Origin: an uncultured bacterium | GTDB lineage: Bacteria; Muiribacteriota; UBA9980 | Assembly: GCA_964545075.1 (NCBI GenBank) | Contig: CAZJFS010000001.1 | Span: 33,890 to 97,889 of the forward strand | Direction of reading: 5' to 3' | DNA: 64,000 bases | Shown here: positions 1 to 64,000 of the stretch, piece by piece | Layout of the letters: each line of letters opens with the position of its first letter | How positions within the stretch are numbered: the first letter of the stretch is position 1 | Translations under genes and position numbers: made by a program | Notes under the pieces: generated by a model | Told to the model about the DNA's origin: nothing | Databases searched by the model: none | The model's input: the letters and a program-made list of their open reading frames with translations, nothing else

Positions 1-2616
1 TTGAACGGCGTAATTTCCGCCGGCTGCGTAAGACGCCTTTAAAATAAGGTCGAATTTGCCTCTCACGGCCGGCTGCCAGGTTATCTCGCCGCTTTCTTTA
101 TTTAATTTAAAGGTCTTGTCATTTTCAACCGAAGGGTTCGACCTGATGTCGTATGAAAGTTTTGACGGATCTATGATATTCGATTTTTCATCGGTTACCG
201 TTATCTTGTAGCCGTATGCGGCGTTCAAAACGGCCGTTGAAGCGGGCGTTGAAGTTATGGATATTTTTCCGGCGGATCTTTTAACCACGCTTATCATGAT
301 AGCGCGGCTTGTAGAAGGAGTTTTTCCGTCTTCAACGCTGACGCTCACCGAATAATTCTTCGCCAGGCCGATGCAATCGGTCCCAAGAACCGGCGCCGCC
401 CATTTAATTTCAGATCTTTTTAAATTATTCGCAACGGTTTCGGTCGTGCCTTCAATCAAGCCGCCGGAAACCTGCCAGGCGAATTTTAAACTGCCGTTGT
501 TCGGGTTATCGGATGTGACCGAAACTGAAAGCGTATCGCTTTCATATATTTCATAACCGGTTTTATTTATAAGAAGTTCCGAAACCGAAAGCGGCTTTAT
601 TTCAGGGTTTGAGGGCGAAAGGACAAAAGTTGATTTCCTTTCGGCTTCACCGGCCGTAATATATTCGATCTTATTAATATATCCTTCTTTTATTATTTCT
701 AACTTATAGACGCCTTCCGTCAATTCAGCGAAACTCACGGTTCCTTTTTTATTTGTGTACAAATTTTTAATATCGTTCAAAAACACGCGGGCGCTTTGAA
801 GCGGCGCGCCGGACCCATCGGTTACGGTTATTTCAAGGGTCGAAGCGTTAAGCAATTCGAGCGGTTTCGGCATTATATATTCCGGAGTTTCCGACGCTAT
901 ACTCACTATAGTTTCGTTCTTCAAAACGGTTTTATTCGAGTTTTTTTTCAACGACGCGCTCAATATGTAATCGCCGGGCGAAAGGTTTGAGAAATTGAAA
1001 TATCCCATTTTAGAAGTGCTGGTTGAAAAAAGAGGATTCGAGTTCGGCTCGTTTTTTCTTCTGAGTTCGACGGCGGCGCCATCAACGCTGACCCCCGCCT
1101 CATCGGTTTTAGAAGTGTTTCCATAGATAACGTAACCGTTTAAATTCGATATGGACCTTATCGCATAGTAGGTGATACCGGTGCTTCTATAATAGTTGCC
1201 GTTGTTACCGGCCAGATCGGTGATATCAATATTAAAATTTACGATTCCTTCCACTTCATTCGTCGTCATTACGTAAGACGCTATATAATTTTCGCCGTCG
1301 ATTTTAGAAGCTCCGACGATATGCCCGTTGATCTTTACGCCGGGCATGCCGCCTAACGGCTCATTCGCGGTAAACGTCAATTTTATAGTATCGCCGGCTC
1401 TGGCATAATTAACGTTCACGGGATTATCGGAAACCGCCTTGAGCTGCGTCAGTACGGGCGAAACGGTATCTATCACGTATGTGACCCTGGCGATATCGGA
1501 ATCGGACATGCCTTCCTTTAAAGCTATCGCGGCTATCGTTGTCGTCGAATTAATAACTATCGGTTTCCCATCGTATATATTAAAATTCGTAAGTCCGATC
1601 TTTCCCGGATAACTCAAAGAATATTTAATTATGGCGCCAGGCGTATCGCACGATATTAAAACTTCGGTGGTATAATTTAAATTGCCTTCGGCGCGGTTGA
1701 ATTTAGGCGCGGCCGCTTTTTCAAGCGGGATTATTTTATCGGTAAAATCCTTTATCGAACCGGCCTGATCCGAGTTTGAATCGATCGTCGATCCTGAAAC
1801 GGTTATTGACGCGGCGAGTTGATTTTGCGATATAACGCTTTGAGCGCCGGAATACTTGACTATATTTATAAACGTTTTTAAAAGATCCGTCGCGTTCGAT
1901 AATTTCAAGGGTATAAAAGACGCCTTGAAATTTTCAGAAATATTTGAATCGCTCACAACCGATACCGTTTTAACCGCTTTCGCGAGTTCCGATACAATGG
2001 ATGTCCCGCCGCAGCTTTTTTCGATCTGATCGTCGGCCGGCGTTTTCCGGCCGTCATAGTTTAAATTAAAAATATCATTCGCGGACTCGATCTCCGTTGT
2101 GGAGTTCGATATTATTGAAAACATGCCGATCTTTTTTTCAGCGGCTAAAAGCGCCCGGACTGTTGAATTTTCATCAATGTTTATTCCTGATAATTTTATT
2201 TTTTTAACTTTATCCGGTATCTCGGACGAGGCCGGAATTTTTCCGAATACGCACTGATATAATATTCTGCCGTTCGAATTATTTTTTATAACGATCCTCG
2301 CGGTTATCGACGAGGCGCCGGTTGGAACGCTCGCAACATATGAATCGCCGTTTATCGCTACGCTTCCGATCGCTATATTTTCGTTATCGGCGTCAACGAC
2401 CGAAATGGAAATTTTAGCGCTTGATGGGGCCGCGTTGTTTTTCGGCGATATCAGAGGCGCGGACATCGCCGCGGCATTAAATTTTCCTTCCACCTCGATG
2501 GTTTTAGCCGCCTGACCGACGCCGGTTCCTGAATCGCTCCCGCCGCAGCCTGATATTGATAGAGTAATTATCAAGCAGAAAAATAAAAAAAATTTTTGAG
2601 AATAACGGTAAATCAT
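1..2616 (-). CDS. Large cell-surface lipoprotein, partial (C-terminus lies beyond the window start); >=872 aa in-window
   Basis: ATG at complement 2616-2614. I translated the reverse complement by hand for the first ~80 codons and found no stops: MIYRYSQKFFLFFCLIITLSISGCGGSDSGTGVGQAAKTIEVEGKFNAAAMSAPLISPKNNAAPSSAKISIS... This gives a signal peptide plus lipobox (LSISG|C). The ORF is absent from the supplied track, presumably because no stop occurs before the window edge. No other long minus-strand ORFs are listed in 1-2616. Beyond the translated portion the domain content (probably Ig-like or beta-sandwich repeats) is unverified. Confidence 0.6.
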   Translation of the reverse strand, partial: MIYRYSQKFFLFFCLIITLSISGCGGSDSGTGVGQAAKTIEVEGKFNAAAMSAPLISPKNNAAPSSAKISISVVDADNENIAIGSVAINGDSYVASVPTGASSITARIVIKNNSNGRILYQCVFGKIPASSEIPDKVKKIKLSGINIDENSTVRALLAAEKKIGMFSIISNSTTEIESANDIFNLNYDGRKTPADDQIEKSCGGTSIVSELAKAVKTVSVVSDSNISENFKASFIPLKLSNATDLLKTFINIVKYSGAQSVISQNQLAASITVSGSTIDSNSDQAGSIKDFTDKIIPLEKAAAPKFNRAEGNLNYTTEVLISCDTPGAIIKYSLSYPGKIGLTNFNIYDGKPIVINSTTTIAAIALKEGMSDSDIARVTYVIDTVSPVLTQLKAVSDNPVNVNYARAGDTIKLTFTANEPLGGMPGVKINGHIVGASKIDGENYIASYVMTTNEVEGIVNFNIDITDLAGNNGNYYRSTGITYYAIRSISNLNGYVIYGNTSKTDEAGVSVDGAAVELRRKNEPNSNPLFSTSTSKMGYFNFSNLSPGDYILSASLKKNSNKTVLKNETIVSIASETPEYIMPKPLELLNASTLEITVTDGSGAPLQSARVFLNDIKNLYTNKKGTVSFAELTEGVYKLEIIKEGYINKIEYITAGEAERKSTFVLSPSNPEIKPLSVSELLINKTGYEIYESDTLSVSVTSDNPNNGSLKFAWQVSGGLIEGTTETVANNLKRSEIKWAAPVLGTDCIGLAKNYSVSVSVEDGKTPSTSRAIMISVVKRSAGKISITSTPASTAVLNAAYGYKITVTDEKSNIIDPSKLSYDIRSNPSVENDKTFKLNKESGEITWQPAVRGKFDLILKASYAAGGNYAVQ

Positions 2617-3083
2617 TTTTAGCTCCTTTTATTATTATATTATTATATGAAATCAAAGACTATTTTATAGCAAAAGGCGTTTAATTATTTTTCAAATGTG
2701 TTACAAAACCGGATTTTTAAAAGAATAGATCGCATAATTTTTAAAATTATGAATTAATTATTATCAGAACCGGTATTTTATCAAAATTCTTTTGAACCGT
2801 CAAGATGTTTTTGTCTGGTACTATTTTCATAATATTAATCAGTTAATATATTCCCGCATTAAAATATAACCAGGCGTAGAAATCAGGAAAGCGGCTGAAA
2901 AATATACTTTTTAAAATAACGGCGTCTGATAAATCGGACGCCTTGAATTATGATGTCAAATTTTTGTGATAATGTCCTGTTGAATTATGATTGAAATCAG
3001 ACTGATTTTATGTTAGAATATCTTTTCGTAATGGATTCGAGTATAATATTAAAATTCTTAAAAATGTTACAAATGAAGCTTTT

Positions 3084-4139
3084 ATGTTAATGCAATCCCT
3101 CAAGTTATTTTATATAATATCTTTTTTCATCGGTTATCTTATTGGAAATAAGATATTAAATGTTTATGGCAGCCCTTTTTCAAACAAGCCCCTTAACAAA
3201 AAAATAAACGCCGGCATCTTACTTTTTTTTATTTTTCTGGTCTGCCTCGCGGCCTTTATACGGTTCGCCTTCGATATAGAGCTCTATCTTCCGCAGTTTA
3301 TGAGAATGCACGCCACGCACTTTAAATGGTGGGGCGTCGAACTTGTTTTTTCGGCCATATTCGGCTTTACTTACGGGCTTTATATGAAAGAGCCGCGCGG
3401 GGTCAGAGTCCGGCTGATATTGACCTCAGCCATCCTCTTTTCATTCATATTCGCGGGTGAATTTTTCTATACGCGCCCGATATTTGATCAGTGCAAAGAC
3501 ACGGTAAAAGACGGCGTCGTTTTTCAATCGTTTCAATCCACCTGCGGCCCCGCCTCGCTCGCTAATCTTCTGCGCCAGTTCGGCATTACCGCGAGCGAAA
3601 AAGACGTCGCCAGAGCCGCCAGAACTCGCTATACCGGAACGACGGGCGACGAACTCGTAACATCCATCGAAAAACTCGGCGTGAAAATGTACGCGCACTA
3701 TTTCAAGGTGCCGCTCGAAAAAATAGAACTTCTGGGGCTTCCTTGTGTTTTCAGTTTTGGCGAGGAACATTTCGTGATGTTTTTGAGTAAAAGAAAGCAT
3801 CTATATCAGTGCATCGATCCTTCCATCGGAAATATCACCATGAAAAAAGACGATCTGATGAAGGAATGGGACGGCAAATCAATCTTCATATTCGGCGAGG
3901 ACTTTGTTTTTTATATGACGCCGGGCGAGAAAAACGAAAAAATAATCCCGCTGAAAAAAGCCCTCGTTAAAATATTTGAAAAAAACGGTCGGAAAGCGGA
4001 GATACCGCTGGATGATCGCTTCGACGAAAAATTCAGCGCATGCCTTAACGAATTTAAAGCCGAAAAAAAAATAATGGAAGAACCGGGGCTCAACCCTTTC
4101 GTGAACCTTTTAATATTCGCGGACGCTTCTAAAAAGTGA
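3084..4139 (+). CDS. Membrane-anchored C39-like cysteine peptidase domain protein (N-terminal TM helices, C-terminal peptidase)
   Basis: The N-terminal ~140 aa are hydrophobic (several predicted TM helices). The C-terminal part has the papain-like C39 motifs: Q-x4-TCGPASLANLL (Gln/Cys), EEHFVMF (His), CIDPSIG (Asp). It sits 15 nt upstream of the sensor kinase gene, so it is probably co-transcribed with it. Confidence 0.55.
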   Translation: MLMQSLKLFYIISFFIGYLIGNKILNVYGSPFSNKPLNKKINAGILLFFIFLVCLAAFIRFAFDIELYLPQFMRMHATHFKWWGVELVFSAIFGFTYGLYMKEPRGVRVRLILTSAILFSFIFAGEFFYTRPIFDQCKDTVKDGVVFQSFQSTCGPASLANLLRQFGITASEKDVARAARTRYTGTTGDELVTSIEKLGVKMYAHYFKVPLEKIELLGLPCVFSFGEEHFVMFLSKRKHLYQCIDPSIGNITMKKDDLMKEWDGKSIFIFGEDFVFYMTPGEKNEKIIPLKKALVKIFEKNGRKAEIPLDDRFDEKFSACLNEFKAEKKIMEEPGLNPFVNLLIFADASKK

Positions 4140-4153
4140 GGTTTTGAAAACAA

Positions 4154-6376
4154 ATGACCGAAGATAATTTTTTCATTCGCGTGGAAGATCTAAAACCCGG
4201 AAGCCACTTGTGTTTTCTTTATAAAGAAGAGCGCGAGCACGAATTATTTTTCACTTCCTATATCAAATTAGGCCTTGAGCGAAACGAGAAAATCATTTAT
4301 TTCAACCACCTTCATGATAAAAGCATCATTATTTCATATTTAAACAAAGCCGGCATGGACGCCGACGGTTTCATAAAAAAAGGCCAGCTCGTATTCTTAA
4401 ATTTCGTCGAAACCTTTTTTCATGGCGGCGAGTGCGAACCTGACGCGATACTTCAATGGTTCTCGGCCCAGATAAAAGCAGCGGTTGACGAAGGCTACAA
4501 CGCTTTGCGCTCGACCGCCGAAATGGGCTGGATGATAGAAAAATGGCCGGAACTTCAAAAAAATATCATAAGTTATGAGGCTAAAATAAACGACTTCGTT
4601 CCTAAAAATAAATTCGTATGGATATGCCAGTACGATAGAAACATTTTCAGTTCCGAAATTTTACTCACGCTTTTAAACCTTCACGATTATATTTATATTG
4701 AAAACAGGGCATATATCAACAAACATCCGGTTAAAGCCAGCGAACTCGCGAATAATTTTTATGAGCCGATCCTGAAAAAATGGATTGAAACGGTTATCGG
4801 ATATAACGAAACCATAAAAGTCCTCGACGAAAGCCGCCAACGGTATAAACTTCTGACCGAAAACCTGAGCGCGTTGATATGCGAAATCGACATCACGGGC
4901 GCTTACACCTATATCAATCCCGCTTACGAAAAAGTAATGGACTATTCTTCAAAAGACCTTATCGGACATATCGTTTCAGAATTTATTCACCCCGAAGACC
5001 TTTTGAGAGCGATAGATGATTTCAATACAATAGTCAATTCGTGCCAACCCATAACCCGCGAGTGGCGTTTCAAACATAAAAACGGCGAATGGCGCTGGTT
5101 CGAATGCGTCGTCAGTATTTATACCGATAAAAACGGATTTAAAAAAATAGTCGCCGTCTCAAACGATATCACCGACCGTAAAAAAGTTGAAGCTGAAATT
5201 TTAAAGGCTAAATTTGCCGCCGAGGAGGCGAACAGGGCCAAAAGCATGTTCCTGGCGAATATGAGCCATGAAATAAGAACGCCCATGAACGGCATAATAG
5301 GGTTTACAAGCCTTCTTGAACATACCCAGATCAACGCCGAACAGCATGAATTTCTGGAAATGATAAAGATGTCCGCAAAACATTTGTTAACCCTGATAAA
5401 CGATATACTTGATTTTTCGAAGGTCGAAGCCGGAAAATTAATCCTCAACAGAGAATCCATAAACATCAGCGAACTTGTATACAAAACCGTTTCGCTTATG
5501 GAAAATACGGCGAAGCGAAAAGGGATCTATTTAAAATGCAGCGTGAGCGAAAACTTAAATTACAGGATCATGGGCGATAATCTCAGATTGAAACAAATTC
5601 TGACCAACCTCATCGATAACGCTATCAAATTCACATATTCCGGCGGCGTCGAAGTCTGCATCACCGAAGTCGAGAACGATAAAGATAAAGCTCTTCTGGC
5701 TTTTTCAGTAAAAGATACGGGAATCGGCGTTTTGGAAAGTAAAATAACCGAGATGTTTGAATCGTTCAAACAGCTTGACGGTTCAAACACAAGAAAATAC
5801 GGAGGAACCGGCCTTGGCCTCGCCATAGTCAAAAATCTCGTTGAAATGATGGGCGGCGTCATAAGGGTAAAAAGCGGACTGAATATAGGAAGCGAATTCA
5901 TGTTCGCGATACCTTTTAAAATTTCGCGCGAAACGGATAAGCGGTTGCACGAGCTTAAAGAAACCATTAAGAGAGAAGGTATCGGCTTGATCGGAGGAAA
6001 ACTGAGCATCCTTCTGGTCGAAGACGACGCCATGAGCCAGAAGCTTATCCACTCGATACTCGAAAGAAAAGCGGCCGGATCGTTCCTTGAAGTGGCTGAA
6101 AACGGCCTTGAAGCGATTGAAATGATTAAAAGTAAAAACTACGATCTTATTCTGATGGACGGGCAGCTGCCTGAAATGGACGGCTTCGCTACGACCAGAA
6201 TGATACGCGAGCGCGAGCGTTTCAGCAAAACGCATGTTCCAGTTATAGCGGTAACGGCTTTTGCCATAAGCGGGGACCGCGAAAGATTCATAGAAGCCGG
6301 CGCCGACGATTATATCACTAAACCGATAGACGAGAACGAACTTTTCGACAAGATCGAAAAATTCTTATATTATTGA
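4154..6376 (+). CDS. Hybrid sensor histidine kinase: MEDS-like N-terminal sensory domain, PAS, HisKA, HATPase_c, C-terminal REC
   Basis: N-terminus [18 protein letters not shown]... resembles the MEDS/DcmR sensory domain. A PAS region follows ([17 protein letters not shown]). H-box [15 protein letters not shown]; ATPase G-boxes DTGIGV and [11 protein letters not shown]. Receiver domain [13 protein letters not shown]...[15 protein letters not shown]...K. Confidence 0.8.
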
Positions 6377-7765
6377 TTCGCAACAATTGAATTTGCTTCT
6401 CTTCAGATATTTTCCATGCGTTTTAACGCCGCAGAAATTCGAGCCCTTCGCTATTATTTTACCGCGCGATATCGTTAATGTTACCATGCCGTCTAACGAA
6501 AAATTCTCATAAGCCGAATAATCGGCCTTATAATTTAAGTCTTTTATATTTATGACGCCTTTTTTACCTGGATCTATCAGCGTAAAATCCGCATCGGAAC
6601 CAACGGCTATGGAACCTTTTCGAGGATAAAGGCCGAATAGTTTCGCGGGATTGGTCGACATTACCGCGGCAAAACGATTTTTAGATATTTTTCCTTTTTT
6701 CACGCCATAAGAATATATCAGGTTTACGCGCTCGCCGATGCCGGGAGCGCCGTTGGGTATTTTCGTAAAATCGTTTTTCCCGATATCCTTCTGGCCTTTA
6801 AACATAAACGAGCAGTGGTCCGTAGCGATGACCTGAATAAAACCGTCGCGAAGGGCGTTCCAGATGATATCGTTGCCGGAGGCGGCGCGAAGAGGAGGCG
6901 ACATGACATATTTCGCGGCCTCGAAACCGTTCTTATGGTAAAGCTGGTTCGATAACAGCAAATATTGCGGGCAGGTCTCGGCATATACCGGAAGTCCGGC
7001 GGCGCGGGCGGCCTTGATTTCATCGAGGCCTTCATTGCTGCTTAAATGAACTATGTATAGCGGCATCCGGCAATATTGAGCAAGCGCTATTCCGCGGTGT
7101 ATGGCTTCGGATTCGGCTATCGCCGGATGAGCAGCCTCGTGAAATTCGGGCCCTGACTTTCCTTCGGAATGGAGTTTTTTCATCGAATGTTCTAAAATAT
7201 CGCCATTTTCAGCGTGAAGCGTAACTAGCGCCCCGTGTTTTTTAGCCAGATCAAGTATTTCGAGAAACTGGATGTCGGATATGCGCATCGCGGCGTACGC
7301 AAAAAAAGTCTTGAAGCTGGTTATGCCTTCCTTTTCGACAAGCTCGGCTACCTCGGACGCCACGCGGTCATTCACTTCGACGAGAGTAATGTGAAAAGCG
7401 TAATCCACGGCGGAATTGCCATCCGAGCGCTCGCGCCAGTATGCAAGGGCGTCTGAAAGCCTCTGGCCGCGCTTCGGGTTCGCGAAATCGATTATCGTCG
7501 TCGTCCCGCCGCAAGCCGCGGCCATCGTGCCGCTTTCAAAATCGTCGGCGGTGGTTATATTATTTCCGCACGGCATATCCAGATGGGTGTGAACGTCGAT
7601 CGCGCCCGGATAAATTTCAAGGCCGGAAGCGTCTATTACTTCGCAACCGGAAGGCGGGTTTATATTTTCGGCTATCTGTCTTATTTTTTCGCCTTCAACA
7701 AGAATGTCCGCTTTATAAGTTTCACAGGCCGTAATGACGGTCCCGTTCTTTATTATCATGGACAA
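6365..7765 (-). CDS. Dihydropyrimidinase / D-hydantoinase (cyclic amidohydrolase)
   Basis: [12 protein letters not shown]...[12 protein letters not shown] metal-binding motif. Length 466 aa and overall pattern are typical of the DHPase/hydantoinase family. Confidence 0.8.
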
Positions 7766-7858
7766 TTTTAGCCCTCCCGAAAGATTCGTTAAAAGTTAAG
7801 AATTTTCAGTTATATTATACACCAATTCGGGCTAATTTTGAATACGAATTGATATTTT

Positions 7859-8461
7859 TTAATGTTGGAATTTTTCCTTGACGTTTTTAAGGCCGCCTGA
7901 AATTTTTTCAAAAGTTTCGCCTGTATAATATTCTTTCATCCTGTTGGTATCGCTTAACGGCTCTTTCTCATCTTCACCGTCTTTTTCAAACCTTATGGTT
8001 ATAAGAACGACAAGAAGGTAAGCGATCAGAAGCATCGTATTAACGAAATCGGCCCTGTAAAAAGATTCAAGGACCGCCGCGCTTTCTATCTTGCCGCGAT
8101 TTTTAGCTATTTCAAGCGCGCTGGTTCCGTTAACGTCGGTTTTATCGTATCTGGCGCCGTATTTTAATAGCAGGGAAACAGTTTCGGCATTATCCGACGG
8201 ACTCATAGCGGCAAACATAAGAAGGGTCGTTCCGCCAGGACCCGCGGCGTTCACATTCTCGCCTTTTTCAAGAAACGATCTTAAACTTGCCGAATCGCCG
8301 CGATACGCAGCCGCCATAGCCGCCGTCATAACGGGGCCGGCCTGTTGTTCTTCCGGGCCGCCGCTTTTAAAGGTCTGACCATAAGCCATATTAACGAAAA
8401 TCAATGATAAAACGATCGAATATAATATGTTTTTATAGAAGCGGTAAAATAAGTTTTTCAT
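7859..8461 (-). CDS. Ankyrin-repeat protein with N-terminal signal peptide and C-terminal TM segment
   Basis: Signal-like N-terminus (IVLSLIFVNMAYGQ). Ankyrin repeats (GTTLLMFAAMS...LLLKYGARYDKTDVNGTSALEIAKNRG). Hydrophobic stretch near the C-terminus (MLLIAYLLVVLITI). Confidence 0.6.
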   Translation of the reverse strand: MKNLFYRFYKNILYSIVLSLIFVNMAYGQTFKSGGPEEQQAGPVMTAAMAAAYRGDSASLRSFLEKGENVNAAGPGGTTLLMFAAMSPSDNAETVSLLLKYGARYDKTDVNGTSALEIAKNRGKIESAAVLESFYRADFVNTMLLIAYLLVVLITIRFEKDGEDEKEPLSDTNRMKEYYTGETFEKISGGLKNVKEKFQH

Positions 8462-8651
8462 ATTTATCGTCCCTGCCTTTCTTAAGCGCCATCCCTGGCT
8501 ACTTGTAATCCTGGCTTTCTTGCTTCAGTTATCGGCCGGACGTGATAAATCAGATACACCGCTTTTAAAAATAGAACAGTTGAAAATGCTGGCATAGTGA
8601 AGCGGCAATGTATTTAAAAACATTGTAAAACATACTGTTTTTAAAAATGAA

Positions 8652-10052
8652 TTAATTTTTCATTAAAAAATGAAGATTGGCGATCGAAATGCCGCTTAAG
8701 ATGGCCCCGATAATGCCAAGAAATCCCTGATCGGTGCCGCAAATAAAAAGATTTTCAATATGGGTCGTTCCGTTCTTCGACTTGTTCTCGGCGCCGTAAA
8801 CCGCGCCGTTTATATGGCCGGTAAAGCGTTTAACGGTCTTGGGCGTGAAAATATCGTAAAATTTGATCATATCCTCTTCGAAATCAGGAATATATCTTTT
8901 AACCGTATCAATAGTTCTTATAAGGACGTCATCTTTGGCTTTTCTGTATTCGTCGCGTTCAAGCGATTCCCATATATCGTGGTTTGCCATGTTGGTCACT
9001 CGAAGCATATTGTCCCGAAGGGGTTTTTCATATTTAAAATTATTGGGGCAGCAGAGCACTCCGCTAGAATAATCAACTATTTCGTGAGGCATTCTGTAAT
9101 TGAATTTTTCAGAATCGTTATAAAAAATTATAGTGTGCTTATGGCCGAGATCCGCCGGAGGCTTATCGAGAAGAAGTATGACCTCGGTAAATGAAAGTTT
9201 TCCGGGCTTAGCGTCTTTCGAACGCCTTTCACTTTCCGGCCTGTCGGAACACATATCGAGGGTTTCGGGAAGCCCGATAGACGATAATATTTTCGGCGCG
9301 GATAGTTCCTCGCCCGAATCGAGCGTGACTGAAACGGCGCGTCCGTCCTTGATATTGATGGATTTAACCCCGGTTTTGAGACGCAATTCACCGCCGCTTT
9401 CAGCGAGCCGCCTTTCAAGCATCGAAATTATGCGGCGCACCCCTTCATAGGGACGCGAAAACCCTTCAAGGAATATACTTTTAAACATTATTACAAACTG
9501 GCCGAATTCCATATCGTTCTCTATTGCGCTACCGTAGTATGAAAGCGGGCAAAAGATCATTTCGACGAGCAGCGGATCTTTTATAAAGCCGGAAACAATA
9601 TCCCGCGCTGAAAGAGGTTTCGCATTCAGATCGAGTTCATTATAACTTTTGACGTGGGATAACAATTTTTCGAAATTATCCTTTTCGGCTGGAAATGCTT
9701 CATGGATGCCGGATCTGAAATATTGAAAATCATTAGTGAAATTAAGAGTGGCGCCTTTGAAATTGATCTGGGAGCCGGCCTGAGGAAAGAGGCCGAAATC
9801 CTCGTGCTTAAGCCGAAGCTGGCGCAGGATCTTCAGAAAAGGAGTGAGCTGTTTTGTTTCAGGCGGAACAAAATTGGTCATCGCGTGAAGGCCGACGTCT
9901 AAGTCGTAACCCCCGCGCCTGTAATAAGAATTCAGCCCGCCGGCGGCGAAGTGACGTTCTAAAAGGCAGACTTTACGCCCATAATGGGACAGCCTTATGC
10001 CGGCGGCAAGAGCTGACATTCCCGCGCCTATTATTATAGCGTCGTAAGACAA
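8652..10052 (-). CDS. FAD-dependent oxidoreductase, phytoene-desaturase (CrtI)-like family
   Basis: N-terminal Rossmann motif DAIIIGAGMSALAAGIRLSHYGRKVCLLERH. Last gene of the unidirectional ole/fab-like operon. Confidence 0.6.
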   Translation of the reverse strand: MSYDAIIIGAGMSALAAGIRLSHYGRKVCLLERHFAAGGLNSYYRRGGYDLDVGLHAMTNFVPPETKQLTPFLKILRQLRLKHEDFGLFPQAGSQINFKGATLNFTNDFQYFRSGIHEAFPAEKDNFEKLLSHVKSYNELDLNAKPLSARDIVSGFIKDPLLVEMIFCPLSYYGSAIENDMEFGQFVIMFKSIFLEGFSRPYEGVRRIISMLERRLAESGGELRLKTGVKSINIKDGRAVSVTLDSGEELSAPKILSSIGLPETLDMCSDRPESERRSKDAKPGKLSFTEVILLLDKPPADLGHKHTIIFYNDSEKFNYRMPHEIVDYSSGVLCCPNNFKYEKPLRDNMLRVTNMANHDIWESLERDEYRKAKDDVLIRTIDTVKRYIPDFEEDMIKFYDIFTPKTVKRFTGHINGAVYGAENKSKNGTTHIENLFICGTDQGFLGIIGAILSGISIANLHFLMKN

Positions 10053-10111
10053 TTTTACGCTCCACGCAAAAAAAATCGGAATCGGTCTATTGTTCGCCGG
10101 CGGCAGCCGGA

Positions 10112-10363
10112 TTATCTGTCTTTAAGGTGAGGCCTTAAATACTCGACGCAACCGTCAAGAGTCGCGAGTTTCATGTAATCTTCCTCGGGAACGTCAATTT
10201 TATAACGTTTGCGAAGTTCCATTATGATATCGAGGAAATCCATCGAATCCAGTTCGATCTGATCGCGAAGGCGCACGTCAGGCTTAATATTGGTTAGATC
10301 AGCGTCAGGCGCTATGTCGGCGACGATTTCAAGTATGAGGTCTTTGATCTGTTGATCTGTCAT
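10112..10363 (-). CDS. Acyl carrier protein
   Basis: 83 aa, acidic, with the phosphopantetheine attachment motif LDSMDFLD. Confidence 0.7.
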   Translation of the reverse strand: MTDQQIKDLILEIVADIAPDADLTNIKPDVRLRDQIELDSMDFLDIIMELRKRYKIDVPEEDYMKLATLDGCVEYLRPHLKDR

Positions 10364-10420
10364 TTTACTTCTCCCATCATTAATTCCGGCGAACAGTTTT
10401 TTTACTTTTCACCTGTTTTA

Positions 10421-11665
10421 TTACTTTTTATATTTTTTTACTATTACGACCGAATTTATCCCGAGCATTCCGAAGCTCATATTAAGGATGTATTCGATCT
10501 TTTCGGCCTTAACCGGCTTATTCGCGACAAGGTTCGGAAAAGCGCACTCGGGTTCGAGATCGTCGATATTTATCGTCGGATGGACGATATTGTCGTTGAA
10601 CGAATCCAGGTTCCCGGCAAGTTCAAGAGCGCCCGCCGCGCCCATGGTATGGCCTATAAAGCTTTTGGTGTTGTTGACATAGGCGCGTGTTTTTTCGCCG
10701 AATACCGATCTTATAGCTTTGCATTCGGAGATATCGCCCTGCGGCGTCGAAGTCGCGTGGGTGTTGATCAGATCGATATTTTCGGGCGCGAGCTTAGCGT
10801 TCGAAAGCGCGAGTTTTATGCATTCCGCCTGGCGTTCCGAACAGGGAAGTACGAAATCGGTAGCGTCCGAATTCGATGCGTAGCCTGCTATTTCGGCGTA
10901 TATTTTAGCGCCGCGGGCGAGGGCGGAACTGAGCCTTTCAATAACGTATATGCATCCGCCTTCGGAAATGACTATGCCGTTTCTGGCTTTATCGAAAGGC
11001 CTGCAGGCCTTCGTCGGATCGGCGTGAGTCGCGAGCGCGCCCTCGTTCTTGAAGCTCGCGAATATCCCGAAAGTATGGATCGCTTCGGAAACTCCGCCGG
11101 CCAGAGCCATATCGATATCGCCCATTTTAAGCATCTGAAAACCCTGAATCGTGCCAAGGTTTCCCGCGGCGCAAGCGCCGCCGATGGTATAATGCGGACC
11201 GGTTATTTTAAGATTTAAGGTCACTTCGCCGGCCGGATTATTTGCGACCGTACGGGGATTATGATGGTGCGACCACAGTTTCGTGTCATAGCCGCACTGG
11301 GAAAGATTATAAACTTCATTCTCGGTCTCGACGTTTCCGTGTTCGGTAGTTCCAACATAAACGCCTACCCTTGACCTGTCGAGCTTTTCAAGATCAACGC
11401 CGGCGTCGGCGAGCGCCTCGTTCGCGCAGTATATGCTGATGGAACCGGCGCGCGTGCCTCTTCTGAGCTCTTTTTTCTTCTGATATTTAAGAGGATCGAA
11501 ATTACATATTCCAGCGATGGTTTCACCGATATAACGCGTTTCAAACTTTTGAACGCCTGATACGCCGTTTAAAAGATTGTTACGAAACTCCGCAAGCGTG
11601 TTGCCGTTCGGAGACGTCAAGCCGACGCCCGTGATAACGATTCTTTCATCTAAATAGCTGGTCAT
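10421..11665 (-). CDS. Beta-ketoacyl-ACP synthase I/II family (FabF/FabB-like)
   Basis: Active-site Cys in TIGGACAAG. The two His motifs NTHATSTPQGD and IGHTMGAAG. Typical KAS length of 414 aa. Confidence 0.8.
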   Translation of the reverse strand: MTSYLDERIVITGVGLTSPNGNTLAEFRNNLLNGVSGVQKFETRYIGETIAGICNFDPLKYQKKKELRRGTRAGSISIYCANEALADAGVDLEKLDRSRVGVYVGTTEHGNVETENEVYNLSQCGYDTKLWSHHHNPRTVANNPAGEVTLNLKITGPHYTIGGACAAGNLGTIQGFQMLKMGDIDMALAGGVSEAIHTFGIFASFKNEGALATHADPTKACRPFDKARNGIVISEGGCIYVIERLSSALARGAKIYAEIAGYASNSDATDFVLPCSERQAECIKLALSNAKLAPENIDLINTHATSTPQGDISECKAIRSVFGEKTRAYVNNTKSFIGHTMGAAGALELAGNLDSFNDNIVHPTINIDDLEPECAFPNLVANKPVKAEKIEYILNMSFGMLGINSVVIVKKYKK

Positions 11666-11749
11666 AATCGCAACTTCCTTATAATTATAAGATTTTCCGT
11701 TAAATTTAAACTCTTTATTATATCAAACTAACGCCGTTATATTCAAACA

Positions 11750-12247
11750 TTATTTCTCGTTTTTTTTATTTTTTTGAAGGCTTATTATAAATTCAAGGGT
11801 CTCCCGAAATTTTGGCGTCCACCCTACCGGCTGAAAGGTTTCGGGCTTTACTTTCGCTATCGAACGCCGGCCGCTGCAATATATAGTTTCCCGGTCTTCC
11901 GAAATAAAAGCGACCTTGAACGTCGCCCCTGCTTCACGAAGCTTTTCGGGCGCGATCGAAACGTAAAAAGAAACGACGCCGAATATAGGCTTATGATACG
12001 TAAGCTCGATCCCGTGGACGACATGGTGCAGGTCAGGATATTTTACTATGTCAAAGCCTTCGATAACACCCGCGGCGTTGAAAAACAAATATGTCGCCCG
12101 CTCTAAAATATAAGAATACCTTGAATTATGAAGCATGTTAAGCGGGTCCAGCTCGTCGAAATTGGAATTCATTTTAACATAGAATACGCCTTTTTCAAGC
12201 TTTTCTTCAATGGACGCCGTATTTATTATTATTTCGCTGTCTTTCAT
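11750..12247 (-). CDS. Hotdog-fold thioesterase-like protein
   Basis: 165 aa, 4HBT/acyl-ACP thioesterase-like size and pattern, embedded in a lipid-synthesis operon. Assignment is from context and weak motif similarity only. Confidence 0.4.
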   Translation of the reverse strand: MKDSEIIINTASIEEKLEKGVFYVKMNSNFDELDPLNMLHNSRYSYILERATYLFFNAAGVIEGFDIVKYPDLHHVVHGIELTYHKPIFGVVSFYVSIAPEKLREAGATFKVAFISEDRETIYCSGRRSIAKVKPETFQPVGWTPKFRETLEFIISLQKNKKNEK

Positions 12248-12316
12248 ATTAAATTCCAGGTTTTCCGTTATAATTTAAAGCCTTCGATCAATCCGTCGAA
12301 CGTCGCCGCTGCGCGC

Positions 12317-13309
12317 CTATAAAGTTTTTAAATATTCGATCAATTTTTTAAACCCTTCTTCGGTTGAAACAGAAGCTTTATAACCGAAATCTTTTTTAGC
12401 GCGCGATATGTTAAAATAATGATGTTTTGAAAACTGCGACGCTATAAACCTCGTCATGGGCGGTTCGGATGAGGGAAAAAGCGCGCCATAAATTTTTTCA
12501 AGGCAAAAACCCAGCCTGTACGCGAAACCGAAGGATACCTTTTTGTCGATTGGCTCTATACCCACTCCGAGCAAAATCTTATTTATAAATTCCCATAAAA
12601 GCACCGGCTCGCCCTGGCTGATAAAATATGCCGACCCGGCGAGTTTAGAATCTTTTGAAAGGGCGTCGGCGGCGAGCAAATGCGCGTCGGCGGCGTTATC
12701 GATATAAGTTATATCCACGCGGTTAAGCCCATTTCCGACGATCTTAAGCTTGCCTTTTTTTACATATTTAATGATGCGCGCCATAATTTGTTTATCTCCG
12801 GGGCCCCATATCAGATGCGGCCTCAGGGAGACGGTCAAAAGCCCGTTGGTTCCGTTGTTGCGAAGGACCCGCCGTTCAGCCTCGGCCTTTGTTTCGGAAT
12901 AATAAAAGAGATGGTTTTTAGCGTAAGGCGTGGATTCATCAACATTCATAAGATCGGTGTCGGCGAATACTACGCTCGCGGTACTCGTATATATGAGTTT
13001 CTTTACGCCATGTTTGAGGCAGCCGTCTATTACATTCGTCGTTCCGCGCACGTTCACATCGTAATAATCTTCGTACTTGCCCCAGAATCCCTCTTTGGCT
13101 CCGACATGAAAGACCATATCCATTCCGGCGCACGCGTCCGAAACCTTAACGTTATCCGCAAGATCACACTCGACGGATCTTACGCCGAGTTTTTCAAGTT
13201 CAAGGTATTTATGACGGTTCAGGATCGTAACATTTACGCCTTTTTCAACGAGTTTTTTCACTATGACCGATCCAAGAAAACCGCCGCCGCCGGTTACGAG
13301 AGCGTTCAT
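12317..13309 (-). CDS. oleD: OleD-like NAD(P)H-dependent reductase (3-beta-HSD / sugar epimerase family)
   Basis: Rossmann motif MNALVTGGGGFLGSVIVKKL. Start re-assigned to ATG at 13309: the upstream in-frame extension overlaps oleC, and the TGAcATG junction places the start 1 nt after the oleC stop. Lies directly downstream of the oleC homolog. Confidence 0.7.
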   Translation of the reverse strand: MNALVTGGGGFLGSVIVKKLVEKGVNVTILNRHKYLELEKLGVRSVECDLADNVKVSDACAGMDMVFHVGAKEGFWGKYEDYYDVNVRGTTNVIDGCLKHGVKKLIYTSTASVVFADTDLMNVDESTPYAKNHLFYYSETKAEAERRVLRNNGTNGLLTVSLRPHLIWGPGDKQIMARIIKYVKKGKLKIVGNGLNRVDITYIDNAADAHLLAADALSKDSKLAGSAYFISQGEPVLLWEFINKILLGVGIEPIDKKVSFGFAYRLGFCLEKIYGALFPSSEPPMTRFIASQFSKHHYFNISRAKKDFGYKASVSTEEGFKKLIEYLKTL

Positions 13310-13310
13310 G

Positions 13311-15008
13311 TCAATTACGCTCCTTTTTAAGCATATCGAAAGCCCATATTGAAAGTTTCTCCCGGAATATTTTTGCGTTATGACGGATGTCAACCGGCAT
13401 TTTTTCTATGAATAGAATATTTTCAATGTCTTTCGTAAGTTCCGAGTCCTTACCGATCTTTTCAAGCTCAACTCTTATATTTTCAACGCGGTTCTCGTCT
13501 TTAAGGATTTTAGGATCTTTTAATTCTATGACGATAACCGGTTTTTGATAGAGCCTTTCGCCGCAACCGACGAGGGCCGACCTGAAAACTTCGGGGTGAT
13601 TGTTGAATATCGCTTCGCATTTTATAGTGAAATAGGTTTTTTCGCCTGACACGACCCTGTGATCTTTCCGTCCGCAAAACCAAAGGCGGCCGCGTTCGTC
13701 AAGATATCCGGCATCGCCCATTCTATGCCATACTTTGGAGCCGTCATAAATTTTAGAAAGCGTCGTCGCGCGGGCGTTGTTATAATATTCTTTCGTCACG
13801 ACTGGGCCGGAAACGACTATTTCTCCGATTTCGCCGGTTTTTAAGCACAGGCCTTCTTCCCAGCGCGGTAGCGGCTCATCCGTTATCTTAATTATTCGCG
13901 CCTCCATTCCCTTTATAGGCTTCCCGACGCATATGCCTTCGCCCTTCTGAGTTTTAGCCCAGGTTTCGCCGCATATTTCATCTCCCGAGATGCTGCACGT
14001 CGGAAGCGATTCGGTCGCGCCGTAAGGAGTATGGACGTCGCCGCCCTCACCGAGCATTTTTTTGACCCGGCCGATCAGTTCGCCCGAAACCGGCGCCCCG
14101 GCTATCAATATTCGTTTTATAGAATTTAACTTTATGTTTTTCGAATTGCAATAATTACTGACCCGGTTCCATATCGCCGGAGACCCGAAGGAACTTGTTA
14201 TTCCGTGATTTAAAATAGCCTCCACTATATTTTCGGGTTTCACGGACGCGGGCTTCGTGGGGTCCATATCCGGAATAACGCAGGTCGTTCCAAGCGCCAC
14301 GTTAAAAAGCGCGAAAAGCGGAAAACCAGGAAGTTCCATTTCGTTTTCGCCGAATTTATAAGCTTCGTGCAAAAGCGCGATCTGCGCGCCGAACATTTTA
14401 TGTTCGTATAAAACGCCCTTGGCCGGGCCGGTGCTGCCTGAAGTAAAGAGTATCGCGGCCGGATCGCTTCCGCGCGTTTCGCACATTTTAAAGTTAACGC
14501 TTCCCTTTTCGCGTATTTTATCAAGCGTCAGGCCGCCCCAGAATATGCGCTTACCGACGGTAACGTTATATCTCACTTTTTTGAAATGCCATCTGAATAT
14601 AGCCCTGATAGCCTGAGCGACCGGTACGCCGATGACAGCCTCCGGCTCGACGTACGATATGCATTTTAACATATTGAACGGACCCATTCCGGGGTCGATA
14701 AGTATTGGAACGGCGCCTATTTTAAACAGCGCGAAGGTAAGGGTTATAAATTCAAGGCTGGGCCTCACCATTAAAAGCGTCTTCGTGCCTTTACCCATGC
14801 CGTATTTAGAAAGTCCGTCCGCGTACCTGTCGCATTCTTCGTTCATCTGCTGAAATGTAAAATGCGAATACGCCACGTGGCCGGCGGCGTCACGGCCGGC
14901 GGGAAAAACTACGGCGCGCTTGTACGGCATTATCTCCGCCATATAAGGAAGATAGGAGGCTATATTGAATTTTTCATTTTTATAATCAGGTTTTTCTTTT
15001 ATCATCAT
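13311..15008 (-). CDS. oleC: OleC-like AMP-dependent synthetase/ligase (beta-lactone synthetase family)
   Basis: AMP-binding core FTSGSTGPAKGV. N-terminal region LLMVRPSLEFITLTFALFKIGAVPILIDPGMG matches the conserved OleC pattern (MVRPSxEF..FALFKxGAVPxLxDPG). 565 aa. Confidence 0.7.
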   Translation of the reverse strand: MMIKEKPDYKNEKFNIASYLPYMAEIMPYKRAVVFPAGRDAAGHVAYSHFTFQQMNEECDRYADGLSKYGMGKGTKTLLMVRPSLEFITLTFALFKIGAVPILIDPGMGPFNMLKCISYVEPEAVIGVPVAQAIRAIFRWHFKKVRYNVTVGKRIFWGGLTLDKIREKGSVNFKMCETRGSDPAAILFTSGSTGPAKGVLYEHKMFGAQIALLHEAYKFGENEMELPGFPLFALFNVALGTTCVIPDMDPTKPASVKPENIVEAILNHGITSSFGSPAIWNRVSNYCNSKNIKLNSIKRILIAGAPVSGELIGRVKKMLGEGGDVHTPYGATESLPTCSISGDEICGETWAKTQKGEGICVGKPIKGMEARIIKITDEPLPRWEEGLCLKTGEIGEIVVSGPVVTKEYYNNARATTLSKIYDGSKVWHRMGDAGYLDERGRLWFCGRKDHRVVSGEKTYFTIKCEAIFNNHPEVFRSALVGCGERLYQKPVIVIELKDPKILKDENRVENIRVELEKIGKDSELTKDIENILFIEKMPVDIRHNAKIFREKLSIWAFDMLKKERN

Positions 15009-15066
15009 TATTATCTTATAAGCCCTTTAATGTTTTTATCAGGAACACTCGTTCCAGCGGATTCGC

Positions 15067-15948
15067 TTATTTTTTCAGAAACTCTTTTATCCACGGAATT
15101 ATACGTTCATGCGCATCTTCTAAAACGTAATGCCCTGCGTCCGGTATATTTCTGATGTCGGCATCGGGAAAAAGGAAACGCCATTTTTTCAAGAACTCGA
15201 TCCTGAAGCAAAAGTCCTGCGCGCCCCACGCTATAAGCATCGGTTTTTTCTTTAAAAGCGCTAATTTTTCTTCTATTTCAACCAATTGCGAATAACTTTT
15301 ATCATTTTTAGAAAACGGCACGTCCTCAACGAAGCGCAGCGTGGCGATCCTGTCGTGATAATTTCCGTACGGCGCGAGATATCCCAGTTTAACTTCAGGC
15401 GTCATGCGCTCCTGTTTTGAAACCGCCATGCGAACGGCCGCCCTGGCGAAAGCGTTGAAGCACCTGACCGCTATGGTACCGAAAACCGGTATTCTGCAAA
15501 GGTTTATCCTGAAAGGGAATAAATTTGAACGCCAGGCCGCCGTATTTGAAATAACAAGTTTTTTTATGTTTTCAGGATGCCTCGTGGCGTAACCCATTCC
15601 AATGGGACCGCCCCAGTCGTGAACGATGAGCGTTATATTTTTAAGCCCGAGAGTTTCGATTAAATATTCCAAATTCGATATATGATTCGAGAGCTTGTAT
15701 TCATAATCCCGCGGTTTATCGGATAAGCCGCAGCCGATATGATCGGGCGCTACGGCCCTGTATCCGGAGTCTTTAAGAGCGGAAATAAGATTTCTGAAAT
15801 AAAACGACCACGTCGGATTTCCGTGCACCATGACGACGGGTTCACCCGCGCCTTCGTCAACGTAATGATAATTATGGCCTTCTATTTTTAAAAAATGGGA
15901 TTCAAAGGGATATAATTCCTTGAATCCGCTGATATCTGTTTTATTCAT
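15067..15948 (-). CDS. oleB: OleB-like alpha/beta hydrolase (haloalkane-dehalogenase-like)
   Basis: HYVDEGAGEPVVMVHGNPTWSFYFRN...IVHDWGGPIG is the haloalkane dehalogenase-like signature. Positioned between the oleA and oleC homologs. Confidence 0.7.
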   Translation of the reverse strand: MNKTDISGFKELYPFESHFLKIEGHNYHYVDEGAGEPVVMVHGNPTWSFYFRNLISALKDSGYRAVAPDHIGCGLSDKPRDYEYKLSNHISNLEYLIETLGLKNITLIVHDWGGPIGMGYATRHPENIKKLVISNTAAWRSNLFPFRINLCRIPVFGTIAVRCFNAFARAAVRMAVSKQERMTPEVKLGYLAPYGNYHDRIATLRFVEDVPFSKNDKSYSQLVEIEEKLALLKKKPMLIAWGAQDFCFRIEFLKKWRFLFPDADIRNIPDAGHYVLEDAHERIIPWIKEFLKK

Positions 15949-16018
15949 TTTTTTATTCTCCGGTAAGATTTACGAACTTCTTTAGCGGCGGCGAATTTAT
16001 TGCTTATTCACTTTATAA

Positions 16019-17113
16019 TTACCACTCGATTCCGAGCATCAGGCAGTTAATTCCGCTGCCTATCCCAAGCATCGCGAGTTTCTGGCCTTTTTCAATGAGA
16101 CCCTGGTCCACCGCAAGCGCGGCGGTTATGGGAAGCGAAACGGACCCGACGTTCCCCAGAAACTCAAAGGTTGAAAAATCTTTATTAAGGTTAAGATCGA
16201 GCGAGTTATATATCGCGCGGCGGTGCATGGTCCCGACCTGATGGCAGAATATGCGATCCGGCGTATCGTTAGTCCAGGCAAGTTCCTGCTTCATGTTGTT
16301 CCAGTTTTCTTTAGCCAGTTCACATCCGCTCACTAAAAGCGCTTCGGCATTGGTGCACATATGAGGCATATTCGCGGCGTCGCCGTTTTGCGGGGCATCA
16401 CCGTTAGTATCGTCATTGGCTTTTAATGACATGTTCCCCGTGCCGCCTCTGCATAGGGCGTTATGCTCGGTCGCGGCCATGAAGGAACCGCCGACGAGCT
16501 TATGTTTCGCCTTAGATACCGAAATATCCGTCATAACTACAGCCGCGGCCCCCGAACCTATCGTAAGCGAGGGAAATGAATCCTTGATTTTATTTCTGGT
16601 GAGGTTATCGACGTTATTTAAAAGATCGGCAATCGTTCTTTCATAAAGCTGCCCGGCGTTTTCACCGGCCACTACCATGCCGCTTTTAACCTGTCCCAGT
16701 TCTATCATATTAGCGAGCATTATCACGCCATTGATAAAACCAAGGCATGCGTTGGAAATATCAAAAACCATGGATGTTTTTGGAAGTCCGAGATTATCGT
16801 GAACTACCGTCGCCGTCGCCGGCTCTAAAAAATCGCGAGAAACGGAGGCGTGAATAAGGCATTCGATCGATGAGGGATCTATACCGGCGCGTTCGATCGC
16901 CATTTTACCGGCTTTCGTGCTGACGTCACTCGGCATGGTGCCAGCCTTCCAGAAACGGCGTTCCCGGATGCCCGTCATCATCTCGAGCCTGCCCTGCGGC
17001 AGCTTGAGTTTTTCATAAAGCGGGGCTAATCTTTTTTCGATTTCTTCGGATGTGACGACACATTCGGGTATTTCGTACCCAAACGCTTCAATGCATACGC
17101 GTCTGTATTGCAT
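16019..17113 (-). CDS. oleA: OleA-like thiolase (KAS III / FabH superfamily condensing enzyme)
   Basis: N-terminus CIEAFGYEIPECVVTSEEIEKRLAPLYEKLKL...GIRERRFW follows the OleA/FabH pattern. Active-site Cys region ISNACLGF. It is the first gene of the oleABCD-ordered operon. Confidence 0.65.
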   Translation of the reverse strand: MQYRRVCIEAFGYEIPECVVTSEEIEKRLAPLYEKLKLPQGRLEMMTGIRERRFWKAGTMPSDVSTKAGKMAIERAGIDPSSIECLIHASVSRDFLEPATATVVHDNLGLPKTSMVFDISNACLGFINGVIMLANMIELGQVKSGMVVAGENAGQLYERTIADLLNNVDNLTRNKIKDSFPSLTIGSGAAAVVMTDISVSKAKHKLVGGSFMAATEHNALCRGGTGNMSLKANDDTNGDAPQNGDAANMPHMCTNAEALLVSGCELAKENWNNMKQELAWTNDTPDRIFCHQVGTMHRRAIYNSLDLNLNKDFSTFEFLGNVGSVSLPITAALAVDQGLIEKGQKLAMLGIGSGINCLMLGIEW

Positions 17114-17362
17114 GTTGAATGCTCTTCCTTTATTCAGTTTTATTTACAAAAAAACTTTTTGTAAAATAAGATGTACGACAAACCGAAAACCTTTTGCTTT
17201 TAAAGAATTTCCAGTTCAGAAAAAGCAGAATTTTCATAAATACTTTCGCATCAATGAAAAAACTTATTCAATTAAATTTAGTTTAACACAATTCGAAGGT
17301 TTTGTCAATACCCAAAATCGCAAAAAAATATTTAGATCGTTATCCATTCAAAAACAGCTATT

Positions 17363-17602
17363 TTATATGCACCGCTCGACATCTTTCATAGAAACTTCAT
17401 CTCGGGATTCGTATCCGCAGTTCTCGCAATATCCCGCTATTGAATATACCGAATAGCCATAAGAATCTTTTCCGACATACTGCACGCTCTTCTCGTCATA
17501 AAAATAGAACGGCTCGCTGCATCCGATGCAGAAATTAACGGCCCTGGATATTTTTTCAAGATCATTCGCGAGAAAATCGTTTTCTTTCAATTTATCCTCC
17601 AT
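17363..17602 (-). CDS. Small zinc-ribbon-like protein (two CxxC pairs)
   Basis: 79 aa with CIGC...CENCG. Lies in the long 17.1-17.8 kb intergenic region. No further homology recognisable. Confidence 0.3.
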   Translation of the reverse strand: MEDKLKENDFLANDLEKISRAVNFCIGCSEPFYFYDEKSVQYVGKDSYGYSVYSIAGYCENCGYESRDEVSMKDVERCI

Positions 17603-17780
17603 GCGGTCGGCTTTAGCTAATGAAGGAAGGATGTTATTTATACACTCTACACTTATATATATAACGCATATGCTTTAAATTGTCAAGCCGGTTCCGATGA
17701 CCGGTTATATTGAAATTATTTTTAAAATGTGTTACTATCAATTATGCGAAACCATTTATATGCGTAGGAGCTTTTAAATC

Positions 17781-18830
17781 ATGAGCGATAAAAATGAATT
17801 GGAATTGTTTTTAACGAAGGACGTTAAAGACCTCCTGGATTTCATATTTGATGGAATATACGTCGTCGATACCGATAGAAAAATAGTTTTCTGGAACAAA
17901 GGCGCCGAAAATATGACGGGATACAAACAGGATAAAGTTCGCGGCCGGAAATGCAGCGACAATATCTTAAACCATATCGACTGCGACGGAAATCTCGTAT
18001 GCTTATGCGATACATGCCCATTAAAACGCGCCGTTGAAATGGATAAGGAATCAATATATAAACTTTATCCGCTTCATAACGACGGCCACCGCTTCCCTGT
18101 TTCAACGCATATAAGCCCGGTTAAAAATAAGGAAGGTAAAATAATCGGAGCGATAGAAGTATTCCGCGACATTTCCGAGCAGGAAAAACTCGACGCGCTT
18201 CAAAAAAAATTCGATAAACTCGTCCGACAATATATTTCAGTATCCACATACGACTCTATAATAAAAGAGGTTTCAAGCGGCGGTAAAATAAAAGGCGTTT
18301 TAAAGGATATGACCGTATTTTTCATGGATATCGTCAGCTTCACCACGTTCAGCGAAAAACACAAGCCGGAACAGGTGATCGAAATGCTCAATTATTTTTT
18401 CTCGGTCTCGACGCATGTAATAAAAAATAATACCGGAGATATAGATAAATTTATAGGCGATTGCGTAATGGCGATCTTCATAGACGCGTCCGACGCCGTA
18501 AAAGCCGCGAAGGAATTTATTAACGAAGGCCTTCCGTCTCTAAACGAAATGCTTAAACAAAAAGGGCTTCAAAATATAAACGTTCGCATCGGCATAAACA
18601 GCGGAAATCTTATTCAGGGCGATATAGGTTCCGACGCGAGAAAAGATATGACCGTAATAGGAGATGTCGTAAACACCGCTTCAAGGGTAGAACATGAAGC
18701 GCGGCACGGCTCTTTTATGATATCCGAAAGCACTTATTCAAGATTACCGAATCCTCATGATTTCGAATTCGACAAGGAGATACTTCTTAAAGGAAAAGCA
18801 ATACCGGTAAAACTTTTCAGACCAAAATAA
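17781..18830 (+). CDS. PAS-domain class III adenylate/guanylate cyclase
   Basis: N-terminal PAS (FDGIYVVDTDRKIVFWNKGAENMTGY). The cyclase homology domain has the metal-binding Asp (FFMDIVSFTTF) plus FIGDCVMAIF and IGINSGNLIQGDIG...GDVVNTASRVE. Confidence 0.8.
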   Translation: MSDKNELELFLTKDVKDLLDFIFDGIYVVDTDRKIVFWNKGAENMTGYKQDKVRGRKCSDNILNHIDCDGNLVCLCDTCPLKRAVEMDKESIYKLYPLHNDGHRFPVSTHISPVKNKEGKIIGAIEVFRDISEQEKLDALQKKFDKLVRQYISVSTYDSIIKEVSSGGKIKGVLKDMTVFFMDIVSFTTFSEKHKPEQVIEMLNYFFSVSTHVIKNNTGDIDKFIGDCVMAIFIDASDAVKAAKEFINEGLPSLNEMLKQKGLQNINVRIGINSGNLIQGDIGSDARKDMTVIGDVVNTASRVEHEARHGSFMISESTYSRLPNPHDFEFDKEILLKGKAIPVKLFRPK

Positions 18831-18913
18831 TAACCCGTAGCCGAATAGTCGATATTTTCTTCGGGAAATTAATATTTTGAAAAAATTTTAAATGGAAGAG
18901 TTTTGACGCGTGA

Positions 18914-19543
18914 TTACTTTTGAACGCCGACTAGCGCCTGGATCAGACGCTCGGGTTTGAAGGGTTTTGTTACAAAGTCACGCGCGCCAAGTTCTCTGGA
19001 TAATATGACATCCTGCATCGAGCGGCTGGCGGTGACCATTATGACCTCAACTGGCCTTTGAAGCTGGGTCTTTATGACCTTTAAAAATTCGAAGCCGTTT
19101 ACTTCGGGCATTTTGATATCGAGGAAAACCGTGCTTATATGCGGATCGCTGACAAGATGATTCCACGCCTCCAATGCGCTGTTGGCCATCAGCACCTTAT
19201 GGTCTTTTTCCTCGAATATATCTTTCATATAATTGCAGATATCCGCTTCGTCATCAACGACAAGAACCTTTTGTGGAATAACTCGGGCCGGAAGCTGATA
19301 ATCCAGGGTAGAATGCATTTTGGTTTCAAGAACTTCAGCCGTTTCCTCTTCTTTATCGTCATAAACGTATGCGAGACCGACGCCAAATTCCATCGCTTTT
19401 TGGATCGCGTTTTCATCGAGAATATAATTCTTAGCGAACATAATAATGCTGGATTCCCGTGCATAAAAAAGCGGCTTGCTAAGCTTCATTCCAGGTTTTA
19501 ATTCGCTTGTGTGAAGTAAGAGTACTCCCATAAAAATCTCCAA
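18914..19543 (-). CDS. Response regulator with inverted architecture: N-terminal DUF3391-like domain, C-terminal REC
   Basis: N-terminus ELKPGMKLSKPLF...GVGLAYVYD follows the DUF3391 pattern normally found upstream of HD-GYP domains. C-terminal receiver VLVVDDEADI...VFLDIKMPEVNGFEFL...K. Paralog of the adjacent gene. Confidence 0.6.
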   Translation of the reverse strand: MEIFMGVLLLHTSELKPGMKLSKPLFYARESSIIMFAKNYILDENAIQKAMEFGVGLAYVYDDKEEETAEVLETKMHSTLDYQLPARVIPQKVLVVDDEADICNYMKDIFEEKDHKVLMANSALEAWNHLVSDPHISTVFLDIKMPEVNGFEFLKVIKTQLQRPVEVIMVTASRSMQDVILSRELGARDFVTKPFKPERLIQALVGVQK

Positions 19544-19604
19544 AGTATTTTTATTAACCTTTAATTATATCATAAAAAATAAAATTTACAATATTTTTTA
19601 AATA

Positions 19605-20276
19605 TTAATTTTGAAGAGCCTTAGTGAGCCGTTCAGGCGAAAAAGGTTTTGTCACATAATCGCGCGCGCCAAGTTCCCTGGATAGTATAAAATCCTGCAT
19701 CGAACGGCTGGCCGTAACCATTATAACCTCGACCGGCCTTGGAATCTGGCTTTTTATCATTTTAAGAAGTTCAAATCCGCCTATTTCAGGCATTTTGACA
19801 TCCAAAAAAACAGTGTTGATGCTGGGATCGCAGATCAAATGAGACCACGCTTCGTTGACGTTCTGAGCCGTTAAAACTTTATAGTTTTTATCTTCGATTA
19901 TCATTTTAATGTAGTCGCAGATATCTTTTTCGTCATCAACGATCAAAACCTTGGCGGCGGTTTCCCCCTGGAAAGTTTGAGCGGCCAGCGCCATCATGGG
20001 CATTTGGCTTTCCGCCCGCACCGGTATCTGCGGCGCCGGGACGCCAGCGCCGGACGTATCAACTTTATTTTCAGACGCTTTAGGCGGATCAGGCGGCGCG
20101 CTCTTATCGTAAATATAAACAAGACCGACGCCGTTATATATGGCCTTTTTGATCGATTCAGAATTGAGGACATAATCTTTAGGAAAGAGTACCATGCTTG
20201 AGTTTTTAGTAAAAAGCGGTTTGCTCAGCTTCATTCCAGGCTCAAGTTTCTCGGTCTGTATCAGCATGTCGCGCAT
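19605..20276 (-). CDS. Response regulator paralog: N-terminal DUF3391-like domain, Pro-rich linker, C-terminal REC
   Basis: N-terminus EKLEPGMKLSKPLF...GVGLVYIYD. Receiver VLIVDDEKDI...VFLDVKMPEIGGFELL. Same domain order as 18914..19543, with which it shares the LSKPLF / YxYD N-terminal motifs and the receiver motifs listed. Confidence 0.6.
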   Translation of the reverse strand: MRDMLIQTEKLEPGMKLSKPLFTKNSSMVLFPKDYVLNSESIKKAIYNGVGLVYIYDKSAPPDPPKASENKVDTSGAGVPAPQIPVRAESQMPMMALAAQTFQGETAAKVLIVDDEKDICDYIKMIIEDKNYKVLTAQNVNEAWSHLICDPSINTVFLDVKMPEIGGFELLKMIKSQIPRPVEVIMVTASRSMQDFILSRELGARDYVTKPFSPERLTKALQN

Positions 20277-20502
20277 ACTATACTCTCCCTTTTAACTATC
20301 TGTGCTTATTATATGTACTTAATCTTACCACAATTTGTTTCAAAATTTCAACGGCATACTTAAATATTGTTATAAGTTTTTTAGGACCCGTCATCACTTC
20401 ATTAATTCAGATTTTAAGCCAACTAAAACTATCTTACTTGACAAAAAAGTGGTTTAGTATATATAATATCTCCAAAATTGATGTACATACGGGTGATATT
20501 TT

Positions 20503-21384
20503 TTGAAATTCGATTATTTAAGTTATGACGATATCACATCCATAGATTTCGATAAAACCTGGCTTTGCCTTCCAGTTGGATCTTACGAGCAGCACGGCCG
20601 TCATCTTCCCGTTTCGACCGGAATTATGATCGCGCGTTATCTGTGCGAAAGCGTCTGCGAATCCAACAAGATCGAAAAAAATGAATTAAGTTTTCTGGAA
20701 GGCCCGGTGCTTCCATTCGCCACGGCGCCCGCATCCGAAGGCATTGGGTCAGTTCCTCAATTATCGCCTAAAACTTTTTCGGACGGGCTGAGCGAATTGC
20801 TCATTCAGTTCGCCGGCGCCGGTTTTAAAAACATTCTTCTGACATCGCACCATTTCGACCTCAAATTTATAAAATCCGTAATGAACGCGATATCCGCGTG
20901 CGAATCTAAATTTCCCGGAATAAACATAATCGAACCGCTTTCGGCGTATTATTATTCAGGCGAATATAACAAGACAATCACTGATTTTTTAAAACTCAAA
21001 AAATTTTCGGACAGAAAAGAAGACGAAGTCTTCAAAATTTATGAGCATATCGATTTTAAAAGCGAGATCCACGCGGACGTTAAAGAAACATCGCTCATGC
21101 TCTATCTCCTTCCGCGCGCCGTTAAATCCGAAAAATTGCCTCATTTAAAACCTTTCATCATAAACCCGACCGCCGAATTTTTAAAGATGAATTTCACATA
21201 TAAAAACATGAAATCGCCAGACGGCTATATAGGAACGCCCGCGAAAGCCTCGGTTTATTTCGGCGAGTCTATCTTCAAAATGCTTCGAAACCATCTTTTA
21301 AGAATATGCCAGAATATATCGCGCGGCCAGAAATCTGAAATTTCAATTCCGCTTCACATAAAGGCGATACTTACAGTTATATAA
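20503..21384 (+). CDS. Creatininase-family amidohydrolase (TTG start as called in the track)
   Basis: Signature LPVGSYEQHGRHLPVSTG matches the creatinine amidohydrolase family (VGSxEQHGxHLP). Confidence 0.65.
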   Translation: MKFDYLSYDDITSIDFDKTWLCLPVGSYEQHGRHLPVSTGIMIARYLCESVCESNKIEKNELSFLEGPVLPFATAPASEGIGSVPQLSPKTFSDGLSELLIQFAGAGFKNILLTSHHFDLKFIKSVMNAISACESKFPGINIIEPLSAYYYSGEYNKTITDFLKLKKFSDRKEDEVFKIYEHIDFKSEIHADVKETSLMLYLLPRAVKSEKLPHLKPFIINPTAEFLKMNFTYKNMKSPDGYIGTPAKASVYFGESIFKMLRNHLLRICQNISRGQKSEISIPLHIKAILTVI

Positions 21385-21397
21385 AGGATTTTCAAAA

Positions 21398-22108
21398 ATG
21401 CATATTATAGAAACGATAAAAAAAGAGCTGGCCTCTTATAATGATCGCAAAAGGGCCGGCGAGCTCGAAAATTTCTTTAAGGCATTTCCGGGCGGCTACG
21501 GCGAGGGCGATAAATTCATAGGGATCACGGTGCCGAACCAGCGCAGGACCGCGAAAAAATTCTTCAGTGAAATAAATTTGAGCGACGCCGAAAAGCTTCT
21601 GAATGAACCGTTTCACGAATACCGGCTGACGGCGCTTTTCATGATGGTCTATAAATTCGAAAAAGCCGGAGAAAAAGAAAAAACGGCGATCGCGAATATG
21701 TATTTGAAAAACACAGCGCGCGTTAACAACTGGGACCTCGTGGACTCTTCCGCCGAAAAAATACTGGGCGCGTATCTTCTGGAGCGGCCAAAAAAAATAC
21801 TGTACGAACTTGTGCGTTCGAAAGATCTGTGGGAGCAGCGGATCGCCATGATCGCCTCCTTTAATTTCATAAAAAACAATCAATTTTCCGACGCGTTAAA
21901 GTTAGCCGAAATGCTCATCGATCACGAACACGACCTCATACATAAGGCCAGCGGCTGGATGCTTCGCGAAGTCGGAAACCGCGACTTCGACGCCGAATAC
22001 GCCTTTCTAAAAAAACATTACGCGAAAATGCCCCGGACGATGCTCAGATACGCTATCGAAAAATTCGACGAAGGCCTTCGCCAAAGATTTTTAAAAGGCC
22101 TTATATAA
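21398..22108 (+). CDS. DNA alkylation repair enzyme (AlkD/AlkC-like HEAT-repeat glycosylase family)
   Basis: 236 aa, matches the DNA alkylation repair protein family pattern (...FIGITVPNQRRTAKKF..., WDLVDSSA, HKASGWMLREVG). Confidence 0.6.
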   Translation: MHIIETIKKELASYNDRKRAGELENFFKAFPGGYGEGDKFIGITVPNQRRTAKKFFSEINLSDAEKLLNEPFHEYRLTALFMMVYKFEKAGEKEKTAIANMYLKNTARVNNWDLVDSSAEKILGAYLLERPKKILYELVRSKDLWEQRIAMIASFNFIKNNQFSDALKLAEMLIDHEHDLIHKASGWMLREVGNRDFDAEYAFLKKHYAKMPRTMLRYAIEKFDEGLRQRFLKGLI

Positions 22109-22188
22109 TAAATATAAATGCCGGAAAAAAAGACGGCGAGCATTTACACCCGCCGTCTTTTACAAAATTGCCCGTTTATTAAAATTTA

Positions 22189-23079
22189 TTATTTGGTCCA
22201 GTCATGGCCGGCTGAAGTTTTTATCGTTGAATATAAGAATTGTTTTGGAAAAATCGTAACGTGCTTGCCCTTTCCGTTCATATCAAGAGCGACCATTTCT
22301 ATGCTTATAACGGGCTTGAATAACGTTATAAGGTTCGGGTTGTTTTTATCCTTGACGGCGACTTTTTCGATAAGTCCGGGAAACGTTTCGGCTATCGTTT
22401 TAAACATAGTGCATCCGTTGCCATAAGCAGTCGCGGTCATTTTAGCAAGTATCGCGTCGCATTTTTCGAAATCGTCGGTTATAACTCTTTCTTCGGTGAC
22501 GTTAACGCCGTTTAAGATCGAACTGACGTTAATGCTGACTCTTAATGAAACCTTATTCAAAGGTTTTGCCTTGAAAAAAAAGTTTATCATATTGTTGTTG
22601 TCGCAATAAACCATGGTATCTTTTTTTACCTTGATAACGTAGCCGTTTTTAACGACGGCGAGATCCCTGAACGAATGATACAGACGCAGATCGATACGGT
22701 TAATTTTTTGAAAAGTCATGAGGTTTGGATACACGCATGAAAAGTGGTCGGATTTAATAAAATGGTATAAAATCTCTTCGACGTCTGAAGGCGTGTGAGG
22801 TTCGGCGACGCAATAAAAATATTTATTTTCAGCGACGGGACTCCAGGGCGAGCCGTCATCGCGCGTGGGATAGAGGGTATATGACGGTTTCATGCCGGAA
22901 AATCCCAGCGAACTTGCGGGAGCAAAAGCGGGTTCGGCGGATTCTCCGCCGGCGTTGACTCCCATTAAAGCCTTAGTTTTCAAAAAATCTTCCCTGTCGG
23001 TTTCGGGGCTGGCATAAGAAAAATTTGTAATACCCGCCAGCATAACTATCAGTAAAGCCATAATCACTTTTTTCAACAT
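22189..23079 (-). CDS. Secreted protein of unknown function (paralog A)
   Basis: Signal peptide MLKKVIMALLIVMLAGITNFSYA. C-terminal ~150 aa align with the next gene (ATAYGNGCTMFKTIAETFPGLIEKVAVK...KHVTIFPKQFLYSTIK vs KTPYGRNNTMFKTIAKAFPGLLDKVTVK...KHVTMFYQQFAYKTIK). Confidence 0.5.
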   Translation of the reverse strand: MLKKVIMALLIVMLAGITNFSYASPETDREDFLKTKALMGVNAGGESAEPAFAPASSLGFSGMKPSYTLYPTRDDGSPWSPVAENKYFYCVAEPHTPSDVEEILYHFIKSDHFSCVYPNLMTFQKINRIDLRLYHSFRDLAVVKNGYVIKVKKDTMVYCDNNNMINFFFKAKPLNKVSLRVSINVSSILNGVNVTEERVITDDFEKCDAILAKMTATAYGNGCTMFKTIAETFPGLIEKVAVKDKNNPNLITLFKPVISIEMVALDMNGKGKHVTIFPKQFLYSTIKTSAGHDWTK

Positions 23080-23333
23080 TTTTTACTCCTTCTAAAATAG
23101 TTTTTAACGTTAATTTGTTGTCTTCGCTTTTTAAGTTTTGGTTTAAACTGTTTTTATAGATATATCTTTTGAAACTCCGTTTTGTTTGCTTTTTTATTTT
23201 TAATTGCAATATACAAAAGGGCTGTTTACAAAATATTCTGTAACAGCCCTTTTTATTTTATATGAACCGGTTAAGCAAAAAATTCAACTCATGATAAACG
23301 ACGATTATAAATCGATCACGCGCGTCACGCCGA

Positions 23334-24155
23334 TTATTTTCCCCACTGATAGCTATCGTCATGTTTTATGGTCTTATAAGCGAACTGCTGATAGAACATC
23401 GTAACGTGCTTATCTTTTCCGTTCATATTCAGAGCGGTCAATTCGATGGTTACGATAGGATTGAATAGCATTTTGCGTTTTTTACCAAGGCCCATGTATT
23501 CGTTGATTTTTACCGTTACCTTATCGAGAAGGCCGGGGAACGCTTTAGCTATCGTTTTAAACATAGTATTGTTTCTTCCGTAAGGCGTTTTGAGCATGGC
23601 GGTGAGTATCTCTTCATTGGGTTCGAATTCATTCTTAAGAGCGCCTTCGGCTGAATTATTTACGTTATGCGCAAGCGAACTTACGGACACGCTGACTCTA
23701 AGTGAAACTTTTCTGAGAGGCTTCGCGCTGTAGAGTTTACGGAGCTGTTCGATAAAATACGTATCTTTAGGATTTACTTTTACGAGAACGCCGAGTCTTT
23801 TGAAAACCATGAGCTGGTTGAACGAACGATAAACGCTCATCGGCGCGTTATATTTAGCGCAAAGAGTCTCGAGATTTTTTATCTGGTCGTTAGCGATAAC
23901 GCAATAGTATTGGCTGACCTTGGTATCGATAGGAGCGGACGGATCTTCCGGAGTCGGTATCGAGGGAGCCGTCGGAGTGCCGTTCGGAGCCTGGTCGGCG
24001 GGAGCGGGATCTTCTTCCGCCGGAGCTTCGCCGGCTTTATCCATAAGAACCTGAGTCTTTTTAAGCTGCGATTCGTCTTTTTTATTCATCGCAAATGCTG
24101 ATGTTACGGAAAGGATCATTGAAATAACCACTAACGCAACCAATAATTTTTTCAT
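23334..24155 (-). CDS. Secreted protein of unknown function (paralog B, Pro/Ala-rich linker)
   Basis: Signal peptide MKKLLVALVVISMILSVTSAFA. Low-complexity PAPADQAPNGTPTAPSIPTPEDPSAP segment. C-terminal domain homologous to 22189..23079. Confidence 0.5.
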   Translation of the reverse strand: MKKLLVALVVISMILSVTSAFAMNKKDESQLKKTQVLMDKAGEAPAEEDPAPADQAPNGTPTAPSIPTPEDPSAPIDTKVSQYYCVIANDQIKNLETLCAKYNAPMSVYRSFNQLMVFKRLGVLVKVNPKDTYFIEQLRKLYSAKPLRKVSLRVSVSVSSLAHNVNNSAEGALKNEFEPNEEILTAMLKTPYGRNNTMFKTIAKAFPGLLDKVTVKINEYMGLGKKRKMLFNPIVTIELTALNMNGKDKHVTMFYQQFAYKTIKHDDSYQWGK

Positions 24156-24257
24156 TGAATTCCTCCATTATTTTTTTGTTTCAATAATTATACTAAAAAA
24201 ATATTATTTTGTAAAGTAACGTTTATTCAGAATGTTTTTAGTTGAACGCAAAATAAG

Positions 24258-25070
24258 TTGAAATTATTTCATTATTCTGTTATTATACATTCTATTATGA
24301 AAAATAAAAAACCAGACTTAAAGTATAACTCAAATGAAGGTCTTTGCGCGCTGTACCGCGCACTGTCAAAAATGTCGTTCTGCTCGCGCAACGCGGCTAA
24401 AGAATTAGTATTGTCGGGCGTCGTCACGGTCAACGGCAAAAAAATAACGAATCTGATGCATCCCGTCAACGTAAAAATAGACAAGATCGAGGTCAACGGA
24501 GACTCGGTAAAAGCGAAGCCACATAAATATTACGCGATCAATAAACCCGTCGGATACGAAACCACGAAAGCCAAACCCGGCGCGGCTAAAACGAAAAAAA
24601 CCGTTTACGATCTTATTTACAATTCGATCGAAAACAACCTCAATCCCGCCGGCCGGCTGGATAAAGACTCCCACGGCCTGATCATCATGACCAACGACAA
24701 TGATTTTTTAAACGCGATCTCAGGCAGCGAACACGGAATAACTAAGTGTTACCTCGTTAAGACGAACGCCGAACTCACCGAAAGCCAGCTTAACCATTTC
24801 AAGACCGGCGTACCGGTGGAAAAAGACAACGGCGATATGGAAACGACCATGCCGTGCGTAATAAAACTTGTCGAAGCGAATACTTACGACGTCCACCTCA
24901 AACAGGGAATAAAAAGACAGATCAGAAAAATGTTCGCATACTTCAAAATCAAAGTCATCGATCTCTTCAGATATCGCATCGGAAAACTCGAAATCGGAAA
25001 TCTTGGCGAAGGCGGTTCGGAAAAAATAGAGCCTGAAGCAGTCACGGGAAAAAAGACTTTAAAATTATAA
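24258..25070 (+). CDS. Pseudouridine synthase, RsuA/RluB family (S4 + catalytic domain)
   Basis: S4-like N-terminus. Catalytic motif AGRLDKDSHGLIIMTNDNDF (GRLDxDSxGLLLLTNDG). The true start may be the internal Met (MKNKKPD...). Confidence 0.75.
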   Translation: MKLFHYSVIIHSIMKNKKPDLKYNSNEGLCALYRALSKMSFCSRNAAKELVLSGVVTVNGKKITNLMHPVNVKIDKIEVNGDSVKAKPHKYYAINKPVGYETTKAKPGAAKTKKTVYDLIYNSIENNLNPAGRLDKDSHGLIIMTNDNDFLNAISGSEHGITKCYLVKTNAELTESQLNHFKTGVPVEKDNGDMETTMPCVIKLVEANTYDVHLKQGIKRQIRKMFAYFKIKVIDLFRYRIGKLEIGNLGEGGSEKIEPEAVTGKKTLKL

Positions 25071-25332
25071 ATATAACTTGCGTAATTAAAAAACAATTCA
25101 GTGTTTTTTAATTCATCATTTTTATTTTTTGTTTACATTTTTAAACAGTGGCGAACATTTTCAAAAGGTTCATATTTTTATGATTAAGTTATTAAACCAT
25201 TCAATTAAGTTGGATTCCAATTATGACTTGATCATTTTTATTTACACGGCATAATAATTGCTTTTTGTTAAAGTGATATTATCGCAAAAATAAATCGGAA
25301 TGAATTAACCTGGCGAGGAGGTTCTAGCAGAA

Positions 25333-26727
25333 ATGATTAAAAAGAAAGCTTCAGACGCGGTTGAAGAACCAGTGAAAAAAACTGGCGCGGCTAAAAAAGC
25401 GGTGAAAAAATCACCTGTAAAAGCCGCACAAGAAAATAAAGCAGAAAAGACGGCGAAACCTGCGAAAGCCGTGAAAGCCGAGAAAATCGTGAAAATTGAA
25501 AAAACGGAAAAAGCCACAAAAACTGAAAAACCTTTGCAAACCAAGAAAATCGTCAATAATGAAAAAAGCATAAAAGCTGAAAAAAACGAAACCAAAACGA
25601 AGACGGTATCGACGGACAAAAAGCCATCGGCTAAAACCTCGAAAGGCCATAACAGGCCGACGGGAAAAAATAAAGGAAACTCCGAAAAAGCGAAAAAAAC
25701 CGCTGGAACGGCGAAAGCCGCGGTCGCTAAAGAAATTTCAAAGACGGCTAAAACTTCAACCGGAAAAAAAGAAGAGGATAAAAGCGCGGCACGCGCGTCA
25801 GAAACGACCTCCGTCACTTCATCACAGGTTGAAAATTTATACGGACGCCACTACATAATCGACACCGCTCAGGAGCTTCCAAAATCATACGGAAAAGACC
25901 GCCTCACCGTGCTTGTACGCGATCCCGAATGGATATACGCTTTCTGGGATGTATCCGATAAAAAAGTCGACGAGGTCAAAGGCATCGTCGGATCGAAAGA
26001 TTTTGAAAATTCGAAAAGGGTTCTCAGATTGCATAACGTCGATGAGAATGGAAAACCCGTCGAAGGCCCGCTGGATATAGAACTCACAAAAACGGCGAGT
26101 TCATGGTATATAAACGTCAAGCCTAATTTTTCATACTCCGTCGAATACGGCTATAAAACGCCGGCCGGAAAATTCGTAAGCGTCGTAAAGTCTAATCCAG
26201 TGGACGCGCCCAGTCATAAAATATCCGACGTCAAAGACGAAAAATGGATGGTAAAAGACGGCGAATTCAAGAAATTATATGAGCTTTCGGGCGGAGCGAA
26301 GATAGGCATGAGCTCGGCCGATATAATGCAGGCAATGGCGCGCGGCATGAAGATGGAAGAGCTTTCCGAACTCGCGTCCGCCGGAATATCTTCGGCGCAG
26401 GGGCTTTCATCGGAATCGCTTTCGTCTCAGGTAATGGCCGAACGCTCGATAACCGAAGAAGAAAAGAAAAAACAGAGAAAATTCTGGATGGTTTTAAACA
26501 CCGAACTCATAGTTTACGGCGCGACCGAACCCGACGCGAGCGTTACGATAATGGGGCAACCGATAAAACTCCGCGAAGACGGAACGTTCTCAATCCGAAT
26601 GGCGCTGCCGGACACCGATATCGATATTCCCGTAAAAGGCATTTCAAACGACAGGATAGATGAGATAACCATCACTCCGTGCGTTCACAAACACACCGAA
26701 TACGATAAAAAGGAGAACGCCGAATAA
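25333..26727 (+). CDS. Lys/Ala-rich (histone H1-like) N-terminal region fused to a DUF4912-like C-terminal domain
   Basis: First ~150 aa are a KA-rich low-complexity region (AKKAVKKSPVKAAQENKAEKTAKPAKAVKAEK...). The C-terminal domain (LTVLVRDPEWIYAFWDVS...SWYINVKPNFSYSVEYGYKTPAGKF) resembles DUF4912, which is commonly encoded next to GH57 enzymes. Its stop overlaps the start of the GH57 gene. Confidence 0.55.
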   Translation: MIKKKASDAVEEPVKKTGAAKKAVKKSPVKAAQENKAEKTAKPAKAVKAEKIVKIEKTEKATKTEKPLQTKKIVNNEKSIKAEKNETKTKTVSTDKKPSAKTSKGHNRPTGKNKGNSEKAKKTAGTAKAAVAKEISKTAKTSTGKKEEDKSAARASETTSVTSSQVENLYGRHYIIDTAQELPKSYGKDRLTVLVRDPEWIYAFWDVSDKKVDEVKGIVGSKDFENSKRVLRLHNVDENGKPVEGPLDIELTKTASSWYINVKPNFSYSVEYGYKTPAGKFVSVVKSNPVDAPSHKISDVKDEKWMVKDGEFKKLYELSGGAKIGMSSADIMQAMARGMKMEELSELASAGISSAQGLSSESLSSQVMAERSITEEEKKKQRKFWMVLNTELIVYGATEPDASVTIMGQPIKLREDGTFSIRMALPDTDIDIPVKGISNDRIDEITITPCVHKHTEYDKKENAE

Positions 26728-28316
26728 TGGAAAAAGGCTATATAACGATGGTGCTGCACGCGCATCTGCCATATGTGCGCCACCCGGAATATAAGTATTT
26801 TCTCGAGGAAAACTGGCTTTTCGAAGCCATAAATGAAACATATCTCCCATTGCTTCACGCTTTCGAGAGAATGGCGCACGACCGCGTTAACTTCAAACTG
26901 ACGATGTCTCTGACGCCCACGCTTCTGGCGATGCTTTCCGACCCGCTGCTGCAGGAACGTTATGTGAAACACTTAGACGCCCTCATCGAACTCGCGGAAA
27001 AAGAGGTCGTAAGGACCAGGCTCATGCCCGATCTGAACAAGGTCGCCGTCATGTACCTCGATAAGTTCATATTGAACAGGAAAACCTTCGTCAATCAATA
27101 CAACAACAACATAATCGAAGGCTTTAAAAAATTCCACTACAGCGGAAACCTCGAGATCATAACTTGCTGCGCCACGCACGGCTTCCTTCCGCTCATGTCG
27201 GTGAACGAACGCGCGGTCGAGGCCCAGATAAAAATCGCCGTCGATTCCCACATCCGCCACATCGGAAAAGCACCCAAAGGCATATGGCTCGCCGAATGCG
27301 GATATTTTCCGGGTCACGACAAAGTCCTTAAAAAATACGGAATCCAATATTTCTTCACCGATACGCACGGCATCCTTCACGGCTCGCCGCGACCTAAATA
27401 TGGCGTTTTCGCGCCGGTTTTCTGCGATTCTGGCGTGGCCGCTTTCGGACGCGACATCGAATCGTCAAGATCGGTATGGAGCGCGAACGAAGGATATCCG
27501 GGCGATTACAACTATCGCGAATTTTATCGCGACGTCGGATATGACCTCGACCTGGACTACATAAGGCCGTACATCCACCCCGACGGCATCAGGATAAACA
27601 CCGGCATCAAATATTATAAAATAACAGGGAAAACCCAGGAAAAACAGGTTTATGACCCTGAAAAAGCCCTCCACATGGCGCGCGAACACGCAGCAAACTT
27701 CCACTTCAACCGCGTGAAACAGGTCGAGCACTTAAATCAGTATATGGACAGAAAGCCGCTCGTCGTTTCACCTTATGACGCCGAGCTTTTCGGGCACTGG
27801 TGGTACGAGGGACCGAGTTTCGTCGAGCAATTCCTGCGCATGTCGTGCGACAGCAGAAGCGCCATAAAAGCCATAACGCCGCCGGAATACCTCGAAATGT
27901 ATCCTAAAAACCAGATTGTAACGCCGTCCTTCAGCTCATGGGGCCACAAGGGCTACAGCGAAGTATGGCTTTCGCCCTCGAACGATTGGATATATCCGCA
28001 TCTGATAGAAATATCCGAGCGCATGGTTGAGCTCGCGACGCATTATCAAAATCAAAGCTCCGACCTTCTGGTCAACCGCGCGCTCGCTCAGGCCGCGAGA
28101 GAGCTTCTGCTCGCTCAAAGCTCGGACTGGGCCTTCATCATAAGAAATAACACGACCGTCGAGTATGCCGAAAAGCGCACGAAGGACCATGTGAACCGGT
28201 TCAATTCGCTGTACGAACAGATAAAGGACCGCCGTATAAACCCTGAGTTCCTGCAAGCGCTCGAATATCACGACAACATATTCCCCGACATAGATTACAG
28301 GATCTATGCCGTATAA
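26727..28316 (+). CDS. Glycoside hydrolase family 57 (1,4-alpha-glucan branching enzyme-like)
   Basis: N-terminus MVLHAHLPYVRHPEY (HxHLP motif of GH57). ECGYFPG, SPYDAELFGHWWYEG. The 529-aa size is similar to short GH57 branching enzymes. Confidence 0.8.
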   Translation: MEKGYITMVLHAHLPYVRHPEYKYFLEENWLFEAINETYLPLLHAFERMAHDRVNFKLTMSLTPTLLAMLSDPLLQERYVKHLDALIELAEKEVVRTRLMPDLNKVAVMYLDKFILNRKTFVNQYNNNIIEGFKKFHYSGNLEIITCCATHGFLPLMSVNERAVEAQIKIAVDSHIRHIGKAPKGIWLAECGYFPGHDKVLKKYGIQYFFTDTHGILHGSPRPKYGVFAPVFCDSGVAAFGRDIESSRSVWSANEGYPGDYNYREFYRDVGYDLDLDYIRPYIHPDGIRINTGIKYYKITGKTQEKQVYDPEKALHMAREHAANFHFNRVKQVEHLNQYMDRKPLVVSPYDAELFGHWWYEGPSFVEQFLRMSCDSRSAIKAITPPEYLEMYPKNQIVTPSFSSWGHKGYSEVWLSPSNDWIYPHLIEISERMVELATHYQNQSSDLLVNRALAQAARELLLAQSSDWAFIIRNNTTVEYAEKRTKDHVNRFNSLYEQIKDRRINPEFLQALEYHDNIFPDIDYRIYAV

Positions 28317-28380
28317 CTTTGAACCGATAATTCCAATAAAATAATAGCGGCGGATAATAAGAAAAACAAAAATAAGATTT

Positions 28381-28418
28381 AAAAGAGCTGTTTGAATCAA
28401 TTTTAAGCGGCTCTTTTT
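28381..28418 (+). terminator. Possible rho-independent terminator after the GH57 gene
   Basis: AAAAGAGC...GCTCTTTTT imperfect hairpin with a long loop followed by a T-run. Weak. Confidence 0.3.
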
Positions 28419-28476
28419 AAATTAATGGCCGAGGTAAAACTTATCAGCAATGTGATATATTTTTACCGTTAAATTC

Positions 28477-29649
28477 ATGGAAAAAATCCGAACCCATAAA
28501 ATAAATTATAATGTGGAGGCCGTCATGTTAAAAATTAAATTTCACGCAGTTATTATCATGGTCGCAATGATCTTTTTATGGGCCGCGCAGACCGGTTCAG
28601 CGCATGCGAATGAAACTGAATCCGCGCTGGAGTCACAAAAGATATCGAAGATCGAGCAAGTTATCGAAAAGACCATGGAAACTGAAAAATTGCCTGGCGT
28701 TATCGCGCTTGTTTCCGCGCCCGATTTCAATCCTCTGATAATAACCAAAGGCTACGCCAACCTTTCAACTAAACGCCCTATGAGCGCGAACGACATTGTA
28801 AGGATCGCAAGCCTCACGAAAACCTTCACAGCGACCGTCATCATGCAGCTCGCCGGGGAAGGCCGCCTCGACCTGGATGATAAAATCTCAAAATTCGAAA
28901 ACAAGATACCGGTCATAAAAAAGATGAGATACAGAAACAGCATCACGATCAGAAATTTATTGACCCATAACAGCGGCCTGGAAAATTATTTTATCGACAA
29001 AAAATTCGAAAGCGACTATTACAACAGGCCGCTTCTTTCCTGGACCCCGGAGCAGCTCATAAACATCAGCCTCAAACACAGACAGAAACGCCCGGGCGGC
29101 AAGGCCGTCTATTCGAACACGAATTTCATCCTTCTCGGCATGATCATCGAGGCTCTGACGGCTAACTCTTATGAAAGCGAGGTCGTGCAAAGGATATTGA
29201 TCCCTGCCGGGCTAACTCACACATATTTTCCGAAAAGCGTCTCGATCAAAGGCGTATTCGCGCACGGATACATGAACGGAAAAGACGTAACGCTCATCGA
29301 CTCTTCCTGCGGCTGGGCCGCCGGATCGCTGATCTCCAACCTCGAAGATCTCTGGAAGTGGAACGGCATATTCGCCGAAGGCGAACTGCTCGATCCGAAG
29401 ATAAACGCGGAACGTCAAAAAACCGTTCCGGTTAAAGGCTCTCCGCAGATGACCTACGGGCCGGGTTCAATGAATATCGGCAACCTTACCGGACACACGG
29501 GCTCGATCACGGGTTATAAACACGCCATGCTCTACCTTCCTTCGAAAAAGGCGACAATAATTGTTTTATCCAATTACGAATCGCCGGCTGCCGACCTTTT
29601 ATGCCTTACGATCGCGAAGATAGCGTTCCCGGAAGCGGTAGGTTATTAA
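28477..29649 (+). CDS. Secreted serine hydrolase of the beta-lactamase / DD-peptidase (class C-like) family
   Basis: Signal peptide. S-x-x-K (ASLTKTF), Y-x-N (YSNTNF) and H-x-G (HTGSITGY) motifs. Confidence 0.7.
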   Translation: MEKIRTHKINYNVEAVMLKIKFHAVIIMVAMIFLWAAQTGSAHANETESALESQKISKIEQVIEKTMETEKLPGVIALVSAPDFNPLIITKGYANLSTKRPMSANDIVRIASLTKTFTATVIMQLAGEGRLDLDDKISKFENKIPVIKKMRYRNSITIRNLLTHNSGLENYFIDKKFESDYYNRPLLSWTPEQLINISLKHRQKRPGGKAVYSNTNFILLGMIIEALTANSYESEVVQRILIPAGLTHTYFPKSVSIKGVFAHGYMNGKDVTLIDSSCGWAAGSLISNLEDLWKWNGIFAEGELLDPKINAERQKTVPVKGSPQMTYGPGSMNIGNLTGHTGSITGYKHAMLYLPSKKATIIVLSNYESPAADLLCLTIAKIAFPEAVGY

Positions 29650-29708
29650 CAGCCGCCTCATCAACAATGCGAAAAAAATAACACACATAAAAAAAGGAAG
29701 AATGAAAA

Positions 29709-31352
29709 ATGAAAAAAATATTACTTGTTGCGATAGTTTTATTATTAATCTGCGGCGGCGCGGCGCGCGCGGAAAACACATTTGATGATCTGAAAAAGAA
29801 AGCCGCAAGCGGAGACGCGGCTGCGCTGGGGCTTTTAGGCGAAGCGTATTCCTGCGGCTGGAACGGCGCGCCAAAAGACGATAAAAAAGCCGTCGAATGT
29901 TTTGAAAAAGCGGCCGCGCAGGGCGATCCTGTCGGTCAATACTATATGGGAACGATATTTTATTTCGGCAATACGGTTAATAAAGATTATAAGAAAGCCG
30001 CGGAATGGTTTGAAAAAGCCGCGCTTCATGGCGAGATCAGGGCCCAGGGCAATATCGCGATGATGTATTACGAGGGAACCGATTTCCCTCAGAACAATAT
30101 CATGGCTTACGCATATTATAATATCATCGCCTCGGGTCCGACCGCGGATCCGATCAGTAAAAAAGCGGCCGCTGAAAGCCTCGATAAACTTCAAAAAAAA
30201 ATGAGCCCGCAACAGATCGATAAGGCTAAAGAAAAAAGCCGGGATCTGTTAAAAAAGATCGATGAAAATTTTAAAAAAACTAAAATAACGCCGGCGGCGC
30301 CTAAGTATCCGGTTAACACGGCAAGAATCCTCAAAACCGATGAAATATTTATTGAGGCCGTATCTTCGCTGGACATTAAAACGATCAACGAATTAATAAA
30401 AAAAGGCTATAAAATTAAAGATCTTCCTTCCGATTACGCGCCTGTGTTAATAACGGTGATCGGTTCGCAGAACGCTAATTTCGCCAGATTCATGGGGGCC
30501 AAGGCGGAAGCCGCGAAAGGTTACACGGAAGAGTCACTAAAAAAATCGGTCGCAGCCAAAAAAAACGTTGTTTTTAAATTACTGGCCGAAAACGGAGCGG
30601 AATGTAACATAGCGAACAGCGGCGGAGAAAAACTTATCGCTCTTGCCGCAGCGACAGGCGATTCCGAAATAGTTAAATACCTTCTCGCCAAAAAGAGCGA
30701 CGTGACAAACCTGAATAAAAACGGCGACGATCTCTTATACTGCGCCATAGGTTCACATTCTTTAGAAACTGTCAAGACTGTAGTTGAAAGCGCTTATGGA
30801 CCAGGACTTATCAAATCAGGCGCGCGCTCGGCGGCCAGGGCGGCCACTTTAAAAGAAGACGGCATTTTAAAGTATTTGATTGAAAAAGGAATTAATATAA
30901 ATGGCAATACCGGAAGCGCCGCAGGAAATGAAAGCGGAAACAATTCCTCATGGAAACCTTTAAAAGCCGCACTATACAATAAAAATATCGACGCCCTCAA
31001 ACTTCTTATAGAAAAAGGCGCGGACTTAAAAATAATCAATAAGAACGGTGAGAACTGCCTTTTCGAATTAACGGGAGGCATTACCGGCGATGAGATGGAT
31101 GACAAAACAGTTGAAATCGCTAAAATGCTCGTAGCCCGCGGCGTAACCGCCAACATCAAAAACAACTCCGGCGAAACAGTATTAATGATGGCCGCCAGGA
31201 ATGGAAGCGTGCCCTTCATGAAATTTTTGATTGAAAACGGCTCCGATGTGAACGCGAGAAATAATAACGGCATTACGGCAATGGGTTACGCTAAAAAAGC
31301 CAGGCAGCAAAATTCGATCGCGTTTCTCAATTCCGTTAACGCCGTTGAATAA
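29709..31352 (+). CDS. Secreted Sel1-repeat + ankyrin-repeat protein
   Basis: Signal peptide MKKILLVAIVLLLICGGAARA. Sel1-like repeats (GDAAALGLLGEAYSCG...AVECFEKAAAQGDPVGQYYMG...AAEWFEKAALHGEIRAQGNIAMMY). C-terminal ankyrin repeats (GETVLMMAARNGSVPFMKFLIENGSDVNARNNNGITAMGYA). Confidence 0.65.
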   Translation: MKKILLVAIVLLLICGGAARAENTFDDLKKKAASGDAAALGLLGEAYSCGWNGAPKDDKKAVECFEKAAAQGDPVGQYYMGTIFYFGNTVNKDYKKAAEWFEKAALHGEIRAQGNIAMMYYEGTDFPQNNIMAYAYYNIIASGPTADPISKKAAAESLDKLQKKMSPQQIDKAKEKSRDLLKKIDENFKKTKITPAAPKYPVNTARILKTDEIFIEAVSSLDIKTINELIKKGYKIKDLPSDYAPVLITVIGSQNANFARFMGAKAEAAKGYTEESLKKSVAAKKNVVFKLLAENGAECNIANSGGEKLIALAAATGDSEIVKYLLAKKSDVTNLNKNGDDLLYCAIGSHSLETVKTVVESAYGPGLIKSGARSAARAATLKEDGILKYLIEKGININGNTGSAAGNESGNNSSWKPLKAALYNKNIDALKLLIEKGADLKIINKNGENCLFELTGGITGDEMDDKTVEIAKMLVARGVTANIKNNSGETVLMMAARNGSVPFMKFLIENGSDVNARNNNGITAMGYAKKARQQNSIAFLNSVNAVE

Positions 31353-31361
31353 ATAAATCCA

Positions 31362-31910
31362 TTATTTCCCCAGGACTATCATAGTTATGCGCAATGCCAC
31401 GGCGACGATCACGATCGAAGAGACGCTCAAAAGGACTAAAATAAGTTTGACGCGCTTGATCGTTTTATTGTAACTTTCGTCGGCTTCGGGAATGAGGCTG
31501 TGATAGAGGTTCAGCGAGGCGCAGGTCAGAATCAGGACGTCGTCGAAAATGCTGACGATGTAACCGCCTGGGACAAGATCGAACGGCGAAACTGCGTATG
31601 CTATGGCCAGAAGCATCATCACGATGGACGGAAAAAATTCGAGCTTATAAGGGTCTCTGCGAATGGGGACCTCATGCCTGGTTTCATCGGGTTTGGCGGT
31701 CCCGGAAGGAACTTCCGGAGCGCTTTTTTCTTTTACGGTTTCAGGGGGCGATGGAGGCTTCACTCCAAAAGGCGGATAATTAGCTATAGGACGACCGCAC
31801 TTCACGCACGCGGGCGCCTCGGACGAAACGTCGTTTCCGCAATCGGGACATTTAACGAGGGCCATAGGCTGATTCAACCTTTCAGTCAAGTATCGATAAA
31901 CATTATACAC
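31362..31910 (-). CDS. Zinc-ribbon + DUF1232 (YkvA-like) membrane protein
   Basis: N-terminal CPDCG...CVKCG zinc ribbon, then a Pro-rich linker. C-terminal SPFDLVPGGYIVSIFDDVLIL motif resembles DUF1232, with TM segments. Confidence 0.45.
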   Translation of the reverse strand: MYNVYRYLTERLNQPMALVKCPDCGNDVSSEAPACVKCGRPIANYPPFGVKPPSPPETVKEKSAPEVPSGTAKPDETRHEVPIRRDPYKLEFFPSIVMMLLAIAYAVSPFDLVPGGYIVSIFDDVLILTCASLNLYHSLIPEADESYNKTIKRVKLILVLLSVSSIVIVAVALRITMIVLGK

Positions 31911-32029
31911 CAGGTCCGCGTAAAATAAAAGTTAAAAATATTTATTTCAGCTAATATAAAATTGACAATTTCGGCTTTTTTAAATATACTATACTATGAT
32001 GACTTTAACAATTCAAATATTTTGACGAG

Positions 32030-33826
32030 GTGCTAAAGCTTATGAAATTACGCCATGCCTTATTAAGCCTTTTATTTGTGATTATTTACACAACCTCCGC
32101 TTATGGCGAAGATATGAACGCGGTTATAAAATCAAGGGCGCAAAATCCTGACATTAAAAGGACCATCATGGGCATTCTCGTCTATCTCGACGATATGCAG
32201 GTGCGTAACAGGCCCGGCACCAGAAGCAGCGTTTTCGACTCCAGCGATGCGGGCGACGGATGCGACGGCAAGGTCGAATTCAACCTTCCTCATATTCAAA
32301 AAGCTCTTTTTCTGCCGGCGCTTCCGCCGATAAAAATCAGCAACGTCGAAGGCGAATGGGAAAGCACCGTTCATTTTATGCCTAAAAAATTCGGCTCAAA
32401 CGGCAAATCGCTAGTCGCGATACCCGATTCGAACCTTTTCGTGCCGGCGTTCGTCTCATATCCGCTCTTTTTATTCCGTGAAAACGTAAAACCAGGCGAA
32501 AGACGCATAGCCAATATGCTTAAACTCTGCTGGAACATCGATAAAAAATATAAAAGAGGCGACGCTTATAACTTCTGGCTTCCGATGAAAGACCATCCAA
32601 GCTATTCGGGCCCCTGTAATATCCCGCTGGAAAAAGCCATAGAACCGCTGGCTAAGGCATATATAAACCCGAAACTCAAATTCATCTTCGGAAAACTCGC
32701 GAAAGGCATGAACGTTCCTCCGCCCGACTGGGTCATCGCGTGCCTCGATAAAAATCAGAATCAGACCGGCGCCGCGGCGCTTTTCAACATTCCAAACGAC
32801 TCCGACGATACAGCGACGGCCGTCGCCATACAAAAAATCAAAAACAACCTGCTATATGCTTATAAAGACGACGCTTTCTTTAACGATACCGCGAATTTCG
32901 CGATCGATATGAACGCCATGAACGTAACTCTTAAATTCAGAGATATAAACCGCAATCCGAAAAAAGAGGACGGCCGCGACGCGTGGAAAGGCTCAAACAC
33001 GGGCGCATTTATGACATGGCTTTTAGACGAAAATAAGCCTGCGTTCTCTCAGGCCGATAAAGGCGTCATTCCTCTGGAAAAAAACAACGTGGACGCGGTC
33101 GTAAATTCAAACGTGCTTCTGGCGCTAGGGCTTTTGGATATGAAAAATGTTCCGGGATGCGCCGAAGCGCTCGCCGTAGTCTCGAAGGCGATCTTTCAGA
33201 GGACATGGCCGGGAAGCGGACTTTACTATCCGCAATTTATGATATTTCCGTACACCGCTTCAAGAGCCTACCGCGACGGCGGAAACGAAGCCTTAAAACC
33301 GTCGATGAAATGGCTCATGAGAGATATCATATTTCACCAGAATTCATACGCGGCCAAATACCCTAAAAAAACAGGCGCATTCCCGGGCGGCGAGGATCTA
33401 ACCGATTATGTATCGACCGCGCTCGGCGTTATAACGCTTTTGAACATCGGAATAGACAACGCGCGCGAAGAGAACATGGAAGCTCAATATAAAGCAGCGA
33501 TAGACGCCGGAATAAACTACCTTTTAAACACAAGGAAAAAACACAAGATCAAAAACGATGAAACTTTCAGAAGCGAATACGGCAATAACGGGCTATACGG
33601 AATCAAATGGGATTCAGGCCTGTTCTTCTCCGCCTCCTTCTGGGACCTGGCGCACTGGAGAAGCGAGCCTTTCTGCAACGCGATGGCGCTGGAGGCGTTC
33701 TCAAAATATATCATGGCTTATGAATATGGCGGCGCGAATATGACCAACGGAAGAAAAATATATATAAATAGATATGCGACAGACATGGACGACGGTATGG
33801 ATAATTTTAATCTAGAGGTAAGGTAA
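32030..33826 (+). CDS. Secreted hypothetical protein; contains a DxDDTA-like motif (class II terpene cyclase-like / alpha-alpha-toroid?)
   Basis: Signal peptide (LLSLLFVIIYTTSAYG). Internal NDSDDTATAVAIQKI resembles the DxDDTA(V) catalytic motif of squalene-hopene-type cyclases. Nothing else could be assigned by eye. Confidence 0.3.
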   Translation: MLKLMKLRHALLSLLFVIIYTTSAYGEDMNAVIKSRAQNPDIKRTIMGILVYLDDMQVRNRPGTRSSVFDSSDAGDGCDGKVEFNLPHIQKALFLPALPPIKISNVEGEWESTVHFMPKKFGSNGKSLVAIPDSNLFVPAFVSYPLFLFRENVKPGERRIANMLKLCWNIDKKYKRGDAYNFWLPMKDHPSYSGPCNIPLEKAIEPLAKAYINPKLKFIFGKLAKGMNVPPPDWVIACLDKNQNQTGAAALFNIPNDSDDTATAVAIQKIKNNLLYAYKDDAFFNDTANFAIDMNAMNVTLKFRDINRNPKKEDGRDAWKGSNTGAFMTWLLDENKPAFSQADKGVIPLEKNNVDAVVNSNVLLALGLLDMKNVPGCAEALAVVSKAIFQRTWPGSGLYYPQFMIFPYTASRAYRDGGNEALKPSMKWLMRDIIFHQNSYAAKYPKKTGAFPGGEDLTDYVSTALGVITLLNIGIDNAREENMEAQYKAAIDAGINYLLNTRKKHKIKNDETFRSEYGNNGLYGIKWDSGLFFSASFWDLAHWRSEPFCNAMALEAFSKYIMAYEYGGANMTNGRKIYINRYATDMDDGMDNFNLEVR

Positions 33827-33832
33827 GTGTAA

Positions 33833-35062
33833 ATGATGCAAAAAAAAAGCAAACTCATTCTCATCATCAATTGCGGAAGCTCCTCACTCAAGTATGAAGT
33901 TTATGACATGCCATCCAAAAACAGCCTTGGAAAAGGTCTCATTGAAAGAATCGGCGAAAAAAACGGCAAAATAATGCAGGACACCATAAAAGGAAAATTC
34001 CAGCAGGAACTTCCAATTCCCGATCATAAAGCGGCTATGGGCCTGATGGCGAAAGCCCTTACCGATTCGATACTCGGCATCTTGAAAAATATAAATGAAA
34101 TTTCAGGCATCGGGCACAGAGTGGTCCACGGCGGAGAAAAGTACGCTGAATCAGTTTTAATCACGAGCGACGTGATTCAAGCCGTCGAGGAAAATTGCAA
34201 TATCGCGCCGCTTCATAATCCTCCGAATCTCGTGGGTATAAGGGAAGCGATCGCTCTTCTGCCTCACGTCAAACAGGTCGCCGTATTCGACACGGCTTTT
34301 CATCAAACGCTCGCGCCGGCCGCTTATTTATATGGACTGCCGCGCGAATTATACGATAAATACAAGATCAGGCGCTACGGTTTTCACGGCACGAGCCACA
34401 GGTACGTCGCCAACAGAGCCGTAAAATTCATGAAGCGTTCTCCTGAAAATACAAACGTAATATCCTGCCACCTTGGAAACGGAGCGTCAATAACGGCTAT
34501 CGAATGCGGAAGATCGGTCGACACTTCGATGGGCTTCACGCCGCTCGAAGGACTTATGATGGGAACGCGCTCAGGCGATATAGACCCGGCGATAACGCTT
34601 TACCTTATTGAACGCGGATATAAAATCGATGAAGTAAATAAAATATTGAATAAAAAAAGCGGTCTTCTTGGTTTATCGGGTATTTCCAACGATCTGCGCG
34701 ATATCGAAAAGGCGGCCGAAGAAGGCAATAAAAACGCGCAGGAAGCTCTGGAAGTATATGCTCACAGCGTAAGAAAATATATCGGAGCATATGCCGCGAA
34801 TCTTTATAAGGTCGATATCCTCGTTTTCACGGGAGGAGTGGGCCAGAACGCCGTTAAAATGCGCGAACGGATATGCCATCGCCTCGAACACATAGGCATA
34901 ATAATGGATTATGACAAAAACCGCGAAGGCGGAACGCATGAAGGCATTATTTCAACGGATTATTCCCCGACATCGATCATAGTGGTGCCGACCAATGAAG
35001 AGCTTCAAATAGCCAAAGACGCATACACGATAATATTCGGGGAAGAAGTAGATATCGGGTAG
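33833..35062 (+). CDS. ackA: Acetate kinase
   Basis: N-terminus KLILIINCGSSSLKYEVYDM (acetate/propionate kinase signature). Also ...HRVVHGGEKY..., VFDTAFHQT, GTRSGDIDP. Confidence 0.9.
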   Translation: MMQKKSKLILIINCGSSSLKYEVYDMPSKNSLGKGLIERIGEKNGKIMQDTIKGKFQQELPIPDHKAAMGLMAKALTDSILGILKNINEISGIGHRVVHGGEKYAESVLITSDVIQAVEENCNIAPLHNPPNLVGIREAIALLPHVKQVAVFDTAFHQTLAPAAYLYGLPRELYDKYKIRRYGFHGTSHRYVANRAVKFMKRSPENTNVISCHLGNGASITAIECGRSVDTSMGFTPLEGLMMGTRSGDIDPAITLYLIERGYKIDEVNKILNKKSGLLGLSGISNDLRDIEKAAEEGNKNAQEALEVYAHSVRKYIGAYAANLYKVDILVFTGGVGQNAVKMRERICHRLEHIGIIMDYDKNREGGTHEGIISTDYSPTSIIVVPTNEELQIAKDAYTIIFGEEVDIG

Positions 35063-35131
35063 CAAAATCAGCGTTTCCGCTCGTCATTTTGCGGTAAGAA
35101 CCGAATAATAATACTATACAAAGGGGTTGAA

Positions 35132-35614
35132 ATGAAATATAATAAAAAAATAATATTTATTATTATAACTGCTTTGGCGCCGCTGCTTTTATCTTTCAAT
35201 CACGCCCTTGCGGCTGACGTAAAAAAAACGGCGGAAGAACTCAAGCCAAAGGAAATCACGACGGCTGAAAAACACAAAATAGATAAAGAACTCGACGCTT
35301 GCATGGACAAGAACCCTTCTACCGCCGGAATGGTCGAATGCATAGACAACGCCGCGAAACAATGGGACGGCGAACTCAATAAATATTATAAACTTTTATC
35401 GGGCGTTCTTGATAAGGAAGGGCAGGCCAACCTCAAAAAATCCCAGCTTGAATGGATAAAACTCCGCGACGCGGACATTAAACTGATAGATTCCGTATAT
35501 TCAAAAAAAGAAGGGACGATGTACGTCCCGATGGTGGCCGATTCGATAATGGAACTGACGAAAAAGAGAGCGCTTGAGCTTAAAGCTTATTACGAGCTCA
35601 TTATTGAAAAATAA
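35132..35614 (+). CDS. DUF1311 (LprI-like) periplasmic protein
   Basis: Signal peptide. ELDACMDKNPSTAGMVECIDNAAKQWDGELNKYYKLL...QLEWIKLRDAD pattern of the DUF1311 / lysozyme-inhibitor LprI family. Confidence 0.55.
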   Translation: MKYNKKIIFIIITALAPLLLSFNHALAADVKKTAEELKPKEITTAEKHKIDKELDACMDKNPSTAGMVECIDNAAKQWDGELNKYYKLLSGVLDKEGQANLKKSQLEWIKLRDADIKLIDSVYSKKEGTMYVPMVADSIMELTKKRALELKAYYELIIEK

Positions 35615-35628
35615 AAAGGAGCGTAAAA

Positions 35629-36246
35629 ATGTCTAAAAAAACTTTTATAGTATCATACCTTCCCGGCGAGGAACGCTCGAACACGAAAAAATTACTGGAT
35701 CACTTTTTAAGCGAAGCCAAACCGTCGAATATGGAAAAACTGGACCTTTGCAAAAGCGCTCCCGATTTTTTCACGCACGAAAGCCTCATGGTTTATTACG
35801 AAAGAAACTACGGCGGCCAAAAGATCAGTCCCGAACGCGAAGCAATCATAAAAAAAATGGATGAAATGACGGCGCAGTTTAAAAAAGCGGATATCGTTAT
35901 AATGGCCTTTCCGATGCATAACTTCGGAATGCCGGGAATAGTGAAGACTTATTTCGACTCGATAATGCAGAAAGGCGAGACGTGGACCATAACGCCCGAA
36001 GGTTACAGGGGAATGATGGGCGGCAAAAAAGCTCTCGTACTGACATCCAGCGGCGGAACGTATGAAGGCCCGCGGGCCGCTTACGACACGCTTTCGGCAC
36101 TCACCAAGATCGAATTTAATTTCATGGGCTTTTCTGAAGTCGAGATAATCTCCGCGGCCGGAATAAACATGCATCCCGAAAAAACAGATGAGATCGTCGA
36201 AAACGCCAATAAAAAAGTAAGCGAACTTGTCAAAAAATGGTATTAA
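35629..36246 (+). CDS. azoR: FMN-dependent NADH-azoreductase / flavodoxin-like NAD(P)H quinone oxidoreductase
   Basis: MSKKTFIVSYLPGEERSNTKKL... and ADIVIMAFPMHNFGMPGIVKTYFDSI match the AzoR/ACP-phosphodiesterase-like family. 205 aa. Confidence 0.7.
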   Translation: MSKKTFIVSYLPGEERSNTKKLLDHFLSEAKPSNMEKLDLCKSAPDFFTHESLMVYYERNYGGQKISPEREAIIKKMDEMTAQFKKADIVIMAFPMHNFGMPGIVKTYFDSIMQKGETWTITPEGYRGMMGGKKALVLTSSGGTYEGPRAAYDTLSALTKIEFNFMGFSEVEIISAAGINMHPEKTDEIVENANKKVSELVKKWY

Positions 36247-36356
36247 AATAAATACAATTTTATAAATTCAATTATCTCAACGGCGCCATGTTCATTCGTG
36301 GCGCCGTTATCGTTTATTCATTTAATCTTTGAAAAGCCGCCGGAGCGAAATAAATA

Positions 36357-37121
36357 TCAATCGTTAAATATCGCCATTCCGTCATAATTTTCAATGAAAT
36401 TTTTGAGTCCGGCCCCGAGTTCCGAACAATCCGCGCCGTCGGCTATTCTATGATCGTACGTAAGAGTTATATAGGCCGAAGATCTGGGCTCCGTTTTTTT
36501 ATCCACCGCCATCGGCCTTTCAGCCACGCGGCCAAGAGAAAACGTTATCGATCCCGATGAAAGCGGCGCCGCAAAATCCGCGCCATATTTACCGACCGAT
36601 GTGAACGCGCATGTCCCGCATATTTTACGCATTCTATCCGGAAAAGGTTTGTATAAAAGACCAAAAAGCGCCATACGCATAAAATTTGGAAATATTTTAA
36701 AGAATTCTTGTATCTTATATTCAGGCGTTTCATCGTGTTTGATGGTTTTGAGAGCTCCGAGATGGTTGATAATATCCATGAATTTTTTTCCATCGGAATT
36801 TCTTATCACCGAAAAAACGCTGGCTCCTGTAAGGCTGATATCGATGCCTTCATATACGGCAAGTTTTAACGTGGGAAACTCGCGAAGATAGCTGTTGAAT
36901 TTTTTATGAGAGTTTAAAACGCGTGAAATGGCGTATAACATAAAAGCCGAATAAGAAGGCGGCTTCATATTTTTTTTAGAGAACATAGCTCTTATATCTT
37001 CGATCCTAGTGAAATCCGCCATAAAAACATGGTGATCGATATAACGGGAGCCGCCGCCAGATAAAACAGGTAACGCCGCGCGCCGGTCCCTTGAAAGTTC
37101 AGTCATTTTATATTTTTTCAA
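36357..37121 (-). CDS. 2-oxoacid dehydrogenase acyltransferase (E2 catalytic domain / CAT-like) stand-alone protein
   Basis: C-terminal catalytic motif LTYDHRIADGADCSELG (DHRxxDG). Confidence 0.5.
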   Translation of the reverse strand: MKKYKMTELSRDRRAALPVLSGGGSRYIDHHVFMADFTRIEDIRAMFSKKNMKPPSYSAFMLYAISRVLNSHKKFNSYLREFPTLKLAVYEGIDISLTGASVFSVIRNSDGKKFMDIINHLGALKTIKHDETPEYKIQEFFKIFPNFMRMALFGLLYKPFPDRMRKICGTCAFTSVGKYGADFAAPLSSGSITFSLGRVAERPMAVDKKTEPRSSAYITLTYDHRIADGADCSELGAGLKNFIENYDGMAIFND

Positions 37122-37191
37122 ACAATACGCCTCCCGTATTTTTTCCGGTACTCCGACGCATATTAGTCACTCTTCTTACTTTGCCAGAATC

Positions 37192-38181
37192 TTAATAATC
37201 GTATTTTTTCTTTATTTCAAAGATATTGTCGAATATTTTATCGAGTTTAACTTTTCCGATCTTGTCGCGCGAATAATTGAAGGGTGAAAGGGTGAATCCT
37301 ACATTTCCAACGTTATACGACACTTCATTAGCGTTATATTTGTCCGTTGAGATATCCTGCAAGAGATTAACTATGGCCGTATCAAGCCTTTTAATAACTG
37401 AAGTTATCACAAAGCCTTTAGCGATAGAGTCCTGGTCCGAATCGACGCCTATAATATATTTTTCATTGGCGCGGGCGGCGTTGATCGAACCGAAACCCGA
37501 AGCGCCGGCGGCCGCGAAAACTATGTCGCATCCGCTTTTATACATCTCATCGGCGATGTCGAAACCGGCCTTTGAGTTTGAATAACCGTCATTGCCTTTA
37601 GATATCATTTTCGAGGAAACCGCGACCGAATTATTAATGATATTTACGGCGTCCCTGAAACCCTTTTCAAAATCCAATATCGGTTTTGATTCGCGGCCGC
37701 CTATGAATCCGACTTTTTTTGTTTCGCTGATCACTGATGCTACTACTCCGGCGAGATATCCGGCTTCATAGTTATTGAAAGTTATCGATTTAACGTTCTT
37801 TTTCTTAGACTTGCCGTCAATGACTATAAAATTTTTATTCGGAAAACGGTCCGCTATCTTATCGAAGGCCTCGGCGTAATAAAAACCTATGCCTATGATA
37901 TAGTCATGTCCGCGCATAGCGCTGAATTTTATATATTCCTGAATGTATTCGTCGCTAAAAGGATACACGCGGGAAATTTTTAAATTTGGAAAAAGGCTCG
38001 ACGCGGCTATAATACCGATCTCCGACATATGTATAAAAGGGTTCGCCGGATCGCCGACCGGCATAAAAAATATTATCGCGGCTTCTTTATTAGCTACCTG
38101 AGTCGCGGCCGAAAGCTTTGAAGCGCCAAAAGACGAGATAAATATCACGGCAACGAAAAACAGGATCAACGTTTTTTTCAT
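37192..38181 (-). CDS. BMP-family (PnrA/Med-like) ABC transporter substrate-binding lipoprotein
   Basis: Signal peptide. Family pattern GFIGG...DIVFAAAGASGFGSINAARANEKYIIGVDSDQ. Confidence 0.7.
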   Translation of the reverse strand: MKKTLILFFVAVIFISSFGASKLSAATQVANKEAAIIFFMPVGDPANPFIHMSEIGIIAASSLFPNLKISRVYPFSDEYIQEYIKFSAMRGHDYIIGIGFYYAEAFDKIADRFPNKNFIVIDGKSKKKNVKSITFNNYEAGYLAGVVASVISETKKVGFIGGRESKPILDFEKGFRDAVNIINNSVAVSSKMISKGNDGYSNSKAGFDIADEMYKSGCDIVFAAAGASGFGSINAARANEKYIIGVDSDQDSIAKGFVITSVIKRLDTAIVNLLQDISTDKYNANEVSYNVGNVGFTLSPFNYSRDKIGKVKLDKIFDNIFEIKKKYDY

Positions 38182-38272
38182 TCAATTCACTCCTTGAACT
38201 ATTTTTAATAATTTTATCATAATCGTCTTCATAATGTCAAAAATTATGCGATATGGTCATAACTGCATGCCG

Positions 38273-39121
38273 CTATATCCGTATATTGCTTTTTTTGTTG
38301 AATGGCTTTTTATCGATCCGGTCGCTGAAAGCCTCGACGAGTTTCTTTTCCCATATGAGACAGGCTTTATAATAACCAATTTTCCCAAGAACTTTAAAAT
38401 ATTGAGGCATTAGGCCGTTAAGCATGGCATGCCTTTGATAAGGCTTGGGCCCGTGAAAATGAATTATGGCGGCTTTACCAAGGCTTCCCCAGTACGGCTT
38501 CCAGTTATATTCGGGCGGAATGCGGTCATATTTGCCGGCATAGTAGGAACGATAGGCGGCCTGATCATAAGATGAATTCACGAATTCATCCATGTTTTTT
38601 CTGATATGCGCCATAAAACCTGCGAGGGTCTTTCCGAGATTTTCAATATTCATTATCATTACGCCCGTGTTCATGGCCGTATAATTAGACTTCGTAAATT
38701 CCGGACCGACCGTGAAATATTCAGGCTTTAATTTTTTAAAGTAATCGACGCAATTTTTCATGAACATCACATCGCAGTCCGTATAGAGTACGAACTTATC
38801 CTTCCAACCGCGTTCAGCCATTATGGCCGGAATCTCGACCCTTAAAAACGCTCCCGTGGCGGCCGAAAAAGCCCAGGGCGTATTATCGATGCCGCTGGCG
38901 GACTTTATTTCATCATAAAAAGCGGTTCTTTTATTGATTATGGTGACGGGCTTACCTTCAAGCCATTTCAATAGATGATTTCCATCGTCCTCGCCGTCGT
39001 ATAGAAATACAGGCTCGAGGCATGGATTGTGCTTCATAGCGGTATAAAACGCTACCTGCAGCATATTTGCGTAATAATCGAACGCCATGGAATCGCGTCC
39101 GAGCGCGAAAAACCATTTCAT
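38273..39121 (-). CDS. Putative nucleotide-sugar glycosyltransferase (DxD motif)
   Basis: FVLYTDCDVMFMKN (DxD). No firm family assignment. Overlaps the upstream gene by 4 nt (operon). Confidence 0.3.
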   Translation of the reverse strand: MKWFFALGRDSMAFDYYANMLQVAFYTAMKHNPCLEPVFLYDGEDDGNHLLKWLEGKPVTIINKRTAFYDEIKSASGIDNTPWAFSAATGAFLRVEIPAIMAERGWKDKFVLYTDCDVMFMKNCVDYFKKLKPEYFTVGPEFTKSNYTAMNTGVMIMNIENLGKTLAGFMAHIRKNMDEFVNSSYDQAAYRSYYAGKYDRIPPEYNWKPYWGSLGKAAIIHFHGPKPYQRHAMLNGLMPQYFKVLGKIGYYKACLIWEKKLVEAFSDRIDKKPFNKKSNIRI

Positions 39122-40047
39122 CTCAGCTTCTCCATAAAATCGTTCTTAAAAATATTTCTTATGCTGCGGTAATAGCTTATACTATTCATTTTGGACGCGG
39201 CATAGTGATGCGCGACGGTATTTTGATTCACGGGACATGTAACGTGATCGTCATCGAAAGCCGAGATCTGGTATCCGGTTCCAAGGCATTCAAATATATT
39301 CGAATACTTTGATATTATAAGCGCATGAAGCGTTTGTTCTATCCACCATTGGGCTATTTTGTTCTTTTCTATAAAAATCAGCTCAAGGTAATTTTCTATA
39401 AAATCCATTTCGTATATGTTTTTATCGGGAATAAAAACCAGCCCGGCGTTCACCCGGTCCGTAATTTCAAAAGGAAATTTTGAACTCAGATATTTTATGG
39501 GCAAGGCATAAGCGTTAATGCTGTCGCGCATGAAAAACCCTCTTCCGGTTTCGATACAGTTTATAATTTGCGAACAGTGGTTGAAAAATAAAATATCGGC
39601 GTCCATCATTAAATAGCCCGGAGTTGACGAAAGAAATAAAAAATCAAGAAGCTTGAGCGCAAAAATATGCCGGTTCCGGCCAAACCTGTATTCATTTGAA
39701 AATCTGTATCCTTTAAGAGCGCCGGCCATTTTTTCGTCGGCTTCTTTTTTGCTGATTATTTTACAGCCTGATAAATGCCGCTTGAGCGTTTCAACGCTTT
39801 TATCGTTTAAGGAACCATCGTCATGTATCACGAGCCGGCCGTCATATTTAGAGTGATAATAAAATGTTTTAAGACACCACAGGGCCGCCGCCACGTCCCT
39901 TTCACAAAGCAGCATATGGATCTCGTATTTATCAGCATCGTCAAACGAAACGGGAGGGGAATTCAATATCCGCTGGTTGTAGGAGCCGCACATGATATCG
40001 TTGCAGTCGGGTTCAAATTTATATTCGTTCATTGAATTCATTCGCAA
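39118..40047 (-). CDS. Putative nucleotide-sugar glycosyltransferase (DxD motif)
   Basis: LVIHDDGSL and MMDADILFF motifs. No firm family assignment. Confidence 0.3.
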   Translation of the reverse strand: MRMNSMNEYKFEPDCNDIMCGSYNQRILNSPPVSFDDADKYEIHMLLCERDVAAALWCLKTFYYHSKYDGRLVIHDDGSLNDKSVETLKRHLSGCKIISKKEADEKMAGALKGYRFSNEYRFGRNRHIFALKLLDFLFLSSTPGYLMMDADILFFNHCSQIINCIETGRGFFMRDSINAYALPIKYLSSKFPFEITDRVNAGLVFIPDKNIYEMDFIENYLELIFIEKNKIAQWWIEQTLHALIISKYSNIFECLGTGYQISAFDDDHVTCPVNQNTVAHHYAASKMNSISYYRSIRNIFKNDFMEKLR

Positions 40048-40239
40048 ATTATAAATAATTGAAAGGCCGTTGTCAATAAAATTATTCGGCGGCGGTCTTG
40101 TTTTCCATTGACAAATTATGTTCCACTGGTATAATATGATCTTGTTTCTTCAAATGTTTTTAATGTAAAATTTCGTCCGGTATTGTTTCAAATCAACTTT
40201 TATATAACGTTTTTCAAATTGAATTATAAAAAAAGAAAA

Positions 40240-41610
40240 ATGAACATTAAAAAGAAAAATTCTAAAATAACTATTATAGGCGGGGGGCTTGCGGGATGCG
40301 AGGCTGCATGGCAGGCCGCCAAACTCGGGGTCGAAGTCGATCTTTATGAAATGAGGCCGCTGGTAAAAAGCGGAGTTCATCGCAGCGATCATCTGGGAGA
40401 ACTTGTCTGCACCGATTATCTGGGGCCTAAAGATTTTCCTGAAACTCAGTTTGAGATCGCTCTCAGCCATATGTTATTGCGTGAAGAATTAAGGACCATG
40501 GATTCGCTGATCATGGACTGCGCGGATAAAGCTAAAATCAATACTAAAAAATATTTCGCGGTAAATAGAAACGATTTCGCGGTAAATATCACCAGACGTA
40601 TTTCATCTCATCCGCTTATAAAAGTTATTAACGAAGAAATCAAAAAAATCCCCGAAGGGCCGGTGATAATATCGACCGGCCCGCTAACGTCATGCGACAT
40701 GGCAAAGTCGATATCAGGATTCGCGGGCGCCGAAAATTTTTTTGGATTTGAATCGTCCGCCCCGCTGATACATTCCGGCTCCATCGGCAACGGCGCAATG
40801 GTCCCTGAAGTCTATACCGACGAAAACGGGGCGGATCATGAATGCCTGTACTGCCGGATGAAAAAAGACGAATTTGAAAAATTTCACAAAGCCCTCGTAG
40901 AGGCCGTTCAGGTAAAAGCTCATGTTATTGAAAAAGTTTACATGGACGATATAACGCTGCCAAAGCTTTCATGGATAGATCATCTGGGCGGAAAAGCGAT
41001 CGAGGCCCTCGATAAAACAAGCCTGCTCGAAAAAGTTTTATCGCCGCGAGATATGCCGTCCTTTAAAAGCGGCGCCGAAAAAGATTATGCCGTTTTAAAA
41101 TTGATAAAAATGTATGGCCAGGACGCCTATAAAATGCTCGGATTTCAAACCAAATTAAAATACGGCGAGCAGAAACGGGTCTTTTCGATGATTCCGGGGC
41201 TTGAAAACGCGAACTTTATTCGTTACGGCCACATGCACCTGAGCTGCTATATTAATTCCGGCCAGTGCCTGCCGACGCTTCAGCACAAAAGCAGAAACGA
41301 TCTTTTCTTTGCCGGAGAAATAGCCGGAACCGACACGTATCTCGCCGCGGCCGGAACCGGCTGGATCGCGGGACAAAATGCCACGAGACTTATAAAAAAT
41401 GAACCGCTTTTAATATTACCTCAAAACACTATGTTCGGAGCCTTGTGTTTTTATCTGGCCTATTGCCCTCCGGATAAATTTCAGCCAATCTGCCCTACGC
41501 TATTTTTATTAAGACCAGCGCCTTCAACCGATGACCTTTCTAATTCAGAAAAAATAAAATCTTTTTACCAAAAGTCTTTATCAGGCTTAAAAGAATACCT
41601 TGCCGGATAA
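40240..41610 (+). CDS. trmFO: Methylenetetrahydrofolate--tRNA-(uracil54-C5)-methyltransferase TrmFO (Gid)
   Basis: KITIIGGGLAGCEAAWQAAKLGVEVDLYEMRP...ELVC matches the TrmFO N-terminus. Start moved to the internal ATG at 40240 (MNIKKKN...) because the upstream extension is not conserved-looking. Confidence 0.8.
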   Translation: MNIKKKNSKITIIGGGLAGCEAAWQAAKLGVEVDLYEMRPLVKSGVHRSDHLGELVCTDYLGPKDFPETQFEIALSHMLLREELRTMDSLIMDCADKAKINTKKYFAVNRNDFAVNITRRISSHPLIKVINEEIKKIPEGPVIISTGPLTSCDMAKSISGFAGAENFFGFESSAPLIHSGSIGNGAMVPEVYTDENGADHECLYCRMKKDEFEKFHKALVEAVQVKAHVIEKVYMDDITLPKLSWIDHLGGKAIEALDKTSLLEKVLSPRDMPSFKSGAEKDYAVLKLIKMYGQDAYKMLGFQTKLKYGEQKRVFSMIPGLENANFIRYGHMHLSCYINSGQCLPTLQHKSRNDLFFAGEIAGTDTYLAAAGTGWIAGQNATRLIKNEPLLILPQNTMFGALCFYLAYCPPDKFQPICPTLFLLRPAPSTDDLSNSEKIKSFYQKSLSGLKEYLAG

Positions 41611-41649
41611 TCACAAAATCGATTTTTTAGCCAGGTAACTTTTAACCAC

Positions 41650-41676
41650 TTGACAAAGTTTAAATTATGATATAAT
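41650..41676 (+). promoter_or_regulatory. Candidate sigma70 promoter for the RiPP precursor (TTGACA-15nt-TATAAT)
   Basis: Consensus -35 TTGACA at 41650-41655 and consensus -10 TATAAT at 41671-41676 (15-nt spacer, on the short side). A 6-bp inverted repeat CCGTTA-n7-TAACGG follows at 41696-41714 in the 5'UTR. Strong SD AAGGAGG 7 nt before the ATG at 41738. Confidence 0.45.
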
Positions 41677-41737
41677 ATCTTTGTATGGAACGATGCCGTT
41701 AAACTAAATAACGGCGATATAGTTAAGGAGGATTTCG

Positions 41738-42046
41738 ATGGACGTAAAAAACCAATCAAAAAAGTATATGCAGGTAATCGCTAAATGTTGGTCAGACCCG
41801 GCTTTCAAAACTAGTTTTATAAAAGATCCGGCTAAAGTACTCAAAGAAAATGGCGTTGAAATGCCTGCCGGCATGAAACTGCATGCCGTTGAAAATACCG
41901 AAAAAGAATGTTACATAATAATTCCGCCGAAACCTTCAACCGAGCTCTCGGACGATCAGCTTGATAAGGTCGCCGGTGGCGGCACTTGGGGAACTATAGG
42001 TTCCGCCTGCATCGCAACCGCTGGAACGGCTTATTGCCACGGTTAA
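41738..42046 (+). CDS. RiPP precursor peptide, nitrile-hydratase-like leader peptide (NHLP / proteusin-type) with Cys/Ser/Thr/Gly-rich core
   Basis: Leader MDVKNQSKKYMQVIAKCWSDPAFKTSFIKDPAKVLKENGVEMPAGMKLHAVENTEKECYIIIPPKPSTELSDDQLDKVAGG follows the NHLP pattern (...AWxDPAF...L.V.ENT......P.....ELSDEELE.VAGG) with a double-Gly cleavage motif. Predicted core GTWGTIGSACIATAGTAYCHG (2 Cys, 1 Ser, 4 Thr). Perfect SD. Immediately upstream of the cyclodehydratase gene. Confidence 0.85.
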   Translation: MDVKNQSKKYMQVIAKCWSDPAFKTSFIKDPAKVLKENGVEMPAGMKLHAVENTEKECYIIIPPKPSTELSDDQLDKVAGGGTWGTIGSACIATAGTAYCHG

Positions 42047-42083
42047 TCCATAAGAATTAATACAGCAAAATAATCAAATGAAA

Positions 42084-42130
42084 AACGGCCATCGTTAAGA
42101 GGCATTAAGCCTGCTGATGGCTGTTTTTCA
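42084..42130 (+). terminator. Hairpin + T-run after the precursor gene (probable partial terminator / attenuator)
   Basis: AACGGCCATC...GATGGCTGTT ~10-bp stem (one G-T wobble) with a ~22-nt loop, followed by TTTTT. Sits in the 132-nt gap between the precursor and the first modification enzyme. Confidence 0.4.
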
Positions 42131-42178
42131 TAGCATATGGCTTTTGATTTATTTATTTTTTGTTAAGGCGTTCATAAC

Positions 42179-44461
42179 TTGAATAAAAAAATTATTTTTA
42201 AAAACCACTTTCATGTCGAAATCATCGATTCCGATAGTTGCGTCATACTGGTTTCCGAAAATTCGAACTTTGTCCTGAAAGGCCGGCTTTATTGCCTCAT
42301 CGCAAGAATGCTCGACGGTTCGAAAGACGCCGATGAAATAGTCGACGCGCTGGAAACCGAAGTTTCAGGGGCCGAGGTTTATTTCACGCTTGAAAAGCTC
42401 AAGCATAAAGGCTATATTACCGAAAAAAACGAAACCGTGTCTTCAACATTCGCCGCTTACTGGAGCCTTCTTGGCGTTTCCGAATTCAGCGCAAAAGAAG
42501 CGCTTGAAAACACGCTTATCAAATTAACGGCGATCGCTGATACAGATGTCGGGCCGCTTGAAGTCGCGATAAAAAACGCCGGCATGAGCGTCGAAGTATG
42601 CGGAACCGACAGCGCATTCGAAGGAAAGCACCGGGCAAGACAAATTATCGTGATCGCGGCTCCTGATTATCTTTATCCTGAACTTTTCGAAATAAACAGA
42701 AACTCCATCAAAAAAAACATTCCATGGATGCTCATCAAGCCTTCAGGCGCGATCATCTGGATCGGCCCTATTTTTATTCCGGGTAGGACCGGCTGCTTTG
42801 AATGCCTCGCTCAGCGCCTTAAAACCAATCGCGACATCGAAATGTTCATCCAATCGAAAAAAAATGATCTTTCGCCTATCGTCACATCGAGAGGAACCAT
42901 TCCGTCAAGCGTTCAAATGGCGTATCAGATGGCCGCCCAACAACTGGCGATCTGGGCGGTGCAAAACGAAGGAGCGAACCTGGCCGGACGCGTCATAAGC
43001 GTAAACACCACTACGCTTTTATCGCAGGAGCATATTTTAACGAAACGTCCGCAATGTCCTGCCTGCAATATAGGTTCACCCGCGGATGAAAAACCTAACC
43101 CGCCCGTCCTGAAAAGCATAATCAAAGATACCGATTCACTTTACGGCGGCTGCCGGACGATGAGCCCGGAGGAAACTTTCAATAAATTTTCAAACCACGT
43201 AAGCCCTATAACCGGAGTGGTAAATTCCCTGGTCAAGGCCGAAAGCGGCAGCGACGGAATCTTGAACGTTTACTTCGCCGGCCAGAATTCGGCGATGCGC
43301 AACAATAACATCATGGCGCTTCAAAAAAATCTGCGCAGCATGAGCGCGGGAAAAGGCATAACTGAAATAGCCGCCAAAACCGGTGCTTTATGCGAAGCAA
43401 TTGAAAGATATTCAGGTCTTTATAACGGCAACGAGCCTAAAATAAAAACAAGCTATTCTAAAATAAAAGATCAGGCCGTTCTACCCAACGACTGCATGAA
43501 TTACAGCGACGAACAATTTAAGAACAGGAACATAATAAACTCTCAAGGCCATCATTTCCAGACGGTTCCGGAACCGTTCGATGAAAACGCCGTCGTCGAA
43601 TGGACGCCATTTTGGTCGCTCGAAAAAAAAGAATGGCGTTACGTCATCTCCAGCTATTGTTACTACGGTTATCACGACCCCGAAGGGCATTTTTTTTCGT
43701 GGCCGAATTCGAACGGATGCGCGTCAGGCAATACACTCGAGGAAGCTATTCTACAGGGATTTTTCGAAATAAACGAACGCGACGCTGTAGCCCTGTGGTG
43801 GTATAATATGATAAAAAGGCCTGCCGTGGACCTCGAAAGTTTTAACATCGCCTATATCGAAAAATTATATTACGCGTATAAAAAGAAGAACAGGAAATTC
43901 TGGGTGCTCGACATTACCAGCGATACCGGAATTCCGACTTTTACGGCCGTCTCTTACAAGCCGGATTCGGACCGCGAAGAAATAGTTTTCGCCTTCGGGT
44001 CTCATTTCGACCCCAAAACGGCGCTTATAAGAGCGCTCACGGAAATGAATCAGTTCATGCCTTCCGTCCTCGAAGATTCTCCCGGCGAGTATTCATTCAA
44101 GGACCCGTTCGTAACGTCGTGGTGGAAGAACGCTAAACTCCGTAATGAATCATATCTGGCTCCGGATAAGACTCAGCCGGCCAGAAAGCTGTCGGATTTC
44201 AATGATATTTCGTCTAACGATATGCTCGCGGATATTAACCGGTGCGTGAATTTGATGGATGAGCGCGGCATGCGGACGCTTATACTGGACCAGACCCAGC
44301 CGGACGTCGGATTGAACGTGGTTAAAATCATAGTGCCTGGAATGCGCCATATGTGGCAGCGTCTCGGCCCCGGAAGGTTATACGACATACCAGTCGAAAT
44401 GGGATGGCTCAAAAAACCTAAAAAAGAAAATGAAATGAATAAAACCGCCATTTTCGTTTAG
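42179..44461 (+). CDS. Fused E1-like (ocin-ThiF/RRE) + YcaO azoline-forming cyclodehydratase (PatD/TruD-like), copy 1
   Basis: 760 aa. Two CxxC motifs (GRTGCFECLAQRL, RPQCPACNIG), as in the Zn-binding PatD/TruD class. YcaO motifs GKGITEIAAKTGALCEAIERYSG and FFEINERDAVALWWYN. TTG start as called; the true start is uncertain. Confidence 0.85.
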   Translation: MNKKIIFKNHFHVEIIDSDSCVILVSENSNFVLKGRLYCLIARMLDGSKDADEIVDALETEVSGAEVYFTLEKLKHKGYITEKNETVSSTFAAYWSLLGVSEFSAKEALENTLIKLTAIADTDVGPLEVAIKNAGMSVEVCGTDSAFEGKHRARQIIVIAAPDYLYPELFEINRNSIKKNIPWMLIKPSGAIIWIGPIFIPGRTGCFECLAQRLKTNRDIEMFIQSKKNDLSPIVTSRGTIPSSVQMAYQMAAQQLAIWAVQNEGANLAGRVISVNTTTLLSQEHILTKRPQCPACNIGSPADEKPNPPVLKSIIKDTDSLYGGCRTMSPEETFNKFSNHVSPITGVVNSLVKAESGSDGILNVYFAGQNSAMRNNNIMALQKNLRSMSAGKGITEIAAKTGALCEAIERYSGLYNGNEPKIKTSYSKIKDQAVLPNDCMNYSDEQFKNRNIINSQGHHFQTVPEPFDENAVVEWTPFWSLEKKEWRYVISSYCYYGYHDPEGHFFSWPNSNGCASGNTLEEAILQGFFEINERDAVALWWYNMIKRPAVDLESFNIAYIEKLYYAYKKKNRKFWVLDITSDTGIPTFTAVSYKPDSDREEIVFAFGSHFDPKTALIRALTEMNQFMPSVLEDSPGEYSFKDPFVTSWWKNAKLRNESYLAPDKTQPARKLSDFNDISSNDMLADINRCVNLMDERGMRTLILDQTQPDVGLNVVKIIVPGMRHMWQRLGPGRLYDIPVEMGWLKKPKKENEMNKTAIFV

Positions 44462-44482
44462 TTATATTAAAAAGGATTCAGA

Positions 44483-45916
44483 ATGAATAAAGACTCGGAT
44501 ATTTTAAAATTTCGCGACGCGATTAATATTTCGGTGGTCTCCGGCGACGAAATCATAGTGCAGGACGAGATGTTTTCGCTAAAAATCCAGAATTGCTCAA
44601 AAGCGATAAGCTGTTTTTTAGACGCGATAAAAAACAGCGGCGGAAGCGAAGACTGTCTTTCGGAAATCGTTCTGGCCAATGGCGACAACAATGATCTGAT
44701 GAACTTTTATTACTATCTTGAAAGGTTTTCAAAACTTTGCATGATATCCAGAACGTTATGCGATAAAGGATTGAAAATGGTTACGCTAGAACCTATATCG
44801 CTTGGTTTTAAATGGAACGCTGAGCGCAAACTCGACGAAAATCAAAAACATGTGATGTCGCGGTTCGTCTTCTCTCGAAGAGACGGCGCGAAACATATAT
44901 GCGAATCGCCTTTATCGCTGGCCCGTCTGGTGATCATCGATGAAAAGTGCGCCGATTTTCTTCATTTCCTCTCATCGCCAATAAGCCTTGACGGGCTATG
45001 CGCGAAACTCCCTTCGCTCACGAAGGAATTTATCGAATATTTTCTTGAAACGCTTTTCAATTCAGGGTTCGTCGTCCCGGTTGCCGATGACGGGACGAGC
45101 GTCGAGGATAAGAGCGAAGCGCTGTTGCAGTGGGACTTCCATGATCTTTTGTTTCACTCGCGGACGCGCATAGGCCGTCATAATTACCCGAACGGCGCGA
45201 CATATCCTTATCTAAAAAAGATAGAGCCTCTTCCGGCGTATAAAGAGCCCATGACCGAAAACGGCATTGATTTATACAAACCCGATATCGAAACGCTTAA
45301 ATCCGAAGATTTTCCATTCACGCTCGTTTTAGAGCAGCGTCAATCGGTCAGAACTTACTCCGACCGGCCAATAAAGATGGAACAGCTCGGCGAATTTTTA
45401 TACCGGTCCTTCCGCATCAAGGAAGTGATCGACGCTCCGCCCGGCGAAGCCGAATCATATCAGGTCGGCCGCAGGACCTACGCCGGCGGCGGCGCATGCT
45501 ATGAACTTGAAATTTATCCGGTAATCAATAAATGCGAAGGGCTTGCGCGCGGAATATATCATTATGATCCGTTGAACCACAGATTGCATCTTATAAATGA
45601 TGATATGTTTTTCGTAGAGACGCTCGTACGGAGGGCGTCGATGTCCGCGGCCAAACTTTGCGTTCCGGAAGTATTATTCGCGATAACAGCCAGATTCGCT
45701 AGAATTTCATGGAAATACAGCGGAATGGCGTACGCCGCGATCTTAAAAAACGTGGGGTCATTATATCAAAATATGTATCTGGTCGCGACCGCCATGGACC
45801 TCGCCCCCTGCGCGCTCGGCAACGGCGAATCCGACGTCATCTGCAAAGCGGCGGGACTTGATTATATTTCAGAATCCGCCGTCGGCGAATTTATATTAGG
45901 CAATAAAAGGATTTAA
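44483..45916 (+). CDS. SagB/ThcOx-type FMN-dependent azoline dehydrogenase with N-terminal extension
   Basis: C-terminal nitroreductase-like domain (RQSVRTYSD...YAGGGACYELEIYPV...CALGNG) typical of SagB/McbC. The ~200-aa N-terminal extension is reminiscent of the RRE-like domains of cyanobactin ThcOx. 477 aa. Confidence 0.75.
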   Translation: MNKDSDILKFRDAINISVVSGDEIIVQDEMFSLKIQNCSKAISCFLDAIKNSGGSEDCLSEIVLANGDNNDLMNFYYYLERFSKLCMISRTLCDKGLKMVTLEPISLGFKWNAERKLDENQKHVMSRFVFSRRDGAKHICESPLSLARLVIIDEKCADFLHFLSSPISLDGLCAKLPSLTKEFIEYFLETLFNSGFVVPVADDGTSVEDKSEALLQWDFHDLLFHSRTRIGRHNYPNGATYPYLKKIEPLPAYKEPMTENGIDLYKPDIETLKSEDFPFTLVLEQRQSVRTYSDRPIKMEQLGEFLYRSFRIKEVIDAPPGEAESYQVGRRTYAGGGACYELEIYPVINKCEGLARGIYHYDPLNHRLHLINDDMFFVETLVRRASMSAAKLCVPEVLFAITARFARISWKYSGMAYAAILKNVGSLYQNMYLVATAMDLAPCALGNGESDVICKAAGLDYISESAVGEFILGNKRI

Positions 45917-45918
45917 TT

Positions 45919-47271
45919 ATGCGTAGAGTTATATGCACGTTTCCGGTGATGAAATTCACCGACGAGAAACCGGTCCAGATAAAAAACAGCTTTATCTCTC
46001 GAAGCTCTTCTCCATATAATATTTACCTGCTCGCATCGATAATGGAAAACAACGGATACGAGGTCGATATCAAGGATTGGATAAGCCTGAACTGCGACGT
46101 CGAAGAGGCCGCGAAGGAACTTCTGGAATATGATCTCGTTATGATATCGTGCCTTTCATGGTCATGGCCTCCGGTTATATTTATCATCGATTATCTTCGC
46201 AAAAAAAGAAACGACCAGATAATCGTCGTCGGCGGAGTGCAGGCATCTTTATTCGGCGTTCAGATCCTCGAAGAATTCGAGGTCGATTACGCAGTTTGCG
46301 GCGAGGCTGAAAGATCCATAATTCCGCTGATAGAAACTATAGAAAAAAAGGGCGATCCGCGCCGCGTACCAGGGCTCGTATATAAGGAAAACGGCGCTAT
46401 TATAAAAAACGAGCTGGCGTCCCTGCTGAATCCGTCGGAAATCGGCGAACTTCCGCTTCCGCTATATGAACGCCTTCCTAAAGATTCATGCAACTGGCTT
46501 TCGATACAATCCTCGCGCGGGTGCAGGAACCGCTGCATTTATTGCTCGGTGCCGTATCATCGCAGCTGGCGCCCGCTCGAACCGGAAAAATTCGTCGAAA
46601 AGATCATCGAATATTCGCCATTTCTTAAACGCACGCTTTCAGGAAAATTCATGATCATCGACGATAACTTCACCATAAATCCCGAAAGGTCCATCGCGAT
46701 AGCCAAGCTCTCGAAACAAAAAGGCGTTAAATTTGACGCCATCTGGAACGCCGAAGTTCCGGACCTTTATAATAGCGAGCTGCTCAGCGAAATGGCGCCA
46801 TTCACCGACGGGATTCTTGTAGGCGCGGAATCCTTCGATGCTGAAACGATCATCAAGATCGGCAAGGGTTATAAACCCGAAGATATCGTCGCTGGCGCCT
46901 TGAACGCTCAAAAATGCGGCATATCAAACAAACTCATATGCTCTTTTATTATAGGTTTTCCGTGGCAAACTAAAGAAATGATCATCGAGGAAATTAACCA
47001 AATATACGACCTGGTAAATCTGGCCGATCTAAACGTTATAATCAATTGGCTCACCCTTTCGCCGGGATCTCGGCTGTGGGCTGAAAAATTCAAACAGCCG
47101 ATCAAATTACGTGAATTTTCAAAACAATTCAGACGGATGCAGGAAAATATAAACATTCTTACGAATCAGGATATCGAAGAAATAAAAATGTATATAAAGC
47201 TTCTGCAATCCAACATAGAAAACGGTTATTACAGGTTCCAGCACCATCCCAGCATTTTTTATATTGTCTGA
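45919..47271 (+). CDS. B12-binding radical SAM enzyme (class B rSAM, probable C-methyltransferase)
   Basis: N-terminal B12-binding Rossmann-like region (IIVVGGVQAS...DYAVCGEAE), then the radical SAM cluster motif SSRGCRNRCIYCSVPY (CxxxCxxC). Confidence 0.75.
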   Translation: MRRVICTFPVMKFTDEKPVQIKNSFISRSSSPYNIYLLASIMENNGYEVDIKDWISLNCDVEEAAKELLEYDLVMISCLSWSWPPVIFIIDYLRKKRNDQIIVVGGVQASLFGVQILEEFEVDYAVCGEAERSIIPLIETIEKKGDPRRVPGLVYKENGAIIKNELASLLNPSEIGELPLPLYERLPKDSCNWLSIQSSRGCRNRCIYCSVPYHRSWRPLEPEKFVEKIIEYSPFLKRTLSGKFMIIDDNFTINPERSIAIAKLSKQKGVKFDAIWNAEVPDLYNSELLSEMAPFTDGILVGAESFDAETIIKIGKGYKPEDIVAGALNAQKCGISNKLICSFIIGFPWQTKEMIIEEINQIYDLVNLADLNVIINWLTLSPGSRLWAEKFKQPIKLREFSKQFRRMQENINILTNQDIEEIKMYIKLLQSNIENGYYRFQHHPSIFYIV

Positions 47272-47360
47272 TGGCATTCACTGATTTATCCGTGATTTTT
47301 CCATTCATGGATATTTCTTAATTCCGCGGCGAAAAAATATAATAAACGAAGGCGTGAATA

Positions 47361-49592
47361 ATGATAGAAAAACCTCTAATTAAACATCATTTCCAGATGG
47401 AGATCTTGAAAGAAAAAGTTTATCTTTTTTCTGAAAATGAAAATTTTATTCTTAAAGGTCGCCTTTATACCTCAATAGCGTCTCTTATGGATGGAAAAAG
47501 GTCCTGCCACGAAATAGCGGATATGCTTTCGGAAAATTTTTATCCCGCGGAAGTTTATTATGCTTTTGAAATAATGGAAAAAAAAGGCTATATAACCGAG
47601 GATTCACCATGTTTTAACGCTGAAGAAAAAAAATTCTGGAATTCGCTTGGGTTTCATACAAAAGACGTAGAAGAAAAACTTAAAAACACCCATCTTTCGC
47701 TTATATCTATAGGAAATCATCGGAAAATGGCTTCCCTTCTGAAGAAATATAAAATAGAAGTCTCTTCCGAGTCGAAATTTATGGTCGTTATAACGGATGA
47801 TTACATGCACGAAAGCCTTTCGGAGATCAACAGAGAAAACCTGAAAACCTGCAGGCCGTGGCTTCTAGTAAAACCTTCAGGGCTCATCCCTTCAATCGGG
47901 CCGCTTTTTATTCCCGGTAAAACTGCTTGTTATGAGTGCTTTTCCAACCGCTACAAAGCTAACAGGGAAATAAACGATTCTATTTTTCAAAAAATGCTGA
48001 AAGATAAAATTATGCCCTCGGCCACTATGCCTTTTACGGGCGATATTGTTTATCAAATGTCAGTTATGGAGATCGCCAGATATATAGCAGAAGGGAAAAA
48101 TGAAAGACTGGAAGGAAAAATCATAAGTTTTAATTCCCTGAATCTAAAAACAAAGGAACACATTCTCATAAAGCGACCCGAATGTAACTCTTGCGGAAAC
48201 CCTCATGAAAGAAGCCTTCTCTTTCCGGCGCAGATAAATTTACAAAGCAGAAAAAAGACGTATGTCACGGATGGAGATCATAGATCGTGCGACCCAGAAG
48301 CGACATTTGAAAAATATAAACACAATATCAGTGAATTTACAGGAGTTATAGCAAAATTTATAAACAATACAAGCGGTAATAAAGGGCCGCTTCACGTTTA
48401 CTTTTCCGGGCATAATCTCGCCCTTAATCCAGCCCATATAGCGGTCGAAAAGAACAGCCTTAGAAATCTCAGCGCCGGCAAAGGCATGACAGATATTCAG
48501 GCAAAGGTAAGTTCTCTCGCGGAAGCTTTGGAAAGATATTCGGGTATTTTTCGCGGCGACGAATACAGAATAAAAAGCACTTATAAAAAACTTGGCGATC
48601 AGGCAATTCATCCTAATAACTGCATGAATTACAGTAAAAGCCAGTATATAAATAGAATTGCCCTCAATAAAAGGGGGCTTCTTTTTCACACCGTCCCTCT
48701 TCCTTTCGATGAAGACATTGAAATAGAATGGTCTCCCGTCTGGTCTATATCGAAAAAAAACTGGAAATATCTGCCTACTTCTTACTGCTATTTCGGATAT
48801 AGGTATAAATACGAGGACGGCCGTGATTTTTTCGCCTGGGGAGATTCTAACGGTTTCGCTTCAGGCAATACCATAGAAGAAGCCATACTTCATGGTTTTT
48901 TTGAACTCGTAGAAAGAGACGCCGTCGCGATATGGTGGTATAATAAATTAACAAAGCCGGCCGTCGATCTTTCAAGTTTCAATCATCCATATATAAAAAA
49001 ATTAATGGATTATTATAATCTTTTAGGAAGAAACCTGTGGGTATTAGATCTCACTACCGATTTTAATATTCCTGTTTTCGCCGCCATTTCCATGAACCTG
49101 AAAAATAATATGGATGAAATTCTTTTTGCCTTTGGATGTCATTTCGATCCGGAAATTGCTCTTCTCAGATCTCTGTGTGAACTAAACCAGTTCGTTTCAA
49201 TCGCGATCGACAAACCTGAACACGATAACAATCATAATAACGATACGTCAAAGGCATGGTTGAAAAGCGCCGCGGTAAAAGATCATTCATATCTCGTGCC
49301 CGGAAAAACAATAAAAAGATTTCCGGATTATAAATCGCGTGCCACGGACGATCTTCTCAAAGATATACAATTATGTAACCAAGTAGTTGAAGAACTCGGC
49401 ATGGAAATGCTCGTACTCGATCAAACAAGAGCTGACGTAGGAATGAATGTAGTGAAGGTTATCGTACCGGGAATGAGGCATATGTGGGAAAGATTCAAGG
49501 AAGGACGTCTTTATGACGTTCCCGTAAAAATGAGATGGCTATCTGAAAAGAAAAATGAAAAAGAATTAAATCCAATAGGAGTATTTGTATAA
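47361..49592 (+). CDS. Fused E1-like + YcaO cyclodehydratase (PatD/TruD-like), copy 2 (paralog of 42179..44461)
   Basis: 743 aa. N-terminus HHFQMEILKEKVYLFSENENFILKGRLY parallels copy 1. CxxC motifs GKTACYECFSNRY and RPECNSCGNP. YcaO motifs GKGMTDIQAKVSSLAEALERYSG and FFELVERDAVAIWWYN. Both copies look intact. Confidence 0.85.
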   Translation: MIEKPLIKHHFQMEILKEKVYLFSENENFILKGRLYTSIASLMDGKRSCHEIADMLSENFYPAEVYYAFEIMEKKGYITEDSPCFNAEEKKFWNSLGFHTKDVEEKLKNTHLSLISIGNHRKMASLLKKYKIEVSSESKFMVVITDDYMHESLSEINRENLKTCRPWLLVKPSGLIPSIGPLFIPGKTACYECFSNRYKANREINDSIFQKMLKDKIMPSATMPFTGDIVYQMSVMEIARYIAEGKNERLEGKIISFNSLNLKTKEHILIKRPECNSCGNPHERSLLFPAQINLQSRKKTYVTDGDHRSCDPEATFEKYKHNISEFTGVIAKFINNTSGNKGPLHVYFSGHNLALNPAHIAVEKNSLRNLSAGKGMTDIQAKVSSLAEALERYSGIFRGDEYRIKSTYKKLGDQAIHPNNCMNYSKSQYINRIALNKRGLLFHTVPLPFDEDIEIEWSPVWSISKKNWKYLPTSYCYFGYRYKYEDGRDFFAWGDSNGFASGNTIEEAILHGFFELVERDAVAIWWYNKLTKPAVDLSSFNHPYIKKLMDYYNLLGRNLWVLDLTTDFNIPVFAAISMNLKNNMDEILFAFGCHFDPEIALLRSLCELNQFVSIAIDKPEHDNNHNNDTSKAWLKSAAVKDHSYLVPGKTIKRFPDYKSRATDDLLKDIQLCNQVVEELGMEMLVLDQTRADVGMNVVKVIVPGMRHMWERFKEGRLYDVPVKMRWLSEKKNEKELNPIGVFV

Positions 49593-49621
49593 ATGGCAGG
49601 TTTTAAATTTTGGAGGAATAA

Positions 49622-52600
49622 ATGAGCGATAAAAAATTTTTTCGTCTCACGCATCCGCAGAAACGCATCTGGTACACTGAAAAAACATATTTAAATACGG
49701 CATTCGCGAATCTGGCCAACGTCATCAGATACAGGCGTGAAATAAACGTCGAAATTCTCGAAAAAGCTATAAAATCAGTAATCTCAAAGCACGAAGGCAT
49801 TCGCCTCAGACTTTCCGGCGAACGCGAAGGCATCGAAGAATTTCAATACGTTTCTGATTCAATCCCTGAAAAGATCGACCACCTTGATTTTTCAGGCCCG
49901 CGCGGAACGGATAAATTAGAGGAATGGATCTGCTCAAACGCTTCAACCCCGTTTCCGATATTTGACTCCCCGCTTTACTATTTCGCGACCATCCGCTTTG
50001 CAAATAACGATTCGGGCTATTCGGATACGGGATTTTATTTCAAGCTTCATCATATAATTTCCGACGGCTGGACGCTCGCCATTATTTATAATCAGGTTCT
50101 CGATCATTATTTAAAGATTGAAAGCGGACTTGAAAGCGAAATCAGCGACAATCCGACTTATTTGAATTACATCGGGGACGAGGACAATTATTTAACTTCT
50201 CCGGAATTCGCGGAAGACGAAAAATTCTGGTTTGACGACCTGTCAGACAAGCTGGACGTATCATCATTGAATCAGGACAAACCGGTCGCCTCTTCCATAC
50301 GATCTAAAAGGGCTATTTTTACGATTTCAAGAGAATTGCGCGAAAAAATCCACGAATATAAGCGATCGGGAAGCACCACGGTCTTTAAAATTATAACCGC
50401 GGCATTCTTCATATATATTTCGCGCGTCAATTCGGCGAAGAATATAGCGATCACGACGGCCGTCCACGGCCGGAACAATTCAAAAATGAGATCCACCGCG
50501 GGAATGTTCGTCGGCACCATACCATTGCGGATAACGATAGACGGGCGGGACACCTTTGAAAAGATCGTCTCGAGCCTCGGCGAAAAATTGAACTACATAA
50601 TTAAGAAGCCCGCCAGATACCCTTTTGACATGCTCATCAACAGGATGCGCGAAGAAAAAAATCCCAACGCCGATATTATGCTTGAATGCCCGAGCGTCGT
50701 CGGCCATCCTGACGATAAAAACGAGGACATATCGTTTATAAACCATTATCAGAGCTATGAACCTTCATGCCTTGCCATGCACATAAATCCCTTTGGAACC
50801 GACGCAAAAGGCAAACTTGACATCATACTCGATTACCAGACGGAACTATTTTCCCATGAAAATATCGAAACGGTCTTTAATTCACTTTCATGCATATTGA
50901 ACGATGCGCTGGATAACGTTAAAAAGTCCGTCTGCGATTTGAATATGATTTCGGAAGAAGAAAAAAGAAAGGTCTTAGTAGATTTTAACCGGACCGAAGA
51001 ACAATTTTCTGGCGGAGAGACGCTTTTCGATCTTTTCGAGGAGGCGTCAAAAAAATATCCGCGAAGGACGGCGCTCGTTTACGACGACGTTTCCATAACC
51101 TATTCGGAGCTTTCGGACAAAGTCGGGCGGCTCGCCTCGAGGCTCGCGAATCTCGGCGTCGGACCCGAAAAAATAGCGGCGATATACGCGCAACGCTCGC
51201 AATATTACGTTATAGCTATGCTCGCCATAATGAAGGCGGGCGGAGCGTATCTGCCGATCGACGTTTCATATCCCCGCGAACGGGTCAATTTCATGCTTAA
51301 AGACGCCGAAGTCTCGGCCGTGCTTACCATGGAAAACCTTAACGATAAATTCGACTGCGACGCTTCACGCGTCTTTTTAGATGACGAAAATTCATATACC
51401 GGCGCTCCATGCGATTTAAAATCTCAGGCTGCGGCAAGAAATCTCGCGTATATAATATATACCTCGGGTTCCACCGGCAAACCCAAAGGCGTTATGATAG
51501 AACACCGCTCGGCCGTAAACATGATATGCTGGAGCATAAAGCATTATCAAATGAGCCACCAGGACCGGTGCGCCCAGTTCGCGTCGTTCGCTTTCGACGC
51601 CTCGGTGCCGCAGACATTTTCGCCTCTCGCCAGAGGCGCGGAGCTTCATATTTTAAAAGACGATTTGCGTTATTCGCCATTGCTCGCCAACGATTATTTT
51701 GAAAAAAACGGCATAACCTATGCCGATCTTCCGACCCAGTTCTGCGAGCAATTCATCAGGGAAACGAACAATCACTCGTTAAGAAGGGCTACCACTGGCG
51801 GTGAAAAATTAAAAAATGCGCCGGAGAACATAAATTTCGTGCTTACCGATGAATACGGCCCGACCGAATGCACCGTCACCGCGACATATTATGACGTGGA
51901 CGGAAAATATTCAAAGACGCCCATTGGAAAACCTATATCTAACATCAGGGTGTATATTCTCGATAAAAAAGATCTTCCCGTTCCGGTAGGAGCGCCGGGA
52001 GAACTATGCGTCGCGGGCGCGGGCCTGGCCAGAGGCTATCTCAACAGGCCCGAGCTGACGGTGGAAAAATTCGTCGCCGACCCGTTCATGCCGGGCGAAA
52101 AAATGTACCGCACCGGCGATCTCGCCAGGTGGCTGCCCGACGGCAATATCGATTATCTCGGCCGCATCGATCATCAAGTCAAAATAAGAGGATTCAGAGT
52201 CGAGCTGGAAGAGATACAAAATGAGATAATCAAACATCCAATGGTCAGCGACGCCGTTATAGCGAACGGCAAGAACGCCGACGGCGATGATTTTATTTCG
52301 GCGCATATAATACTGAAAAAAGAAGCGGACGGGATTAATTTTTCACATGAGCGAATCAATGAATTTCTTTCAAAAACTCTTCCAAATTATATGCTGCCCT
52401 CGAAAATAATGTTCATCGACAGGATACCGCTGACATCGGGCGGCAAGGCCGATAAAAAAGCGCTTCTGGCAATGCTGCCTGAAGAAGGCCGACTGGCCGC
52501 GTTCGTCGCGCCGTCGAATGAAACGGAAAAAACGCTGGCCGGAATCTGGTCGGAACTTTTAAACGTCAAAAAAATCGGCGTAACGGATGATTTTTTTGAG

Positions 52601-55600
52601 CTCGGCGGCCATTCGCTGAAAGCGGCCTCTCTTCAATTGAGCGTTAAAAAGGCTTTCGCAGTTGAAATATCGCTTCACGATATTTTTTCGGCCCCGACGA
52701 TAAAGGCGCTGGCCGGAATCATTAAAAATAATTCGCGCACGGCCGGTTCTTCGATCACGCGAGCGCCTGAAAGAAAACACTATCCGCTTTCAGCCGCGCA
52801 AAAAAGGCTTTTCGTGATGGACCGGATATCCGGCGGAAAAACCACATATAACCTGACCTCGGCATTTAAGATACGCGGCCCGCTCGACGCGACGAGGTTT
52901 GGAAACGCCATTCGCGCGGCCATCGAAAGGCATTCGGCTTTCGGCACCCGCTTCGAGGAGGTCGACGGCGAGCCGGTGGCCGTCATCGAAAAAAACGTTA
53001 AATTCAAACGCAATTATATTGAAACCAATGAAGAAAGCGCCATCGCAGCGATCAGGGATTTCATAAAGCCTTTCGATCTTAAAAGAGCGCCGCTTTTCAG
53101 GATACTGCTCATTAAGTACGCCGAAGACGGGCATATTTTCGTCTTCGACGCCCATCACATAATTTTCGATGGTATATCGTCTAACGTATTTATGCATGAA
53201 ATCTGCGAGTTATACGCCGGACGCACTTTAGAAAAACTCGAATTCGATTATCAGGATTACGCGGTATGGCAGAACGAGGTCATGCCCGAATCCTCTTCAA
53301 TTCAAAAACAGCAGGATTACTGGTTGAACGTTTTTAAAAACGACGTCGAGCCCCTTGAGATCCCGACCTCCAGGCCCAGAAATGCCGACATATCATATTC
53401 GGGTTCGAGGGTGCTTTTAAATCTCGACGGGCTTTCAAACGATCTTGAAAAGCTTTCGACGAGATGCTCGGCGACTAATTTCACGACGCTGATGGCTTTA
53501 TTTTTCGTATTGCTGCATAAATATTCCGGCCAGTCCGATATCGTTTCAGGGGTTCCGGCCGCCGGCCGTGAAAACGCCGAATTCGAGAAAACCGTCGGCA
53601 TGTTCGTGAACACTCTGGCCATAAGATCTTACCCGGAAGCATGTAAGCCCTTCGCTTCGTTCGTAAATGAAATTAAAAATTCCTTTGTTTCGGCGCTCGA
53701 CAATCAACAATATCAGTTCGACCGGCTCGTCGAAAAGCTCGGCTTGAAACGCATGCCGGGCCGCAATCCTCTCTTCGACGTCATGTTCGCCTATGAAGAC
53801 ATGGAAAACTCGACCTTCAAAACGGAAAACATCGAAATGACCAATTACGCCTTCGACGCCGGCATATCGAAATTCGACCTCACTCTTTTCGCCTCGCGCG
53901 GAAACGGCTCTCTGGAACTTTCGCTCGAATACCGCGACTCTCTTTTTGAAAGAGCCATGGCTGAGAGGTTTTTAAATCATTTCGCCGCTCTCTTGAAAAA
54001 CGCCGCGGCCGATCCCGAAGCCACGATAGGCGACATCGACGCAATGGGGGAAAACGACCTTCAAAAATTAATACGAGGTTTCAATGCAACCGGCGCCGCT
54101 TATCCGGCGGACACCACTCTAATCTCGCTTTTCGAAAAAAAAGCCTCGGAAAGCCCTGATTTGTGCGCGCTCGTATATGACGGTAAAACAATGACTTACT
54201 CGGAACTCAATGAAAAGGCCAACCGCCTCGCGTGGCGGCTCAAAGAAAATATATATTCTAAAAATGAAATATTCGGGATACTCCTAGACCGATCTTTTGA
54301 AATGGTGGTTTCGATACTTGCGGCGCTCAAGGCCGGCGGCGCTTACCTTCCTATAGATCCGTCCTATCCGGCCGAAAGGATAGAGTATGTCATTTCAGAC
54401 AGCGGGATTAAAACGCTTTTAACCGAAAAAAAGCATATGGCGGCCGTTTCCTTTAATAACAATATGATCGATATTCATGAAGGAACATCGTATTCCGCCA
54501 GAACCGAAAACCCCGAACCCGTAAATAGCGGCGAGGACATAATATACATAATTTATACTTCCGGTTCCACGGGCCGGCCGAAAGGCGTAATGGTAAAGCA
54601 CAAGGGCGCGCTCAATTATATCTGGTGGTGCAAAAAAGTCTACGCCGAAGACGGCGCGTGCGATTTTCCGCTTTATTCCTCCATATCTTTCGATCTCACC
54701 GTAACTTCCATATTCACTCCGCTTATTTGCGGCGGAAAGATCGTCATATACGGCGAGCGTGAAAAGGAAACGCTTATCGACAGAATTATAGCGGAAGATA
54801 ACGTCGATATAGTGAAGCTCACTCCAACTCACCTTCAGATCATTGAAGGTATGAAGATAAACTGTAAAAAGATCAGAAAATTCATAGTCGGCGGCGAAGA
54901 TCTCAAGGCCGATCTGGCCATGAAGATATTCAAAAAATTCAATAATAAAATCCGGATATTCAACGAATATGGCCCGACGGAAACCACCGTCGGCTGCATG
55001 ATCTACGAATTTTCACCTTCCGACGCAAAAGCGTTATCGGTTCCGATAGGAATTCCGGCCGCGAACACCATGATTTACATACTTGGAAAAGACCTGAAAC
55101 CCGTTCTTCCCGGAACGACGGGCGAGATATATATTTCCGGAGACGGCGTGGCCCGCGGATATCTCAATAAAAGCGAAATGACTGCCGCTAAATTCGTCAG
55201 CGATCCGTTCAACCCGGAAAGGACAATGTACAAAACCGGCGATCTTGCGCGAATGCTTCCAAGCTGGAATGTAGAATTTCTGGGGCGCATCGACGATCAG
55301 GTAAAACTCAGAGGCTTCAGGATCGAGATTGGAGAGATCGAGGCCGAACTTTTAAGGCATTCATCGATCCGCGAAACCGCAGTATTATTAAGGGAAGACG
55401 CGCAGTCGGGCAAATATCTTTGCGCATACTACACCGTTTCAGGCGAAACCGGGCCCGGGCCCGAGCCTGATATTAAAGAGCTCAAGGCGCACCTCGCCAA
55501 ACGGCTGCCTTATTATTTCATTCCGGACGTTTTCATGAAGCTTGAAAATATTCCGGTAACGGCCAACGGCAAACTGGACAGAAAGGCGCTGCCGGACCCG

Positions 55601-57523
55601 CGCGAAAACGCGGACGCAAGGGCGCAATATGCAAGCCCCCGAAACGATACCGAACGATACATGGCGAAAGTCTGGTCCGATATTCTCGGCGTAAAACGGA
55701 TAGGTATCGACGATAATTTTTTCGAGCTCGGCGGTCATTCCCTAAAAGCGGTTAAAGTCGCGATGCGGCTTTCGGGCGATTTTGAAATTTCCGTCAACGA
55801 TATTTTTGAGCATCAGAGCATACGCAGCTTATCGGAATCGGTGAAGCCCGTTTCAGGAAATTTAAAAACGAAACTCAACGAATTGAAATATTTCGCGCCG
55901 CGGCCGATGAAAATGCGGGATGAAAAGATACTTCAAAAACTTCAAGAATATAACGAATCAATTCAAAAAATCGAATATACTGCGACGGATCGGCAAAAAA
56001 AATATGAAAACATCTTTCTCAGCGGTTCCACGGGTTATTTAGGTTCATACATTCTTAACGAGCTCCTCGAAAATAAAAGCGGAAATATACATCTTTTGAT
56101 AAGGGCGAAAGATCGCGATGAAGCATTTTCGCGCCTTAAAGAAAGATATGAATATTATTTCGGGAAAGGCTCGCTCGATAAACACGGCGGCAGGATCTTC
56201 GCGCACGCCGGCGATCTGTCAAAAGAAAATTTCGCGCTCGCGAACGATGAATATTCCATCTTATGCAAAAGCGTGGACTGCATAATTAATTCAGCGGCCG
56301 ATGTGAGGCATTTCGGACATTATCAGCAATTTTTCGACGCCAACGTATCGAGCCTGGAAAATCTTATAAAATTCGCGTCGACAGAAAAAAACAAGGACAT
56401 AAACCACATTTCCACGATGTCGGTGGCTTCGGGGGACATCTCCGGAGTTTCAGAAACGCTTTTCACCGAAGATGACGTAGATATCGGACAAGCGCTGACA
56501 AATTACTATCTCAAGACGAAGTTTCTGGCGGAAAAAGCCGCGGTTGCGGCAAGATCAGCCGAAATAAGCGTCAATATATTCAGGGTGGGAAACCTCACAT
56601 TCAATTCGAAAACGGGATTGTGTCAGCGCAATATCCAGGAAAACGCCTTTTATAAAATAATAAAATCCCTTACCGTCCTCGGATACGTTCCAAATTCATC
56701 CGATGAAGCCGAATTTTCATTCGTCGATTGCGCCGCCCGCGCAATAACGCTCTTATTCGACAGAAATGAAAACGGGATCTTCCACATAGTCAACCCTAAA
56801 GCCGTAAAGCTTTCAAAGCTGCTTTCGGCGGTTGAAACCGGGCTCGATATAAAGGTGTGCGATTTTAAAAGCTTTATCGGCGAACTTCAAAAAAATTGCG
56901 ACGACAGAATTTTCAGGCCGGAAATAGACGAACTTTTGCTTCACCGCGACTGGGCCGATGAAATGCAATGCCAGACAAGATATTGCACGCTTTCAGACCG
57001 GACGGTCAATCTGCTTTTAAAACTGGGTTTTGAATGGCCCGACGCTGACGGTTCGAAATGCTTCGAAATGATAGTCACGGCGCTCGGCGAGCGGATAAAT
57101 TTTTTGAAACGCCATCCCTTGTTCGCGAAATTATCCGACAAAACGATTAAACGCGCGGCCCTGATGATGCGCGAAATACATTATAAAGACGAGGAAACGA
57201 TCGCGTGGGAAAACGAACCTTCCCCGGGGGCGAACATTATAACCGAAGGCGTGGTCGAAATATCGATGCATTCGAAAAATTCATGGATCGGCACGATCGG
57301 CGTCCTTGGAAAAGACGAACTTATCGGATTCGACAGCGCATTTAACGGAGGGATTTCAAGCATCATAGCTGGGGCCGTCATGGGACAGGCCAACGCTTTA
57401 TATATTTCAAATGAAAATATTATCAAAATAGCTATGATAGAACCGCTTTTTGCGATCAATATCGCGTCGGAATTATCTAAAAAATTGATCAATGCGCAAA
57501 ATATAATAATCAATCTCGACTGA
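49622..57523 (+). CDS. Bimodular non-ribosomal peptide synthetase C-A-T-C-A-T-R with an extra C-terminal cNMP-binding-like domain
   Basis: 2633 aa, SD GGAGG. C1 HHIISDGWT (aa ~143). A1 YTSGSTGKPKGV (~aa 610) and YRTGDLARW...GRIDHQVKIRGFRVELEEI. T1 FFELGGHSLKA (~aa 990). C2 HHIIFDGIS (~aa 1175). A2 YTSGSTGRPKGV (~aa 1644) and YKTGDLARM...GRIDDQVKLRGFRIEIGEIE. T2 FFELGGHSLKA (~aa 2037). Thioester reductase LSGSTGYLGSYILNELL (~aa 2135). The last ~140 aa match the cNMP-binding fold. Starts 29 nt after the second cyclodehydratase gene. Confidence 0.9.
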   Translation: MSDKKFFRLTHPQKRIWYTEKTYLNTAFANLANVIRYRREINVEILEKAIKSVISKHEGIRLRLSGEREGIEEFQYVSDSIPEKIDHLDFSGPRGTDKLEEWICSNASTPFPIFDSPLYYFATIRFANNDSGYSDTGFYFKLHHIISDGWTLAIIYNQVLDHYLKIESGLESEISDNPTYLNYIGDEDNYLTSPEFAEDEKFWFDDLSDKLDVSSLNQDKPVASSIRSKRAIFTISRELREKIHEYKRSGSTTVFKIITAAFFIYISRVNSAKNIAITTAVHGRNNSKMRSTAGMFVGTIPLRITIDGRDTFEKIVSSLGEKLNYIIKKPARYPFDMLINRMREEKNPNADIMLECPSVVGHPDDKNEDISFINHYQSYEPSCLAMHINPFGTDAKGKLDIILDYQTELFSHENIETVFNSLSCILNDALDNVKKSVCDLNMISEEEKRKVLVDFNRTEEQFSGGETLFDLFEEASKKYPRRTALVYDDVSITYSELSDKVGRLASRLANLGVGPEKIAAIYAQRSQYYVIAMLAIMKAGGAYLPIDVSYPRERVNFMLKDAEVSAVLTMENLNDKFDCDASRVFLDDENSYTGAPCDLKSQAAARNLAYIIYTSGSTGKPKGVMIEHRSAVNMICWSIKHYQMSHQDRCAQFASFAFDASVPQTFSPLARGAELHILKDDLRYSPLLANDYFEKNGITYADLPTQFCEQFIRETNNHSLRRATTGGEKLKNAPENINFVLTDEYGPTECTVTATYYDVDGKYSKTPIGKPISNIRVYILDKKDLPVPVGAPGELCVAGAGLARGYLNRPELTVEKFVADPFMPGEKMYRTGDLARWLPDGNIDYLGRIDHQVKIRGFRVELEEIQNEIIKHPMVSDAVIANGKNADGDDFISAHIILKKEADGINFSHERINEFLSKTLPNYMLPSKIMFIDRIPLTSGGKADKKALLAMLPEEGRLAAFVAPSNETEKTLAGIWSELLNVKKIGVTDDFFELGGHSLKAASLQLSVKKAFAVEISLHDIFSAPTIKALAGIIKNNSRTAGSSITRAPERKHYPLSAAQKRLFVMDRISGGKTTYNLTSAFKIRGPLDATRFGNAIRAAIERHSAFGTRFEEVDGEPVAVIEKNVKFKRNYIETNEESAIAAIRDFIKPFDLKRAPLFRILLIKYAEDGHIFVFDAHHIIFDGISSNVFMHEICELYAGRTLEKLEFDYQDYAVWQNEVMPESSSIQKQQDYWLNVFKNDVEPLEIPTSRPRNADISYSGSRVLLNLDGLSNDLEKLSTRCSATNFTTLMALFFVLLHKYSGQSDIVSGVPAAGRENAEFEKTVGMFVNTLAIRSYPEACKPFASFVNEIKNSFVSALDNQQYQFDRLVEKLGLKRMPGRNPLFDVMFAYEDMENSTFKTENIEMTNYAFDAGISKFDLTLFASRGNGSLELSLEYRDSLFERAMAERFLNHFAALLKNAAADPEATIGDIDAMGENDLQKLIRGFNATGAAYPADTTLISLFEKKASESPDLCALVYDGKTMTYSELNEKANRLAWRLKENIYSKNEIFGILLDRSFEMVVSILAALKAGGAYLPIDPSYPAERIEYVISDSGIKTLLTEKKHMAAVSFNNNMIDIHEGTSYSARTENPEPVNSGEDIIYIIYTSGSTGRPKGVMVKHKGALNYIWWCKKVYAEDGACDFPLYSSISFDLTVTSIFTPLICGGKIVIYGEREKETLIDRIIAEDNVDIVKLTPTHLQIIEGMKINCKKIRKFIVGGEDLKADLAMKIFKKFNNKIRIFNEYGPTETTVGCMIYEFSPSDAKALSVPIGIPAANTMIYILGKDLKPVLPGTTGEIYISGDGVARGYLNKSEMTAAKFVSDPFNPERTMYKTGDLARMLPSWNVEFLGRIDDQVKLRGFRIEIGEIEAELLRHSSIRETAVLLREDAQSGKYLCAYYTVSGETGPGPEPDIKELKAHLAKRLPYYFIPDVFMKLENIPVTANGKLDRKALPDPRENADARAQYASPRNDTERYMAKVWSDILGVKRIGIDDNFFELGGHSLKAVKVAMRLSGDFEISVNDIFEHQSIRSLSESVKPVSGNLKTKLNELKYFAPRPMKMRDEKILQKLQEYNESIQKIEYTATDRQKKYENIFLSGSTGYLGSYILNELLENKSGNIHLLIRAKDRDEAFSRLKERYEYYFGKGSLDKHGGRIFAHAGDLSKENFALANDEYSILCKSVDCIINSAADVRHFGHYQQFFDANVSSLENLIKFASTEKNKDINHISTMSVASGDISGVSETLFTEDDVDIGQALTNYYLKTKFLAEKAAVAARSAEISVNIFRVGNLTFNSKTGLCQRNIQENAFYKIIKSLTVLGYVPNSSDEAEFSFVDCAARAITLLFDRNENGIFHIVNPKAVKLSKLLSAVETGLDIKVCDFKSFIGELQKNCDDRIFRPEIDELLLHRDWADEMQCQTRYCTLSDRTVNLLLKLGFEWPDADGSKCFEMIVTALGERINFLKRHPLFAKLSDKTIKRAALMMREIHYKDEETIAWENEPSPGANIITEGVVEISMHSKNSWIGTIGVLGKDELIGFDSAFNGGISSIIAGAVMGQANALYISNENIIKIAMIEPLFAINIASELSKKLINAQNIIINLD
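57100..57520 (+). other. C-terminal cyclic-nucleotide-binding (CAP-effector)-like domain within the NRPS (coordinates approximate)
   Basis: LKRHPLFAKLSDKTIKRAALMMREIHYKDEETIAWENEPSPGANIITEGVVEISMH...GVLGKDELIGFDSAF...ALYISNENIIKIAMIEPLFAINIASELSKKL follows the cNMP-binding consensus (hP.F..L.......a.....y..ge.I..eG......y.I..G.v......g.l..Ge.fGe.a........A.....l.....f..l....P.f...l...l). Confidence 0.5.
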
Positions 57524-57542
57524 TAACGGAGGAAGGAAAAAA

Positions 57543-58994
57543 GTGGTAAATAACAGCGAATCTGACGGCGGAACCGGAAAAAAGACCGGACCGTCTTCAG
57601 TTTATATTATATTCGTCCTCGCGCTGGGCGTTTTCATGGTCAATCTCGACGCCAGCATAGTCAATATAGTTCTGCCCACGCTGGCCAAATTATTCAGCGT
57701 AGACATGTACGTAGTGTCGCGCGTGGTGCTTTCATATCTGCTTTCATTCAGCGGTTTTCTGCTGATATTCGGCCGGTTGAGCGACATTCACGGCGCCAAT
57801 AAAATATTTGGATACGGTTTTCTCGTCTTCACATTGTCATCGGTATTATGCGCGACATCGCGGACTTTTGTAATGCTTGAAATTTCAAGATTCATGCAGG
57901 GAATAGGGGCGGCCATGCTGGCCTCGACATATTCGGCTCTTGTAATAAAGCTTCTGCCGCCTGAAATAAGAGGACGGGCGTTCGGCTTCATCACCGTCGC
58001 CGGAGGAGCCGGTTTCGCCATGGGCGCGCCCGTCGGAGGCTATCTCACCCATTATTTCAACTGGCGCTGGATATTTTGGATGAACGTCCCTATCGGCATA
58101 TTTTCACTTATCTCGTCGTGGAAACTGATAAAGGAAAGATCTGAAGGCAATATAACAACCGGAGCTTTTGATAGGACCGGAGCTTTTTTAAGTTTCGGAG
58201 GGCTCGTCCTGATCACTTATCTTTTAAATTCAGCAAAAAATTATCCGCCGACATCTATCATACCGTGGGCCGGAATCGCCGTTTTCATAGCGGTTTTCGC
58301 GTATTTTTTAAGAGTCGAAAAACGCCACCCTGAACCGCTGCTCGATCTTTCATTGTTTTCGAACAGAAATTTCAATTTTTCTTTCATCGCAAATTTTTTC
58401 GTTGTAATGACGCTGGACGGAATGAATTTTCTGTTTCCATTTTTTTTCGAACTCGGACGCGGCATGAAGCCCGATAAAATAGGAATGCTGCTGATGCTGT
58501 TTCCTCTGATTTCAATGTTTGTAAGCCCGGTGGCCGGATATTTCGCCGATCGAAAAGGCCCGAGGGCGGTCTGCGTTTTTTCTACGGTCATGCTGGCTTT
58601 ATCGGTCGCAATGCTCTGCTTCATAGATCTGACCACTTCGATCTATTACATAATAATCACTCTTATAATATTCGGGTGCTCGCTCGCCATGTTCTTCACC
58701 GCGAACACGAGCCTTATGATGTGCCACGCCCCGGCCGGCCGCGAAGGCATCACTTCGGCCATGGTTTCTTTTAACGCCAATCTTGGAACGCTTTTAGGCG
58801 TTTGTTTTTTTGAAAGTATTTTTTCATACGGGCTTCCGGCGGGCATAGTTTCAAACCAGCTCATGGAAGGCGCTTCAAGGATGATAGCCACCGGCTTTAA
58901 CCACGGCGCCATTTTCGCGCTGATAATAAGCCTGATGGCCGCCAGATCGTCTTTCATAGCGCGTGAAAAAAAGACCGGCGCCATTTCCGCATGA
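57543..58994 (+). CDS. MFS transporter, DHA2 (EmrB/QacA, 14-TMS) drug-efflux family
   Basis: 483 aa with ~14 hydrophobic segments. N-terminal MFS motifs (LGVFMVNLDASIVNIVLP, GRLSDIHG). Immediately downstream of the NRPS, consistent with export of the product. Confidence 0.75.
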   Translation: MVNNSESDGGTGKKTGPSSVYIIFVLALGVFMVNLDASIVNIVLPTLAKLFSVDMYVVSRVVLSYLLSFSGFLLIFGRLSDIHGANKIFGYGFLVFTLSSVLCATSRTFVMLEISRFMQGIGAAMLASTYSALVIKLLPPEIRGRAFGFITVAGGAGFAMGAPVGGYLTHYFNWRWIFWMNVPIGIFSLISSWKLIKERSEGNITTGAFDRTGAFLSFGGLVLITYLLNSAKNYPPTSIIPWAGIAVFIAVFAYFLRVEKRHPEPLLDLSLFSNRNFNFSFIANFFVVMTLDGMNFLFPFFFELGRGMKPDKIGMLLMLFPLISMFVSPVAGYFADRKGPRAVCVFSTVMLALSVAMLCFIDLTTSIYYIIITLIIFGCSLAMFFTANTSLMMCHAPAGREGITSAMVSFNANLGTLLGVCFFESIFSYGLPAGIVSNQLMEGASRMIATGFNHGAIFALIISLMAARSSFIAREKKTGAISA

Positions 58995-59003
58995 TAAAAA
59001 AGT

Positions 59004-59921
59004 TTAGCGCTCTATAGCGTCGAGTATCCGCTTCCCGCCGCCGTCTAAAAGCTCGTTGGCCAGTTCAAAACCCACTATGACGTTTTTAATGCCAACGCGG
59101 GTCCCTTCAACCTTCGTTTTACCTTCAGGATCGAATATGGCCCCGGTCATGTGAAAACGTCCGTCGGACAATTGTTCGCAATAAACCCCTACGGGCATCT
59201 GACATCCGCCGTTAAGCCGGGCCAGAAAAGTTCTTTCAGCCTCAACCTCTAAAAAACTCCTGACATCGTTAAGGCATTTGACGAGAGCGTCGATATTTTT
59301 GTCTCCACGCCTGCTTTCAATAGCCAGAGCGCCCTGGCCGCAGCATGGAACTATGATTCTGTCGTCTAATATCTGAGAAATTCTCTCTCCCCAGCCCATT
59401 CTTTTCACGGAAGCGCACGCGAGAACTATCGCGTCATACTGCCCTTCATCGAGTTTTTTCAATCGCGTGTTGACGTTGCCGCGAAGCTCGACTATTTTCA
59501 AGTCAGGGCGCTGATATAGCAACTGCGCCTTTCTTCTCATGCTTGAAGTGCCTATGCTGGCGCCTTTCGCCAGATCGACAAGCCTTTTCTTATCCCGGGT
59601 TATCAGAGCGTCGAAAGGATCTTCCCTCTTCATTACCGCGCTGATATAAAGTTTCCTGGTCATTTCCACGGGCATATCTTTAGCGCTGTGGACGGCCAGA
59701 TCCGCCCTTCCTTCAATAACCGCGTTTTCGATATCTTTTACGAAAAGCCCCTTGCCGCCTATTTTAGCGAGCGAAGAATCAAGCATTTTGTCGCCTTCGG
59801 TAACTATTTCAAGAAATTCATAATCGTTGCCGGGATGATTTTTTTTCAAAATTTCACGAACATGCTCAGCCTGCCATATCGCGAGCGGGCTTTTTCTCGT
59901 TGCTATTATAATTTTCGACAT
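59004..59921 (-). CDS. hemC: Hydroxymethylbilane synthase (porphobilinogen deaminase)
   Basis: IIIATRKSPLAIWQAEHV...GGKGLFVKDIENAVIEGRADLAVHSAKDMP matches HemC closely. Confidence 0.9.
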   Translation of the reverse strand: MSKIIIATRKSPLAIWQAEHVREILKKNHPGNDYEFLEIVTEGDKMLDSSLAKIGGKGLFVKDIENAVIEGRADLAVHSAKDMPVEMTRKLYISAVMKREDPFDALITRDKKRLVDLAKGASIGTSSMRRKAQLLYQRPDLKIVELRGNVNTRLKKLDEGQYDAIVLACASVKRMGWGERISQILDDRIIVPCCGQGALAIESRRGDKNIDALVKCLNDVRSFLEVEAERTFLARLNGGCQMPVGVYCEQLSDGRFHMTGAIFDPEGKTKVEGTRVGIKNVIVGFELANELLDGGGKRILDAIER

Positions 59922-60418
59922 TTGGACTCCTTGATAGATGATTTAAGTGAACGCGCCGGAACTTTCTCGATGGAAAGCAGTTTTTCCTTCACGTCCGTTC
60001 CGCAGCCGAACCCGCCTATGGAACCGTCGGCCGCTATGATCCTATGGCACGGCAGGATCAAGGGAAGCGGATTTTTATTCAGGGCATTTCCGACCGCCCT
60101 GGCCGCCCCAGGAGCGCCTATTTCCCCCGCCAGCCATTTATACGATCTTACCTCGCCGTAAGGTATCTTTAAAAGCGCCAGCCATACTTTCTTTTGAAAA
60201 TCGGTACCTTTTAAAAATTTAATTTTCTGCCCGAACTTTTTTAATTTTCCTGAAAAATACGCCAGAAGTTCATTCTGAAAAGCGAACTCATCATCTTCTT
60301 TTTCTATTTCCCGTTTTTTTATTTCAGGCAATATGGTTAATTCAACAAGAAAAGCGCCGTCAAACGAACACACTATCTCGCCGATCGGACTCGCAAGCGA
60401 ATATTTTTTAATTTTCAT
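59906..60418 (-). CDS. ogt: Methylated-DNA--protein-cysteine methyltransferase (Ogt/Ada-C family)
   Basis: Active-site LPCHRIIAADGSIGGF (PCHRV motif). YGEVRSYKWLAGEIG helix-turn-helix region. Overlaps the hemC start by 16 nt. Confidence 0.85.
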   Translation of the reverse strand: MKIKKYSLASPIGEIVCSFDGAFLVELTILPEIKKREIEKEDDEFAFQNELLAYFSGKLKKFGQKIKFLKGTDFQKKVWLALLKIPYGEVRSYKWLAGEIGAPGAARAVGNALNKNPLPLILPCHRIIAADGSIGGFGCGTDVKEKLLSIEKVPARSLKSSIKESKCRKL

Positions 60419-60796
60419 GGATCACGCTCTCCCCAAAAATTTATACATGGCAGCTTTATTAACCTTTATCATGCTTATTTTATCATTAATATTTTTTTTA
60501 TGCAATTGTTTTACGGATCAATTATTTACGGTAAAAATTTGATTATTTATAAAATTTATTGTATAATATTTTCACTAATTGACAAAATAAATGAAGTGGC
60601 TGAAAAAGGCCACTCGAAGAAAACCCGACCGCATGGACGAACCCTGAAAAACGGTTTCGAATATGATGGTCACGTTTTTGATTTCCGCCAATTCTTTATT
60701 GAGCGGTATCAATAACGGCATTGTTTTCAGGCCGGCGGAACAGGGGCCGCCGCTCGTGTACATTCTTCTTCTAAAGCACTGATTAATTTATATTCC

Positions 60797-61459
60797 GTGC
60801 TTATAAAAATAAAAAAAGAATGGAGAAAAGGTATGAAGAACGGTTTAATCATTGAAGGAATCAGCGGCGCGGGAAAATCGAAGGTCATTTCAGAAATAAA
60901 AAAATTAATGGCTGGCCGCACCAGTAAAAAGTTAGAAGTTATTTATGAAGCCAGAACCTATGGCGAACTTATGGACGAGCTTAAAGACGCTTCGCGGACG
61001 GACAGGGAACGCTGCGAAAGGCTCGAAAACGTCTGCGACCTGATCGCGTGCGAAACCGGAAAATTTTTCATCGTCGAAAGATTTCATCCATCATATTACG
61101 CGATAATGCCCGACAGGTCGCTTTATGAAAAAATAGACCGTAAAATGGGGGCCATGGGCTTTAAACTGGTCCTGCTTTCTTACCGGGATGAAAATTTACG
61201 CGAAAGAGCCATGAACCATACGGACGGCGGCCCGAAACTTCCGCAAAAGATCGAAGAATATTTCGGCAGCGCCGAAGCGGCCATGAATAAATATACCGAT
61301 TCGAAAGCCAGGCGCGAAGAATATCTAAAATTCACCAGCATGGACCACATGGTCATCATGACGGATGAAATGAACTGGACCGAATATGCCATTCGCGCGC
61401 TCGAATTCGCGGGAATTGAGATAGATCGCCATGCGGTCGCAAAATCGGCGTCAAATTAA
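60797..61459 (+). CDS. P-loop NTPase / kinase-like hypothetical protein
   Basis: Walker A GISGAGKSKV. No further assignment. The true start may be the internal Met (MKNGLIIEG...). Confidence 0.35.
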   Translation: MLIKIKKEWRKGMKNGLIIEGISGAGKSKVISEIKKLMAGRTSKKLEVIYEARTYGELMDELKDASRTDRERCERLENVCDLIACETGKFFIVERFHPSYYAIMPDRSLYEKIDRKMGAMGFKLVLLSYRDENLRERAMNHTDGGPKLPQKIEEYFGSAEAAMNKYTDSKARREEYLKFTSMDHMVIMTDEMNWTEYAIRALEFAGIEIDRHAVAKSASN

Positions 61460-61515
61460 CAAATAATAGCCCTTTGAAGATTTACTCTAATGTTGTTTTA
61501 TCCCTTAAATAATTA

Positions 61516-61558
61516 AAAAGATCACGGCAGGCTTTTTTACGGCGCCGTGATCTTTTTT
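61516..61558. terminator. Bidirectional rho-independent terminator between convergent genes
   Basis: Perfect 13-bp inverted repeat AAAAGATCACGGC / GCCGTGATCTTTT around a GC-containing loop, with U-runs on both strands. Lies between the convergent 60797..61459 (+) and 61676..62674 (-) genes. Confidence 0.6.
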
Positions 61559-61675
61559 ACTTAACGCATTATTTTATTTCACGTTTTTACGAACTTACCC
61601 TTTGATTCATTTCCTTTTAAAGCATCAGCCATTTATTGTCAAATTCATTTATTCCGGCTGTATTTTAAAATGTTA

Positions 61676-62674
61676 TTACTCATAATTCTTAATGAGAACC
61701 TGCGCCCCGGCCGCCTCTCCGCCGTCGGCGACCTGCGTGCCGCCGCTTTCAAAAAATATTTGGTTTTTGTTGTTTTTAGCGCCGGTGAGATTTATAAAGT
61801 GAGTTCCGGGAATTATTAAACCTTTTGATGGATCAGCGCTCGTAAAACCCGCGGCGAATTTTATTATTATTTCCTTCGAGTCGCTGCCCCATGTTATCAT
61901 GGGAAGAGGGCTTATGGCCGGATCTCCGGCGTCGGACTGCGACCATTTCATCTGCGCCCCGGCGGAAGCCGCGGTGAGGTCGGCCGGAAGGTCAGTTCCA
62001 AGAGGAACGGCGGAATTGCTCGCGCTGGTGTAATATCTGAACGTGGAAGATGCGGCCTGCGCGTCCGATGTCGTCGAAGCGGCGGAAACTGAGGCTGCGG
62101 AACCAAGATTAACGGAGGCCGGCACCGAAACTTCCTTGTTGAAGTATAAATGAAGCACGTCGAAGCATTTGTTTAATTCGGCGGGGTCCTGAAAGTTTCC
62201 GGCCTTGGGATTGACCTCGAGTTTAGCGTTGACGAGCGTGAGGGCGCCAATATACGCTACGAATATGTCATCCTTGTTTGATGGGCTGCCCGACCCTCCG
62301 CCATCCGTATGTTTGCCGTCCGGGCCTTTCGAATAAACTATTCCCTTTCTGTATTCCTGCTCGTATCTGTTTCCCCACGGATCTCTAAGCGTTTCCCACG
62401 TGGATATATACTTTCCCTTGAGCTCTTTCATATATTTATCCTGAACGGTCGTGCCTTCAAGCGAGTTGAACTTCTGGATGGCTTCCACAAGTATATCGCA
62501 ATCCTGTTTAGACTTCGTTTTTTTCGCTCCATCGGCCACGTCAAGAAATTGTGGAAGAGCGACCGCGACAAGTATTCCTATGATCGCTATTACTATCATA
62601 AGTTCGATCAATGAAAACCCCTTAGTGTTCTTTGAATTAACGATATTCATCATAAAAACTCCTCCTCGTTTCAT
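61676..62674 (-). CDS. Type IV pilin / pseudopilin-like protein with a large C-terminal domain
   Basis: Prepilin N-terminal cleavage/methylation motif KG|FSLIELMIVIAIIGILVAVALPQF. 332 aa, with a Ser/Ala/Thr-rich C-terminal half. Confidence 0.75.
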   Translation of the reverse strand: MKRGGVFMMNIVNSKNTKGFSLIELMIVIAIIGILVAVALPQFLDVADGAKKTKSKQDCDILVEAIQKFNSLEGTTVQDKYMKELKGKYISTWETLRDPWGNRYEQEYRKGIVYSKGPDGKHTDGGGSGSPSNKDDIFVAYIGALTLVNAKLEVNPKAGNFQDPAELNKCFDVLHLYFNKEVSVPASVNLGSAASVSAASTTSDAQAASSTFRYYTSASNSAVPLGTDLPADLTAASAGAQMKWSQSDAGDPAISPLPMITWGSDSKEIIIKFAAGFTSADPSKGLIIPGTHFINLTGAKNNKNQIFFESGGTQVADGGEAAGAQVLIKNYE

Positions 62675-63017
62675 TTTTTATTTTATTTCATTTTTTTGTT
62701 TTTGTTTTCCACGCCATCTGTTAATGCATAGCCCGTGCCAACCGTATCATAAATCATATTTTCTTCTGTTTTCAAGCTTTTTGACGAATAAGAGCAGGAA
62801 AAAAAGAAGAACGGCCAGCCCCATAAAAACAACATTGTGCAAATTGCAACATTTTCCCGCAACAATAGAACTTTGCCGCGCATCAACGGAATATCCGCCG
62901 CAATTTGGCTAAAAAACGTCAAGCTTAAGTTGAAACATCCCCGTCAGACACAAAAAAATTGACTTAAAGGCTTCCATTATGATAAAATATGCGTAAAAAC
63001 TTCAACCAAAAATTATT

Positions 63018-63365
63018 TTGAGGTGGTATAAAATGGGAAAAATGCCAATGATGGGCGGTCAGATGAATAATCTTGTCAGACAGGCGCAGTCCATGCAGAA
63101 TAAAATATCGAAAATGCAGGAAGAACTGGCTACTTACGAAGTCAGCGGAACCTCCGGCGGCGGAATGGTAACGGCGAAGGTCAACGGAAAACAGGAACTT
63201 CTCTCGCTCAAGATCGAAAAGGAAGTCGTAAACCCCGACGATATCGAAATGCTCCAGGACCTTATCATGGCGGCGGTAAAAGAAGCCATAAAAAAATCAT
63301 CGGAGCACTCTCAGAACGAACTTAACAAGATCACGGGCGGCCTTTCAATACCCGGCCTTTTCTAA
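63018..63365 (+). CDS. ybaB: Nucleoid-associated protein YbaB/EbfC
   Basis: MMGGQMNNLVRQAQSMQNKISKMQEELA...VSGTSGGGMVTAKVNGKQELLSLKI matches the YbaB family. SD GAGGTGG. Start may be the internal Met. Confidence 0.85.
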   Translation: MRWYKMGKMPMMGGQMNNLVRQAQSMQNKISKMQEELATYEVSGTSGGGMVTAKVNGKQELLSLKIEKEVVNPDDIEMLQDLIMAAVKEAIKKSSEHSQNELNKITGGLSIPGLF

Positions 63366-63386
63366 GATAAGGAATTAAACATATAA

Positions 63387-63983
63387 ATGGCTCTTACACC
63401 AAGCCTTGACAGGCTTACCCACGAGCTCGAAAAACTGCCCGGCGTCGGGCCCAAATCAGCGCAGCGCCTGGCCCTTTTCATTTTCAAAAAAGGAAGTGAA
63501 TTCGGCTCGGCGCTCAGTTTTTCTATCGAAGAGGTCATCAAAAACGTCAGGTTCTGCGAGAACTGCTTCGGGATATGCGAATCCGAGATATGCGACATCT
63601 GCTCCAACGATATGCGCGATCGCTCGAGGATATGCGTCGTCGAAAAGCCGACCGATATTCCATACATTGAAAACACGGGCCAGTATAACGGCGTTTATCA
63701 TGTTTTAAACGGCCTTATATCGCCGATGGATTTCATGACCTCCGACAAGCTCAAGATAAAACAGTTGATAGCGAAGATAAACGCGCCCGAGCCGCTTGTA
63801 AAGGAAATATTTTTCGCGCTTCCTCCGAAAGTGGAGGGCGACGCCACCATGGCCTTCATAAAAAAACAGATAACGCGCGGCGAAATAAAAATAACGCGCC
63901 TGGCGCAGGGGATACCGACGGGCTGCGAGATAGAGCACCTCGATTCTATGACGCTCGCCAGGGCTCTTTGCAACCGTAACTGA
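63387..63983 (+). CDS. recR: Recombination protein RecR
   Basis: Helix-hairpin-helix LPGVGPKSAQRLALFI. C4 zinc finger CENCFGICESEICDICSN. Toprim region. Conserved ybaB-recR gene pair. Confidence 0.9.
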   Translation: MALTPSLDRLTHELEKLPGVGPKSAQRLALFIFKKGSEFGSALSFSIEEVIKNVRFCENCFGICESEICDICSNDMRDRSRICVVEKPTDIPYIENTGQYNGVYHVLNGLISPMDFMTSDKLKIKQLIAKINAPEPLVKEIFFALPPKVEGDATMAFIKKQITRGEIKITRLAQGIPTGCEIEHLDSMTLARALCNRN

Positions 63984-64000
63984 TAGTTATGCGCAATATG

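What the first reader, a model, noticed from the sequence alone, without database searches (positions are those of the whole stretch)
49622..58994. Bimodular C-A-T-C-A-T-R NRPS plus MFS exporter directly contiguous with the RiPP genes. Possible hybrid RiPP-NRPS locus
The NRPS start codon lies 29 nt after the second cyclodehydratase stop, and the MFS gene follows 19 nt after the NRPS, all on the same strand. That implies one transcriptional unit running from precursor to exporter. Established knowledge: the C-A-T-C-A-T-R architecture (starter C domain, terminal thioester reductase) releases N-acyl dipeptide aldehydes (protease-inhibitor / pyrazinone type). Co-transcription of such an NRPS with a TOMM/proteusin pathway is not, to my knowledge, a described arrangement. 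Either two products share an exporter and regulation, or they form a genuinely hybrid metabolite.
Basis: partly seen in the sequence, partly recalled or inferred. Interest (0 to 1): 0.8.

Follow-up and report, generated by a model that had tools for sequence, protein, structure and literature searches.

The report
NRPS–exporter cassette inserted beside RiPP operon
A two-module peptide synthetase and its efflux pump sit right behind a ribosomal-peptide (TOMM) gene cluster in this Candidatus Wallbacteria genome. A close relative lacks exactly these two genes and every other relative keeps the two systems apart, so they are neighbours by a recent 9.4 kb insertion or deletion, not a hybrid pathway.

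Summary
A 2633-aa NRPS (49622-57523) starts 29 nt after the second YcaO cyclodehydratase, and a DHA2-type MFS gene (57543-58994) follows 19 nt later, all on the + strand. The architecture is C(starter)-A-T-C(LCL)-A-T-R with intact core motifs.

- An about 85%-identical relative (L008) goes straight from the YcaO#2 stop to hemC and lacks exactly window 49593-58993.
- A more distant relative (L007) has the whole RiPP set without an NRPS.
- Ten distinct NRPS-family loci carry no YcaO, SagB, rSAM or NHLP gene.
- The usual partners of this NRPS are an orthologous MFS and a PPTase.
- The 77% NRPS ortholog (L001) stands alone, with a promoter-like site upstream and hairpin-plus-T-run terminators on both sides.

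No coupling enzyme is present. Most likely this is a separable NRPS+MFS cassette that makes and exports an N-acyl-X-Asn aldehyde-type lipodipeptide. In this lineage it landed at the 3' end of the TOMM operon and is probably read through from its promoter.

The modest novelty lies in the uncharacterised R-CNB NRPS family from candidate phyla, not in a RiPP-NRPS hybrid.

The parts
49593..58993 (+). 9.4 kb segment (NRPS + MFS with their short spacers) that is present here but absent from the ~85%-identical relative L008. This is the indel unit.
   Evidence: blastn: L008 3688-5936 = window 47350-49592, and L008 5941-6888 = window 58994-59939.
49622..57523 (+). NRPS gene, 2633 aa: C(starter)-A-T-C(LCL)-A-T-R-CNB
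   Evidence: full-length orthologs at 77/56/48/42/39% identity
49637..50956 (+). C1, starter-type condensation domain (HHIISDG at aa 143)
   Evidence: BLASTP: 206 bits to the SrfAA C1 (lipoinitiation) against 100-110 bits to the SrfAA LCL domains and 98 bits to its own C2. The N-terminal QKRIWYTEK motif is shared with SrfAA.
51035..52471 (+). A1 adenylation domain; 10-residue code DAPDTGEVTK (specificity unassigned)
   Evidence: Code read against a GrsA reference that reproduces the known SrfAA codes. It shares 6 of 10 positions with the Glu code DAKDLGVVDK.
52532..52717 (+). T1 carrier domain (GGHSL, Ser at aa 998)
   Evidence: Pfam PP-binding 971-1032; motif
52772..54070 (+). C2, LCL-type condensation domain (HHIIFDG at aa 1178)
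   Evidence: Pfam 1051-1483; 300-321 bits to the SrfAA LCL domains against 109 bits to the starter C
54134..55591 (+). A2 adenylation domain; code DLTKIGEVGK (Asn-type), conserved in all orthologs
   Evidence: Position 331 was read as G from the ungapped NEYGPTETTVGC motif. The Asn assignment rests on the published Stachelhaus code, recalled from memory.
55658..55849 (+). T2 carrier domain (GGHSL at aa 2037); boundaries approximate
   Evidence: Pfam PP-binding, second stretch; motif
56012..57061 (+). Terminal thioester reductase (GSTGYLG at aa 2135, YLKTK at aa 2296)
   Evidence: Pfam NAD_binding_4 2133-2375. NCBIfam: AusA 197 bits, and TIGR01746 at 194 bits, which is just under its cutoff of 213. 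The C-terminal subdomain matches NRPS and AusA R-domain structures.
57089..57520 (+). C-terminal cyclic-nucleotide-binding-like (CNB/CRP-type) domain, aa ~2489-2633
   Evidence: PF00027 at 23.4 bits on the tail alone, below the cutoff of 27.5. A profile of 8 orthologs hits PKG and CRP CNB domains at E=4e-14. Orthologs carry precomputed PF00027.
57543..58994 (+). DHA2-type (EmrB/QacA-like) MFS efflux pump, 483 aa; partner of the NRPS
   Evidence: Pfam MFS_1. TIGR00711 at 210 bits, under its cutoff of 230. 36-42% identical to the MFS genes of the MFS-NRPS-PPTase cassettes.
41738..49592 (+). Neighbouring TOMM/NHLP RiPP operon: precursor 41738-42046, YcaO#1 42179-44461, SagB/ThcOx dehydrogenase 44483-45916, B12-rSAM 45919-47271, YcaO#2 47361-49592
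   Evidence: conserved without the NRPS in L007 and L008
41650..41678 (+). Promoter-like site (TTGACA-17-TAATAT) 60 nt before the precursor gene; candidate start of the transcript that may run through to the MFS
   Evidence: This is a consensus match only; the number of such sites in the region is not above shuffled sequence.
59004..59921 (-). hemC (porphobilinogen deaminase), convergent; right-hand flank of the indel
   Evidence: Pfam. Its 90%-identical ortholog in L008 directly abuts YcaO#2.

Best explanation
Two separate biosynthetic units lie side by side. Unit 1 (41738-49592) is an NHLP-leader TOMM operon. Unit 2 (49593-58993) is a separable cassette: a bimodular NRPS with a terminal reductase, plus its own DHA2 MFS efflux pump. 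In this Candidatus Wallbacteria lineage a 9.4 kb indel placed unit 2 between the YcaO#2 stop codon and the convergent hemC gene. An insertion here is the more parsimonious reading; a precise deletion in the relative is not excluded. Inferred mechanism of unit 2: the starter C domain N-acylates the amino acid loaded by A1 (specificity unknown). C2 joins it to an Asn-type residue loaded by A2. The NAD(P)H-dependent R domain releases the acyl-dipeptide reductively as an aldehyde (or alcohol). The MFS exports it. The CNB-like tail probably modulates the enzyme or mediates dimerisation. The cassette arrived without the upstream promoter region seen in its closest ortholog and sits 29 nt behind YcaO#2, so here it is most likely transcribed by read-through from the RiPP operon promoter. 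That would be co-expression by accident of position, with two separate products. Shown: anatomy, domain types, the indel, and the independent segregation. Inferred: product chemistry, transcription, and the direction of the indel.
For: Indel: L008 (YcaO#2 86% aa, hemC 90% aa) joins the YcaO#2 stop to hemC with a 16 nt spacer. blastn breaks exactly at window 49592/58994.

RiPP genes without the NRPS: L007 has precursor-YcaO-YcaO-SagB-rSAM and then unrelated genes.

NRPS without RiPP genes: L001 (77%), L002/3 (56%), L015 (48%), L014, L013, L004, L021/22 (41-42%), L005 and L006 (39%), and L016 have no tblastn hit to precursor, YcaO, SagB or rSAM within their flanks of up to 10 kb.

L001: homology stops at window 49612 and 57524. 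That NRPS has hairpin-plus-T-run terminators on both sides and a ~300 nt upstream region with TTGACT..TATGAT.

The MFS belongs to the NRPS: five distinct cassettes are MFS-NRPS (L004, L005, L006, L013, L021/22). The best out-of-lineage hit to the window MFS among 5.8 billion proteins (P0245, 42%) lies directly before a 2629-aa NRPS and a PPTase.

Domain typing.

No GNAT, ATP-grasp or other coupling enzyme in the operon or its flanks.

Reductive release to dipeptide aldehydes by such R domains, and stabilisation by an N-acyl tail: PMC8210680, PMC12327764.
Against: No expression or product data exist. The 29 nt and 19 nt spacers, and the absence of any terminator-like site in them, mean the two units probably share a transcript here, so some functional interplay cannot be excluded. 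No PPTase is encoded in the 64 kb window, although most orthologous cassettes carry one. GC content and codon usage of the NRPS and MFS are typical of the window, so there is no compositional proof of recent acquisition and the direction of the indel is unresolved. In the 76-77% relatives the NRPS (L001) and the MFS (L019) are each alone, so even the NRPS-MFS pairing is not universal. A1 specificity is unassigned, and the Asn call for A2 rests on a code recalled from the literature.
Confidence: 0.78

Rival explanations
1. Genuine hybrid pathway: the NRPS product is covalently joined to the modified NHLP core peptide, for example by the aldehyde capping the N-terminus or by an acyl-dipeptide transfer, giving a RiPP-NRP hybrid metabolite.
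For: Same strand, spacers of 29 and 19 nt, and no terminator-like site between the genes. RiPP/non-RiPP hybrids do exist but are rare (10.1101/2023.10.25.564083).
Against: The linkage is confined to one lineage: an ~85% relative lacks the NRPS+MFS precisely. The RiPP set and the NRPS each persist alone elsewhere. Known hybrids use a dedicated joining enzyme, such as an acyltransferase or ATP-grasp, and none is encoded here. The R domain releases a free small molecule.
Confidence: 0.03
2. Functional but non-covalent coupling that was selected after the fusion: the two products act together or share the MFS and regulation. For example, a peptide-aldehyde protease inhibitor might protect the RiPP or control leader processing, which would make the new seven-gene operon adaptive.
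For: Probable co-transcription. No RiPP-dedicated exporter or leader protease lies within the window. The arrangement is seen in three assemblies of this organism.
Against: L007 and L008 run the same RiPP set without this MFS or NRPS. The MFS is a DHA2-type small-molecule pump that is orthologous to the MFS genes linked to this NRPS. The three assemblies are one organism at 99.9% identity, so they do not show that selection has maintained the arrangement.
Confidence: 0.14
3. Artefact: the adjacency in the window, or its absence in L008, is a metagenome mis-assembly or chimera.
For: All sequences are metagenome-assembled, and L008 is a single 7 kb contig.
Against: The YcaO#2-to-NRPS junction recurs in contigs built with different assemblers (L009 NODE_, L010 k141_) at 99.9% identity. 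The boundaries in L008 fall exactly at gene ends, with no shared repeat on which an assembler could collapse the sequence. GC and codon usage are uniform across the junctions.
Confidence: 0.03

Closest known systems
Reductase-terminated bimodular NRPSs that make dipeptide aldehydes or pyrazinones: AusA/PznA of Staphylococcus aureus, the gut-commensal family of Guo et al. 2017, and the ruminopeptin (rup) NRPS of Ruminococcus bromii
   Same: Two A-T modules joined by an LCL condensation domain, and a terminal SDR-type thioester reductase. The R region scores 197 bits against the NCBIfam AusA model and matches AusA R-domain structures. The expected chemistry is two-electron reductive release of a dipeptide aldehyde, with N-acyl tails stabilising the aldehyde (PMC8210680; PMC12327764). 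A Clostridium C-A-T-C-A-T-R homolog (P0102) aligns over 94% of the protein at 35% identity.
   Different: There is an extra C-terminal CNB-like domain. A2 has an Asn-type code and A1 an unassigned code, rather than the hydrophobic or aromatic codes of AusA. The hosts are Candidatus Wallbacteria and other uncultured phyla. Identity to any characterised enzyme is only 30-36%. The product has not been observed.
Lipoinitiation (starter) C domain of surfactin synthetase SrfAA
   Same: C1 scores about twice as high against the SrfAA C1 as against any LCL domain, and shares the N-terminal QKRIWYTEK motif and HHxxxDG.
   Different: Only 28.5% identical. The acyl donor is unknown, and no acyl-CoA ligase or ACP lies nearby.
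Known RiPP/non-RiPP hybrid clusters (pheganomycin, goadvionins, lipolanthines, lipoavitides, cacaoidin, e-series thiopeptides)
   Same: RiPP genes and genes of another natural-product class lie in one gene string.
   Different: Those clusters keep the two parts together across producers and encode a joining enzyme. Here the parts segregate independently and no joining enzyme is present.
NHLP-leader TOMM clusters (TIGR03793 precursor with fused SagC/D-type YcaO cyclodehydratase and SagB dehydrogenase; proteusin-like because of the NHLP leader and B12-rSAM)
   Same: The neighbouring operon meets the NCBIfam cutoffs for the NHLP leader, the TOMM leader-binding domain, the SagD-type YcaO and SagB.
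   Different: It is the neighbour, not part of the NRPS unit. It has two paralogous cyclodehydratases (43-44% identical), and no leader protease or exporter lies nearby.
CNB domains of CRP/FNR regulators and of PKG/PKA
   Same: The ortholog profile matches PKG and CRP CNB domains at E=4e-14 to 1e-10, across the beta-barrel and the flanking helices.
   Different: It is fused to the end of an NRPS. The phosphate-binding-cassette Glu and Arg appear to be replaced (GFD... and ISSIIAGA here, against GEKAL...RTA in PKG), so cNMP binding is doubtful.

Membership tests
Hybrid RiPP-NRPS (RiPP/non-RiPP hybrid) biosynthetic gene cluster | The RiPP genes and the non-RiPP genes co-occur in homologous loci of other lineages | tested here: not met
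   RiPP genes only in L007 and L008. NRPS only, or MFS-NRPS-PPTase, in ten distinct loci. Both together only in the window's own strain.
Hybrid RiPP-NRPS (RiPP/non-RiPP hybrid) biosynthetic gene cluster | A dedicated enzyme joins the two moieties (GNAT-type acyltransferase, ATP-grasp ligase or similar) | tested here: not met
   Pfam and NCBIfam searches of all operon genes and both flanks show none. For the requirement.
Hybrid RiPP-NRPS (RiPP/non-RiPP hybrid) biosynthetic gene cluster | The product contains both a ribosomal and a non-ribosomal part | not testable with these tools
   Needs metabolite analysis.
Reductase-terminated bimodular NRPS (dipeptide aldehyde / pyrazinone type) | Two complete modules (A-T, C-A-T) with intact core motifs | tested here: met
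Reductase-terminated bimodular NRPS (dipeptide aldehyde / pyrazinone type) | A terminal thioester reductase with a Rossmann GxxGxxG motif and catalytic YxxxK | tested here: met
   NAD_binding_4 at 1.2e-48. Motifs at aa 2135 and 2296. AusA model 197 bits; TIGR01746 at 194 bits is slightly under its cutoff of 213.
Reductase-terminated bimodular NRPS (dipeptide aldehyde / pyrazinone type) | N-terminal starter (lipoinitiation) C domain, for the N-acylated subclass | tested here: met
   206 bits to the SrfAA C1 against 98-110 bits to LCL domains. No formal C-domain phylogeny was run.
Reductase-terminated bimodular NRPS (dipeptide aldehyde / pyrazinone type) | The released product is a dipeptide aldehyde | not testable with these tools
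   Inferred from the domain order only.
NHLP-leader TOMM cluster (the neighbouring unit) | NHLP leader precursor, leader-binding YcaO cyclodehydratase and SagB dehydrogenase | tested here: met
   TIGR03793 83.5 bits (cutoff 50.9); TIGR03882 124-136 (cutoff 36.9); TIGR03604 264-270 (cutoff 219); TIGR03605 166 (cutoff 78.4)
Proteusin | NHLP-type leader together with radical-SAM epimerase and/or C-methyltransferase tailoring of a long core | tested here: inconclusive
   The NHLP leader is present. The B12-rSAM matches RiPP C-methyltransferase models only weakly (TIGR03975 at 38 bits against a cutoff of 282). No PoyD-type epimerase was seen. The core is only ~20 aa.
DHA2 (EmrB/QacA) MFS efflux pumps | Match to the DHA2 subfamily model | tested here: inconclusive
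   TIGR00711 at 209.9 bits, below its cutoff of 230.2. Pfam MFS_1 at 171 bits is well above its cutoff.
Cyclic-nucleotide-binding (CNB) domain | Match to PF00027 and conserved phosphate-binding-cassette residues (Glu and Arg) | tested here: inconclusive
   The window tail alone scores 23.4 bits, below the cutoff of 27.5. The ortholog profile hits CNB structures at E=4e-14. The Glu and Arg positions appear substituted. The AF2 single-sequence model was unusable.

The most novel reading that the evidence does not exclude
The indel created, in this one Wallbacteria lineage, a newly born operon in which an acyl-dipeptide aldehyde and an azol(in)e RiPP are made from one transcript and have begun to interact. 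The interaction could be a covalent cap on the peptide or a protease-inhibitor partner. That would be a RiPP-NRPS hybrid caught at its origin. Separately, and more probably (about 0.25), the CNB-like tail makes this NRPS family a ligand-gated assembly line whose reductive release is switched by a small molecule.
Probability: 0.04. Interest if true: 0.75.

Novelty: new variant of a known kind. Interest (0 to 1): 0.3.

Why it matters
Tight, same-strand adjacency of two biosynthetic classes is often scored as a "hybrid" cluster by eye or by cluster-calling software. This case shows how one close relative can separate real hybrids from chance neighbours: a precise 9.4 kb presence/absence difference settles it. 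What remains of interest:
- An uncharacterised lipodipeptide-aldehyde-type NRPS family has a conserved Asn-type second module and a C-terminal CNB-like domain. It is spread over uncultured phyla (Wallbacteria-like, Bacteroidota, Muiribacteriota, Cyanobacteriota). If its product is an Asn-aldehyde, that would suggest an inhibitor of Asn-specific or other cysteine/serine proteases, but this is speculation.
- A sensor-type domain fused to a release domain could be a new way of regulating an NRPS.
- The locus is a natural example of operon growth by cassette insertion.

Tried and rejected
- Exact look-up of the window NRPS: not on record.
- Metagenome scan with YcaO#2: returned only a 2.3 kb fragment of the same organism.
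The 4-sequence version gave 5 loci.
- PDB sequence search with C1: did not discriminate C-domain subtypes, so I compared C1 directly with the SrfAA starter and LCL domains instead.
- Promoter and terminator scan: 35 sites of each kind against 30.3±5.3 and 27.5±5.2 in shuffles, so it is not informative beyond the strong site before the precursor.
- GC, GC3 and codon-usage test for foreign origin of the NRPS+MFS: no signal, so the direction of the indel stays unresolved.
- Search for a PPTase in the window by tblastn: none found.
- AF2 of the R+CNB region from a single sequence: pLDDT 33.8, discarded.
- Guo et al. 2017 was not held under PMC5302092, an id I recalled from memory, so I cited it through reviews.
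- Literature searches joining cNMP/CNB domains with NRPSs: nothing relevant.
- Assembly chimera: considered and rejected.
- The MFS as the RiPP exporter: considered and rejected.


Full report
**1.

The + strand between 41.7 and 59.0 kb carries these genes:
- an NHLP-leader precursor, 41738-42046 (core after GG: TWGTIGSACIATAGTAYCHG)
- a fused leader-binding/YcaO cyclodehydratase, 42179-44461
- a SagB/ThcOx-type dehydrogenase, 44483-45916
- a B12-binding radical-SAM enzyme, 45919-47271
- a second cyclodehydratase, 47361-49592
- a 2633-aa NRPS, 49622-57523
- a 483-aa MFS transporter, 57543-58994

The spacers are 29 nt and 19 nt, and each holds a GGAGGA ribosome-binding site. Pfam gives C-A-T-C-A-T-R, and every catalytic motif is intact.

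The identical YcaO proteins in public data are annotated as Candidatus Wallbacteria MAG proteins. Two other assemblies of the same organism contain the YcaO#2-to-NRPS junction at 99.9% identity, so the junction is real.

The last ~145 residues form a cyclic-nucleotide-binding-like (CNB) domain. It scores 23.4 bits on PF00027 for the tail alone. A profile of eight orthologs hits PKG and CRP CNB structures at E=4e-14.

**2. What the NRPS is**

- C1 is a starter (lipoinitiation) type. It scores 206 bits against the SrfAA starter C domain, but only 98-110 bits against LCL domains. It also shares the N-terminal QKRIWYTEK signature.
- C2 is LCL: 300-321 bits against LCL domains, 109 bits against the starter.
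- I read the specificity codes against a GrsA reference that correctly reproduced the three SrfAA codes.
- A1 reads DAPDTGEVTK. It is unassigned and shares 6 of 10 positions with the Glu code DAKDLGVVDK.
- A2 reads DLTKIGEVGK. From my knowledge of the Stachelhaus table this is the Asn code. It is conserved in every ortholog, whereas A1 varies.
- The R region is AusA-like.

By established knowledge of such assembly lines (PMC8210680; PMC12327764), the expected product is an N-acyl-X-Asn aldehyde, or the alcohol. This is an inference from domain order, not something shown here.

**3. The decisive comparison**

Full-length orthologs exist at 77, 56, 48, 42 and 39% identity. Their neighbourhoods never contain RiPP genes:

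| Locus | NRPS identity | Arrangement |
|---|---|---|
| L001 | 77% | NRPS alone between unrelated genes |
| L002/3 | 56% | methyltransferase-NRPS-PPTase |
| L004, L005, L006, L021/22 | 39-42% | MFS-NRPS-PPTase |
| L013 | 42% | MFS-NRPS (the contig ends soon after the NRPS) |
| L014, L015, L016 | 30-48% | no RiPP genes |

In the other direction, the closest relatives of YcaO#2 give two informative loci:
- L008 (86% aa) has the same gene order, SagB-rSAM-YcaO#2. The YcaO#2 stop codon is followed 16 nt later by the end of a convergent hemC, which is 90% identical to the hemC that follows the MFS in the window.
- blastn breaks exactly at window 49592 and 58994 (raw sequence).
- L007 (71%) has the whole RiPP set and no NRPS.

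A tblastn table over all 22 loci shows RiPP genes and NRPS together only in the window's own strain.

**4. The MFS goes with the NRPS**

- The MFS is a DHA2-type small-molecule efflux pump.
- It is 36-42% identical, over its full length, to the MFS genes that precede the NRPS in the Bacteroidota-type cassettes. That is the same divergence as the NRPS itself shows.
- I searched 5.8 billion proteins with the MFS alone. The best hit outside its own lineage (P0245, 42%) lies immediately before a 2629-aa C-A-T-C-A-T-R NRPS and a PPTase. The MFS proteins of L004/L013 and of L005/L006 are 61-77% identical to other top hits.
- The RiPP operons of L007 and L008 have no such pump.
- The pairing is not absolute. 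In the 76-77% relatives the NRPS (L001) and the MFS (L019) each stand alone.

**5. Transcription**

- In L001 the NRPS has an upstream terminator hairpin, a ~300 nt leader region with TTGACT..TATGAT, and a downstream terminator. Homology to the window begins only 10 nt before the start codon.
- In the window that leader region is missing, and nothing promoter-like or terminator-like stands out near the junction.
- The one strong sigma-70-like site lies 60 nt before the precursor gene.
It looks like a by-product of where the cassette sits, and it cannot be tested here.

**6. Direction and origin**

GC, GC3 and codon usage of the NRPS and MFS are typical of the window. An insertion here is more parsimonious, because two RiPP loci lack the cassette and the NRPS orthologs sit in other contexts. 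A precise deletion in the L008 lineage is not excluded.

**7. No hybrid machinery**

Known RiPP/non-RiPP hybrids rely on a joining enzyme and keep their parts together (10.1101/2023.10.25.564083). None of the genes in or around the operon is a GNAT, an ATP-grasp or a stand-alone C domain. I put a covalent hybrid at about 3% and selected non-covalent interplay at about 14%.

**8. What is mildly new**

- The R-CNB tail defines a family. About 70 of the best 150 representatives in a library of 1.84 billion proteins extend from the R subdomain into the CNB part. These are mostly ~2600-aa proteins, with some of ~3600 and ~4900-5200 aa.
- GTDB hits are Bacteroidota, Muiribacteriota, Cyanobacteriota and unclassified MAGs.
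- The cassette's phosphate-binding Glu and Arg look substituted, so another ligand or a structural role is likely.
- I found no paper in the held library that links CNB domains to NRPSs. That search is limited.

**9. Caveats**

- No PPTase is encoded within the 64 kb window.
- All sequences are metagenomic.
- The product, the A1 substrate, the acyl donor and the CNB function are all inferred.
- The single-sequence AF2 model was unusable.

**Verdict**

The novelty is modest: a CNB-tailed variant of a known NRPS kind. Interest 0.3.

Noticed in passing
window 57089-57520 (NRPS aa ~2489-2633): A CNB/CRP-like domain is fused after the terminal reductase of the NRPS. It is conserved in all full-length orthologs. 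About 70 of the top 150 representative proteins share the R-CNB tail. The phosphate-binding Glu and Arg seem to be replaced. No literature on such a fusion was found.
   Followed up: partly
window 47361-49592 (YcaO#2) and spacer 47272-47360: YcaO#2 is the compositional outlier of the whole window (GC 0.383, GC3 0.368, against 0.45-0.47 and 0.53-0.54 for its operon neighbours). The rSAM-to-YcaO#2 spacer is 89 nt here against 23 nt in L008, with an AT-rich TATAAT-containing insert.
   Followed up: no
window 41738-49592: The TOMM operon carries two paralogous fused cyclodehydratases (43-44% identical). No leader protease or peptide exporter lies within the window, and the flanks are housekeeping genes: TrmFO, hemC, glycogen and acetate metabolism. 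Gene order differs in L007 (precursor-YcaO-YcaO-SagB-rSAM), with TrmFO and a glycosyltransferase inverted on the other side.
   Followed up: partly
window 58994-59004 and L008 5936-5953: Convergent genes end only 9 nt apart (MFS and hemC) in the window and 16 nt apart (YcaO#2 and hemC) in L008, which leaves no room for a terminator hairpin between them. The transcripts must overlap or terminate inside the opposing gene.
   Followed up: no
L002 2467-4251 (-) versus window 32030-33826 (+): A ~595-aa protein with no Pfam match lies 4 kb from the NRPS in L002 (the 56% ortholog). It is 67% identical at the DNA level to a gene 16 kb upstream of the NRPS in the window. This could be loose residual synteny or a lineage-specific family.
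   Followed up: no
L017/L018 4802-6228 versus window 40183-41610: TrmFO is called as two ORFs in the public Wallbacteria MAG (GCA_035352535.1) but is a single 475-aa ORF in the window. A frameshift or sequencing error in that assembly is the likely cause.
   Followed up: no
L014 (Candidatus Muiribacteriota MAG), 2-13573: An R-CNB-terminated NRPS gene is followed by further NRPS modules downstream, so the R-CNB tail also occurs in larger multi-gene NRPS loci.
   Followed up: no

What the first reader, a model, noticed from the sequence alone, without database searches (positions are those of the whole stretch)
57100..57523. Cyclic-nucleotide-binding-like domain fused to the C-terminus of an NRPS terminal reductase
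The last ~140 aa of the NRPS follow the CAP-family cNMP-binding consensus (hPlF..L....i......E.i..eG....y.I.eG.vei...lGe.iG....A...i...l...P.f...l). I am not aware of NRPS termination modules carrying a cNMP sensor. If real, it suggests allosteric control of reductive release, or of product type, by cAMP/cGMP. A PAS-adenylate cyclase is encoded in the same window (17781-18830).
Basis: partly seen in the sequence, partly recalled or inferred. Interest (0 to 1): 0.6.

Follow-up and report, generated by a model that had tools for sequence, protein, structure and literature searches.

The report
Sensor-fold domain capping an NRPS reductase
A peptide-making assembly-line enzyme (NRPS) of an uncultured Wallbacteria bacterium ends in a real cyclic-nucleotide-binding-fold domain; about 40 related enzymes share it, no paper found here describes it, and it lacks the residues needed to bind cAMP or cGMP in the usual way.

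Summary
ORF 49622-57523 encodes a 2633-aa NRPS with the domain order C-A-T-C-A-T-R. After the reductase (R) it continues, with no linker, stop or frameshift, into a 145-aa domain (aa 2489-2633, nt 57086-57520).

Evidence that this is a cyclic-nucleotide-binding (CNB) fold:
- Pfam PF00027 is below threshold for this sequence alone (24.7 vs 27.5 bits).
- phmmer finds a CRP-type CNB structure (2pqq, E 1.7e-7).
- A profile of 39 homologues hits PKG, PKA-R and CRP CNB domains at E 1e-17 to 1e-35.
- An alignment-based AlphaFold model (pLDDT 95) superposes on GlxR and M. tuberculosis CRP effector domains (TM 0.83-0.85).

The fusion recurs. About 38 cluster representatives out of 1.84 billion proteins are NRPSs ending ...T-R-CNB.

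The cAMP/cGMP reading is weak:
- The phosphate-binding Arg is Ser, Ala, Thr, Asn or Gly in 39 of 39 members. It is Ser2579 here.
- This protein also has Phe2570 in place of the ribose-binding Glu.
- The PAS-cyclase lies 31 kb away, with housekeeping genes in between.
- What the family conserves is a β4-β5 flap (S..GW.GT), an N-helix Arg and the C-terminal end of a CRP-like long helix.

Best reading: a cis regulatory or assembly module on the release domain with a non-cNMP input. No description was found in the literature searched.

The parts
49622..57523 (+). NRPS gene, 2633 aa, domain order C-A-T-C-A-T-R-CNB (stop codon 57521-57523)
   Evidence: ORF list and translation; Pfam domains; the exact protein is in NCBI as part of a Candidatus Wallbacteria MAG contig of 117,842 bp
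56009..57043 (+). Terminal thioester reductase (R) domain, aa 2130-2474. NADPH motif GSTGYLG at aa 2135-2141; S/T-Y-K residues T2265, Y2296, K2300
   Evidence: PF07993 E 1.2e-48; TIGR01746 E 2.8e-57, 194.7 bits, below its 213 cut-off; invariant columns in alignment A1; motif positions
57086..57520 (+). CNB-fold (CAP/CRP effector-type) domain, aa 2489-2633. It follows the R domain with no linker and ends the protein
57086..57112 (+). N-terminal helix GERINFLKR, with family-conserved Arg2491 (36/39). It aligns with the last residues of CNB-less R domains (..KVKYL, ..AVNFL), so it appears to continue the R domain's end
   Evidence: alignment A1, conservation table, secondary structure of the model
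57272..57295 (+). β4-β5 flap motif SKNSWIGT (family S..GW.GT). Trp2555 is invariant 39/39, Gly2557 38/39, Thr2558 37/39. This is the best-conserved, family-specific feature
57326..57376 (+). Degenerate phosphate-binding cassette GFDSAFNGGISSIIAGA. Phe2570 sits at the ribose-binding Glu position and Ser2579 at the phosphate-binding Arg position
   Evidence: HMMER alignment to 2pqq; profile alignment to PKG PBCs; column counts; coordinates
57443..57517 (+). Long amphipathic C-helix (aa 2608-2632), of the kind that forms the dimer interface in CRP-family proteins. The family ends in a conserved ..V-N-x-G; no HTH domain follows
   Evidence: model secondary structure H125-149; 141-148 aligned columns with GlxR/CRP, including this helix; conservation
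57543..58994 (+). MFS transporter gene starting 19 bp after the NRPS stop; likely exporter of the product
   Evidence: PF07690 E 4e-50; MFS genes also flank R-CNB NRPSs in L001, L011 and L012

Best explanation
The NRPS ends in a genuine CRP/FNR-type CNB-fold domain. The domain belongs to a distinct 'Ser-type' subfamily that has lost the phosphate-binding arginine. It is a conserved, selected module of a clade of reductive-release NRPSs (...T-R-CNB), not a one-off fusion.

Shown:
- the fold;
- the fusion;
- its recurrence;
- the loss of the canonical cNMP contacts;
- a family-specific conserved surface, made of the β4-β5 flap S..GW.GT, the N-helix Arg, and the C-terminal end of the long C-helix.

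Inferred: the domain acts in cis on the release step. Its N-helix continues the last helix of the R domain, so a change in the CNB domain could be passed to the R domain's C-terminal substrate/PCP-docking subdomain. That change could be binding of a ligand other than cAMP/cGMP, or CRP-like pairing of the C-helices. It would gate or tune NADPH-dependent release of the dipeptidyl thioester as an aldehyde. In this protein and its two closest relatives the pocket is the most degenerate, so here the flap and helix surface probably matters more than the old nucleotide pocket.
For: Fold and homology:
-;
- (pLDDT 95.1);
- (TM 0.83-0.85 to GlxR/CRP).

Recurrence:
- phmmer of the 150 aa against 1.84e9 representatives gives 128 hits.
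- About 38 of the best-scoring ones are NRPSs with R immediately followed by the CNB domain at the extreme C-terminus. They have 1 to 4 modules.
- Pfam confirms two more genomic examples, from an Acetivibrio MAG and a 375-kb metagenome contig.

Selection:
- The CNB domain is 48% and 40% identical to P0012 and P0013, against 45-69% for their catalytic and carrier domains.

Non-canonical pocket:
- The Arg column is S30/A6 plus T, N and G, with no Arg, in 39/39. The Glu is kept in 22/39.
- The window has F2570 and S2579.
- Canonical CRP-like hits in the same hmmalign show P-R-S-A-T in the same columns, so the alignment register is right.

Family-specific conservation is away from the PBC:
- W72 39/39, G74 38/39, T75 37/39, G71 36/39, R8 36/39, V147 30/39.

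Tight junction:
- CNB-less R homologues end exactly where the CNB N-helix lies.

Context:
- Most of the small R-CNB clusters seen (NRPS plus PPTase and/or MFS) show no transcription factor in the flanks available. This fits regulation built into the enzyme.
Against: - No ligand, no dimer and no effect on the R domain has been shown. All mechanism steps are inference.
The contact between the flap or helices and R is therefore unverified.
- Pocket residues are only moderately conserved, which could mean there is no ligand at all.
- Three CNB-less R domains (P0002, P0003, P0005) nest inside the CNB-bearing clade in an unbootstrapped NJ tree. The domain may therefore be dispensable.
- Class III cyclase genes lie within 5-31 kb in the three closest relatives, which keeps a nucleotide link alive.
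Confidence: 0.55

Rival explanations
1. One reading: the domain is a working cAMP/cGMP receptor that couples second-messenger levels to reductive release, or to the type of product.
For: - CNB fold.
- The Gly-Glu of the cassette survives in 22/39 family members.
- A class III cyclase gene lies 7.7 kb from the NRPS in L002, 4.5 kb in L007 and 31 kb in the window. These are the three closest relatives.
- A GGDEF gene directly follows the NRPS in L010.
Against: - The phosphate-binding Arg is absent in 39/39 members. This protein also lacks the Glu, having F2570 and S2579.
- In PKA the Arg neutralises the cyclic phosphate. Its replacement by polar residues in kinetoplastid PKA-R goes with cAMP independence (PMC10959531).
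- The three cyclases have different architectures (PAS, unknown N-terminus, FIST), positions and orientations.
- None is found in the nine other R-CNB loci (L015 checked only).
- Cyclases appear only in the subclade whose pocket is most degenerate. That looks like a taxon effect.
- In the window, unrelated housekeeping genes separate the cyclase from the cluster.
Confidence: 0.1
2. The domain binds no ligand. It serves as a constitutive dimerisation or docking piece. Either it pairs two NRPS chains through the CRP-like C-helix, or it recruits a partner such as the MFS exporter or a PP2C/partner-switching protein through the conserved flap.
For: - Best structural matches are dimeric CRP-family effector domains, including the long C-helix.
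- A hydrophobic stripe is conserved along the 25-residue terminal helix, and the ..VN.G end is conserved.
- Conservation concentrates on the flap rather than the pocket.
- SpoIIE-type PP2C genes sit next to the NRPS in L004 (overlapping its stop, followed by an RsbW-like kinase) and in L013. A STAS gene is present in L001.
- Ser2551 and Thr2558 are near-invariant and Ser2579 is conserved in 30/39; all three are possible phospho-sites.
Against: - No oligomer or complex model could be made.
- The partner-switching genes occur in only 3 of 12 loci.
- NRPS termination modules are not known to need dimerisation (general knowledge).
- The Gly-Glu and the short cassette helix are retained in most members, which hints at a pocket still in use.
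Confidence: 0.3
3. Artefact or misassignment: a chance match, a divergent cupin, or a frameshifted or mis-assembled fusion of a separate downstream gene.
For: - PF00027 is below the gathering score for this sequence alone.
- Word-indexed homologue searches found almost nothing.
- Single-sequence AlphaFold was poor, pLDDT 41.
Against: - Profile, structure and PDB evidence are all specific for CNB domains.
- The same reading frame runs through the junction.
- Identical C-termini occur in three other assemblies.
- About 38 independent NRPSs have the same architecture.
Confidence: 0.01

Closest known systems
Effector (cNMP-binding) domains of CRP/FNR-family regulators: GlxR, M. tuberculosis CRP, S. 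coelicolor 2pqq
   Same: Same fold, including the N-helix, the 8-stranded barrel, the short cassette helix and the long C-helix. These are the best sequence and structure matches.
   Different: - No DNA-binding HTH follows; the protein stops at the end of the C-helix.
- The domain sits at the C-terminus of an enzyme.
- The cassette Arg is Ser, and here the Glu is Phe.
- It has an invariant-Trp flap motif that the canonical CRP-like hits lack.
Kinetoplastid PKA regulatory-subunit CNB domains, which bind purine nucleosides rather than cAMP (PMC10959531)
   Same: A CNB fold whose phosphate-binding Arg is replaced by a small polar residue, making it independent of cyclic nucleotides. These structures (6ftf, 6h4g) are among the Foldseek hits.
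   Different: - The kinetoplastid signature also has Ala-to-Glu in G-E-x-E and a capping Tyr from an extra αD helix.
- The NRPS family has Ser/Asn at that position and ends after αC.
- Nucleoside binding here is only an analogy.
Two-module reductive-release NRPSs that make dipeptide aldehydes or pyrazinones, e.g. S. aureus AusA (A-T-C-A-T-R; PMC12153313)
   Same: Same assembly-line logic and the same type of R domain. NCBIfam aureusi_NRPS matches the R region at E 1.8e-48, and TIGR01746 at E 2.8e-57.
   Different: - Scores are far below the equivalog cut-offs.
- The window's NRPS has an extra N-terminal C domain.
- As I recall, described members end at the R domain. No paper found here reports a CNB domain on an NRPS.
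MFS/TLC-like transporter - HEAT repeat - CNB proteins (~1000 aa; P0045, P0053, P0057, P0110...)
   Same: Nearest non-NRPS sequence relatives of the domain. They share the Ser-type cassette (P-S-x-x-[ST]-A-[EQ]) and a ..EGTIG flap.
   Different: - Mostly no Trp in the flap (P0057 has GWEGTIG).
- A different host protein.
- I know of no established function for these proteins.
CNB domains built into other natural-product machinery: Family 2B encapsulin shells such as EshA of 2-methylisoborneol clusters (PMC8346489, PMC11550324), and CAP_ED domains on long-type C39-peptidase ABC exporters of cyanobacterial bacteriocin clusters (PMC4558948)
   Same: Precedent for a CNB-fold domain being part of a biosynthetic or export protein rather than a transcription factor.
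   Different: The host proteins are a shell protein and a transporter, not a megasynthase catalytic end. I did not test sequence relatedness to them.

Membership tests
Cyclic nucleotide-binding domain superfamily (Pfam PF00027 / CAP_ED) | Sequence match to the PF00027 profile above the curated cut-off | tested here: inconclusive
   The window sequence scores 24.7 bits against a cut-off of 27.5 (E 2.3e-5). However, 38/39 homologues match (best 2.5e-18), and L004 and L016 pass the cut-off at 29.8 and 35.9 bits.
Cyclic nucleotide-binding domain superfamily (Pfam PF00027 / CAP_ED) | Homology to solved CNB domains, and the 8-stranded beta-barrel with αA, αB and αC helices | tested here: met
   - phmmer to 2pqq, E 1.7e-7.
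- Profile to PKG, PKA-R and CRP, E 1e-17 to 2.6e-35.
- Model pLDDT 95.1.
- Foldseek probability 1.0, TMq up to 0.85.
Functional cAMP/cGMP receptors (CRP, PKA-R, PKG, Epac, HCN type) | Phosphate-binding cassette with Gly-Glu (ribose 2'-OH) and Arg-[Ser/Thr] (cyclic phosphate) | tested here: not met
   The window has Gly2569-Phe2570 and Ser2579-Ser2580. The Arg column holds no Arg in 39/39 family members; three have an Arg one residue off.
Functional cAMP/cGMP receptors (CRP, PKA-R, PKG, Epac, HCN type) | Measured binding of cAMP or cGMP | not testable with these tools
   Needs ITC, DSF or a fluorescent-analogue assay on the purified domain.
CRP/FNR transcription factors | C-terminal helix-turn-helix DNA-binding domain after the C-helix | tested here: not met
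   The protein ends at aa 2633, at the end of the C-helix. No HTH family was found.
NRPS terminal thioester reductase (PF07993 / TIGR01746) | SDR Rossmann motif GxxGxxG, S/T-Y-K catalytic residues, and position directly after a PCP domain | tested here: met
   - PF07993 E 1.2e-48, above its cut-off.
- TIGR01746 at 194.7 bits, below its 213 cut-off.
- GSTGYLG at 2135; T2265, Y2296 and K2300 are invariant in A1.
- A PP-binding domain lies upstream.
Kinetoplastid-type nucleoside-binding CNB ('ribose-binding cassette') | Arg replaced by a polar residue, plus Ala-to-Glu in G-E-x-E, plus a capping Tyr from αD | tested here: not met
   Arg-to-Ser is met. The G-E-x-E position is Ser/Asn in the family (Ser2572 in the window), and there is no αD helix.

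The most novel reading that the evidence does not exclude
R-CNB NRPSs are assembly lines whose release step is switched after translation by a sensor domain built into the enzyme. The switch would respond to a non-cyclic-nucleotide small molecule (a nucleoside-like compound, a precursor or the product), or to Ser/Thr phosphorylation by partner-switching kinases and PP2C phosphatases acting on the conserved flap. As far as I know, that would be a first case of allosteric, signal-dependent control of NRPS termination.
Probability: 0.3. Interest if true: 0.8.

Novelty: new variant of a known kind. Interest (0 to 1): 0.6.

Why it matters
As far as I know, NRPS output is controlled mainly at transcription, and I know of no signal-sensing domain hard-wired to a release domain. 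This study finds a conserved clade of about 40 sequence clusters. The organisms named for these loci are a Wallbacteria MAG and an Acetivibrio MAG; most other members come from unclassified metagenome contigs. In this clade a CRP-type sensor fold is welded to the reductase.

If the domain gates release, three things follow:
- it would show a new level of control for making peptide aldehydes, which are often protease inhibitors or signals;
- it would give engineers a possible ligand-controlled off-loading switch;
- it would define the ligand of a wider 'Ser-type' CNB subfamily, shared with the transporter-HEAT-CNB proteins, that cannot bind cyclic nucleotides in the standard way.

If the domain is only a dimerisation or docking piece, it still matters for structural models of NRPS termination.

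Tried and rejected
- **Word-indexed homologue searches.** The 150-aa domain and the 39-sequence profile found nothing useful. The exhaustive HMMER search was needed.
- **Single-sequence AlphaFold.** It failed, pLDDT 41, and cost one of the two structure jobs. No R-CNB didomain or dimer model could therefore be made.
- **The search for related loci.** The one genome scan found a single R-CNB genome, an Acetivibrio MAG. The one metagenome scan found four loci, three of them distinct.
- **Exact look-up of the NRPS in the contig index.** It failed, but the cluster look-up identified the source as Candidatus Wallbacteria.
- **Cupin, chance match or frameshift.** Rejected.
- **Opposite-strand ORF 57181-57513.** No family match.
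- **Cyclase as cluster partner.** Rejected for the window on distance and intervening genes. It is not general across loci.
- **Promoter and terminator scans.** Not above shuffled background, so uninformative.
- **Literature.** No paper links an NRPS or thioester reductase to a CNB domain. Subscription-only papers are not covered.
- **A-domain specificity codes and the starter-C type.** Not determined.


Full report
**1. What is at the coordinates**

The finding lies at the 3' end of one long ORF, 49622-57523 on the + strand (2633 aa). Pfam gives two modules of Condensation, AMP-binding and PP-binding. A thioester-reductase-type NAD_binding_4 domain follows (aa 2133-2375, E 1.2e-48). Last comes a PF00027 cNMP_binding match at aa 2519-2597. 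NCBIfam places the R domain at aa ~2130-2474 (TIGR01746, E 2.8e-57).

The R domain has the GSTGYLG nucleotide motif and the invariant T2265, Y2296 and K2300, so it looks catalytically competent.

The protein then runs on for about 145 aa (aa 2489-2633, nt 57086-57520) in the same frame, with no linker. CNB-less R-domain relatives (P0002, P0003) end exactly where the first helix of the extra domain lies..KKVKYL and ..KAVNFL against ..GERINFLKR.

**2. Is it more than chance?**

Taken alone, the Pfam hit is below threshold: 24.7 bits against a gathering score of 27.5, E 2.3e-5. Four independent lines settle the question.

- phmmer of the 150 aa against all PDB sequences gives a Streptomyces CRP-type CNB domain (2pqq) at E 1.7e-7. 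Below it come mainly Crp/Fnr, PKG and PKA-R CNB domains.
- An exhaustive HMMER search of 1.84 billion representatives returns 128 hits. I aligned 39 of the domains (A2). Of these, 38 hit PF00027, the best at 2.5e-18.
- The A2 profile finds solved CNB domains at E 1e-17 to 2.6e-35.
- AlphaFold2 with A2 gives pLDDT 95.1 and pTM 0.87. The Foldseek matches listed (top 50 of 617 at E <= 0.001) are all CNB domains. The best are GlxR and M. tuberculosis CRP: TMq 0.83-0.85, rmsd about 2 Å, 141-148 aligned columns that include the long C-helix.

A cupin or a chance match is excluded.

The fusion is not an assembly artefact either. The exact protein is in NCBI on a 117,842-bp contig. Three fragments from other assemblies (HNY13357.1 and two JGI contigs) end with the identical C-terminus. 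The source names attached to these clusters say Candidatus Wallbacteria bacterium.

**3. The fusion is a family trait**

I scanned the 128 hits with the window's own C, A, T and R domains. About 38 of the best-scoring ones are NRPSs in which R is followed directly by the CNB domain at the extreme C-terminus.

- C-A-T-C-A-T-R-CNB is the commonest form. Examples are P0012 (2639 aa, 49% identical in the CNB domain), P0013, P0020, P0022 and P0026.
- Assembly lines with one, three and four modules also occur, up to P0032 at 4895 aa.
- Pfam confirms further genomic cases: an Acetivibrio MAG with A-T-C-A-T-R-CNB (PF00027 29.8 bits), and a 375-kb metagenome contig with C-C-A-T-R-CNB (35.9 bits).
- In L001 the R-CNB 'gene' is the tail of an NRPS broken by scaffold gaps.
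- One protein is Condensation + CNB (P0093).

Against its two closest relatives the CNB domain is 48% and 40% identical, compared with 45-69% for their catalytic and carrier domains. It is maintained, not decaying.

In an unbootstrapped NJ tree the CNB-bearing R domains form one clade, with three CNB-less proteins nested inside. This suggests a single gain with occasional loss, but the tree is weak.

**4. The pocket is not a canonical cNMP site**

HMMER's alignment to 2pqq puts Phe2570 opposite the cassette Glu and Ser2579 opposite the cassette Arg. In the profile alignments to PKG the family consensus ..GE.s.l..e.pSsvTAEA lines up with ..GE.ALL.DEPRSAT...

Column counts over 39 members:

- Arg position: Ser 30, Ala 6, then Thr, Asn and Gly once each. 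There is no Arg. Three members have an Arg one residue away.
- Glu position: Glu in 22 of 39.

The window and its two closest relatives have lost both residues (GF, AC and GF at the Gly-Glu position). Canonical CRP-like hits aligned in the same run show P-R-S-A-T in the same columns, so the register is right.

The Arg neutralises the cyclic phosphate in PKA. Kinetoplastid PKA-R, where the Arg is replaced by polar residues, ignores cAMP and binds purine nucleosides instead (PMC10959531). The NRPS family does not carry the rest of that signature: it has no G-E-x-E Glu and no αD cap. Nucleoside binding is therefore an analogy, not a prediction.

The nearest non-NRPS relatives are ~1000-aa transporter-HEAT-CNB proteins. 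They share the Ser-type cassette and a related flap. This defines a wider CNB subfamily whose ligand I do not know.

**5. What the family does conserve**

The strongest columns are:

- Trp2555 (39/39), Gly2557 (38/39), Thr2558 (37/39), position 2554 (Gly in 36/39; Ser in the window) and Ser2551 (34/39). Together these form S..GW.GT on the β4-β5 hairpin.
- Arg2491 in the N-helix (36/39).
- Pro2608 at the start of the C-helix.
- A hydrophobic stripe along the 25-residue C-helix, ending in ..V-N-x-G.

From general knowledge of CRP, the β4-β5 flap and the C-helix and hinge are the elements that move on effector binding, and the C-helix makes the dimer. In the NRPS family the protein stops where the CRP hinge would begin.

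I infer that the conserved surface is an interaction surface. The partner could be the R domain, the PCP, a second CNB domain or another protein. The N-helix, which continues the end of R, is the likely route for passing any change on to the release domain.

**6. Context and the cyclase argument**

The NRPS sits in a co-directional gene string:

- an NHLP-type RiPP precursor (41738-42046; PF02979, E 2e-15);
- a PatD-like YcaO;
- a ThcOx-like oxidase;
- a B12-radical SAM enzyme;
- a second YcaO;
- the NRPS, starting 30 bp later;
- an MFS transporter, starting 19 bp after the NRPS stop.

TrmFO upstream and HemC downstream bound this string.

A GH57 branching enzyme, a beta-lactamase-fold protein, acetate kinase and other genes separate it from the NRPS.

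Class III cyclases do occur 7.7 kb and 4.5 kb from the NRPS in the loci of the two closest relatives. Their architectures, positions and orientations all differ. None occurs in the nine other R-CNB loci (L015 was checked only by the phmmer scan). The subclade that has cyclase neighbours is the one with the most degenerate pocket. I read this as a taxon effect, though the sample of 12 loci is small.

Other signalling neighbours seen:

- a GGDEF gene directly after the NRPS in L010;
- a SpoIIE-type PP2C overlapping the NRPS stop, followed by an RsbW-like kinase, in L004;
- a dCache-HAMP-SpoIIE gene convergent on the NRPS in L013;
- a STAS gene in L001.

PPTase and MFS genes are the commonest companions.

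**7. Verdict**

| Reading | Confidence |
|---|---|
| Conserved cis-acting regulatory or assembly module on the reductive release domain, with an input other than canonical cNMP | 0.55 |
| Purely structural dimerisation or docking role | 0.3 |
| True cNMP sensor | 0.1 |
| Artefact | 0.01 |

I found no paper describing an NRPS-CNB or reductase-CNB fusion in the searchable library. Precedents for CNB domains inside natural-product machinery do exist, in encapsulin shells and in C39-peptidase exporters.

I rate it a new variant of known kinds, with interest 0.6. The architecture is real, recurrent and apparently undescribed, and it points to post-translational control of NRPS off-loading. The mechanism remains inference.

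Noticed in passing
window 41738-49592 (+), continuing into the NRPS at 49622: A complete thiazole/oxazole-type RiPP set sits directly upstream of the NRPS and runs in the same direction. It comprises a 102-aa NHLP-family precursor (leader ...ELSDDQLDKVAGG, Cys/Ser/Thr-rich core GTWGTIGSACIATAGTAYCHG), two PatD-like wHTH-YcaO cyclodehydratases, a ThcOx-like azoline oxidase and a B12-radical SAM enzyme. Only 30 bp separate the last YcaO from the NRPS start. This could be a RiPP/NRPS hybrid cluster or two abutting clusters. None of the other R-CNB loci has YcaO genes.
   Followed up: partly
L004 11604-14186; L013 10705-13677 (-); L001 4393-4728 (-): Partner-switching parts lie beside three R-CNB NRPSs. 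In the Acetivibrio MAG a SpoIIE/PP2C phosphatase overlaps the NRPS stop and is followed by an RsbW-like HATPase_c_2 kinase and then the PPTase. In L013 a dCache-HAMP-SpoIIE sensor phosphatase converges on the NRPS. L001 has a STAS gene. This could mean phospho-control of the conserved Ser/Thr in the CNB flap, or it could be coincidence.
   Followed up: partly
L010 18081-18731 (GCA_030542965.1, JAUAOA010000021.1): A 216-aa GGDEF (diguanylate cyclase) gene lies directly downstream of a C-A-T-C-A-T-R-CNB NRPS. Some CRP-like proteins bind c-di-GMP (from memory), so this ligand should be included in binding tests.
   Followed up: no
L002 23850-25148 (-); L007 22553-24655 (-); window 17781-18830 (+): Each of the three closest R-CNB relatives has one class III adenylate/guanylate cyclase within 5-31 kb. 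The N-terminal sensor parts differ (unknown, FIST, PAS) and there is no synteny. The other loci have none.
   Followed up: yes
proteins P0045, P0053, P0057, P0058, P0110, P0113 (not in the window): A family of ~750-1000-aa MFS/TLC-like transporter + HEAT repeat + C-terminal CNB proteins carries the same arginine-less 'P-S-x-x-T/S-A-Q' cassette and an '..EGTIG' flap. They are the nearest non-NRPS relatives of the domain. I know of no ligand for them.
   Followed up: partly
protein P0093 (645 aa, not in the window): Condensation domain followed by the same type of CNB domain (PF00027, E 3.5e-12). The CNB domain may therefore also cap NRPS ends that are not reductases, unless this is a fragment.
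   Followed up: no
window 18914-20276 (-): Two response-regulator receiver proteins (208 and 222 aa, with the receiver at the C-terminus) lie next to the PAS-adenylate cyclase. This suggests a local signalling unit unrelated to the NRPS cluster.
   Followed up: no
window 13311-17113 (-): A fatty-acid CoA ligase family protein, an alpha/beta hydrolase and a KAS III-like ketosynthase lie together. They could supply an acyl starter for the N-terminal C domain of the NRPS, but they are 32 kb away.
   Followed up: no
window 24000-36000: A long block of + strand genes with unusually high AT skew (0.18-0.24). It includes a DUF4912 protein, a GH57 branching enzyme, a beta-lactamase-fold protein, an ankyrin/Sel1-repeat protein and acetate kinase.
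   Followed up: no
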